40,000 nucleotides of DNA from Hasllibacter sp. MH4015 (GTDB lineage Bacteria > Pseudomonadota > Alphaproteobacteria > Rhodobacterales > Rhodobacteraceae), in contig NZ_JAHTBK010000001.1 in NCBI RefSeq assembly GCF_020177575.1, positions 1,259,875 through 1,299,874 of the forward strand, in the 5' to 3' direction. Each line of letters starts with the position of its first letter. The stretch's first letter is position 1. This document shows positions 1 through 40,000 of this stretch, piece after piece. A model generated the notes under the pieces. The model saw only the letters and a program-made list of their open reading frames with translations. It did no database searches and was not told where the DNA came from. Position numbers and translations under genes: made by a program.

Positions 1-1
1 T

Positions 2-340
2 GGCATCGCGGAATTGATCACAGCGGTAGATCAGGATTTGTCGATTACCTTCGTCCTGATGAATGACGCGGCTTATGGCGTGATCGAGAACATTCAGGAT
101 GCACAATATGATGGTCGCAGACACTATTCCAAGCTGAAGACGCCCGACTTCAAGATCCTCTGCCAATCCATTGATATGCCGCATGTTTCGGTGTCGGCGA
201 TCGAGGATTTTCCGAAGGTGTTCGACGGCACGCTTTCCGCTTCCGGCCCCGTGTTGGTCGAGGTCGACATGAATGCCATCGGCCCCTTCGCGGAGTCCTT
301 TGCCGGACCGCCCGCGGGTGCTGCCGGGGGTAAGACATGA
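2..340 (+). CDS. Thiamine-pyrophosphate-dependent enzyme, C-terminal TPP-binding part (5' end lies left of the window)
   Basis: The frame is open from nt 2 (GIAELITAVDQDL...). FVLMNDAAYGVIENIQ...GPVLVEVDM fits the C-terminal TPP-binding domain pattern of the acetolactate-synthase/benzoylformate-decarboxylase superfamily. The stop overlaps the next start as ATGA (337-340). Confidence 0.75.
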   Translation, partial: GIAELITAVDQDLSITFVLMNDAAYGVIENIQDAQYDGRRHYSKLKTPDFKILCQSIDMPHVSVSAIEDFPKVFDGTLSASGPVLVEVDMNAIGPFAESFAGPPAGAAGGKT

Positions 341-1143
341 GCCTTGGCCATATCGCAATCATTGGGTTCGGGGCCATCGGGCGGGATTTGGTAGACATCC
401 TCGCCCAAAACGGTCCGCCTTCGCGCCTGTCGCTTCTGGTGCGGGAGGCGCTCGTGGCGGAGATTGAGGCGGAGGTCGGGAAAGCGATCACCGTGACCTC
501 CGATCTGGAAACGCTTCTGGCCAGCGCGCCGGATGTTGTTGTGGAATGCGCGGGCCACGGGGCGGTCGCGGCCCATGGTGCGGCGATCCTGTCCCACGGC
601 ACTGATCTGGTCGTGGCCTCCGCGGGGGCCTTGGCCGATGCCGGTCTTGCCGCGGCGTTGGAGGCGGCGGCGCGTGGCTCGGGTGCCCAATGCGTTGTGC
701 CGTCTGGTGCCATCGGTGGGATCGACGCGCTTGGCGCGGCGCGGCTGTCGGGGCTGACGCAAGTAGCCTATACAGGCACGAAACCACCCGCGGCATGGGC
801 CGGAACTCCGGCGCAAGATGTGACGGACCTCCGAACCCTGACCGAGCCATTCACCTTCTTCGAAGGCACCGCGCGGGAGGCCGCGCAGTTGTATCCCAAG
901 AATGCCAATGTCGCGGCCACTTTGGCGCTGGCGGGCCTTGGCATGGACCGGACGGAGGTCCATCTGGTGGCCGATCCGACGACGTCCGAGAACACGCACA
1001 CCTTCGCCGTCACCTCGGCGGCGCTCGATTTCTCGATGCGCCTGGTCGGCAAACCCTCACCCCGCAATCCCAAGACCTCCCGTTCCACCGTCTACAGCAT
1101 CGCGCGCGCCGTTCTGAACCGAAGCGCCGCGATCGCCATCTGA
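337..1143 (+). CDS. Aspartate-dehydrogenase-domain protein (NadX-like oxidoreductase)
   Basis: N-terminal Rossmann motif IIGFGAIG. The C-terminal block FFEGTAREAAQLYPKNANVAATLALAGLG...VHLVADP...NPKTSRSTVYSIARAVLN matches the Asp-DH C-terminal domain pattern. Translationally coupled to the upstream gene (ATGA). Confidence 0.8.
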   Translation: MSLGHIAIIGFGAIGRDLVDILAQNGPPSRLSLLVREALVAEIEAEVGKAITVTSDLETLLASAPDVVVECAGHGAVAAHGAAILSHGTDLVVASAGALADAGLAAALEAAARGSGAQCVVPSGAIGGIDALGAARLSGLTQVAYTGTKPPAAWAGTPAQDVTDLRTLTEPFTFFEGTAREAAQLYPKNANVAATLALAGLGMDRTEVHLVADPTTSENTHTFAVTSAALDFSMRLVGKPSPRNPKTSRSTVYSIARAVLNRSAAIAI

Positions 1144-1150
1144 GGATTCC

Positions 1151-2629
1151 ATGGACCAGACCTTTCGCGACGACCTGATTTTTGTGGGCGGCCAGTGGCA
1201 ACGGGGACGCGGCGCACCGATTGCGTCTCACTTCGCGGCGGATGGTGCGCTGAACACCACGATCACAGGTGCATCGGCGCAGGATGTGGAAGACGCGATC
1301 GACCGCGCGAAGGCAGCGCAACCGGCCTGGGGGGCGCTGAAGCCCCATGAACGGGCGAGTGTTCTTCTGCGCATATCCGACGGGATCGCGGCGAATATCG
1401 AGAGGATCGCGTGGGTGCAGAGCCGCGACACCTCCAAGACGCTGACGGAGACACGGGCGCTTGCGACCTCCGCCGCTGGGACATTCCGGTATTTCGCGGC
1501 GGTGGCGGAGACGGCGGACGAATTGCTGACCGTGCCGCGCGGGGACTACACGACCTCGTCAATTCACGAACCGCTCGGCCTCGTGGCGGCGATCACGCCC
1601 TGGAATTCGCCCATCGCCTCCGACGCGCAGAAGATCGCCCCGGCCCTGGCGGCGGGAAATGCCGTCTTGCTGAAACCCGCCAGCTGGTCGCCGCTTGTCA
1701 GTCTGGAACTTGCCCGGATCGCGGAGGACGCGGGGTTGCCCTCCGGCCTTCTGTCGGTCTTGCCCGGATCGGGGCGGGAGGTCGGTAACCTGCTTGTGGA
1801 GCATCCCGATATCGCCAAGGTCTCCTTCACCGGGGGGACGGATACCGGGCGCCGTCTGGCCCATGCCGCGGCAGACAAGCTGATGCCGGTGTCGTTGGAA
1901 CTTGGGGGCAAATCGCCCACCATCGTTTTTTCCGATTGCGACACGAATCTGGCCATCGCGGGCATCCTGTTCGGTATTTTCTCGTCCTCCGGGCAAAGCT
2001 GCATCGCAGGCTCGCGCCTGTTCGTGGAGCGGTCGATCTATGAGGATTTCGTCGCGCGATTGGTGACGGCGACGGAGGCCCTGCGGGTCGGGCATCCGTT
2101 CGATCCGGCCACGCAGGTCTCGTCCCTCGTCCATCCCGATCACCGCGCAAGCGTGGAGCAATATGTGGAGATCGCGCGCGGGGAGGGGGGAGAGGTGCTG
2201 TGTGGCGGCGCGCGTGCCGAAGATCCGGCGCTGCAAGCCGGTGCGTTTTACCTGCCCACGATCATCGCGGGCCTCGACAACACGGCGCAGACCTGCCGGG
2301 AGGAAATTTTCGGCCCGGTCCTTGTCGTGCTGCCGTTCGAGGACGAGGCAGACGTGATCGCGCAATCCAACGACAACCAATATGGTCTGGCATGCGGGAT
2401 CTGGTCAAATGACCACCGCCGATGCCAGCGCGTCGCGAAGGCCATTCGCGCAGGGACCGTTTGGGTGAACACCTACAAGCAATTCTCCATCTCAACCCCG
2501 TTCGGTGGCGATGGGGCCAGCGGCATGGGTCGTGAGAAGGGGCGCGCGGGACTACGCGCCTACCAGCGGCAGAAATCCATCTACGAGGATATGTCGGGTC
2601 AGCCGCATCCGTGGGCCAGATGGCCCTAG
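1151..2629 (+). CDS. NAD(P)-dependent aldehyde dehydrogenase
   Basis: Catalytic Glu motif LELGGKSP, catalytic Cys motif GQSCIAGSR, and EEIFGPV and PFGG..SGMGRE motifs. 492 aa. GAGGA ribosome-binding site 5 nt upstream. Confidence 0.92.
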   Translation: MDQTFRDDLIFVGGQWQRGRGAPIASHFAADGALNTTITGASAQDVEDAIDRAKAAQPAWGALKPHERASVLLRISDGIAANIERIAWVQSRDTSKTLTETRALATSAAGTFRYFAAVAETADELLTVPRGDYTTSSIHEPLGLVAAITPWNSPIASDAQKIAPALAAGNAVLLKPASWSPLVSLELARIAEDAGLPSGLLSVLPGSGREVGNLLVEHPDIAKVSFTGGTDTGRRLAHAAADKLMPVSLELGGKSPTIVFSDCDTNLAIAGILFGIFSSSGQSCIAGSRLFVERSIYEDFVARLVTATEALRVGHPFDPATQVSSLVHPDHRASVEQYVEIARGEGGEVLCGGARAEDPALQAGAFYLPTIIAGLDNTAQTCREEIFGPVLVVLPFEDEADVIAQSNDNQYGLACGIWSNDHRRCQRVAKAIRAGTVWVNTYKQFSISTPFGGDGASGMGREKGRAGLRAYQRQKSIYEDMSGQPHPWARWP

Positions 2630-3408
2630 CCGTCGAGATATCCAAGCTCGGCCGACGCCGTCCGGGCCGCCGTCAGAACGGCATCGCTGAGCGCCACGTC
2701 ATTGCCGGTAAATCGCGCCTCGGGACCGGACACATTGAGGCCCGCAATCGCTTGGCCCGTATGGTCGAAAATGGCCGCCGCGCAGGATCCGATGCCGGGC
2801 TCGTAATTTCCTTCGCTCCACGCGAACCCCGCCGCCTTGTCGCGATGGGCCTGCGCGATGATCGCCTCGATCGTCTCGGGCGTCTTTTCGGTGGCCTGTT
2901 CCGGCTCATCTCCGGCGAAGAGTTGGCGCAGGGTCGCGTCGGGGAATTCCGCGAGGATCGCGCGCCCGATGGAGGAGGCATGGGCCAGAAGCCGCGAGCC
3001 GGTCCGCACGTTGCTGACAAGGTGCGAGTTCGGAGCCTCCCGTCCCAGATAGATGATGTCGCGCCCCTCCAGCACACCCAGATGGGCGGACATGCCGGTG
3101 TCGCGGCAGAGGTTGCGCAGGACCGGTTGGCAGACCTGGACGAAATCCCGGCTGTGGATGGCTTGCGCGCCGAGGCTGACCATTCCGGCGCCAAGCCGAT
3201 ATCCCGCGCCGTCGCCCAATTCCTCGATCATACGGTGATCCAGAAGCGTGTGGATCAGGCGGATCAGGGTGGTGCGGTTGATGCCCAGATCCCGGGACAC
3301 GACCGACAGGTTCCGGGCGCGTTCGCCTTCCCCGATGTAGCGCAGGAGCTTCAGGGCACGTTCAACCGGTGGAACGGAATAGCCTGTCGGGGACGGTGCT
3401 TCGGTCAT
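2626..3408 (-). CDS. IclR-family transcriptional regulator
   Basis: N-terminal winged-helix part (VERALKLLRYI...LSVVSRDLGINRTTLIRLIHTL) plus an IclR effector domain. I trimmed the track ORF (to 3486) to the ATG at 3408, which has a GGAG 9 nt upstream and gives a typical 260 aa. Confidence 0.85.
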   Translation of the reverse strand: MTEAPSPTGYSVPPVERALKLLRYIGEGERARNLSVVSRDLGINRTTLIRLIHTLLDHRMIEELGDGAGYRLGAGMVSLGAQAIHSRDFVQVCQPVLRNLCRDTGMSAHLGVLEGRDIIYLGREAPNSHLVSNVRTGSRLLAHASSIGRAILAEFPDATLRQLFAGDEPEQATEKTPETIEAIIAQAHRDKAAGFAWSEGNYEPGIGSCAAAIFDHTGQAIAGLNVSGPEARFTGNDVALSDAVLTAARTASAELGYLDG

Positions 3409-3502
3409 CTCGGTCACTCCAGTCGTCCCGGCGCGGAAAGGCGCTCCGTACCCGGCCCGTATTGCGGAAAAGAGTTGACCGGACAAGGGCGCATCAATAG
3501 GC

Positions 3503-3521
3503 TTTGAACAGATAGTTCAAA
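3503..3521. promoter_or_regulatory. Perfect 7-5-7 inverted repeat TTTGAAC-agata-GTTCAAA in the divergent IclR/hydroxylase intergenic region; candidate IclR operator
   Basis: Read directly from the sequence. It overlaps a second dyad GTTC-aaaata-GAAC (3515-3528). It lies 10-34 nt upstream of the two possible hydroxylase starts. Confidence 0.4.
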
Positions 3522-3530
3522 ATAGAACAC

Positions 3531-4715
3531 TTGGCAATGGGGGAAAGAGACAGCGTGAAACTTTCCATAGGCATATGCGGGGGCGGCGTCGGCGGGTTGT
3601 GCGCAGCGATTGCCCTGCGGAAAGCCGGTCACGCTGTTGAAGTGTTCGAGAAGGCGCGCGCCATCAATCGCGTGGGCGCTGATATCAACCTGACCCCGAA
3701 CGCCGTCTTCGCCCTCGATCAACTTGGTGTGGGGGAATATCTGCGCCACAGTGCGGCGCGCCCGAGTTTTCGCATCAGCCGCGACGGGATCAGCGGGGAA
3801 GAGACGTCTCGCCTGCCCATGTCATCGGCGGCGGAGGAGAAGTACGGCGCCCCGCAGTTGACGATCCACCGCGCCGATCTGCTTGATGCGCTGCGCGATC
3901 AATTGCCCGACGGCGTGTTGCAGCTTGGAAAGGCAGCGGCGGGTCTGGACCTGCACAATGGCCATGCAACGCTCGGCTTCGCGGATGGTGGTGAACGCGA
4001 CTTCGATCTGGTCGTGGGCGCGGACGGTATCCATTCCGTTATCCGCACCGCGCTGTGGGGGGAGGATCAGCCACGCTATACCGGCATGGTGTCCTATCGC
4101 GGCACGTTTCCCAGCACCAAGTCGGCGGGGCTGCCGGATACGGACGCCTTTACCAAGTGGTGGGGCGAGATCCCGGAGAAACAGATCGTCACGTTCCCCC
4201 TGACGCAGGGGAAGGAAATCTTCGTGTTCGCGACCCTGCCGCAGGAGGATTGGTCCGAGGAAGGCTGGACGCTGCCCGGGGATGTCGACGACCTCCGCCG
4301 GTCCTATGCCAATTTCCACGAGGATGCGCGCAAGCTGATCGACGCGCTCGACGAGGTCACGCGATCCGCGCTCCACGTGCGCGATCCGATGCCGCAATGG
4401 GCCAAGGGGCGCGCGACGTTGCTGGGGGATGCGGCCCATCCGATGGTCCCGTTCATGGCGCAGGGCGCGTGCATGGCGATCGAGGATGCCGTGGTCCTGG
4501 GCCGCGCGCTTGATGACACATCGGACGATCTGGACGCCGCGCTTGCGCGGTACGAAACGGAACGCAAGCCCCGCACCGCGCGGGTCCAGGAAAGCTCGCT
4601 TGCCAATGACTGGCTCAAGAAAGCCGGCAATGCGGATTGGGTCTACGGCTATGACGCCTGGACCACGCCGCTTACCAAAACACAAAACGGGAGTTCCCAT
4701 GAAACACGCATTTAA
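3531..4715 (+). CDS. FAD-dependent aromatic hydroxylase (class A flavoprotein monooxygenase, salicylate/3-hydroxybenzoate hydroxylase-like)
   Basis: GxGxxG dinucleotide fold ICGGGVGGLCAAIAL and the GDAAHPMVPFMAQGACMAIEDA fingerprint. The alternative GTG start at 3555 (MKLSIGICGGG) is at least as plausible. Confidence 0.9.
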   Translation: MAMGERDSVKLSIGICGGGVGGLCAAIALRKAGHAVEVFEKARAINRVGADINLTPNAVFALDQLGVGEYLRHSAARPSFRISRDGISGEETSRLPMSSAAEEKYGAPQLTIHRADLLDALRDQLPDGVLQLGKAAAGLDLHNGHATLGFADGGERDFDLVVGADGIHSVIRTALWGEDQPRYTGMVSYRGTFPSTKSAGLPDTDAFTKWWGEIPEKQIVTFPLTQGKEIFVFATLPQEDWSEEGWTLPGDVDDLRRSYANFHEDARKLIDALDEVTRSALHVRDPMPQWAKGRATLLGDAAHPMVPFMAQGACMAIEDAVVLGRALDDTSDDLDAALARYETERKPRTARVQESSLANDWLKKAGNADWVYGYDAWTTPLTKTQNGSSHETRI

Positions 4716-5670
4716 GACCGCCCTCGTCGCGGCAAGTCTTCTGACCGCGCCCGCTGCAATCGCCGATCCGATCGAGATCAACGCCGTCACCCTTGCGCCG
4801 CGGTCCGTATACATCACGCAGCCCTTCGGCCAGTTCGTCGAGGAAGTGAACGAGATGTTCGAGGGCGAGATCCAGATCAACTGGCGCGGCGGCCCGGAAG
4901 TGATGCCGCCCTTCGGTCAGGCCGAAGGGGTGCGCAACGGAGCGATGGGCATGACCTATACCAGCCCCAGCTACCATCAGGGCCTTGTGCCGACCTCGGG
5001 CACGATGAACCTGTCCTTCCTCAACTACGAGGAGATCGCCGCGACGGATTACCACGAGCGGATGACGGAACTGCACGCGGAGCAGGACCTGATGTTCCTT
5101 GGGGAGATCCCGGCCACGCAGCTGAACTTCCAGATCTACATGCGCGAAGAGGTCACGAGCCTTGCGGACCTTGAAGGTTTGCGCATCCGTGTCTTCCCGA
5201 CGCTTCTGCCGCTGGTCCAGGCGCTCGGCGCGGAGCCGATCGTTCTGCCCATGGGTGAGATCTATACCGCGTTGGAGCGGGGCACGATTGACGGCTATAT
5301 GCAGGGCCCCCTTGGTCAGGCGGAGCAATTCGGCGGTCTGGTCAGCACCGTGATTCAGCCCGGTGTCTACCGTGCGGGTTTCCCGGTTCTGATGAACATG
5401 GACATCTGGAACGAGATGTCGCCGGACCTTCAGGATCGCCTGATGACCTTCCTGCGTGAAGATTTCGCGCCACGTATGGACGACATCTGGGCCGATGATA
5501 TCGCCGAGGAACGGGCCGCCATGGAAGCGGCCGGGTTCCAGTTCCTTGAGCTGACGGGCGAAGAGGCCGAGCGTTACGAGGACATGGCCATGGACGCCGC
5601 GTGGGCCGTGACGGCCGAGAATGCGGGCGAAGAGATCGCCGCAGAGCTGCGCGCCATGCTGGACCGTTAA
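4699..5670 (+). CDS. TRAP transporter solute-binding protein (DctP family)
   Basis: The track ORF starts at 4429. I trimmed it to the ATG at 4699, which gives a signal peptide MKHAFKTALVAASLLTAPAAIA. About 323 aa, followed directly by DctQ- and DctM-type genes. Overlaps the hydroxylase 3' end by 17 nt. Confidence 0.85.
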   Translation: MKHAFKTALVAASLLTAPAAIADPIEINAVTLAPRSVYITQPFGQFVEEVNEMFEGEIQINWRGGPEVMPPFGQAEGVRNGAMGMTYTSPSYHQGLVPTSGTMNLSFLNYEEIAATDYHERMTELHAEQDLMFLGEIPATQLNFQIYMREEVTSLADLEGLRIRVFPTLLPLVQALGAEPIVLPMGEIYTALERGTIDGYMQGPLGQAEQFGGLVSTVIQPGVYRAGFPVLMNMDIWNEMSPDLQDRLMTFLREDFAPRMDDIWADDIAEERAAMEAAGFQFLELTGEEAERYEDMAMDAAWAVTAENAGEEIAAELRAMLDR

Positions 5671-5741
5671 GGGCCCGCACAACGATTTGGCGGAGCCGCA
5701 TCCATTTCGGCTCCGCCAGCTTTTTCAGGGAAAGACCGCAG

Positions 5742-6242
5742 GTGGATCAGACCTTCACGCAAGTCAGGCGCGTCTTCAGCGTGGTGAACCTCGTCTGCGC
5801 CTGCATTGGGGCGACCATGCTGTTCGGCATCGCGCTCATCATCTGTTTCGAGGTCACGGTCCGTGCCCTGGGCGGCGCATCCCAGTTGTGGGTGATCGAG
5901 GGCAGCGAATATGCGCTGTTGTTCATCACGTTCCTCGGCGCGCCGTACCTGCTCGAAAAGAACATGCACGTGGTGCTGGACCTGCTTTACGACAGTCTGT
6001 CAGGCCGTCCAAGGCTGGCGCTTCAGGTCCTGAACGCGAGTATCGGTTTCGTGTTGTGCGCCGTGCTTACCGTCGTGGGGATCAGCGTCGTGATCGAGCA
6101 ATTCGATCTGGGTGTGCGGCAAGTGACGGTCATGCGCCCGCTGAGTTGGTGGATCACCGCCGCATTGCCCCTCGGGATGGGGCTCATGGCAATTCAGTTT
6201 CTGTTCCAGGCAATCCGGTCGCTGCGCGGCGAGGTGCTTTGA
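5742..6242 (+). CDS. TRAP transporter small permease (DctQ family)
   Basis: About 166 aa with four hydrophobic segments, located between the DctP- and DctM-type genes. Trimmed from 5601 to the in-frame GTG at 5742. The start is uncertain. Confidence 0.78.
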   Translation: MDQTFTQVRRVFSVVNLVCACIGATMLFGIALIICFEVTVRALGGASQLWVIEGSEYALLFITFLGAPYLLEKNMHVVLDLLYDSLSGRPRLALQVLNASIGFVLCAVLTVVGISVVIEQFDLGVRQVTVMRPLSWWITAALPLGMGLMAIQFLFQAIRSLRGEVL

Positions 6243-6245
6243 ACG

Positions 6246-7562
6246 ATGGAATGGTATGTCACGCTCATCATCGTACTGGTGCCGCTTTTCGTGATGATGA
6301 TGGCGGGGCTTCCGGTCGCGTTTTCCTTCCTCGCGGTCAATCTGGTCGGCTCCTACCTTTTGATGGGCGGGTTTGCGGGGATCGAGCAATTGGTGCTGAA
6401 CACGGTTGATTCCGTGTCGAGCTTCACGCTCATCCCCATCGCGCTTTTCATGATCATGGGGGAGGCGATGTTCCGGTCGGGCATCGCCATCGACTTGATG
6501 GACACGCTGGACAAATGGTTCGGCAAGCTGCGTGGGCGACTTGCGCTGATGGCCGTGGGCGGGGGCGTCCTCTTCTCGACGCTCACCGGCAATTCCATGG
6601 GCTCCATTGCGCTTCTGGGCTCCTCGCTCACGCCTGAGATGGAGAAGCGAGGCTACGCCAAGTCGATGTCACTTGGCCCGATCCTCGGCTCTTCCGGCCT
6701 CGCGATCATGATCCCGCCCTCGTCGCTGGCGGTTGTGCTTGGCGTCATCGGCGACATTTCCATCGGGCGCATCCTGATCGGGATCATCGTACCGGGGCTT
6801 TTGATGGCGTTGCTCTACGTTATCTACATCCTTGGCCGCTGCCACCTCCAGCCGCACCTTGCCCCGTCCTTTGACGTGCCACCCGTCCCGCTGAGCGAGA
6901 AGGTCAAGGCGACCGCGATCAATATCGTGCCGCTGGCCTTCGTCGTCTTCTCCGTCGTGGGCGTGATCTTCCTTGGCATTGCAACACCCAGTGAAGCCGC
7001 GGCGACGGGGGCATTCGCCACGCTCTTTCTTGCCGCGATCCGCCGCCGCCTGACGCCCCGTATCTTCGGGGAGACGATGTTCTCCAGCGCCAATATCTCG
7101 GTCATGGTTCTGCTGATCGTGTCGGGCGCGGTGACGTTCTCGCAATTGCTGGCGTTCACGGGCGCGACCTACGGAATGGTCGACGCGGTCCTTTCGCTCG
7201 ATATTTCGAACGAGGCGATCGTCTTCATGATGATCATGCTGGTCGTCTTCATGGGCATGTTCATGGGACCGCTGCCGATCATGTTGATCACGCTGCCGAT
7301 CTTCATTCCGGTGATCCAGCAATTCGGGATGGATCCGATCTGGTTCGCGGCGATGTTCCTTGTGGCGATTGAGACGGGGGCGACCTCACCCCCCTTCGGC
7401 GCGGCCCTGTTCGTGATGAAGGCGGTGGCGCCCAAAGGCACGACGATGGCCGATATCTACCGTGCGGCGGTGCCGTTCATCATCTGTGATTTGATCGCGA
7501 TCCTGCTTTTGTTCTTCATTCCGGAACTCGTGACCTATCCGGTAGACCTGATGTTCCGATGA
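6246..7562 (+). CDS. TRAP transporter large permease (DctM family)
   Basis: 438-aa polytopic membrane protein of typical DctM size and composition. Starts 3 nt after the DctQ stop. Its stop overlaps the sulfatase start as ATGA. Confidence 0.9.
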   Translation: MEWYVTLIIVLVPLFVMMMAGLPVAFSFLAVNLVGSYLLMGGFAGIEQLVLNTVDSVSSFTLIPIALFMIMGEAMFRSGIAIDLMDTLDKWFGKLRGRLALMAVGGGVLFSTLTGNSMGSIALLGSSLTPEMEKRGYAKSMSLGPILGSSGLAIMIPPSSLAVVLGVIGDISIGRILIGIIVPGLLMALLYVIYILGRCHLQPHLAPSFDVPPVPLSEKVKATAINIVPLAFVVFSVVGVIFLGIATPSEAAATGAFATLFLAAIRRRLTPRIFGETMFSSANISVMVLLIVSGAVTFSQLLAFTGATYGMVDAVLSLDISNEAIVFMMIMLVVFMGMFMGPLPIMLITLPIFIPVIQQFGMDPIWFAAMFLVAIETGATSPPFGAALFVMKAVAPKGTTMADIYRAAVPFIICDLIAILLLFFIPELVTYPVDLMFR

Positions 7563-9121
7563 CGCGCCCAAATATCCTCATCGTGATGACGGATCAGCAA
7601 CGCGCGGATCACCTGGGCTGCTATGGCAACCCTATCGTACGGACGCCCCATATCGACGGGCTGGCCGCGCGCGGCACGCGGTTTGACAAATTCTACGTTG
7701 CAAACCCGATTTGCCAGCCCAACCGCGCGGCCCTTGCCACGGGACAATTGACCAGCGTCAACGGGTGTCGGCAGAACGGCATCCCCCTTGGCCTGGATTG
7801 CACCACCTATGCCGACGTTCTGCGCGCGGTGGGGTACCGGACGGGGCTGGTGGGCAAAGCGCATTTCCAGAACGTCTCGCCCATCCCGGCCAAACGCCCG
7901 GAGGCGAAAGGCGCGGGCGACGTGCCGCCCACCCCGTTCGAGCTTGCGCGCCGCAGCCAACGCGCGGGGCCGGTTTACGGGCACGAAGTCCGGACGGTCT
8001 GGGTCGACGATCCGGATCACGACATCCCAACACCCTATTACGGCTTCGACCATCTGCGATTGTGCATCGGCCACGGCGACCAGGTTGAGGGGCATTACAC
8101 GAAGTGGCTGCTCGACCGGCTGAACGGCGCGCCGGATCCGAGGGGACGGGGCGCGGCGCTTGACAACGGACCGCAGGAGGCACCGCAAATCTGGCGCACC
8201 GCGGTGCCGGAACATCTGTATCCCACCGCTTTCGTGGGGGAGGAAGCCTGCGCCTTCCTGAGGGAACCGAGCGACGATCCGTTCCTGCTTCTCGCGTCGT
8301 TCCCGGACCCGCACCACCCCTTCACCCCGCCCGGGCATTATTACGACCTGTACGACCCGGACGACATCCCGCTGCCCGAAAGCTTCGATCACCCAACGGC
8401 GGCGCGTACCGACCTTCCGGCGCATATGCAGCGCGTCTACCAGATCGGCGCAGAGAAGCCGGATGCCTTTTGGCCGTTCCACACCGATGCCGATGCAACG
8501 CGTCGGATGATCGCATTGAATTACGGCGCGATCACCATGATCGACGATTGGGTCGGACGCATTCTGGCAACGCTGGAGGACAGCGGGAAGGCCGACGACA
8601 CGATTGTCGTCTTCATGTCCGATCACGGCGATTACATGGGCGATCACGGCACCGTTCTGAAGCACGGGCTGCACACGCAGGGACTGATCCGGGTCCCGAT
8701 GATCTGGGTCGATCCGCGGCGGGACGCGGGCGTGGCGACGATTCAGGGCAGCGCGATTGATTTCGCACCGACTCTTCTGCAAGCCGTTGGCTTGGCCTGT
8801 CCCATCGGGATGCAGGGTCGCGATCTGCTGGCCCCAGCGGCGGAGGATCTTCCGGTCCTTATCGAGGATGCGGGCCTGGCCTTCGCCAGTGAAGATGGTC
8901 TGACCGCGAGCCGAACGCTCGTGCATCAAAACTGGCGGATGACGCTTTTCGAGGGGAGCGATCTGGGCGAGCTGTACGACCTGACCGCCGATCCCCACGA
9001 ATTGGCGAACCTTTGGACCGATCCGGCCGCGTCCGACCGAAAAGCCGCCATGACGGCTCACCTTGCGCACCGACAGATGGCGCTGCGTGATACTTCGCTC
9101 CTCTCAACGCATCAGGCCTGA
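7559..9121 (+). CDS. Sulfatase (type I, Cys/formylglycine type), apparently cytoplasmic
   Basis: PNILIVMTDQQRADHLGCYG...TPHIDGLAARG...PICQPNRAALATG contains the C-x-P-x-R formylglycine motif. Also SDHGDYMGDHG. There is no signal peptide: the catalytic domain starts at residue 4. Confidence 0.9.
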   Translation: MTRPNILIVMTDQQRADHLGCYGNPIVRTPHIDGLAARGTRFDKFYVANPICQPNRAALATGQLTSVNGCRQNGIPLGLDCTTYADVLRAVGYRTGLVGKAHFQNVSPIPAKRPEAKGAGDVPPTPFELARRSQRAGPVYGHEVRTVWVDDPDHDIPTPYYGFDHLRLCIGHGDQVEGHYTKWLLDRLNGAPDPRGRGAALDNGPQEAPQIWRTAVPEHLYPTAFVGEEACAFLREPSDDPFLLLASFPDPHHPFTPPGHYYDLYDPDDIPLPESFDHPTAARTDLPAHMQRVYQIGAEKPDAFWPFHTDADATRRMIALNYGAITMIDDWVGRILATLEDSGKADDTIVVFMSDHGDYMGDHGTVLKHGLHTQGLIRVPMIWVDPRRDAGVATIQGSAIDFAPTLLQAVGLACPIGMQGRDLLAPAAEDLPVLIEDAGLAFASEDGLTASRTLVHQNWRMTLFEGSDLGELYDLTADPHELANLWTDPAASDRKAAMTAHLAHRQMALRDTSLLSTHQA

Positions 9122-9124
9122 ACG

Positions 9125-10291
9125 GTGGCACGGAACTTGAACATCCTGATCGCGGGCGGAGGGATCGCCGGGTGCTGTGCGGCCATTGCGCTGACCCATG
9201 CGGGCCACACGGTCCGCGTCATCGAAAAGCAGGCGGAGTGGCGGTTTCAAAGCTCCGGCATATTTGTCTATGCCAACGGTCTGGTGAGCCTGCGCAAGTT
9301 GGGCTTGCTGGACGACATCCTCGCGGCGGGGTTCCCGGTGCCGGGCGGGCGAAACGCTTACTACGACCATACCGGCAACCCGATCGTGGAGACGATCTAT
9401 CCTTCCGAAGATGGCATCCCCGCGATCCTTGGCATCAAGCGGGCGGAGATGCACCGCGTGATGGCCGGGCGCGCCGTGGTGCTTGGGGTTGAGGTTTGCC
9501 TGGGAACGACGATCCGGGAACTGCAGCCGGGACCGGATAAGGTGGAAGTCTCGTTGTCGGACGGAACGACGGCGGAATTCGACCTGGTGATCGGGGCCGA
9601 TGGCCTGCGTTCGACCACGCGCGCGATGATCGGGATCGACGTGGCCCCGCGTTACACTGGTGTTGGCGTCTGGCGTTCCGTTCATCGCAGGCCGCCGGAC
9701 CTGACCGACAAGATCATGATGATGGGACCCGCAAAACGCTTCGGGATCATGCCGATCAGTGACGATCTTCTTTACACGTTCGGGACCGTGGCGGAGCCTG
9801 CGGGCGTTCACTACAAGCCGGAGGATTGGCCGCGGATCATGGGGGACCGTTTCGCCGAATTCTCAGGTCCCGCCGCGCCGTTTCTGTCGGAGCTCAGCGA
9901 TGGGACGGAGGTGCTCTATACGGCCGTGGAAGAGGTCGTTCTTCCCTTGCCATGGCACCGCGGGCGGGTGGTGTTGATCGGCGACGCCGCCCACGCCTCC
10001 ACGCCGTTCATGGGGCAGGGCGGAGCGATGGCGATGGAGGATGCGGTGGTTCTGTCCGACGCCTTGACCGCCCACGATACGCTGGAAGACGGCCTGATTG
10101 CGTTCGGCAAGGCGCGCGCGCCGATCTGCGGCTTCGTCCAAGACGTCTCCCGCGCGGTCGGTGAGGCGGGCGCGAGGGAGACCGGGGATGACATGGCCGC
10201 GCGCGACGCGGAGATGCGCGAAACGGCGCAGGACAAGGTCGACGGGTTCTACGGTAAACTGGCCACTATGAACGCGGCGCGACCGTTCTAG
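9125..10291 (+). CDS. FAD-dependent monooxygenase (class A)
   Basis: GTG start 3 nt after the sulfatase stop. ILIAGGGIAGCCAAIAL and GDAAHASTPFMGQGGAMAMEDA fingerprints. Confidence 0.87.
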   Translation: MARNLNILIAGGGIAGCCAAIALTHAGHTVRVIEKQAEWRFQSSGIFVYANGLVSLRKLGLLDDILAAGFPVPGGRNAYYDHTGNPIVETIYPSEDGIPAILGIKRAEMHRVMAGRAVVLGVEVCLGTTIRELQPGPDKVEVSLSDGTTAEFDLVIGADGLRSTTRAMIGIDVAPRYTGVGVWRSVHRRPPDLTDKIMMMGPAKRFGIMPISDDLLYTFGTVAEPAGVHYKPEDWPRIMGDRFAEFSGPAAPFLSELSDGTEVLYTAVEEVVLPLPWHRGRVVLIGDAAHASTPFMGQGGAMAMEDAVVLSDALTAHDTLEDGLIAFGKARAPICGFVQDVSRAVGEAGARETGDDMAARDAEMRETAQDKVDGFYGKLATMNAARPF

Positions 10292-10812
10292 CCGGGCAAG
10301 CGCAACCGGCCCGAAATCTCCGCGTCTCGGGTGCGCATCGCGCCGATCTGTGCGGTCGCCGACCACAGGCCGCCCATGATCTCCGCCCCCGTCAGATCGA
10401 CGTTTCCCGTGATATGCGATCCTTGCAACGTCGTGTTTGCCATCATCAGCGCCGCCTTGAGCGAGAGGGAGGTCAGGCGGGCCTCGGTCAGTGACAGAAC
10501 GCCTTGCACATGCACGCCGTCCAGAACCACGTCCTCGGCCACCAGCCCGTCCGCCCGCAGGTCGGTGCGAAAAAACCCGCCGCTCATATCGCACATTCCG
10601 CGAATTGTTGTGCCGCGAAGCCATGCCAACCCGCGAAAGGTCGTCCCGCGCGCGCTGAGCCCGCCCTTGAGCGTAGCGCCGGACAGGTCGAACCCCCGCA
10701 CCTCCAACCCGTCGAGCACGAGCGCGTCTTCCAGAACAATACCGCGCGCGTCCACATGTTCGCCGTGGCGCCAGGGCCGCTGCAAGTCCGCCAGAAGTTC
10801 CGCCCCGGTCAC
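10288..10812 (-). CDS. Pentapeptide-repeat protein
   Basis: Clear 5-residue periodicity over about 130 aa (FDLSG ATLKG GLSAR GTTFR ... GNVDL TGAEI). The GTG start overlaps the SDR stop (GTGA). Confidence 0.7.
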   Translation of the reverse strand: MTGAELLADLQRPWRHGEHVDARGIVLEDALVLDGLEVRGFDLSGATLKGGLSARGTTFRGLAWLRGTTIRGMCDMSGGFFRTDLRADGLVAEDVVLDGVHVQGVLSLTEARLTSLSLKAALMMANTTLQGSHITGNVDLTGAEIMGGLWSATAQIGAMRTRDAEISGRLRLPG

Positions 10813-11537
10813 GTGAACACGAAGCCGCGGTTCACGGGCAGGACCTGGCCCGTCAGGGTCAGCGCCGCCTCGCTCAGCAAGAAGGCCACTGTTCCGGCCA
10901 CGTCCTCGGGCGGCTGCGGTCCGGGCACGGCGCGCCCGTTCCCGTATTGATCGTGGCGCGCTTTCGGGACGTAATCGGTGCTTTCAGTGGTCAGTATTCC
11001 GGGCGCGATGGCCGTCACTCCGATCCCGTCCGGCCCCAATTCGCGGGCCAGCGACCGCGTCATGGAGATGACGGCGCCCTTTGAGGCGACGTAGGACATC
11101 AGGTTCGGCGCGCCCCACAGCGCGGTGTCAGAGGCCACGTTGACGATCCGGCCGGAACCCGAGGCGCGCAAGGCAGGGGCGGCGGCCCGTGTCATCAGCC
11201 ATGTGCCGCGCACGTTGATTTCCATCACCCGGTCCCACGTTTCGATCTCGACCTCTTCGAACCCGATCCCGCCGATGCCGGTCGCGATGGCGCCGTTGTT
11301 GAGCAGACCGTGAAGAGGCCCGTCCAGGGACGCGGCAAGGGCCGTGATGCTGTCAGGGTCACGGAGATCGACGGGATGAAAGGCGGCCGACAGCCCTGCG
11401 GCCGTCTCGCGCCCTTCCTCCTCAAGGATATCGGCAAGGGTCAGGCGCGCGCCCGCCTCCGCCAGATGGCGCGCGATCACGGCACCCAGCCCGCGCGCGG
11501 CCCCGGTCAGCAGGATGTGGCGACCCTCAAGGCTCAT
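10809..11537 (-). CDS. Short-chain dehydrogenase/reductase (SDR)
   Basis: TGAARGLG cofactor motif, NNGA, and the catalytic YVASKGA (YxxxK). 242 aa. The start overlaps the Rieske gene stop (ATGA). Confidence 0.92.
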   Translation of the reverse strand: MSLEGRHILLTGAARGLGAVIARHLAEAGARLTLADILEEEGRETAAGLSAAFHPVDLRDPDSITALAASLDGPLHGLLNNGAIATGIGGIGFEEVEIETWDRVMEINVRGTWLMTRAAAPALRASGSGRIVNVASDTALWGAPNLMSYVASKGAVISMTRSLARELGPDGIGVTAIAPGILTTESTDYVPKARHDQYGNGRAVPGPQPPEDVAGTVAFLLSEAALTLTGQVLPVNRGFVFT

Positions 11538-12583
11538 TCGGCAGCCACGTCCGCGCTGGCGTCTTCCGCCTCGATCTGGGTGCGGGCCAGACGGTTGAGC
11601 GTGCGCCGCAGATGCGCCAAGCCTATGTCATGTTGGTAGAGCATCTCGCGCCGCCGCGCATCGTCGGGCATCCCTTCCAGCATCACGCGATCCTGCTCCA
11701 GCACGTTCCAGTGCCGCTCTTCCAGCCGCGCGCGGAAGAGGAAGCGCCAGCTTTCACGCTCGAACCCCTGTACCTTGCGCATGCGCCAGAAGAAGACCTT
11801 GCACTTCTGCGGCCCGATCGGAAGGACGTAGCCCACGATCCGCATGTTGCCGCCCGGACCGGCGGACGGGGGATAGGGGATGTCGAGGTGGCAATACATG
11901 CCCCCCTCGGGCGTCTCGAATTCCACCCAGTCGAAATTCTCCCCGGTCTGGCCCACGCGGGCGACGCGGAAGCCGTCGTCGCGTCGGTCCAGCTCCAGCA
12001 GATCCTGCTTGGAGCCGAAAGCCAGCGTGAAACTCTCGGCATGGAGGTAGCAGCCATGCATCGGGTCGGCGAGGTTGTCGAGCGCGTAGCGGTAATTCAC
12101 GTCCCATACGGCGGTACATAGGAACCCTTCCCACTCCGGGTCGCTGAGTTCCGGCGACAGGGGTAGCTCGGGTGGCTCTGTGGTTTCGTCCGACGACATG
12201 AAGACGAAAACGGCATCGGAATGCTCGGCCACGTGGAAGGACCGAAGCGCCTTGCGTCCCTCCATCGGGCAATCGGGCATGGCGGGAACCTGTTGCACCG
12301 TGCCCGTGCCATCGACCACGACGCCGTGATAGCGGCAGCCGATATGTTCGCCATGGATTTCCCCGTAGCTCAGTGGCGCGCCGCGATGGGGGCAGAAATC
12401 CTCGATACACTGGATCGAGCCGTCGCTGCGCCGCCACATCACAAGCCGCTCCCCCAGCGCCACGACACCGTGGGGGCGATCGGCGCGGATTTCCACGGAT
12501 TTCGCGACCGGGTACCATTGATCGCGGACGCCTTCATTCACCCGTTCTTCGATACGGGTGCGCATTTCTGGTGAAAGTGCCAT
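11534..12583 (-). CDS. Rieske [2Fe-2S] non-heme-iron oxygenase, alpha-subunit-only type
   Basis: Rieske motif CPHRGAPL...GCRYHG and mononuclear iron motif DNLADPMHGCYLH. Trimmed from 12685 to the ATG at 12583, which is preceded by GGAGG. 349 aa. Confidence 0.9.
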   Translation of the reverse strand: MALSPEMRTRIEERVNEGVRDQWYPVAKSVEIRADRPHGVVALGERLVMWRRSDGSIQCIEDFCPHRGAPLSYGEIHGEHIGCRYHGVVVDGTGTVQQVPAMPDCPMEGRKALRSFHVAEHSDAVFVFMSSDETTEPPELPLSPELSDPEWEGFLCTAVWDVNYRYALDNLADPMHGCYLHAESFTLAFGSKQDLLELDRRDDGFRVARVGQTGENFDWVEFETPEGGMYCHLDIPYPPSAGPGGNMRIVGYVLPIGPQKCKVFFWRMRKVQGFERESWRFLFRARLEERHWNVLEQDRVMLEGMPDDARRREMLYQHDIGLAHLRRTLNRLARTQIEAEDASADVAAE

Positions 12584-12597
12584 TGTCGTCCTCCCCC

Positions 12598-12924
12598 TCA
12601 GGCGCCGAAGCCGTTTTCGGCATATGCCTGGTCCAGATCGGCGTTGATTGCCTTCAATTCCTCTTCCAGCGTGTCGGCGGTCCAATCCGCCTTGCCACTG
12701 GACGGTCGCGTGACGTTGCGCATCGCCAAGGCCTTGGCCAGATCCGGTGCGCCCTGAACGCCGTCCCCGTAGATGGCCATCAACGCCTCCGCAAAATCGT
12801 CCTCCGCCTGGGTCAGGGGCCGCCCACGGCCCTGATGAGCCAGTTCCGGGCGACCGGACACGCGGGCGGCTGCCATCAGTTCCTTGAACGCGTCGGGGCG
12901 CGGTTCCTTGATTTCATGGCTCAT
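12598..12924 (-). CDS. Hypothetical 108-aa protein, operon member
   Basis: Protein-like composition rather than the R/P/G-rich junk of wrong frames. Packed 3 nt after the bicupin stop and 14 nt before the Rieske start. I recognise no family motif. Confidence 0.6.
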   Translation of the reverse strand: MSHEIKEPRPDAFKELMAAARVSGRPELAHQGRGRPLTQAEDDFAEALMAIYGDGVQGAPDLAKALAMRNVTRPSSGKADWTADTLEEELKAINADLDQAYAENGFGA

Positions 12925-12927
12925 CGC

Positions 12928-13884
12928 TTACCCTTTCCGGTAGACCGCGCCGTCGTCACCCGACGTGCCTATGACCGTCCAGACCGTTGCCGCACCGGCG
13001 CCTGGGTTGCGCAGGTAATGGGCCTGTCCCGCCGGCGTCTTGACCAGATCGCGCGGGCCCAGTTCCACGGAGGTTTCGGTCCCGTCTTCGCCCACCCAGA
13101 CGATCTCGACGCTACCCTCCAGGCACAGATACGCATCTTCGACAGTGCGGGTAAACGGCGCGAGGCTAAGGCCCATCGGCAATCCCCACATCTCCTTGCG
13201 GGTGCTGTCGTGCTTCACTGCCCCCGGCGCGTCGCCCACATAGACTTTGCGCGTGAAGCCCGCATCCTCCCAGATTGTCGGAAGCTCCGCGTGCCGCACC
13301 ACGTAGTCGGCCATCAGCTTCTGGATTTCGTGGTCGCCGTCCGGGTCGAACGGCATCGTATTGCCCGGCTCCGCCCCGAAGGTGCGCGCAAGTTCCGCGG
13401 GATGCTCCTTGGGATGGTAGTGGTAGACCGGGGGCAGCGGTTTGCCCACGTCGACGGAGATTGACATGACGACCGGCTCCACCCCGTCTACACGGAACCC
13501 GTGGCCAATCTCGCGGGCGTTGAGGATCATGTCCTTGGGGCCGAGATTCACTTCGACGACCTCGCCGTGCTTTTCCCATCCCACGATCAGGGCGCCGGAC
13601 AGGATCAGGAAACTCTCCTCGATCTCGTGGCTGTGGCAGGCGGCGTAGCGCCCGGGCTCCTTGTAGATCAGGCTGAGCGTGAAATTGTCGGCCTTCAGGG
13701 TCGACGGATCGCCTACCTTGGGGGAGCCACCGGCCCCGATATACCGCATCTGCGCGCGCGCCAGCTCATCGAAGCCCGCATTGGACGGAAACGCGTTCCA
13801 GTCAAAGGTCTTGTCCACGAACCGGCCAGTATGGGCGCGCAATTGTTCGGCCAGGCTGGCCTTGGGGGTGTCGACGACATTCAT
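12928..13884 (-). CDS. Bicupin protein, possible dioxygenase
   Basis: The N-terminal cupin has the metal motif CHSHEIEESFLILSG (HxH...E). The second cupin-like barrel (YLCLEGSVEIVW...AGQAHYLRN) lacks HxH. 318 aa. Confidence 0.72.
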   Translation of the reverse strand: MNVVDTPKASLAEQLRAHTGRFVDKTFDWNAFPSNAGFDELARAQMRYIGAGGSPKVGDPSTLKADNFTLSLIYKEPGRYAACHSHEIEESFLILSGALIVGWEKHGEVVEVNLGPKDMILNAREIGHGFRVDGVEPVVMSISVDVGKPLPPVYHYHPKEHPAELARTFGAEPGNTMPFDPDGDHEIQKLMADYVVRHAELPTIWEDAGFTRKVYVGDAPGAVKHDSTRKEMWGLPMGLSLAPFTRTVEDAYLCLEGSVEIVWVGEDGTETSVELGPRDLVKTPAGQAHYLRNPGAGAATVWTVIGTSGDDGAVYRKG

Positions 13885-13959
13885 GGCGGGTCTCCCTTGG
13901 ATATGCGTTGGAATTGAGTTTAGGCCCGTGGGTTTCGTTGGGAAGATTGCGTTTTACCG

Positions 13960-14727
13960 GTGAAACTGCGATGCCATTCCATGGCCGAGAGAGATCCCTA
14001 TTCCGTTCCCGCCCTGGTCCGGGGTCTGAGCCTGCTTCAGACCTTCACGCCAGAGCGGTCCGAACAGACCATGGCGCAATTGGCCCAATCGCTTGGCATC
14101 ACCCGGTCCGCCGTCTTCCGAACCGTGCATACATTGGTGGAAGAGGGATTCCTGCTCCCGGTGCGTGACGGCACACATTTCCGCCTTGGCCCGTCGGTCC
14201 TGCGCGTCAGCTATGGCTACCTCGCCAGTCGGGAGCTTCTGGAAGTGGCGCAAAAGCCGTTGGAGGCCCTGCGCGACGGGCAGGATTGGTCCGGGCATCT
14301 GGGCGTGTTGGACGGGCGCCACATTCTCTACCTCATCCGCCTTCCCGCGTCAGACGGCCTGTCATCCCTCGTCCATGTCGGCAGCCGCCTGCCTGCAACC
14401 CTGACGGCGATGGGCCGGGTGCTGCTGACGCAGAAATCCGAACCCGACCTCAGGCGCCTGCTGGACGGACAGCCGAAAAACGCCGTGGAGAAAGCCCTCG
14501 CGGCATGGCGGCAAGACCGCGCGCGCCCCTCCGTCATCCACAATGGGAGCTTCGAGAGCGGCCTGTGCAGCGTCGCGGCCCCGATCTTCGACATGTCCGG
14601 CGAAATCGTTGCGGCCATCAGTGCAACGAAACAGACCGACCAGGTGCCGGAACCCGTCGAACGCGAAGTCCTTGCGACCGCCCACAACATCAGCCGCGCC
14701 ATGGGTTGGAAAGCGCCGGATGGATGA
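13960..14727 (+). CDS. IclR-family transcriptional regulator
   Basis: VPALVRGLSLLQTF...MAQLAQSLGITRSAVFRTVHTLVEEGFL HTH plus an effector domain. The start may instead be the ATG at 13981. Divergent from the bicupin operon. Confidence 0.85.
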   Translation: MKLRCHSMAERDPYSVPALVRGLSLLQTFTPERSEQTMAQLAQSLGITRSAVFRTVHTLVEEGFLLPVRDGTHFRLGPSVLRVSYGYLASRELLEVAQKPLEALRDGQDWSGHLGVLDGRHILYLIRLPASDGLSSLVHVGSRLPATLTAMGRVLLTQKSEPDLRRLLDGQPKNAVEKALAAWRQDRARPSVIHNGSFESGLCSVAAPIFDMSGEIVAAISATKQTDQVPEPVEREVLATAHNISRAMGWKAPDG

Positions 14728-14790
14728 AGCAGGGTGCGTGCACCGCCTGTTCGTGATCGCATTTGGGAGAGGTCTGCGCTTGAAGGCCGA

Positions 14791-16104
14791 TCACTCCGCC
14801 TGATCCTTCTGCGGTTTGCCCGCGACGTAGGTTTGTACGATGGACCGGTCGTCGCCCATCATCTGGATGGCGAACAATTCTTCGAATAGGGTCTCGGCCC
14901 GGGCCATCCTAAGGGCCATCGCGGGTGTGGCGGTGGAGCTTACGACAACGACATCCGCCTCCGTTCCGGCATCCAGTGTTCCGATCTTGTCGGCCATACC
15001 AAGGACCTCGGCATTTCCGCGCGTGATCCAGTGGAAGGCGCGCAAAGTGTGCAGTTTCTGGTCCTGCAATTGCAGGATCTTGTATGCTTCGTTGAGGGTT
15101 TGCAGCATCGAATAGCTTGTGCCGGCCCCGATATCTGTCGCGATGCCGTTGCGAATGCCGCGGGCGCGCAGGCCCGCATCATCGAACAGGCCGCTGCCGA
15201 GAAAGAGGTTTGAGGTTGGGCAGAAGACCGGATGTGATCCCGTCTCTGCGAGTGCACCGAGTTCCCGGTCTTTGAGATGGATTGCGTGGCCCAGAAGCGT
15301 TCGGTGCCCAAGCAGACCGTAGCCCTGATAGATGTCCAGATAGTCGCGCGCCTGCGGATAGAGTTCTGCCGTGTAGGCAATTTCGTCGTGGTTTTCGGAC
15401 AGGTGGGTCTGCACGAAACAATCGGGATGCTCCTTCGCCAGGGCACCTGACATTGCCAGCTGTTCGGGGGAGGAGGTGATCGCGAACCGTGGCGTGATGG
15501 CGTAGGACGCGCGGCCTTTGCCGTGCCAGGCCTCAATCAGGGCATTGCTGTCGTCATAGCCCGATTGCGCTGTGTCCAGCACACCCATCGGGGCGTTGCG
15601 ATCCATCATCGTCTTGCCCGCGACGACGCGCATGTTCCGGTGCGCGCATTCCGCGAACAAGGCTTCGGCGGAACCTGCGTGGACCGAACAGAAGGCGACG
15701 GCTGTCGTCGTGCCGTGGTCCGTGAGCAGCGAACAGAATTTGCCCGCCATGGCGCGCGCGTGTTGCGCATCGGCGTAATCGGATTCCGCAGGGAAGGTAT
15801 AATCGTTCAACCAATCCAGCAGCTGCGCGCCCCAGCTGGCCACGATCTGAACCTGCGGAAAGTGGACATGGGTGTCGATGAAGCCGGCCATGAGGAGATG
15901 CGGGCGATGATCCACGACCTCTGACCACCTGGCATTGCGGGCCACGTCATCGAAGCTGCCCGATGCGGTGATCCTGCCATCGTGCATAAGGATCGCGCCG
16001 TCCTCGATGTAGCTGTAGCACGCCGTATCGTCGGGGCCTTGCGGCTCGGAATGGAACGTCAGGATGCGTCCGCGCAATAGAGTGCCGGGCATTGTGGGGG
16101 CCAC
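14791..16104 (-). CDS. guaD: Guanine deaminase
   Basis: Amidohydrolase metal motif FIDTHVHFPQ followed by LLDWLNDYTFPAE, plus HLSEN. 437 aa. Last gene of the xdh operon. Confidence 0.9.
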   Translation of the reverse strand: MAPTMPGTLLRGRILTFHSEPQGPDDTACYSYIEDGAILMHDGRITASGSFDDVARNARWSEVVDHRPHLLMAGFIDTHVHFPQVQIVASWGAQLLDWLNDYTFPAESDYADAQHARAMAGKFCSLLTDHGTTTAVAFCSVHAGSAEALFAECAHRNMRVVAGKTMMDRNAPMGVLDTAQSGYDDSNALIEAWHGKGRASYAITPRFAITSSPEQLAMSGALAKEHPDCFVQTHLSENHDEIAYTAELYPQARDYLDIYQGYGLLGHRTLLGHAIHLKDRELGALAETGSHPVFCPTSNLFLGSGLFDDAGLRARGIRNGIATDIGAGTSYSMLQTLNEAYKILQLQDQKLHTLRAFHWITRGNAEVLGMADKIGTLDAGTEADVVVVSSTATPAMALRMARAETLFEELFAIQMMGDDRSIVQTYVAGKPQKDQAE

Positions 16105-16154
16105 CTTCTGCTTTGGGGTACGGGGCTCCGTTGGCGGAGCCCCGCTTGTATAGG

Positions 16155-17759
16155 TCAGGCCCGGTCCAGGGCGGGACTGTCATCGTCGATCATGTCGGGT
16201 TCATCCGGCACGATGACCCGATGCTCCAGATCCTCCTTCGGGGCGAGCATGGGATAAAACAGCATGAAGGCACCGATGATAAGGTAACCGATGGTGATCC
16301 CATCGAATTGGGGCGCCTGCAACGTGTAGCTGTGAATGATCCCGACGGATGACATGATCGAGGCCGCGATAGCGAAACCGCCTGCGTGTTTGAACCGACC
16401 GTCGATCACATCGGCCACGATTGCCCCCCAGATGAGGCCCGTGATGATCGCGCCTTGGGACAGGGCAAGGTGGCCTTCGTAATGCGCGCCTTCCATCAAC
16501 AGCGCGGCTGTCAGATCCGTGTCGCCCAAGCTTGGCAAGCCGTCGACGCCCGAATTGCGAAGCGCGTTCATCAACGATCCCCATTTGGTCATCAGGAACC
16601 CCGAGATATGGGGCAGGATAGCGAAGGCCACGGCGGCCATGTGTGCGGGCTTCACCGCGTAGCCGGTATTGGCGATCAGGCTGACCGAGACGAAAACCAG
16701 CACCGGCGCGGCTGCTGCAATCGGGATCAGGCCCGCCAGGAACGACAGGAAGCCGAAGAATGCTGCCGCCGCGATCACCAGGGCCACACCGATGATGTAA
16801 CCCGCCCGCGCATCGAGACGTTTATAGGCGGGATGGCCGATATAGACCGTTGTCGGAAAGGGTGAGCCGAACAGCGCGCCGATCATCGTGCCCGCCCCAT
16901 CCGTCACCTGACACAGGCCCACGGGATAGCTGTCACCCGCCGCTTCGGCAGATTCAACGTTATTCATCGTCTCGATGAAGTTGTAGATCTGCACAGGCAC
17001 CAGAACGAGGAACAGTTCGGGGTTCGCGAAGAGGTATTGGATGCCAATCATCAAATCGCCGAAATACGGGATCGGCGCGTATAACCCGATGCCATCGGTC
17101 GTGAACGAAGATTTGCCAAGGATGATGGCGATCACCACACCCACGGTGATCGCGACAAGACCCGCGGGAAGGTTGCCGGGCAGGCGGAACCGTCCGACAA
17201 GACCCCACAGGATAAACAGAAGCGAGGAAAAGCCGATCAACGGGTTCTCGAAGATCTCTGCTAAGGGCACCGATCCGATGAACACCAATGCAATGCCGCA
17301 CAACGTGCCAAGCATACCGGCCCGGGGTGTGATCCGCTTCAGGAACGGCCCCACGAGGGCACCAAGGGCCGCGACGATGCCGCCCATGAACCCCGCGCCG
17401 ATCCCGACTTGCCACGCAAGAAGCGAGTCGCCCGTGGCCCAGTAAATCGGCCCGATGACACCGAACAGATAGACGAACATCACTGGCGTGGAGATGCCGT
17501 AGGGCAGGGCGGTGACGTCGCTGCCCTGCTTATTGGCGACCCATTTGGCCATCAAGGTGTAGACCACGACCCCGGCAAGGATGGCGACGGCGGCGCCGGG
17601 GACGATGCGGCCGAACACGATTTCGGCAGGCATCTGGAACACGAACTGGCAAATCCCGGACAGGATCAGCAGGTTCACCAGGTTATCGGTGAAAAGTGCC
17701 CAGAAGGCGTTGAAGTCGCTTCGCTTGAAAAGCTGATAACTATAACCTGTGTCGGTCAT
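16155..17759 (-). CDS. Polytopic permease, putative purine/nucleobase transporter (AzgA/NCS2-like)
   Basis: About 534 aa and highly hydrophobic, lying between xdhC and guaD. The family call rests on context and weak resemblance. Trimmed to the ATG at 17759, which has a GGAAGG ribosome-binding site. Confidence 0.65.
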   Translation of the reverse strand: MTDTGYSYQLFKRSDFNAFWALFTDNLVNLLILSGICQFVFQMPAEIVFGRIVPGAAVAILAGVVVYTLMAKWVANKQGSDVTALPYGISTPVMFVYLFGVIGPIYWATGDSLLAWQVGIGAGFMGGIVAALGALVGPFLKRITPRAGMLGTLCGIALVFIGSVPLAEIFENPLIGFSSLLFILWGLVGRFRLPGNLPAGLVAITVGVVIAIILGKSSFTTDGIGLYAPIPYFGDLMIGIQYLFANPELFLVLVPVQIYNFIETMNNVESAEAAGDSYPVGLCQVTDGAGTMIGALFGSPFPTTVYIGHPAYKRLDARAGYIIGVALVIAAAAFFGFLSFLAGLIPIAAAAPVLVFVSVSLIANTGYAVKPAHMAAVAFAILPHISGFLMTKWGSLMNALRNSGVDGLPSLGDTDLTAALLMEGAHYEGHLALSQGAIITGLIWGAIVADVIDGRFKHAGGFAIAASIMSSVGIIHSYTLQAPQFDGITIGYLIIGAFMLFYPMLAPKEDLEHRVIVPDEPDMIDDDSPALDRA

Positions 17760-17825
17760 GATCTGGGTCCTTCCCATTTTGATGTATGTGCCACCGCGCC
17801 CCTCCCGGCGTTGGGTGGCGGAGTG

Positions 17826-18647
17826 TCATCGTGTCGTTTCCGCAATCACGTCGTGGGCGCAGCGTGTCGTCAGGACGTCCATGACCTCGGCCACGACGAA
17901 GGCTGCGATCACCTCTGGCCGTTTGTCAGGGCTGCCGGTGGCACCGATGGGACACACCAATCCGCGCGTGTCGGACCGGGCTTCTGAGGCTCTGTGATAC
18001 CGTTCGAACTTCGCGCGCTTGGTGGCGGAGCCGATTAGGCCGACATAAGCCGCATCGCCGCGCTCCAACGCCTCGGACGTGAGCAGGAAATCAAGGGCAT
18101 GGTCGTGGGTGAGAACGATAAAGGCGCTGCCCTTGGGTGCGCGCCGGATGTCGGCCTCGGCCATGGCGGACAGCCGGGCTTCGACCGCCGCGTCGACCAG
18201 GGCCAGTTCGTCGCCCCTGCTGTCGATGATGCTGCACCGGACGGGCAGATGTTGAAACTGGCGCGCCAATGCGCGGCCCACATGGCCCGCCCCGAGGATA
18301 TAGACGCAGGGGCTCTGCCGATCCGACGCTTCGCGCTCGGCAAGAGCTGTCGCGCGATCTGCGCTGGTCATGCGTTGCAGGCTTATCTCGACACGCCCGC
18401 CGCAGCATTGGCCGATTTCAGAGCCCAAAGGCACGTCCATCTTGTCTGAGTGTAGACCTGACCGGAGCATGGCGCGGGCGTGATCGGTGGCCATGTATTC
18501 CAACTGGCCGCCGCCAATCGTGCCGATCGTGCCGTCCGCGGAGACGAACATCTGCGCTCCGGCCTCGCGCGGGGACGAACCGCGGACACGAATCAGGCGC
18601 ACCTGGACGATCCGTTTATCCGCTGCAAGGAATGAGGCAAGCGACAT
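17826..18647 (-). CDS. xdhC: Xanthine dehydrogenase accessory protein XdhC
   Basis: VRGSSPREAGAQMFV...GTIGGGQLE N-terminal XdhC/CoxI motif and the Rossmann-like ILGAGHVGRALA. Trimmed from 18971 to the ATG at 18647, 5 nt after the xdhB stop. Confidence 0.87.
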   Translation of the reverse strand: MSLASFLAADKRIVQVRLIRVRGSSPREAGAQMFVSADGTIGTIGGGQLEYMATDHARAMLRSGLHSDKMDVPLGSEIGQCCGGRVEISLQRMTSADRATALAEREASDRQSPCVYILGAGHVGRALARQFQHLPVRCSIIDSRGDELALVDAAVEARLSAMAEADIRRAPKGSAFIVLTHDHALDFLLTSEALERGDAAYVGLIGSATKRAKFERYHRASEARSDTRGLVCPIGATGSPDKRPEVIAAFVVAEVMDVLTTRCAHDVIAETTR

Positions 18648-18652
18648 CGGAC

Positions 18653-21061
18653 CTAACCCCGCAGCCGTTCGATCGCCATCAGGACACGTTCCGGCGTGGC
18701 CGGCGCATCCAGGCGGGGGCATTCGCGATAATCCGCAACGCTGGCCACGGCGTGGGACAGTGCTTCGAATACCGAAATCCCGAGCATGAAGGGCGGCTCT
18801 CCCACGGCCTTGGACCGCTTGATCGTCCGCTCCTTGTTCTCCGACCATGTTGCAAGCTTCACGTTGAAGCTGCGCGGGCGGTCGGATGCCAGGGGGATCT
18901 TGTAGGTTGAGGGCGCGTGGGTGCGCAGCTGGCCCTTGGCGTCCCACCACAATTCCTCGGTGGTGAGCCACCCCATGCCTTGAATGAACGCGCCCTCGAT
19001 CTGCCCGATGTCCAGGATCGGGTTCAGGGAATTGCCCACATCGTGCAGAATATCCGTCCGCTCCACCCGGTATTCTCCGGTCAGCGTATCGACGGACACT
19101 TCCGAGCAGGCGGCGCCGTAGGCGTAGTAGTAGAACGGGCGTCCTTGTCCCGTCTCGCGGTTCCAGTGGATCTTCGGGGTCTTGTAAAAGCCCGCCGCAG
19201 ACAAGTGCACGCGCGCCATGTAGGCCTGCTTGATGAAATCCGGGAAGGAGAGGATTTCACCGCCAACCTGGACCGCATTGGGCAAGAATTTCACATTGCC
19301 TGCGTCAACATTCCAATGGTCCGCGGCGAAGGCCACCAACCGTTCCTTGATCTGACGCGCCGCATCCTCGGCGGCCATCCCGTTGAGGTCCGATCCGGAC
19401 GATGCCGCCGTGGCCGGCGTGTTGGGCACTTTTTCAGTCGTGGTCTTGGTGATCTTGACCGTATCGAAATCGACCTGCAGCGCATCGGCCACGACCTGCG
19501 CGATCTTGGTGTTCAGACCTTGGCCCATCTCCGTGCCGCCGTGGTTCAGATGGATCGACCCGTCTGAATAGATGTGCAGAAGTGCGCCGGCCTGATTGTA
19601 CCAGGTCGCGGTGAAGGAAATGCCGAATTTGACCGGCGTCAGCGCGATGCCCTTGCGGATCGTGCCGCCCCGCTCAGCCGCGCGCGCGTTCCAATCCAGC
19701 ACGGCCTGTCGGCGTGCCTGGTAGTCGGAACTCTCTTCCAGCTCCTCACAGATGCGCGGGGCAATGTTGTCCTCGACCGTTTGATGATAGGGCGTCACGT
19801 CCCGCCCGCGCTCGCCATAGAAATTGCGCTTGCGTATCTCCAGGCTGTCGAAGCCGCGGTGATACGCAATCTCTTCCATGATCCGCTCCGCCACGATCAC
19901 GCCCTGCGGTCCGCCAAAGCCGCGAAATGCCGTGTTGGACACGGTGTTCGTCTTCATCGGGTGGGAGTTCAGAAGGACGTTGGGATAGTAATAGGCGTTG
20001 TCGGCATGGAACAACGCGCGGTCGGTGACGGGGCCGGAAAGGTCGGAGGAAAAGCCGCAACGGGCGGCAAATTCGCCCGTCACCGCCTCGATCATGCCGT
20101 CGTCGTCAAACCCAACCTCGTAGTCGATCACGAAGTCATGGCGCTTACCGGTGGCCGACATGTCGTCATCGCGATCGGGACGGATCTTCACGGCGCGGTT
20201 CCACCTCTTCGCTGCAATCGCGGCGACCGAGCAGAACAGGTTCATCTGGGTTTCCTTGCCGCCGAACCCGCCACCCATGCGGCGCACGTTGATTACGACG
20301 GCGTTGGACGGCACGCCAAGCGCATGGGCCACCATGTGCTGTGCCTCGGACGGATGCTGGGTGGAGGAATGCACGACCACGTCGTCATCTTCGCCCGGGA
20401 TGGCAAAGGCGATGTGGCCCTCCAAATACATGTGATCCTGCCCGCCGACATGCATCCTGCCCTTGAGGCGGTGCGTTGCGGTCTCCATCGCGGCGCTTGC
20501 CTCCCCTCGCTTGAGGGTCAAGGGCGGCGTGACGTACCCCGTCTCGGCGGCCTGCGCGGCTATCGGGTCCAGCACGTGGGGCAAGTCCTGATAGTCGATC
20601 TGGGCAAGCGTCGCGGCCCGGCGTGCCGCATCTCGGGTCTCGGCCACGACGGCGAAGATCGGCTGGCCCCAGAATTCGACCTTTTCCGTTGCAAAGATCG
20701 GCTCATCATCGCGCCCGGTGGGGGAGACGTCGTTAACGCCGGGTATATCATCCGCGGTCAGCACGCCGATGACGCCGGGGGCGGCACGGACGGCGTCCAG
20801 GTCAACACGGGACAGATTGGCATGGGCGCGGGTGGAGAGGCCCAAATAGGCGTGAAGCGTCCCGGCAGGCTCCGCGATATCGTCGCAATAATCGGCGCGG
20901 CCCGTGACGTGCTTGACGGCACTGTCGTGCTGGAGGTCGGCGTTGACCGGTCCCTTGATCCGGTCCCGGGTCGGATCGGTCTTCACCTGCTGCTGCGGGA
21001 TCGGCGGATCCATCCGCTTTTCGGTCCGGGTCCGGGTTTTTATCGTGCTGTTGTCGGTCAT
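18653..21061 (-). CDS. xdhB: Xanthine dehydrogenase, molybdopterin-binding subunit
   Basis: 802 aa with aldehyde-oxidase/xanthine-dehydrogenase hammerhead and MoCo-binding domain patterns (GGGFGGKE, FRGFGGPQG, GQGLNTK). Confidence 0.95.
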   Translation of the reverse strand: MTDNSTIKTRTRTEKRMDPPIPQQQVKTDPTRDRIKGPVNADLQHDSAVKHVTGRADYCDDIAEPAGTLHAYLGLSTRAHANLSRVDLDAVRAAPGVIGVLTADDIPGVNDVSPTGRDDEPIFATEKVEFWGQPIFAVVAETRDAARRAATLAQIDYQDLPHVLDPIAAQAAETGYVTPPLTLKRGEASAAMETATHRLKGRMHVGGQDHMYLEGHIAFAIPGEDDDVVVHSSTQHPSEAQHMVAHALGVPSNAVVINVRRMGGGFGGKETQMNLFCSVAAIAAKRWNRAVKIRPDRDDDMSATGKRHDFVIDYEVGFDDDGMIEAVTGEFAARCGFSSDLSGPVTDRALFHADNAYYYPNVLLNSHPMKTNTVSNTAFRGFGGPQGVIVAERIMEEIAYHRGFDSLEIRKRNFYGERGRDVTPYHQTVEDNIAPRICEELEESSDYQARRQAVLDWNARAAERGGTIRKGIALTPVKFGISFTATWYNQAGALLHIYSDGSIHLNHGGTEMGQGLNTKIAQVVADALQVDFDTVKITKTTTEKVPNTPATAASSGSDLNGMAAEDAARQIKERLVAFAADHWNVDAGNVKFLPNAVQVGGEILSFPDFIKQAYMARVHLSAAGFYKTPKIHWNRETGQGRPFYYYAYGAACSEVSVDTLTGEYRVERTDILHDVGNSLNPILDIGQIEGAFIQGMGWLTTEELWWDAKGQLRTHAPSTYKIPLASDRPRSFNVKLATWSENKERTIKRSKAVGEPPFMLGISVFEALSHAVASVADYRECPRLDAPATPERVLMAIERLRG

Positions 21062-21076
21062 GTCATGTCCCCCCGC

Positions 21077-22531
21077 CTACGCGCTCAATTGTGCAAGGGC
21101 GCGATCGCCCTGCTGATCCAGCCAGAACTTGCGAAACAGGTTCTTGGATACGGTCAGGCGATATTCGGATGACGCGCGCCAATCCGTCAGGGGGGTGAAA
21201 TCTTCCCCCAATCTATCGGCGGCGCGCAACAGCGTGGCCTCGCTCCACGGTTTTCCGACGATCGCGGCCTCGGCATGGGTCGCGCGCTTCGGTGTGGCGG
21301 CCATCCCGCCGAACGCGATGCGGGCGGCGGTTATCTGGCCGCTGGTAACGGTGACATTGAAGGCCGCGCAGACAGACGAGATATCCTCATCCCGGCGTTT
21401 CGAGATCTTGTAGGCGGCGTGCCGGGCGTCCGGCCGCGGTTTGGGCACGCTGATCGCTTCCAGGAAGTCCGAAGGTTCCCGATCCTGCTTGCCGTATTCG
21501 ATGAAGAAATCCTCGATCGGCATGGACCGGCGCGTCTTGCCTTTGCGCAGGGTGATCGTTGCACCAAGCGCGATCAGCGCCGGCGGAGTGTCCCCGATGG
21601 GGGAGCCATTTGCGACGTTTCCGCCGATCGTGCCCATGGAGCGGATTTGCCACCCGGCGATCCGGTCCCAAAATGCACCGAGATGCGGATAAAGCCCCAA
21701 AAGCGCATCGCGCGCGCCCTCATAGCTGACGCCCGCGCCAAGGCGAATGGCGTCATCCGTTGTCGTGACCTCCCGCAACTCGTCGAGATGGCCGATGAAC
21801 ACGACCGGAGAGATATCGCGCAGGAATTTCGTGACCCACAGCCCGACATCCGTGGCGCCCGCCACGATGGTCGCATCCGGACAGTCCATCAACGCATCCG
21901 CCAGATCATCGACGCTTGCCGGCAGAACGCAGCGGCTATTGCCCCTTGCAACCTCGACCCTCTGACCGTCCGCAAGCTCCGTCAGCTTCGCCGTCATCGC
22001 AGACCGTTCCCGCGTCAATGCGTCCTGGGCGGGGGAGCCGTGGCTCGTGATTGCTTTCGCCGCCTTGATGATTGGCTGATATCCCGTGCAGCGGCACAGA
22101 TTTCCCTGAAGCGCCGTTTCAATCTCGACCTCCGACGGATCGGGCGTCTTCATCCACAGGGCGTAAAGCGACATAACGAAGCCGGGGGTGCAAAAGCCGC
22201 ACTGACTTCCGTGATGCTCGACCATCGCCTGCTGAACCGGGTGCAATTTGCCGTGCGGGCCGGATAGGTATTCGATCGACACGACGTGGCAGGCATCAAG
22301 CGACGCAGTCAGGCGGATGCACGCATTGACAGGTTCATATTGCAAAACCCCGTTCTGCAACCGGCCCACGAGAACCGTGCAGGCACCGCAATCGCCTTCG
22401 GCACAACCTTCCTTGGTTCCCGTCAGGCGACGGTCAATGCGCAGGAAATCGAGTAAGGTGTCACTTGCGCCGACATGTTCCAGACTGACCTCGCGGTCGT
22501 TCAAAATGAACCGAATGTTGGATCTGGTCAT
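21077..22531 (-). CDS. xdhA: Xanthine dehydrogenase, [2Fe-2S]/FAD-binding subunit
   Basis: CAEGDCGACTV and CRCTGY iron-sulfur motifs followed by an FAD-binding domain. Trimmed from 22654 to the ATG at 22531, which has a GGAGGGAG ribosome-binding site. Confidence 0.95.
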   Translation of the reverse strand: MTRSNIRFILNDREVSLEHVGASDTLLDFLRIDRRLTGTKEGCAEGDCGACTVLVGRLQNGVLQYEPVNACIRLTASLDACHVVSIEYLSGPHGKLHPVQQAMVEHHGSQCGFCTPGFVMSLYALWMKTPDPSEVEIETALQGNLCRCTGYQPIIKAAKAITSHGSPAQDALTRERSAMTAKLTELADGQRVEVARGNSRCVLPASVDDLADALMDCPDATIVAGATDVGLWVTKFLRDISPVVFIGHLDELREVTTTDDAIRLGAGVSYEGARDALLGLYPHLGAFWDRIAGWQIRSMGTIGGNVANGSPIGDTPPALIALGATITLRKGKTRRSMPIEDFFIEYGKQDREPSDFLEAISVPKPRPDARHAAYKISKRRDEDISSVCAAFNVTVTSGQITAARIAFGGMAATPKRATHAEAAIVGKPWSEATLLRAADRLGEDFTPLTDWRASSEYRLTVSKNLFRKFWLDQQGDRALAQLSA

Positions 22532-22617
22532 TGCGTGCTCCCTCCCTTGCCCTGGGGTCGAGTGCTTTATGAGGGAGGAAGATTGTTTCAAAAAGACAGG
22601 CAGTCGGGCATAGTATT

Positions 22618-22632
22618 TCAACGTTTTGTTGA
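22618..22632. promoter_or_regulatory. Inverted repeat TCAAC-gtttt-GTTGA in the xdhA/LysR divergent region; candidate LysR-type site
   Basis: A perfect 5-5-5 dyad read from the sequence, 17 nt upstream of the proposed TTG start of the LysR gene. Confidence 0.3.
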
Positions 22633-22648
22633 GAATGGGGGTAAGCCC

Positions 22649-23554
22649 TTGCAATATATCGAAAGCCTCAAGGTGTTTTTACGAGTGGTGGAGCTCGGCA
22701 GCATCACGGCGGGTGGACGCGATCTGCGTCTGACGCCCGCAGTGGCGAGCAAACGGATCAAGGAGCTTGAGCGGCATCTGGATGTCCGGCTGTTCAACCG
22801 CACCACCCGACAGCTTTCGCCCACAGAAGCGGGGCTGGCATTCTACGAAAAGGCAGGCGAGGTGGTCCGGTCGTTGCAGGACGCGGAGGCGGCGGTATCC
22901 GGCTATTCCACCAACCCGCGCGGCACGGTCCGGGTGACGGCGCCCTTGGGCGTGGGCAAACGCCTTATCGCGCCCCTGATCCCGGACTTCGTTGACCTCT
23001 ACCCGGACATCTCAATCCGTCTCAGGCTGTCCGATCGAAAGGTCAGCCTGCTGGAAGACGGCCTGGACCTTGCGGTGTTTGTCGGGCGTCCGCCGGACTC
23101 CAATCTGAAGCTGAGAAAAATCGTGGACACTCCGCGCGTGCTGTGCGCGTCACCGGAATATTTGTCCCGCGCCGGAACGCCAAAATCGCCGGACGACCTC
23201 AAACACCACAATTGCCTGCTGCTCCGCTATCCCAGATCTCCGGAATGGTTCTGGACGCTGGAAGTGGAGGGCGTGCCTACGCGCATCGACGTCTCGGGCA
23301 AATATGATTCCGACGATGGTGACGTTTTGACCGAATGGGCCTTGGCCGGACGGGGGATTGCCAACAAGCCACGTATTGATGTTGAAGCGCATCTGGCCGC
23401 CGGGAAGCTTACGGAGGTCTTGCCAGACACACCGCCCGAACCGGCCCTCTTCGGTTGCCTTTATCCGCACCGGCGGTTGCAGGACAGCAAGGTCCGGTTG
23501 ATGACAGATTTCCTGGTGGATGGGTGCCGAAAGCGACTTGCCGCGGGAGCGTGA
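22649..23554 (+). CDS. LysR-family transcriptional regulator, divergent from xdhA
   Basis: LQYIESLKVFLRVVELGSITAGGRDLRLTPAVASKRIKELERHLDVRLFNRTTR is a canonical LysR HTH. There is no ATG near the N-terminus, so I propose the in-frame TTG at 22649 (301 aa). The start is uncertain. Confidence 0.85.
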   Translation: MQYIESLKVFLRVVELGSITAGGRDLRLTPAVASKRIKELERHLDVRLFNRTTRQLSPTEAGLAFYEKAGEVVRSLQDAEAAVSGYSTNPRGTVRVTAPLGVGKRLIAPLIPDFVDLYPDISIRLRLSDRKVSLLEDGLDLAVFVGRPPDSNLKLRKIVDTPRVLCASPEYLSRAGTPKSPDDLKHHNCLLLRYPRSPEWFWTLEVEGVPTRIDVSGKYDSDDGDVLTEWALAGRGIANKPRIDVEAHLAAGKLTEVLPDTPPEPALFGCLYPHRRLQDSKVRLMTDFLVDGCRKRLAAGA

Positions 23555-23784
23555 AGCCGGGTCTTTTGGTGCGGTAGGGCAACGGGTTCCATAAAGGGAC
23601 GGTAATCCAGACGGGGGCGCGATCACCGCGAACTTGTAAGCCCCGCTGACAGCTTTCCCGACGTCCGTAGGCGTCAAGACCAATGGACATGTCCTTTTGT
23701 CAGTCATGGCGAACACCGGCAGATCAAGGTACGAACGTCGCATGTATCAGTGCGTAATTAGTGGCGAGTATTCCGCTGCCGAAA

Positions 23785-23819
23785 CCGACCACTTCTACAA
23801 ACAGGAGTGGTCGGCTTTT
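23785..23819 (+). terminator. Hairpin CCGACCACT-(12 nt)-AGTGGTCGG followed by CTTTTG; terminator-like, no obvious gene attached
   Basis: A 9-bp perfect stem read from the sequence. It lies in a 590-bp stretch with no convincing gene. Confidence 0.3.
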
Positions 23820-24144
23820 GTCGGCGAGGTTGATCGGATGACCGGCGGAAGCCCGGTTGCACGACAGCTGTTCCTCGATGCCCGAGAGAAGCATTTGGCG
23901 GCAGAGACGTCAGTGCGCCCGGCTCAGTGCGCAACACACGACGGCACGTTTTTAGCCAATCCGGATCGTTGTAGCTAAAGAGTCTGCACACAGCGCTTCG
24001 CGCAATTTCTGCCAATGGAATCTGAGCGGAGGGGGCGCTTGTCGACTATCGAGGCAGCATTGCTTTGCGACGACCTAAATCTCAATCTGGCCACTCGACT
24101 CGACCCATCCGTCGCGCGCCGCCATGCTCGCCAAGCGGCCATCT

Positions 24145-25050
24145 TCACATCGGTTGCGTCGTGTTGCGGACGAGGTTCGACATCCAATCGACCAAGACCC
24201 TCACCCGTGGCGTCAGGTTGTTCCGATGCGCATAGACGATGGCTATCGGCACGGTTCCGGTGGGATGGTCGGTCAGCACTTCGACAAGTTTGCCCGCCGT
24301 CAATTCATCTTGAATGTCGAAGGTAGGGATCTGCGCCAGCCCCAAGCCCGCGACGCAGGCGCCAATGTACGTATCGGCGTTCGTCGTCGTTATGGATTGC
24401 GCAATTCTGAGCTGTCGCGGCGCACCGTCCCCCGGTCCGCGGAACGACCATAGCTGCCTCGTGAATGGCGAGACGTAGCCGATGGCCCGGTGCTGATCCA
24501 GATCATCGAGCGTTTCCGGCGTGCCATGGCGCTCAAGATAACCCGGGCTTGCGCAGATGATCATGCGCGCATCGACCAGATGGCGGGCGATGAATTCGGA
24601 ATCTCCCTTGTCCCCGACCCGCAGCACGAAATCCAAGCCCTGTTTCAACAGATCTTCCTGACGATTGGAGACGTGCAGTTCCAACTCGATATCCGGGTAT
24701 TCTTCGAAGAATGCAGGCAAAGCGGGAACGATCACTCGGCGGCCCATGCGGCTTGGGACGCTTGCACGGATCCGCCCACCGATCCGGGCGTTGCTTTCGC
24801 CGAACATCGCATGCGCTTCGTCAAACACGGCGAGGACGTCGCGACTGCGCTCCAGAAAGGCCTGCCCTTCCGGGGTCAGCGCCACATTGCGAGTCGTTCG
24901 ATCAAGCAGGCGGGCGCCGACCTCCTCCTCAAGATCCTTGATCGCCTTGGTGATGGAAGAGCGTGCGAGTCCAGACGCCGCGGCGGAGCGGCTGAAATTC
25001 AAGGTCTCGGCCACGAGCTTGAAAATATGCAGTCTGGTTATGCGATCCAT
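24145..25050 (-). CDS. LysR-family transcriptional regulator
   Basis: MDRITRLHIFKLVAETLNFSRSAAASGLARSSITKAIKDLEEEVGARLLDRTTR HTH plus a LysR substrate-binding domain. 301 aa. Confidence 0.9.
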   Translation of the reverse strand: MDRITRLHIFKLVAETLNFSRSAAASGLARSSITKAIKDLEEEVGARLLDRTTRNVALTPEGQAFLERSRDVLAVFDEAHAMFGESNARIGGRIRASVPSRMGRRVIVPALPAFFEEYPDIELELHVSNRQEDLLKQGLDFVLRVGDKGDSEFIARHLVDARMIICASPGYLERHGTPETLDDLDQHRAIGYVSPFTRQLWSFRGPGDGAPRQLRIAQSITTTNADTYIGACVAGLGLAQIPTFDIQDELTAGKLVEVLTDHPTGTVPIAIVYAHRNNLTPRVRVLVDWMSNLVRNTTQPM

Positions 25051-25267
25051 GGTGCGACTGTTCGGGTATCCTGGCAGGAGAATTCGACGTCAGCACCAGT
25101 AGGGTAGGCTTTCGGGGCTATGCACGAAAGGGCGAGTTTCTATTCTTTGAGAGGGCGCGGATGGCAAACACCTCTTGGTGTGTCCCGATCCAGGAATTTC
25201 GCCCGCAACATTTGGGTAGATTTGTCGAACGCGAACGATGGCGTCAAATAGCAAGGAGTTGCATCCG

Positions 25268-26152
25268 ATGGTCAAGAAAGCTGGTAGCATGAGGCCTCGG
25301 ACGTGCATCCAATCCGGTCAAGGCACGCGGTTTTGTGCTCGGGTCGTCCAGTTGGCCTTGGCGTTGAGTTTGATCGCGGGCCCCGGGGCGGCGCAGGAAG
25401 AGGGGCAGGCCCGGGTGACGCTCGCGTTCTCAGAGATGTCGGCGGCGCTTCTCACCTCGCGGTCCGAAGAGATCCTGCTTTCCCTTGCCTACTTCGTCGC
25501 GCCATCCCCACAAGGCCAAGCGCAGGCCGATGAGAGCGGGATGATCCCACTGGGATATGACAGATTGCAGGTGCCCGCGCAGACGGGCGTTGTGACCTTG
25601 CCGCAAGACGGCCTTGCCGCGATTGATCCGGCGCTGACTTTGGGGCCGGTCCTTGTCAACGCGAATGTCGGATCAGCGCGCGTAAGCGACGAGGATAACC
25701 TGCTGGACTGCGATTTCTTCGAAGGTGCGCTTCAGACGTTGCGCGCGCACACAATTACGCTTCATTGCACGCTCATTGCGGAAGAGGAGGCCATCGGCGA
25801 TCTTTCCGGTTCCGAACTGGTCGGCCACGATTGGGTCGTTGAAGATGTCGCCGGGCGCGGGGTACCCGACGACGTCCGGTCCAGCCTGCGGTTCGACGGC
25901 GAGGGGCGTATGACGGGCGAGGCGGGCTGCAACCGCATCTTCGGAAGCTACACGCTCGATGGGTCTGCCCTGTCCGTCGGTGCGATTGGGATGACGCGAA
26001 TGCTCTGCCCCGAACCGGTGATGGAGCATGAGGCGCGCTTCACGGCGATCCTGGAAAGCGTCAGCACCTTCCGCATTGACGAAACCGGCGCGTTGATCCT
26101 GGAGGCGGACGCGGCGACCTTCATTGTCGCACGCCAAGCGACGGCAGAGTGA
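25268..26152 (+). CDS. Secreted META-domain (HslJ-like) protein
   Basis: C-terminal META pattern DWVVEDVAG...LRFDGEGRMTGEAGCNRIFGSYTLDG...MTRMLCPEPVMEHEARF. Hydrophobic signal-like segment VVQLALALSLIAGPGAAQ. The start at 25268 is chosen for the AAGGAG 8 nt upstream (the track ORF starts at 25238). Confidence 0.8.
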   Translation: MVKKAGSMRPRTCIQSGQGTRFCARVVQLALALSLIAGPGAAQEEGQARVTLAFSEMSAALLTSRSEEILLSLAYFVAPSPQGQAQADESGMIPLGYDRLQVPAQTGVVTLPQDGLAAIDPALTLGPVLVNANVGSARVSDEDNLLDCDFFEGALQTLRAHTITLHCTLIAEEEAIGDLSGSELVGHDWVVEDVAGRGVPDDVRSSLRFDGEGRMTGEAGCNRIFGSYTLDGSALSVGAIGMTRMLCPEPVMEHEARFTAILESVSTFRIDETGALILEADAATFIVARQATAE

Positions 26153-26175
26153 TCGAACATCGCTGACCGTGGGTG

Positions 26176-26199
26176 TGGCCCGCCTGTTTTAGCGGGCCA
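26176..26199. terminator. Hairpin TGGCCCGC-(8 nt)-GCGGGCCA between convergent genes
   Basis: An 8-bp GC-rich stem 24 nt after the META gene stop and 10 nt before the lipoprotein gene stop. Only a weak U-rich tail (GTGTTGGTGT). Confidence 0.45.
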
Positions 26200-26208
26200 G
26201 TGTTGGTG

Positions 26209-26454
26209 TCAGTAGCCGCGCGGCGAATTGCGGCAATCTTCATACATGCGCCCGTCGGAGCACGTTACGAGGTTCGCCGTGTTGGGATCGGCCCCCGTGG
26301 CTCCTCTGAATGTGCCTTCGGCCTGTGCGTCGGGATTGTCGATCCGCATGCCCGTCGATCTCTCGAACGATCCGATATTCGGATCCGGGCCCTCATCGAC
26401 ACAGGCCGCAAGCGACAGGGCCATCAGGCCCATGGCTATCGTGGAAAACTTCAT
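26209..26454 (-). CDS. Small lipoprotein (81 aa)
   Basis: MKFSTIAMGLMALSLAAC is a signal peptide with an L-A-A-C lipobox. Trimmed from 26514 to the ATG at 26454. Confidence 0.6.
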   Translation of the reverse strand: MKFSTIAMGLMALSLAACVDEGPDPNIGSFERSTGMRIDNPDAQAEGTFRGATGADPNTANLVTCSDGRMYEDCRNSPRGY

Positions 26455-26981
26455 GGCATGTTCCTGTCTTTGTGGTGAATGAGGCAGTGACGCCACCGTG
26501 GTGGACCGCGACATGCATTGGGGTCAACGCCAACCGATGCCGCCCGCATCGGCTGCACCGTTCGCGCTGAGCGAACGAAGTGGGCCGCGGGTTTTAGCGT
26601 GATCAAACCGATGTTGTTGACGCCGAAACTTGAGTGGACGTGGAGTGGCGAAATTCCTGATTGTTCGGAGCCGCCGTCAGAGGAAGTCGCAAAGGAAGAC
26701 CGCGACGGCTCTCGCGGGCCGTTCGTTCACCGCCACGTCGATCTATGCGCTCCCTTGGCACATATGGCTCCGCACCGTAGGTTCATATTGTTCGAGTCCA
26801 GCGGCAGGTGTTGTCGACGTTTTCCGGGCAATTCCGCTCGATCGTCGACGATGGCGTAGCCATACTTATCTCAATCGGAAGCCGCGTCATTTGCGTCGCG
26901 ATCTGTTCGCTTGCGTAAAGTGAACGCAACGCGAGTTCTTCGAAATCATCAATTACATTCAGCTTTGTAAGCGCTGAGGAT

Positions 26982-28157
26982 GTGTCGGGCAAAACCATGA
27001 TCTCAACCACAACCACGGACCGCGCCCTGATCCAAACGCACAATTGCGTGGGTCGCCGGTTCAAATGCATAAGGTTTATTCACATTCTGACGGTCGCTGC
27101 GGCCATCGTCCTTACCGTGATCCCGGCAACCCGCGCGATTGGGCAGCAGGGCGACACGCCCCTCACCGTCGGCATCTACGAAAGTCCGCCATTCGTCATG
27201 TATCCCGATGATCAATCGCAAGAAGGGCTGGCGATTGACCTGTGGAACGAGCTCGCCGACAGGCTTGAGCGCGAGAGCACGTTCGTGCGTTTCGAAACCT
27301 TTGGGGATCTGACCCGCGCCGTCGAAAGCGGCCAGATCGACGTGGCCGTCACAAACCTGACGATCACCGAGGACCGTCACGCCCGCATGGATTTCACGCA
27401 GCCCTGGTTCGATGCGGGTCTTCGCATCATGGTGATGGACGAAGGCGCAACCGGCCTCCGGGCGCTCATCAATGGCCTGGCCGATGCCGGGCACCTTCGC
27501 GCCTATGGCTGGCTCGCTCTCGTGATCTTGATCGCGACATTCGCGTTCACCGTGTTCGACCGCCGCTTCGACAAGGATTTTCATCCGCGCTGGCGCGATG
27601 GCATGGCCCACAGTTTCTATTCCGTCATGCAGATCGCGACCTCCGGAAAGATGGCCGCGCGCAAGAACCTGTTTGGATGGATCGGGCGCATCGGGCAGGC
27701 GCTTTGGCTGATCGTCGGGATCGCGGTGGTCGCCTATATCACCTCGTCCGTCGTCTCTGTCATGACGACGCTGGCCATCACGGACCAGATCAACAGCCCC
27801 GAGGATTTGCCAGGTCAGCGTATTGGCGTGTTCGAGGGGAGCATCGCGCAGGAATTCGGGCAGGTGCGCGGCTACAACCTGCGGAGTTATTCAGGAATTG
27901 CGGGGGCTGTCGCACATCTGACCGACGGACGTATTGATGCAATCGTGGCTGACGCCCCGGTCCTCGAATACTTCGCTATTTCCAACCCGGACATGAACCT
28001 CAACGTGGTGGGGCCAATTTTCGAGCCGGACAGATACGGGTTCGCTTTGCCGCTGGACAGTGACCTGACCCGAGACCTGTCAAACCACATCCTGGCACTG
28101 TGGGAGGATGGCACCATCCGCGCCCTTGATACGGACTATTTCGGCCATGAGTGGTGA
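26982..28157 (+). CDS. Ligand-gated channel-like protein: periplasmic amino-acid-binding (SBP type 3) fold interrupted by a two-TM pore module (GluR0-like architecture)
   Basis: S1 lobe (LTVGIYESPPFVM...VAVTNLTITEDRHARMDFTQPW), TM (WLALVILIATFAFTVF), pore-helix-like SFYSVMQIATSG, TM (ALWLIVGIAVVAYITSSVVSVM), then S2 lobe (IGVFEGSIA...DAIVADAPVLEY...YGFALP). The in-frame GTG at 27048 (MGRRFKCIRFIHILTVAAAIVL...) is an alternative start. Confidence 0.8.
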   Translation: MSGKTMISTTTTDRALIQTHNCVGRRFKCIRFIHILTVAAAIVLTVIPATRAIGQQGDTPLTVGIYESPPFVMYPDDQSQEGLAIDLWNELADRLERESTFVRFETFGDLTRAVESGQIDVAVTNLTITEDRHARMDFTQPWFDAGLRIMVMDEGATGLRALINGLADAGHLRAYGWLALVILIATFAFTVFDRRFDKDFHPRWRDGMAHSFYSVMQIATSGKMAARKNLFGWIGRIGQALWLIVGIAVVAYITSSVVSVMTTLAITDQINSPEDLPGQRIGVFEGSIAQEFGQVRGYNLRSYSGIAGAVAHLTDGRIDAIVADAPVLEYFAISNPDMNLNVVGPIFEPDRYGFALPLDSDLTRDLSNHILALWEDGTIRALDTDYFGHEW

Positions 28158-28364
28158 TGGCCGACCCGATCACGGTAGGGGAGCATCGAGGGTTCATTTT
28201 CATCCGAGTTATTCTTCGTTCGCCCACACGCCACGGCGTAGCGCGCACCTTGGCCGATCACACGCGCTTCGTACAGGGCGCCGCTCGGTACGGTTTCTAC
28301 AGGTAAAAGTGCTTCGCATCGTCCCCCAAGCCTCCTCACGCGGTCCACACCGAAAGATCCCGAT

Positions 28365-29243
28365 ATGTTGAAGCAAATACACGCCTTTGCCGATCGTCAC
28401 GCGCTCGCCTTGGCGCTCGTCATCGTGCTCGGATATTTCGCCTACTTCTTCATTCCCGGCGCGCTGTCATCCAACAGCTTCGGACGCGGTGAGACCCACA
28501 GCGATGTCGCGTCGATGTCCGCGCAATTGACAGGCGAGCTGCTTTTGGCCGCCTCCATCCTTGCGTTGATCGTAGTGCTTGGCTGGACCAAATCCGCGCG
28601 GCTGACGACACCGTTGCGGCACCGATCCCTTTGGTGGCTCTTGCCACCGCTCCTCTTCACCTCGCTCATATTGCTCGTTGGATTGAGCGTGACCGGACCT
28701 GAGGGGCAGGGGCCGGGCCCCGCAGTCGCGGGCATTGTGGCGCTGCTGGCAACCGTGGCGCTTATCGGCATTTTCGAGGAGTTGCTGTTTCGCGGATTGC
28801 TCTTCCGGGGTATCGAGGCGAAAGCGGGCCCCTTATCGGCGCTTGTCGGGTCATCTATCATCTTCGGCTTGATGCATTACGTGAATTGGGTTGGCGGCCA
28901 GCCGTTCGGGGATACGACGGTGCAAGTCATCCACGCCGCCGCGGGCGGGTTCATGTACGGCGCGATCATGCTGATGACGGGCTCCATCTGGCCGGGCGTT
29001 TTCCTGCACGCGTTTTGGGACGGCACGGTCAGCGTCGTCTCGACAATCCGCGAAGCGGCCGCCCCGGAACTCAACACGGAAACGTCGACGCTGTCTTCCG
29101 TGGAAAATCTTCCAACGGAACCCGCAGGGGGCGGGATTGCGGAACTGCTGTTCGCGGGATTCGAACCTGTCTACGGCTTGATCGTGATGCTCGCGTGGCT
29201 CGCCCTGCGGCACCGCCGTACAGCGGCCACCCGGATGCCGTAG
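28365..29243 (+). CDS. CPBP-family intramembrane glutamic endopeptidase (CAAX protease-like)
   Basis: The three CPBP motifs are present: FEELLFRG (EExxxR), FGLMHY (FxxxH) and FLHAFWDG (HxxxD/N). Polytopic, 292 aa. Confidence 0.85.
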   Translation: MLKQIHAFADRHALALALVIVLGYFAYFFIPGALSSNSFGRGETHSDVASMSAQLTGELLLAASILALIVVLGWTKSARLTTPLRHRSLWWLLPPLLFTSLILLVGLSVTGPEGQGPGPAVAGIVALLATVALIGIFEELLFRGLLFRGIEAKAGPLSALVGSSIIFGLMHYVNWVGGQPFGDTTVQVIHAAAGGFMYGAIMLMTGSIWPGVFLHAFWDGTVSVVSTIREAAAPELNTETSTLSSVENLPTEPAGGGIAELLFAGFEPVYGLIVMLAWLALRHRRTAATRMP

Positions 29244-29448
29244 TGACCAACGCTTAGGTTCTGTGCCGCAGCAGGCCTCCGGCACCGCGCCAGACCAAAA
29301 CGTACAACAGCTACTTGGGCGAACGTTAGTGACGGTGGCCATTTTGGTGCGCTGCTCCTATGTGTAGATACTCGCAATGAGGCGGGCACGGTCAGGGATG
29401 TACCAGCGTATTCCAGCGTAGCCTCCGTCACCGCCAACGGTTTGAAGA

Positions 29449-29508
29449 TTGAAAATGGAACTAGGTCAAAACGCCAGGCTCTCCATTGCGCCCATGATGG
29501 ATTGGACA
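29449..29508 (+). pseudogene. dusA: Remnant of the 5' end of tRNA-dihydrouridine synthase A (first about 20 codons only)
   Basis: Translation MKMELGQNARLSIAPMMDWT matches the conserved DusA N-terminus (E. coli ...RFSVAPMLDWTDRHCRYF...). After DWT the reading frame becomes AT-rich nonsense (GLFIVSMRK...) instead of DRHCRYF. Confidence 0.6.
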
Positions 29509-29703
29509 GGTTTATTCATAGTTTCAATGCGTAAAAGGGTGGCGTGTGCAGTATGTGTGCGATATGAAATCGCCTTCTGGCGCGCTCTGTCTGGAGGTGT
29601 GCGGTCAAATAGAATTCATGCGACTGCGGTTTGTCTGCGCTAGTTGACTTAAGACCCGACTTCCCTCCAGCCTTTGGGAGCATCCGTCGGTTGAATTCTG
29701 GCC

Positions 29704-30558
29704 TCATGCGGCCTTGGTATCCAGTCTCGACTTCATAGCAAACTTCTTCAGCGTGAGATTGCCCAGAGATGAGTGGGGTCTGTTCCTTTTGTAGTCGTTC
29801 TTCCGCGCGCCGATCTGCTCAAGGGCTTCGGCTAGCGATGAGAACAGGGTTTCGTTCAAGAGCTCGTCCCGGAAACTTCTGTTGAATGACTCAACAAAGG
29901 CATTCGGCATGAGCTTTCCGGGCGCGATGTAGTGCCAGTCGATCCGCGTTTCCTGGCACCATCTGAGCACTGCCATACTTGTCAGTTCCGTCCCGATACC
30001 GCTGGCAATCATTCTGGGCTGTCCGCGTCAGGCCATAACCGCGGTCAGTTCCCTCGTCACAAGCAGCCCAGACAGCGAGATGTCGGCGACCAGGGCGAGG
30101 AATTCACTGCTGAAGTTGTCGACGATGGCCAGCACCCGGAACCGTCGCCCGTGGGTGAAGACATTTGACACGAAGTCCAGGCTCCAGCGTTCGTTGGGCC
30201 GTTCCCGCACCAGCATCGGCCTGCGTGTGCCCAGGGCCCCTCTTCGGCCGCCGCGCTTCCTCACCCGCAGCTTTTCTTCCGCGTAGAGCAGCCTCACCTT
30301 CTTCTGGTTCACCTGCCAGCCTTGTCTTTCCAGCATCCCATGCGCCCGCCGATAGCCAAATCGACGGCGCTCAGCCGCCACCTCTTTCATTGACATGCGC
30401 AAGTCCGCATCGTCCTGACCCACGTGGTGATACCGAACGCTCGACCGGTCTACGCCAAGAACTGAGCACTCCCACCGCTGGCCCACCCGATGCTGTGTGC
30501 AAAGGTGAGCCACAGCTTCCGGTTTTCGCCGGGCATTACGGCTCTCCCATGGCGACAT
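29704..30558 (-). pseudogene. IS3-family transposase OrfB (DDE domain), inactivated
   Basis: The two track ORFs (30028-30558 and 29704-30012) are in the same frame, separated by an in-frame TGA at 30028-30030. The second catalytic-Asp region reads SGIGTE where the family has SDNGxE. The first Asp region is intact (WSLDFV). Confidence 0.85.
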
Positions 30559-30802
30559 CCTTCAACATCGCGTTGTCCGGCATCTGTCCGGCCAGCAGCT
30601 TCTTCAGTTTGGCGTTCTCGGTTTCGAGAGCCCTCATTTTGCATACATTAGACTCTACCAAGTCGCCAAACTTCGTCTTCCATTTATTGAAAATCGCCGA
30701 GCTGATCCCATGCTCGCGGCAAACATCTGCAATCGCCACGCTGCTCTCCTGCTGCATTAGGATCGCTATGATATGCTCCACGTTGAACCGTGGCCTCTTC
30801 AT
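30536..30802 (-). CDS. IS3-family transposase OrfA (HTH part)
   Basis: MKRPRFNVEHIIAILMQQE...ADVCREHGISSAIFNKWKTKFG...RALETENAKLKKLLA is the typical IS3/IS407 OrfA HTH and leucine zipper. Confidence 0.85.
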   Translation of the reverse strand: MKRPRFNVEHIIAILMQQESSVAIADVCREHGISSAIFNKWKTKFGDLVESNVCKMRALETENAKLKKLLAGQMPDNAMLKDVAMGEP

Positions 30803-30941
30803 TTTGTCCCTCTCCGTCGGTGGAACGGACTCTATCTCAAATTGCAGGAGGAAACTGGTCTCAGGTCATAACTTTACTCAAATTTCGTGGTTGCGTACGC
30901 TACGGTAACATCTATATACCATCCATACAGATGGAGAATGA

Positions 30942-31358
30942 ATGGCAAAGGTAACGCAGCTGCGCGATAGGCAGCCTGAAAATGAGAAGATCACGATCAA
31001 CCTGGGGTTTGTGGATCTGGGACGCATCGACCTGTTGGTACAGGAGGGGTTCTATTCAAATCGAAGCGACCTGATCCGAACAGCGATCCGCAACCAGTTG
31101 GACAGCCATAGCGAGAGCGTCAGCAAGTCACTTGAACGGCATACGATGGAACTGGGTCTTCGGGACTACACAGTCGCCGATCTCGAGGCGGTGCGGGATG
31201 CGGGCGAAGTCCTACATGTCAAGGTCGTTGGCCTGACGCGTATCGATCCCGACGTCACGCCTAAACTCGCACTGGAAACGATAGGATCAATCACCGTGCT
31301 CGGCGCTTTGCAGGCCAGCGCGGACGTCAAGAAGGCACTCGGCGACCGCATCAAATAG
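30942..31358 (+). CDS. Ribbon-helix-helix (CopG-like) domain protein with an extra C-terminal domain
   Basis: ITINLGFVDLGRIDLLVQEGFYSNRSDLIRTAIRNQL fits the RHH beta-alpha-alpha pattern. 138 aa. GGAGA ribosome-binding site. Confidence 0.6.
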   Translation: MAKVTQLRDRQPENEKITINLGFVDLGRIDLLVQEGFYSNRSDLIRTAIRNQLDSHSESVSKSLERHTMELGLRDYTVADLEAVRDAGEVLHVKVVGLTRIDPDVTPKLALETIGSITVLGALQASADVKKALGDRIK

Positions 31359-31387
31359 GTCGCTGGTCAAACAACAAAGGAAGCACG

Positions 31388-32497
31388 ATGAAACTCTTCA
31401 ACGTCGGCGCGACGCGCCAGGCGACCGATGCCGCTTGGGCGTCGGCTGCCACCGATCTGGTTCAACGCACTCTCGCGCAGCATGGTCTTGCCTCGCAATC
31501 GCCGCAGGCCGGGCAGATTGACCTTGCGAGCTTACCGTCAATCGACAGCATGTTGGCCAAGCTTTCCAGGCCATCCAAGCGTTCTGGTTTTCCTAAGGTA
31601 ATTGTTCCGGACGGCGCGACTTTCGAGGAAGACATATTTGCCTGCCCGTCCGGCAGCCGCCGTTATCGCCTTTACGTCCCGGCCTGCGCATCCGAAAGTG
31701 CCCGCGGTGTTGTCATGATGCTGCATGGCTGTACCCAGACGCCGGAGGACTTCGCAACAGGGACCGGCATGAATGCGCTGGCCGACTTGCATGGGTTCGT
31801 GGTGATCTATCCCGCGCAATCTCGGGGTGACAATGCGCAGTCGTGTTGGAACTGGTTCAGCCGTGGCGACCAGCGCCGAGGTCGTGGAGAGCCAGCGATC
31901 CTTGCTGAATTGGCTCGAAAAGTTTGCAGCGAGCACGGTGTCACCCGCGACGGTACATTCGTTGCTGGCCTTTCGGCCGGCGCAGCCATGGCGGCCATCT
32001 TGGGTGAAGCCTATCCTGATGTTTTTGCCGCAGTCGGTGCGCATTCCGGCCTTCCCGTCGGATCCGCCAAAGATGTGCCTTCTGCATTTGCGGCGATGGC
32101 CGGTGATGCGCTCGCCGGCCCCGATCCTGTGGCTTCAGGTCACCGTGTCCGAACAATCCTGTTTCACGGGTCAGCCGATCGCACGGTGCATCTCACAAAC
32201 GCAGACGGCATCGCGCAGCGTGCGCACAGGGTTGGTCCGGGGCCGAGCGTCCAGACGACCGATACCGGAGAGGCCGCAGGTCGCACCTATAAAAGGCGCA
32301 TCTCCTGCGACGCGGAAGGCGCCGCATTTCTCGAACATTGGACGATCGACGGACAGGGACATGCCTGGTCAGGGGGAAAACCCGGCGGATCGCACACTGA
32401 TCCAACGGGACCGGACGCCAGCGCCGAGATGGTTCGCTTCTTCTTCGAAACGTCGTCCAAGGCTACTGAAAATGGCCGACATGACACTGACCTGTGA
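31388..32497 (+). CDS. PHB-depolymerase-family esterase (alpha/beta hydrolase)
   Basis: RRYRLYVPA...VVMLHGCTQTPEDFATGTGMNALADLHGFVVIYPAQ...SCWNWF and the nucleophile elbow GLSAGAAMA, typical of the esterase/PHB depolymerase family. AAGGAAG ribosome-binding site. Confidence 0.85.
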   Translation: MKLFNVGATRQATDAAWASAATDLVQRTLAQHGLASQSPQAGQIDLASLPSIDSMLAKLSRPSKRSGFPKVIVPDGATFEEDIFACPSGSRRYRLYVPACASESARGVVMMLHGCTQTPEDFATGTGMNALADLHGFVVIYPAQSRGDNAQSCWNWFSRGDQRRGRGEPAILAELARKVCSEHGVTRDGTFVAGLSAGAAMAAILGEAYPDVFAAVGAHSGLPVGSAKDVPSAFAAMAGDALAGPDPVASGHRVRTILFHGSADRTVHLTNADGIAQRAHRVGPGPSVQTTDTGEAAGRTYKRRISCDAEGAAFLEHWTIDGQGHAWSGGKPGGSHTDPTGPDASAEMVRFFFETSSKATENGRHDTDL

Positions 32498-33627
32498 TGC
32501 AGTGAATGAACCGACCCCCGGCCCGAAGTGGGCGGCCCGCTGAACATGGTCCTTGCCCGCCTATATGTCGGGTTCATCGCGCGGGGCGGCGATGCGGGAC
32601 CTTGCCGCGCCCACTGCCGCGCGGCTTTGCAGCGCCATATACCAGAGCTGATCTGCACCTATGACAGGCTTGTCGCAATATCGGGTGGATCCGACCGGGC
32701 CGCACGGTTTCCGTTCACTTGGTGCTCGCCACACTATCTTGTTGGCTGCTCTCTCGCTGCCGCCGCTGACCGGGATGATGTGCGGCTGGTGCGCAACTAC
32801 GACCCGTCGCCCGATCTCAACGAGGGGTTGCTGCTCCGGACCGATTGGACGGGTCGCGCGGTTATGGGCATGGTCGAATTCCTTGGGGTCTGTCGGACGG
32901 AATCAACGACGCGGGTCTCAGCGTCGCCCAGGCTTATGGTGGCCGGTCCGAGACGGCAGAGGGTTTTGGCCTCACCACGATCCTGCGGTATGTGCTCGAG
33001 ACCTGCGACAGCGTCGACGCCGCCCTCGCCGTACTTCAGCGCGTGCCATCGCACATGGCGTATAACGTGGTGCTTGCGGATGCGGGGGGGCAGACCGCAA
33101 GCGTGGAACTGGCCCCCGGCGTTGGGGCGACGATCATGCCTCGCGCGATTGCGACCAATCACCAGAATATGGGAAGAGCGGCTGATCGGCCCGGCTCTAC
33201 CCGAACCCTCGAACGGCTTGCGCATCTGAAACGACTGCGGATCTCCCCAAGTCGTCTGGGGGTGCACTTTCTCGAAAAGCCTTTACGTCAAGATCGCTAC
33301 GACCAAGGGTTCGGAACACTCTTCACCGCCGAATACAGTCCGAAGACACAATTGCTCTTGCTGTCGATGGCCGGAGAGCAGTGGTATCAACGGCTCGATG
33401 CGTTTCGAGAGAGGCAGCACATTGCCGATTACTCCGGCGCGCAGCGCAAAGTCGTCTATGACGATGATGCCGTAGATTGGGCAACCGGCGTGGACTGGTC
33501 ACGGGCCGCGGGGATGGATTGGACCCGGCTTGCCATGGACTATGCGGCAGGTAGCGGTCAATGGATCGGCGCCTATAATCCAGGTGCCTCGTCGCGCCAA
33601 TGTATGGTTCCTTGTCAGCAGAGTTGA
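32481..33627 (+). pseudogene. C45-family peptidase / acyl-CoA:6-APA acyltransferase-like gene, interrupted by two -1 frame changes
   Basis: Family-like sequence is spread over three frames. MTLTCDAVNEPTPGPKWAA runs from 32481 and stops at 32541. ...ALQRHIPELICTYDRLVAISGGSDRAARF...GCS...VRLVRNYDPSPDLNEGLLLRTDWTGRAVMGMVEF follows in the second frame. WGLSDGINDAGLSVAQAYGG...GFGLTTILRYVLETC...VPSHMAYNVVLAD continues in the third frame to 33627. Confidence 0.7.
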
Positions 33628-33766
33628 ACATGACTTTTCGGGAAAGCACGCGCCGCCTGGTCCACGCTACACAACGATATGTGGGCCGTCGCGCGTTCAA
33701 GATACCTTGATCGCTTGGCGCGCAAGACAGCTATTTATTTCTGGACACAATCCAGGGAGAGATTGG

Positions 33767-34234
33767 TTGAACGAACTTCTCGCACCGGACGCGCTTTCGT
33801 GGTGGACCGCTTTATGGCGACTAACTGCAGCGACTATTTTCCCGCTTGCGATCGGGATGGAACGGTTCATCCGGCGTAAACCGATCGATTTTCGACCCTA
33901 TGTCGTCATCTCGGTCGTGTCCTGTGCGCTTCTGGTTGCAACCCAGGATCTTCTGGCCGCGCAGGGGGGTGAAGGTGCTACCGTGGATCCGACCCGCGTG
34001 ATGCAAGGGGTGATCACTGGGATCGGTTTCTTAGGTGCCGGCGCGATGTATCGTGATGGCGACTTTGTCAAGGGTGCGGGCACGGCCGCCAGTATCTGGA
34101 GCGCTGGCGCACTAGGGCTTATTTGCGGGATCGGTGAGATCTGGTTGGCCGGCATGATCACAGTCACAATTGTCGTGTTGATGCTGGTAAGCGCACCGTT
34201 CACGGCACGGTGGGATAGCAGATCTGGCGAGTAG
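33767..34234 (+). CDS. MgtC/SapB-family membrane protein
   Basis: LAIGMERFIRRKPIDFRPY...QGVITGIGFLGAGAMYRDG..VKGAGTAASIWSAGALGLICGIG is the MgtC family signature. I propose the TTG start at 33767 with a GGGAGAG ribosome-binding site (the track ORF begins at 33530). Confidence 0.8.
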   Translation: MNELLAPDALSWWTALWRLTAATIFPLAIGMERFIRRKPIDFRPYVVISVVSCALLVATQDLLAAQGGEGATVDPTRVMQGVITGIGFLGAGAMYRDGDFVKGAGTAASIWSAGALGLICGIGEIWLAGMITVTIVVLMLVSAPFTARWDSRSGE

Positions 34235-34375
34235 GCCGCTAACGAGTAACACTAGCATCGAGTTGCAACGTATCTCTTAACGAATAATCGCGCATCGTTC
34301 GAAATATCCATTGCCATAGAAGGCTTTCGCCAAGAGCAGGATATACGCTAAACTTGGTCGAGAAGTGGGTGGGTA

Positions 34376-35872
34376 ATGGCAATTTCGGATATTGGATCAG
34401 CAGACGAAGTGATCGCTGGCGGCGCTGTAGATGGGCTCGTGTTCGAAGCCCTTGTGCAAGCGACTTTTGCGGCCCTTCTCTTCAAGACGGATACCGATCT
34501 CACACTCCTGTGGCGCAACCAAGCCCATGCCGTCATGTCTGAATCGGTCGGTCGAGTGGTCCAGCACCTACCGATGTTCGAGGCGTTCCCACCGAGTGAT
34601 GATGGTGAAGGGGCCGCTGCAAAGGCTGCGATCGAACACTCTGTTCAGCGCATCAAAGAGAGCGGCACCGCTGAAAGCCTTGGGCCCTATCGCTACGATC
34701 TGCGCGGCCATTCTGGTGCATATGTCGAACATCACTGGGAGATGAACATGTCTCCGGTCAAGCAGGATGGGGACGTGGTCGCGATCCTGCAAGTCGCGAA
34801 GGATGTTACACGCGACGTCCTTTCCGCACGCTTGTCAGACTCCCTCAAGCGTACCGCGCAGTCCACGGCAGCGGTCAGCTACTTCAGCTATGATCGCGAA
34901 ACCGATGTGTTCGTCCGCAGCCCGGAAGTCGATGCGATGTTCGGGTTCGCTGAAGGCGAAGCCGGTCCAAACGCGCAGAGCTTTTTCGCGCGCGTCCATC
35001 CGGAAGATTTGCCGGGCGTCTACGAGGAGGTTGAGCGGGTGTTCGATGCTCCAAGGGGAGAGATCGCCTCGTTCGATTATCGCGTTCCGGTTCCTGACGG
35101 CGCTGAGCGCTTCCTGCGCATACGTGCCGAAGTCGCCACGGACCCGGATGATCGCAGAGAGAAGCTAGTCGGGACATTCGTCGATCTCACGGATCTTGAA
35201 GAAAACCGTCAATCTCTGGCCCGCGCGCTTGAATTGCAAAAAGCCCTCGTAAGCGAGGCGAACCACCGCATCAAGAACAGCCTCGCGATTGCGACCTCCA
35301 TGCTCCGCCTGGAACAGAATGAACTGCAACGTCGTGAGACGATTGACCCCGCTGAGGCCGCTGCTGCGCTGGCGAGTGCGGGTGCGCGCATTCGGGCGAT
35401 CTCCGATGCCCATGGTCTCATGCAGATGGACCAACATCGCACCAGTGTGTTTTTGAAGTCGCTGGTCGAGCGGTTGGCCACATATGCCAGGCAATCAGCA
35501 GGCATTTTTGAGGATGAATTATCTCTCACGCTGCCCGCAAGCGATATCGCGCTCGACAGCGAAACGGCGATCACGTTGGGCATGATCCTGAACGAGACCG
35601 TCACGAACGCCCTGAAGTACGGTGTGGAGCGAGACACTGGCACGGACATTCGCCTCTCGGTCGATTTGAGCGATGCAGAAATCACGATCGTACTGGAAAA
35701 CGCGAAAGCCACCAACCGCAGGGCCATGGATATTCCATCGACGAAACTCGGCTCCATGCTGGTCGCGCAGCTGACCGATAATCTCAATGCGGAGTTCCAG
35801 TCTGAAGAGACCGCAGATGTTTATCGAACGAAGCTGACTATTCCGATGTCCTACTTCCATGGCCGGAGGTAA
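34376..35872 (+). CDS. Cytoplasmic sensor histidine kinase, PAS-PAS-HisKA_2-HATPase (HWE/HisKA_2 type)
   Basis: H-box EANHRIKNSLAIATSML, N-box LNETVTNALKYG, and two PAS-like segments. No TM segments. No response regulator gene is adjacent. Confidence 0.85.
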   Translation: MAISDIGSADEVIAGGAVDGLVFEALVQATFAALLFKTDTDLTLLWRNQAHAVMSESVGRVVQHLPMFEAFPPSDDGEGAAAKAAIEHSVQRIKESGTAESLGPYRYDLRGHSGAYVEHHWEMNMSPVKQDGDVVAILQVAKDVTRDVLSARLSDSLKRTAQSTAAVSYFSYDRETDVFVRSPEVDAMFGFAEGEAGPNAQSFFARVHPEDLPGVYEEVERVFDAPRGEIASFDYRVPVPDGAERFLRIRAEVATDPDDRREKLVGTFVDLTDLEENRQSLARALELQKALVSEANHRIKNSLAIATSMLRLEQNELQRRETIDPAEAAAALASAGARIRAISDAHGLMQMDQHRTSVFLKSLVERLATYARQSAGIFEDELSLTLPASDIALDSETAITLGMILNETVTNALKYGVERDTGTDIRLSVDLSDAEITIVLENAKATNRRAMDIPSTKLGSMLVAQLTDNLNAEFQSEETADVYRTKLTIPMSYFHGRR

Positions 35873-35944
35873 CACAAGTCACAAGCCGCGCTCAGTACAG
35901 CCCTCATAGGGTCCGTATCGTCGTATCTTGTCATCAGCGGTTTT

Positions 35945-35959
35945 GTTCTTGTACTGTTC
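35945..35959. promoter_or_regulatory. Alphaproteobacterial LexA (SOS) box GTTC-N7-GTTC
   Basis: GTTCTTGTACTGTTC read directly from the sequence, 6 nt upstream of the first ATG of the Y-family polymerase gene. It matches the direct-repeat LexA site established for Rhodobacter/Rhizobium. Confidence 0.55.
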
Positions 35960-35965
35960 TCTCCT

Positions 35966-37333
35966 ATGGAGAGCTGCATGACCGATCACATGCGCGGTCG
36001 CGCCTGCGGAATTGAACGACTTTACCTTGATTTCGACAGCTTTTTCGCGACCGCCGAACAGCATTTCAATCCCGCCCTGCGCGGACGTCCCGTCGGCGTG
36101 GTGCCGCTCGATTCGCCAAATACCGGCTGTATCGCCATCAGTCGGGAAGCCAAGGCGCGTGGGCTCAGGGGCAACGCGCCCATCGCAGAAGCGCGCGCGG
36201 CCATTCCCGAGATGGTGTTCGTCGTTGCGCGTCATGATGTCTATGTGCGGCTGCATGATCGCATTCTGGAGGTGATCGAAAGCTGCCTCCCCATTGCCCA
36301 TGTACGATCAATTGATGAGTTGGTCTGCGAATTGCTGCCCAGCGAAGCGGCGGAGGGACAGGGCGTGGCGGAGCGTATCAAGCGTGCGCTCGCAGAGAAT
36401 TTTAGTGACGTGCTGACGTGCTCTATCGGAATGGCCCCGACCGAGCTGCTCGCCAAGATCGCCGCCGAAAAAAGCAAGCCGGATGGTTTCGCCTTGCTTC
36501 AGGCTGCCGATCTTCCTGAAGCGTTGAGCGATCTGAAGCTTCGTAAGCTGCCTGGTATCTCGGAAGGGATTGAACAACGCCTGGCTGCGGCCGACGTAAC
36601 AGATTTTTCGGGGCTTTGGGCGCTGGCCCCAAAACAGGCCCGTGCGATCTGGGGCAACGTGGAAGGTGAACGCTTCTGGAATGGCTTGCACGGCTATCAT
36701 TCGGAGCGTCCGGAGACGAAGAAGCGGATGTTCGGCCATTCACGCATGTTACCATTGGACTGGCGCGACAACGCAAAGATTGCAATCTGCGCGCGACAGC
36801 TAGGCCTCAGCGCGGGACGCCGCCTTCGCCGGGCTGAGCTGCGAGCCACGAAGCTGACGCTGAGCTTCCGCGGCGGCGGCTACCGCACCCGCACCGCAAG
36901 CAAGAGCGACACCCTACGCTGGCAACGAGAATACGGCTTTCCCCCAGCGCAGGACGACCAGTGTTTCCTGAAAACGCTTGCGAGAGGGCTGGACGAGGCA
37001 AGGTCTTCACGCGGCTTCAAACCACGTTCAGTCAGCGTCATGCTGCATGGCTTGGTAGACGACGCGTCGGCCACAGGCGATCTATTCGACCTGCCGGGTG
37101 CCGCAGCGCATGACCGGTCCAACGCGGTAGAACGCCAAAAATGGGAACGCGTGAGCGCGGTCATGGACCGCCTCCGGCATGACCTGGGTCCCGAAGCCAT
37201 CTCTTTAGGACCGAAGGCAGAGGTTCCTGGCGGGTATCTAGGCGCGAAGATCGCCTTCGGACGTATTCCCGATCGGGAAGATTTTAACTCTGCACCCGTA
37301 CCGGATGAACAGACCCACTTCTGTTCCTTCTAA
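35966..37333 (+). CDS. Y-family DNA polymerase (DinB/UmuC-like translesion polymerase)
   Basis: LYLDFDSFFATAEQ (catalytic Asp motif), GVVPL, SIDELVCEL (SIDE motif), and the IGMAPTELLAKIAAEKSKPDG helix-hairpin-helix region. The ATG at 35978 (GGAGAG ribosome-binding site) is an alternative start. Confidence 0.85.
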   Translation: MESCMTDHMRGRACGIERLYLDFDSFFATAEQHFNPALRGRPVGVVPLDSPNTGCIAISREAKARGLRGNAPIAEARAAIPEMVFVVARHDVYVRLHDRILEVIESCLPIAHVRSIDELVCELLPSEAAEGQGVAERIKRALAENFSDVLTCSIGMAPTELLAKIAAEKSKPDGFALLQAADLPEALSDLKLRKLPGISEGIEQRLAAADVTDFSGLWALAPKQARAIWGNVEGERFWNGLHGYHSERPETKKRMFGHSRMLPLDWRDNAKIAICARQLGLSAGRRLRRAELRATKLTLSFRGGGYRTRTASKSDTLRWQREYGFPPAQDDQCFLKTLARGLDEARSSRGFKPRSVSVMLHGLVDDASATGDLFDLPGAAAHDRSNAVERQKWERVSAVMDRLRHDLGPEAISLGPKAEVPGGYLGAKIAFGRIPDREDFNSAPVPDEQTHFCSF

Positions 37334-37341
37334 CACAACGA

Positions 37342-38133
37342 TCACTGCCCCGGCGACGCCGAATAGCGCGCGGCCCAGGAATGGAATTCAGAGGTCACAT
37401 CGTCCGGCTTCTCGCTTAATTCCAGCCAGGGAAGTTCGTCCAGAATAGTCCATAGATGACTTTGACTGCTCGGTGGCCAGTCATCCATAAGTTTTGTCAG
37501 ACCCGATGGCAGGCGTCTTTCTGCATCGGCGGCCGAGTAATAGAGCGCGAATGGCGCTGCGTTTAGCATGGCGACCAGATCTGCGACCTCGAACAATAAC
37601 ATCCGATCATCATGATTGCCGACATGCGAGATGACGTCGACTTTCTTAAGCAACGCTCGACCCCGGGCTACGGTCTGAGTGGTCGACAAAACAAAACTGA
37701 CGGACAGCGTCAGTACCACCATACCATTCACACCGACAAGCACGCCAAGAAGAGACCAACCGGCGCTTCGAGGTTCAGTTATGCCACCCCCGACGGTCGA
37801 CAGGAGATGACCGACATGGGATGCGATACCGGTGAGCGACGCTGCTGACTGCGTATCCGAATTGACCACAGCGTCTTCCACTCCGGCGAACACCAGCGTC
37901 CATCCACTCGCGTGTCCGACGATCCACCAGGTTGCGATCGCCGACATCACCGCAACTCCGGACAGCCGGTGCTTCAGGTCCCCATCCGGGAACCGTCTCA
38001 CGACGGCGAAGGCGCCGCGTGCGACGAATTTCGAGATTGGGCTAAAGGACGCTGCTCCGATCGTCGTGACCAAGAAGTCGAAGACGACGAGGCCGATCAA
38101 CAAGAGCCCGATTAAAGTGACGATCAAATCCAC
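37342..38133 (-). CDS. Membrane protein with a K-channel-like pore module (filter-like STVGGG)
   Basis: GTG start, three predicted TM segments. HVGHLLSTVGGGITEPRSAGWSLLGVLVGVNGMVVL resembles pore helix, TVGYGD filter and inner helix. The soluble C-terminal about 100 aa is of unknown fold. Confidence 0.6.
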   Translation of the reverse strand: MDLIVTLIGLLLIGLVVFDFLVTTIGAASFSPISKFVARGAFAVVRRFPDGDLKHRLSGVAVMSAIATWWIVGHASGWTLVFAGVEDAVVNSDTQSAASLTGIASHVGHLLSTVGGGITEPRSAGWSLLGVLVGVNGMVVLTLSVSFVLSTTQTVARGRALLKKVDVISHVGNHDDRMLLFEVADLVAMLNAAPFALYYSAADAERRLPSGLTKLMDDWPPSSQSHLWTILDELPWLELSEKPDDVTSEFHSWAARYSASPGQ

Positions 38134-38341
38134 TTCTATTCCCTTGAATCGTCACGGCGACCAAAGACATATCACGCAGCGCCTCACGAGCGGCTCTTAA
38201 GCCATCTGTCACGGACAGTTCGAACAACAGGTTGATCAGGATCTGCGCCCATTCACGGATTGCTAGGTCGATCGGACCAGCGTGCCGTCAAGCTATATTG
38301 AAATGGCTTCCATCAGACAAAGTAGTCTTTTCATCAAACCC

Positions 38342-38370
38342 GCGCAGGTCTTGACGGTCCTGCGCTTTTT
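38342..38370 (+). terminator. Terminator-like hairpin GCGCAGG-(10 nt)-CCTGCGC + TTTTT in the catalase leader
   Basis: A 7-bp stem and a 5-T run read from the sequence. It ends 25 nt upstream of the catalase ATG and just before its GGAGG ribosome-binding site. Confidence 0.35.
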
Positions 38371-38395
38371 GGCGCGCGTGACTGGAGGATGCTTG

Positions 38396-40000
38396 ATGGC
38401 GAAAATAGATGACGTTGAACTCGATAAGGGTGGTGCGCCACACCAGACGACGGCAGATGGCTACGACCCCCTGACGACGCAACAGGGTGTGCCGGTTGGG
38501 GATGATCAGAACCATCTGAAAGCCGGGGCGCGGGGCCCAATGCTCGTCGAGGACTTTCATTTTCGAGAGAAGATCTTTCACTTTGACCATGAGCGCATTC
38601 CCGAACGGGTCGTGCATGCCCGCGGTTATGGGATGCGCGGTTACTTCGAACTGACTGACGACCTGTCCAACGTGACGGATGCGAAAGTTTTGACCGAAGT
38701 CGGCACAAAAACGCCTGCCTTCATGCGTCTGTCGACCGTGGCCGGCAGCGCAGGCTCGCCGGACCTTGTGCGCGATGTGCGCGGCTTTGCGGTCAAACTT
38801 TATACCAGCCAAGGTAATTGGGACCTGGTCGGCAACAATATTCCGGTGTTCTTTATCCAGGACGCGATTAAGTTCCCTGATCTCATCCATTCGGTCAAGC
38901 CGGCCCCGGATCGCGGCTTTCCGCAAGCGCAGTCGGCGCATGACAATTTCTGGGATTTTGTCTCATTAACACCAGAAAGCATGCACATGGTTATGTGGCA
39001 TGTTTCGGACAGGACGATCCCCCGATCTTTTCGATTTATGGAGGGGTTCGGCGTGCACACCTTCCGGCTGTTGAAGGGCGATCAATCGACGTTCGTGAAG
39101 TTTCACTGGAAGCCGAAGCTCGGGATGCAATCAGTACTCTGGAACGAAGCGGTGAAGATCAATGGTGCCGATCCCGACTACCATCGACGCGACATCTGGA
39201 ATGCGATCGAAACGGGCGATTATCCGGAATGGGAGTTGGGTGTTCAACTCTTCGATCAGGAATTCGCCGACAGTTTCGCCTTCGACGTTCTCGACCCGAC
39301 AAAGATTATCCCAGAGGAAGAGGTGCCTGTCCGCATCATTGGGCGGCTCGTTCTGGACGAGAATGTCGACAATTTCTTTGCAGAGACGGAGCAGGTGGCC
39401 TTCTGTACGCAGAACGTCGTGCGCGGTATCGGATTTACAAACGATCCGCTGCTTCAGGGACGCAACTTCTCCTATCTCGACACGCAGTTGAAGCGGCTCG
39501 GTGGGCCGAACTTCACCCATATCCCAGTCAATGCTCCGAAATGTCCCTTCGCGAATTTCCAGCAGGACGGCCACATGGCCATGTGCAACCCGAGCGGTCG
39601 CGCGAACTACGAACCCAATAGCTGGGGGACTGACGAGGGCGGTCCTCGAGAAAATCCGGAGAACGGATACAAGCACCATCCGCAGGAGGTGAGCGGCGAG
39701 GCGGTTAAGCTGCGCCCGGAAAGCTTCGCCGATCACTACAGTCAGGCGCGGCAGTTCTATATCAGCCAGACGGAGGTCGAACAGGGGCATATGCAAGATG
39801 CGTTGGCGTTCGAGCTGAGCAAGGTCGAACGCGCCGACATTCGCGAACGGGTGGTGGCACATCTGCGCAACATCGATGAAGGCCTGGCGGAAAGCGTTGC
39901 TGACGCGCTTGGCATGGACCTGCCCGATGCGATTGAACCCCTCGTTGAGCCGGATCGGTCCCTGGACGCTTCGGATGCGTTGAGCATACTGAAGAACGGT
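38396..40000 (+). CDS. katE: Catalase, large-subunit (HPII/KatE-like) type; 3' end lies beyond the window
   Basis: My own translation: [13 protein letters not shown]...[34 protein letters not shown]...[42 protein letters not shown]...[16 protein letters not shown]. The frame is open for 535 codons to nt 40000. Not in the ORF track because it has no stop in the window. GGAGG ribosome-binding site. Confidence 0.93.

Follow-up and report, generated by a model that had tools for sequence, protein, structure and literature searches.

A truncated dusA 5' end in Hasllibacter sp. MH4015 probably marks a composite att site left by successive integrations

We found that a short 5' fragment of the tRNA-modification gene dusA, located in a 40-kb stretch of the Hasllibacter sp. 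MH4015 chromosome, is real and marks an insertion site of a mobile island in this gene. The whole 40-kb stretch of DNA that was analysed is referred to here as the window. The fragment sits exactly on the att core of dusA-specific tyrosine integrases. The site is probably a composite one, left by two successive integrations of ICE-like elements that are specific for dusA and use a tyrosine integrase. From left to right the window holds an integrase remnant, a proximal arm, the core and a distal arm, and this layout looks like the internal junction of two elements. The features of the junction, in window coordinates, are the following.

29326-29342, minus strand: tyrosine integrase remnant, made of the start codon (CAT at 29340-29342 as read on the plus strand) and about 5 codons, the rest being deleted; from local and multiple alignment to loci L012 and L014.
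29343-29454, plus strand: integrase-proximal arm (P arm), the intergenic region between integrase and dusA; from alignment scores.
29455-29508, plus strand: dusA 5' fragment of 18 codons, MELGQNARLSIAPMMDWT; from tblastn, a peptide scan and locus alignment.
29488-29508, plus strand: 21-bp att core, GCGCCCATGATGGATTGGACA; from conservation breakpoints over 30+ loci and from the overlap of orphan and intact genes in E. coli.
29509-29644, plus strand: distal arm (P' arm) of an integrated dusA-specific element; from alignment scores.
29523-29529: TTCAATG in the distal arm.
29544-29560: putative arm-type site GTGTGCAGTATGTGTGC in the distal arm; from motif statistics.
29564-29591: invariant 28-nt block ATGAAATCGCCTTCTGGCGCGCTCTGTC in the distal arm; from alignment.
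29645-30868, minus strand: decayed IS3-family insertion sequence; from Pfam matches of orfA (HTH_Tnp_1) and orfB (rve) and from inverted repeats of the TG...CA type.
30536-30802: orfA of the IS3 element.
30028-30558 and 29704-30012: broken orfB of the IS3 element.

The fragment lies in an open reading frame with a TTG start that spans 29449-29643 on the plus strand (64 aa), opens with MKMELGQNARLSIAPMMDWTG before it passes into sequence unlike DusA. Translation more likely starts from the ATG at 29455, the position at which related dusA genes have theirs in the alignment. The best match to DusA in the whole window, by tblastn with an approximate E. coli DusA query, is found at 29476-29508 (RLSIAPMMDWT against RFSIAPMLDWT, E = 0.027), and the same search returned no further dusA pieces from the 40 kb. 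Pfam has no match for the 64-aa ORF, its DusA part being too short. The ORF was then used as a degenerate-peptide probe over one genome per species (185,579 species), giving 31 loci which, being fetched by likeness to the peptide of the fragment, are biased towards element-type 5' ends. The sequence runs on as full-length dusA in 24 of the 31, and another six are truncated dusA 5' fragments that resemble the one in the window (L033 among them). In the last locus, the short contig L010, the fragment is followed by no more than a degenerate dusA-like stretch. An earlier note on this DNA had read the start of the ORF as the N-terminus of DusA, and the ORF coordinates, tblastn and the 31-locus scan all bear this out. 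Its value of about 48% GC for 29461-29580 is reproduced by our recount (48.3%), and its distance of 135 bp to an IS end likewise holds, the IS3 inverted repeat starting at 29645, 137 bp after 29508. Neither a sigma-70-like promoter nor a terminator was detected around the fragment. There are no tRNA genes in the window, which excludes an att site of the tRNA type.

The homology to dusA stops at 29507/29508, after GGAC and before A, within the core codons APM(L/M)DWT. As a calibration, a 431-nt probe over the 5' end of K-12 dusA was compared with 5,426 complete E. coli genomes, and 3,635 of these have one place that covers at least 80% of the probe. In the split cases that were sampled, the orphans correspond to probe positions 1-304 and the intact genes begin at position 289, with an overlap of TTGCACCAATGCTCGA, the codons VAPMLD. 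The fragment in the window ends at the same codons as these orphans, reading ...ATGATGGATTGGAC followed by AGG. The annotation of E. coli O111:H8 calls the orphan a partial tRNA-dihydrouridine synthase; it reads ...ATGCTCGA followed by TAGGATG and then by prophage genes, with a PrtN-family gene located 1.1 kb inside attL. Up to one third of E. coli strains may carry DNA at the dusA 5' end, the sampled part of the remainder being split at VAPMLD.

Elements specific for dusA have been described with a 21-bp imperfect repeat and a dusA 5' end supplied by the element (PMC4482086, PMC8409611), and a remnant dusA 5' end has been described at their sites (Farrugia et al. 2015, PMC4482086; Rivard et al., PMC8409611). 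The position of the core agrees with the repeats and with the supplied and remnant 5' ends of both papers. No second copy of the core was found in the 40-kb window at up to 5 mismatches; the island may reach further.

On the left side, the stretch 29326-29508 shares 76% of 178 aligned nt with the integrase-proximal arm of L012/L014, the integrase start codon included. The codons that remain read MATVT, against MASIT in the intact integrase family. The P arm scores 60-63 against L012, L014 and L028, with shuffles at a mean of 16 (sd 2.3). The homology to the proximal arm ends at about 29326, around 80 bp past the stop codon of the gene for a CAAX/CPBP protease. Non-coding positions 29300-29454 reach z = 12-25 against shuffles when compared with eight loci of the L012/L014-type integrase family, and z < 2 when compared with dusA loci that have other integrases or none. 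This homology to the proximal arm of an ICE family indicates that the fragment is not the native 5' end, and that it was brought by an earlier element.

The protein that adjoins the proximal arm in this family is a 362-aa Phage_integrase protein, encoded divergently from dusA and intact in L012 and L014. The L012/L014-type family gives 3,668 matches at E <= 1e-40, and at each of its 10 metagenome places a sequence-identical member adjoins a Dus gene. One such metagenome element bears ParB-like, CagX and TrbI genes beside the integrase, which identifies it as an ICE. Within flanks of up to 10 kb, no L014-type locus showed both ends of the element. The proximal arm and first 18 codons are near-identical by eye across genera (Sulfitobacter, Aliiroseovarius, Marivita, Roseobacter and even a Lysobacterales MAG), and the dusA bodies diverge straight after GGAC.

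Furthermore, L011, L017, L020, L022, L023 and L024 each combine a decayed integrase remnant with an adjoining intact dusA whose 5' end is of the element type, and truncated integrases of 62-184 aa are annotated in several genera of roseobacters and Paracoccaceae. Many Rhodobacterales have a truncated or frameshifted integrase beside an intact dusA, and in this dusA both the promoter and the first 18 codons are ICE-type. The resident dusA 5' end of those genomes is a domesticated relic of an element.

On the right side, the distal arm scores 67-81 against four loci: a Sulfitobacter MAG (L006), an Albidovulum MAG (L007) and two metagenome loci (L037 and L038). Shuffles have a mean of 16.5 (sd 2.3, maximum 30), and a control against the dusA body scores 14. 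In the related loci a dusA 5' fragment ending in ATGATGGAYTGGAC is followed by non-dusA DNA that resembles 29509-29644. The claim of a site-specific island junction, already made in the earlier note, is upheld by this conserved arm, which starts right of the core and does so at the same position in four other junctions. The arms are pairwise 66-78% identical, yet the 28-nt block is invariant in the window and in the four aligned loci that carry it, which points to a constrained site.

The arm is also found with only the right part of the core (GATGGATTGGAC), beside non-dusA DNA, in L038 (reverse complement, at about 425-620) and on a repABC plasmid of Yoonia sp. SS1-5 (L041, which is NZ_CP151764.1, at 161999-162091). 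This arrangement argues that the arm is the end of something mobile. Both cases may be secondary-site integrations, rearranged scars or later deletions. The arm on the Yoonia plasmid is diverged, and its block has diverged too. It lies near a RES/MbcA toxin-antitoxin pair.

We rejected a reading of the distal arm as an RNA: Rfam has no match, and the positive covariation term of RNAalifold comes with almost no compensatory pairs. A 26-nt arm block is absent from the viral contigs of IMG/VR. It has three metagenome matches, one of which (L039) is a chance match inside a gene.

The two arms share a 17-nt motif, GTGTGC-N5-TGTGYGC. In the distal arms of the window, L006, L007, L009 and L037, this motif is located at a fixed distance of +50 from ATGATGGA. 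In the proximal arms of L012, L014, L016, L019, L020, L025, L028 and L030, it is located at a fixed distance of -148, beside the integrase start, and its orientation is the same on both arms. Near cores there are 13 occurrences in 16.7 kb, compared with 2 in 595 kb elsewhere. Considering the general att architecture of tyrosine integrases, it is a putative arm-type binding site of the integrase. Its presence on both distal and proximal arms ties them to one recombination system. The P arm of the window has a degenerate version of the site at about 29346-29367 (GGTGCGCTGCTCCTATGTGTAG), which is consistent with decay.

The same order of an integrase or its remnant, the fragment, the core and an arm of the distal type is present in L009, L010, L033 and L037. 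The most complete view comes from L033, a Caulobacteraceae MAG (9448-17330), where an integrase remnant and the fragment precede an arsenic/chromate island of 6.3 kb, past which lie a second core and an intact dusA. The genes of this island are ArsR, two ArsC, an aquaporin-type arsenite channel, PadR and ChrA. No integrase adjoins the intact dusA of L033. The island is flanked by att sites and has no integrase of its own.

Two of the other loci show further structure. In L009 (Pelagibius litoralis, about 10140-10200) the distal-type arm is followed by a sequence similar to the 3' half of a tRNA (…GGTCGCAGATTCAAATCCTGCCCCCGCAACCA), where ARAGORN calls no tRNA; this stretch may be a relic of another att site. 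In L010, a 1.7-kb Rhizobiaceae MAG contig, a degenerate second core (GATGACTGGACCGACCGGCAT, at about 380-420, coding DDWTDRH) is located about 140 bp past the fragment and arm, and the whole could be a miniature att-flanked remnant.

The genes left of the junction are ordinary metabolic and regulatory ones and encode a xanthine dehydrogenase (xdhABC), a TRAP transporter, a sulfatase, LysR regulators, a GluR0-like channel and, last, the CAAX protease. On the right, beyond the IS3 element, a set of genes with lower GC3 runs off the window. The flanking features are the following.

28365-29243: CAAX/CPBP protease gene, the last gene left of the junction.
30869-40000: lower-GC3 cargo, running off the window.
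30942-31358: RHH_8 regulator.
31388-32497: PHB-depolymerase-like esterase.
32845-33627: AAT/C45 hydrolase.
33530-34234: MgtC.
34376-35872: PAS-HWE histidine kinase.
35966-37333: ImpB/MucB-type Y-family polymerase.
37342-38133, minus strand: membrane protein with no assigned identity.
38396 to beyond 40000: KatE-like large-subunit catalase.

In terms of composition, GC3 is 0.68-0.84 in the 17 left genes (0.77 in the CAAX gene), against 0.59-0.69 in all 7 right genes. The 3 kb at 34342-37333, with the histidine kinase and the polymerase, are 90.7% identical to three plasmids of Phaeobacter inhibens, whose flanks differ. These plasmids have about 184-215 kb, and pP72_b, the one that was checked, is typed as conjugative. 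From its sequence, this module looks recently exchanged. The catalase DNA is 74-75% identical to genes on plasmids and chromids of Sphingobium, Sinorhizobium and Paracoccus.

The right-hand genes include no recognisable gene of an ICE backbone, and a PrtN-like RDF gene was not found by Pfam among the right-hand ORFs of at least 100 aa. A tblastx comparison of the right-hand 10.5 kb with all fetched loci gave no match and so turned up no shared cargo. The earlier note had taken everything right of about 29508 for island DNA. This stands in part: the conserved arm, the drop in GC3 and the plasmid-like part speak for it, and continuity past the IS3 element is unproven.

The GluR0-like channel and the CAAX protease (26982-29243) are syntenic in three distant relatives (L001-L003), which have Gly-zipper, EF-hand, lipase and LysR genes next in line. 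The window lacks these genes downstream, and its LysR homologue is upstream, in inverted orientation (24145-25050). A rearrangement breakpoint lies directly after the CAAX gene. The neighbourhood in L001-L003 was considered as an island-free reference and set aside, as it is too distant (52-61% identity) and dusA is not there. Since the CAAX gene is not followed by dusA in these distant relatives, the left flank gives no independent anchor.

The IS3 element is present in a single copy in the window, with inverted repeats TGACTTAAGACC at 29645 and TGACCTGAGACC at 30868. A target-site duplication of 3-4 bp was not found, the flanks being AGT and TAA. With no such duplication, the cargo right of the IS may not be the original neighbour of the arm, and an IS3-mediated rearrangement may have taken place at one of its ends. 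An IS is found within a few hundred bp of the arm in the window and in L007, L037 and L038. The break of dusA at the att core, together with the conserved arm between core and IS, indicates that the truncation was site-specific and that the IS3 is a later passenger.

The serial integration that we consider probable would have proceeded as follows. An earlier element would have inserted in dusA, and its own copy would have replaced the promoter and the first 18 codons, placing them beside a divergent integrase. This element would then have decayed, with everything deleted except about 5 integrase codons and the 130-nt spacer, up to the 3' flank of the native CAAX gene. A second element of the same family would have recombined at the 21-bp core (29488-29508), so that the resident 5' end lost its connection to the dusA body and became joined to the distal arm of the new element (29509-29644). 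The IS3 would have landed last, 137 bp inside this arm, and decayed in turn. Decayed integrases next to an intact dusA are common in relatives, so the substrate for a second integration exists. The window contains no intact integrase, dusA body or second core, and the right-hand element is visible from one end only. The order of events given here is our inference, as is the presence of a dusA body, accompanied by an integrase or not, where the right-hand DNA ends beyond 40000.

Another possible, although rather unlikely, reading is that the site is of the attP type. It could come from a tandem array built in the opposite order, with the attL of the right-hand element as the integration site of the left-hand one, or from an excised element that re-entered the chromosome by IS-mediated or homologous recombination, in which case no dusA body would be required on the right. 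Integrase, proximal arm, core and distal arm are indeed the layout of an excised element, and it occurs in L037 and L010 with an integrase start that appears intact. The partial-core distal arms beside non-dusA DNA, in L038 and on the Yoonia plasmid, would fit as well, as would the lack of a target-site duplication at the IS3. A Hasllibacter integrase was absent from the best 120 of the 3,668 family matches and from the ten clusters inspected; this could be counted on the same side, being uninformative by itself. However, the left flank is native-like in composition and only 5 integrase codons are left, so that a deletion is needed anyway. The decayed integrases frequently found beside intact dusA in relatives supply the substrate for serial integration, and L033 has the serial layout with dusA downstream.

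A single island is improbable. Here the fragment would be the native dusA 5' end at a simple attL, as the earlier note had proposed, and the integrase and the replacement 5' end would be located beyond 40000. The left genes are native-like in GC3 up to the CAAX protease gene, the fragment terminates at the canonical core, the distal arm on the right is conserved, and native DusA N-termini of roseobacters (L029 and L026, for example) are similar in peptide. Against this, the 130 nt upstream and the first integrase codons match the proximal arm of the ICE family at the identity given above, with z up to 25, and bear no such likeness to dusA regions without an L012/L014-type integrase. A native upstream region would have kept neither the start codon of a divergent integrase nor an arm-type site in degenerate form. 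The claim of a native 5' end is thus contradicted.

Lastly, a deletion mediated by the IS3, or some other illegitimate event with a coincidental resemblance to an att site, is very improbable: a decayed IS3 without target-site duplication does lie 137 bp away, but the break is at the att core rather than at the IS end, and the 136 bp from core to IS are a conserved arm, which L006, L007 and L037 have at the same offset from a dusA core and L038 from a partial one. The IS-mediated deletion that the earlier note had set as its alternative is therefore ruled against.

The junction fixes one boundary of acquired DNA in the chromosome of Hasllibacter sp. MH4015. This DNA carries a plasmid-related sensor kinase gene, a Y-family polymerase gene and a catalase gene. 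A remnant dusA 5' end cannot be presumed native, many resident ends in Rhodobacterales being relics of earlier elements. This bears on the automated delimitation of islands, on the reconstruction of attB and on how dusA expression is read.

We also put forward, tentatively, that the dusA 5' end of roseobacters and related alphaproteobacteria is an accretion site used over multiple generations of elements. Taken jointly with three consequences and a role for the 28-nt block, this proposal is doubtful. If true, dusA would keep the ICE-supplied promoters and N-termini as its permanent 5' end after decay of the integrase, and such domesticated ends would be the preferred landing pads for later elements. 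Cargo flanked by att sites and lacking an integrase, such as the ars/chr island of L033 and possibly the right-hand DNA of the window, would be moved in trans by the integrases of arriving elements. The 28-nt block at 29564-29591 would be an undescribed recognition site for an RDF or a host factor, or an origin of transfer.

The closest known systems are the dusA islands and prophages with DAI integrases (PMC4482086) and the Vibrio IMEs (PMC8409611). They share with the window a semi-conserved core of about 21 bp at the codons APM(L/M)DWT, a remnant 5' end at the far junction and a mosaic cargo that includes IS elements. As expected for such a junction, what follows the core in the window is a mobile-element end, which recurs at this site in unrelated hosts. 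The DAI elements supply a dusA 5' end, and the fragment in the window is such a supplied end. In contrast to those islands, the displaced 5' end here is itself element-derived, with an integrase remnant beside it, and the right-hand element shows no integrase or dusA body in the window.

The attL of E. coli O111:H8 strain 7-55 62A (NZ_CP077506.1) is similar in having a partial dusA fragment that ends at the same codons and is followed by element DNA. It differs in that the native upstream genes zur and yjbM are kept and no integrase remnant is present. The element is also different, being a prophage with a PrtN-family gene near attL.

Finally, the junction can be compared with site-specific accretion, as in the tandem ICE/CIME arrays of Streptococcus thermophilus ICESt1/ICESt3 (reviewed in PMC5812530). 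Some aspects differ from those arrays. The older element is only about 180 bp here. The target is the 5' end of a protein-coding gene, whose function depends on the sequence supplied by the element. The left element (29326-29487) abuts native DNA with no attL and the far end of the right one is not in the window, so that att sites in direct orientation around both elements are not found. The likeness lies in the internal att site, located between an older decayed element without a recombination module and a newer one, with the proximal arm of one element and the distal arm of another on either side, and in the repeated reuse of the same site.

Overall, the dusA junction belongs to a well-described class, and the understanding of how dusA elements work is unchanged. 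What it adds is modest: a nested history, and a roseobacter ICE family with arm sites, by which an alphaproteobacterial ICE family with defined putative arm-type sites joins the known elements that target dusA.
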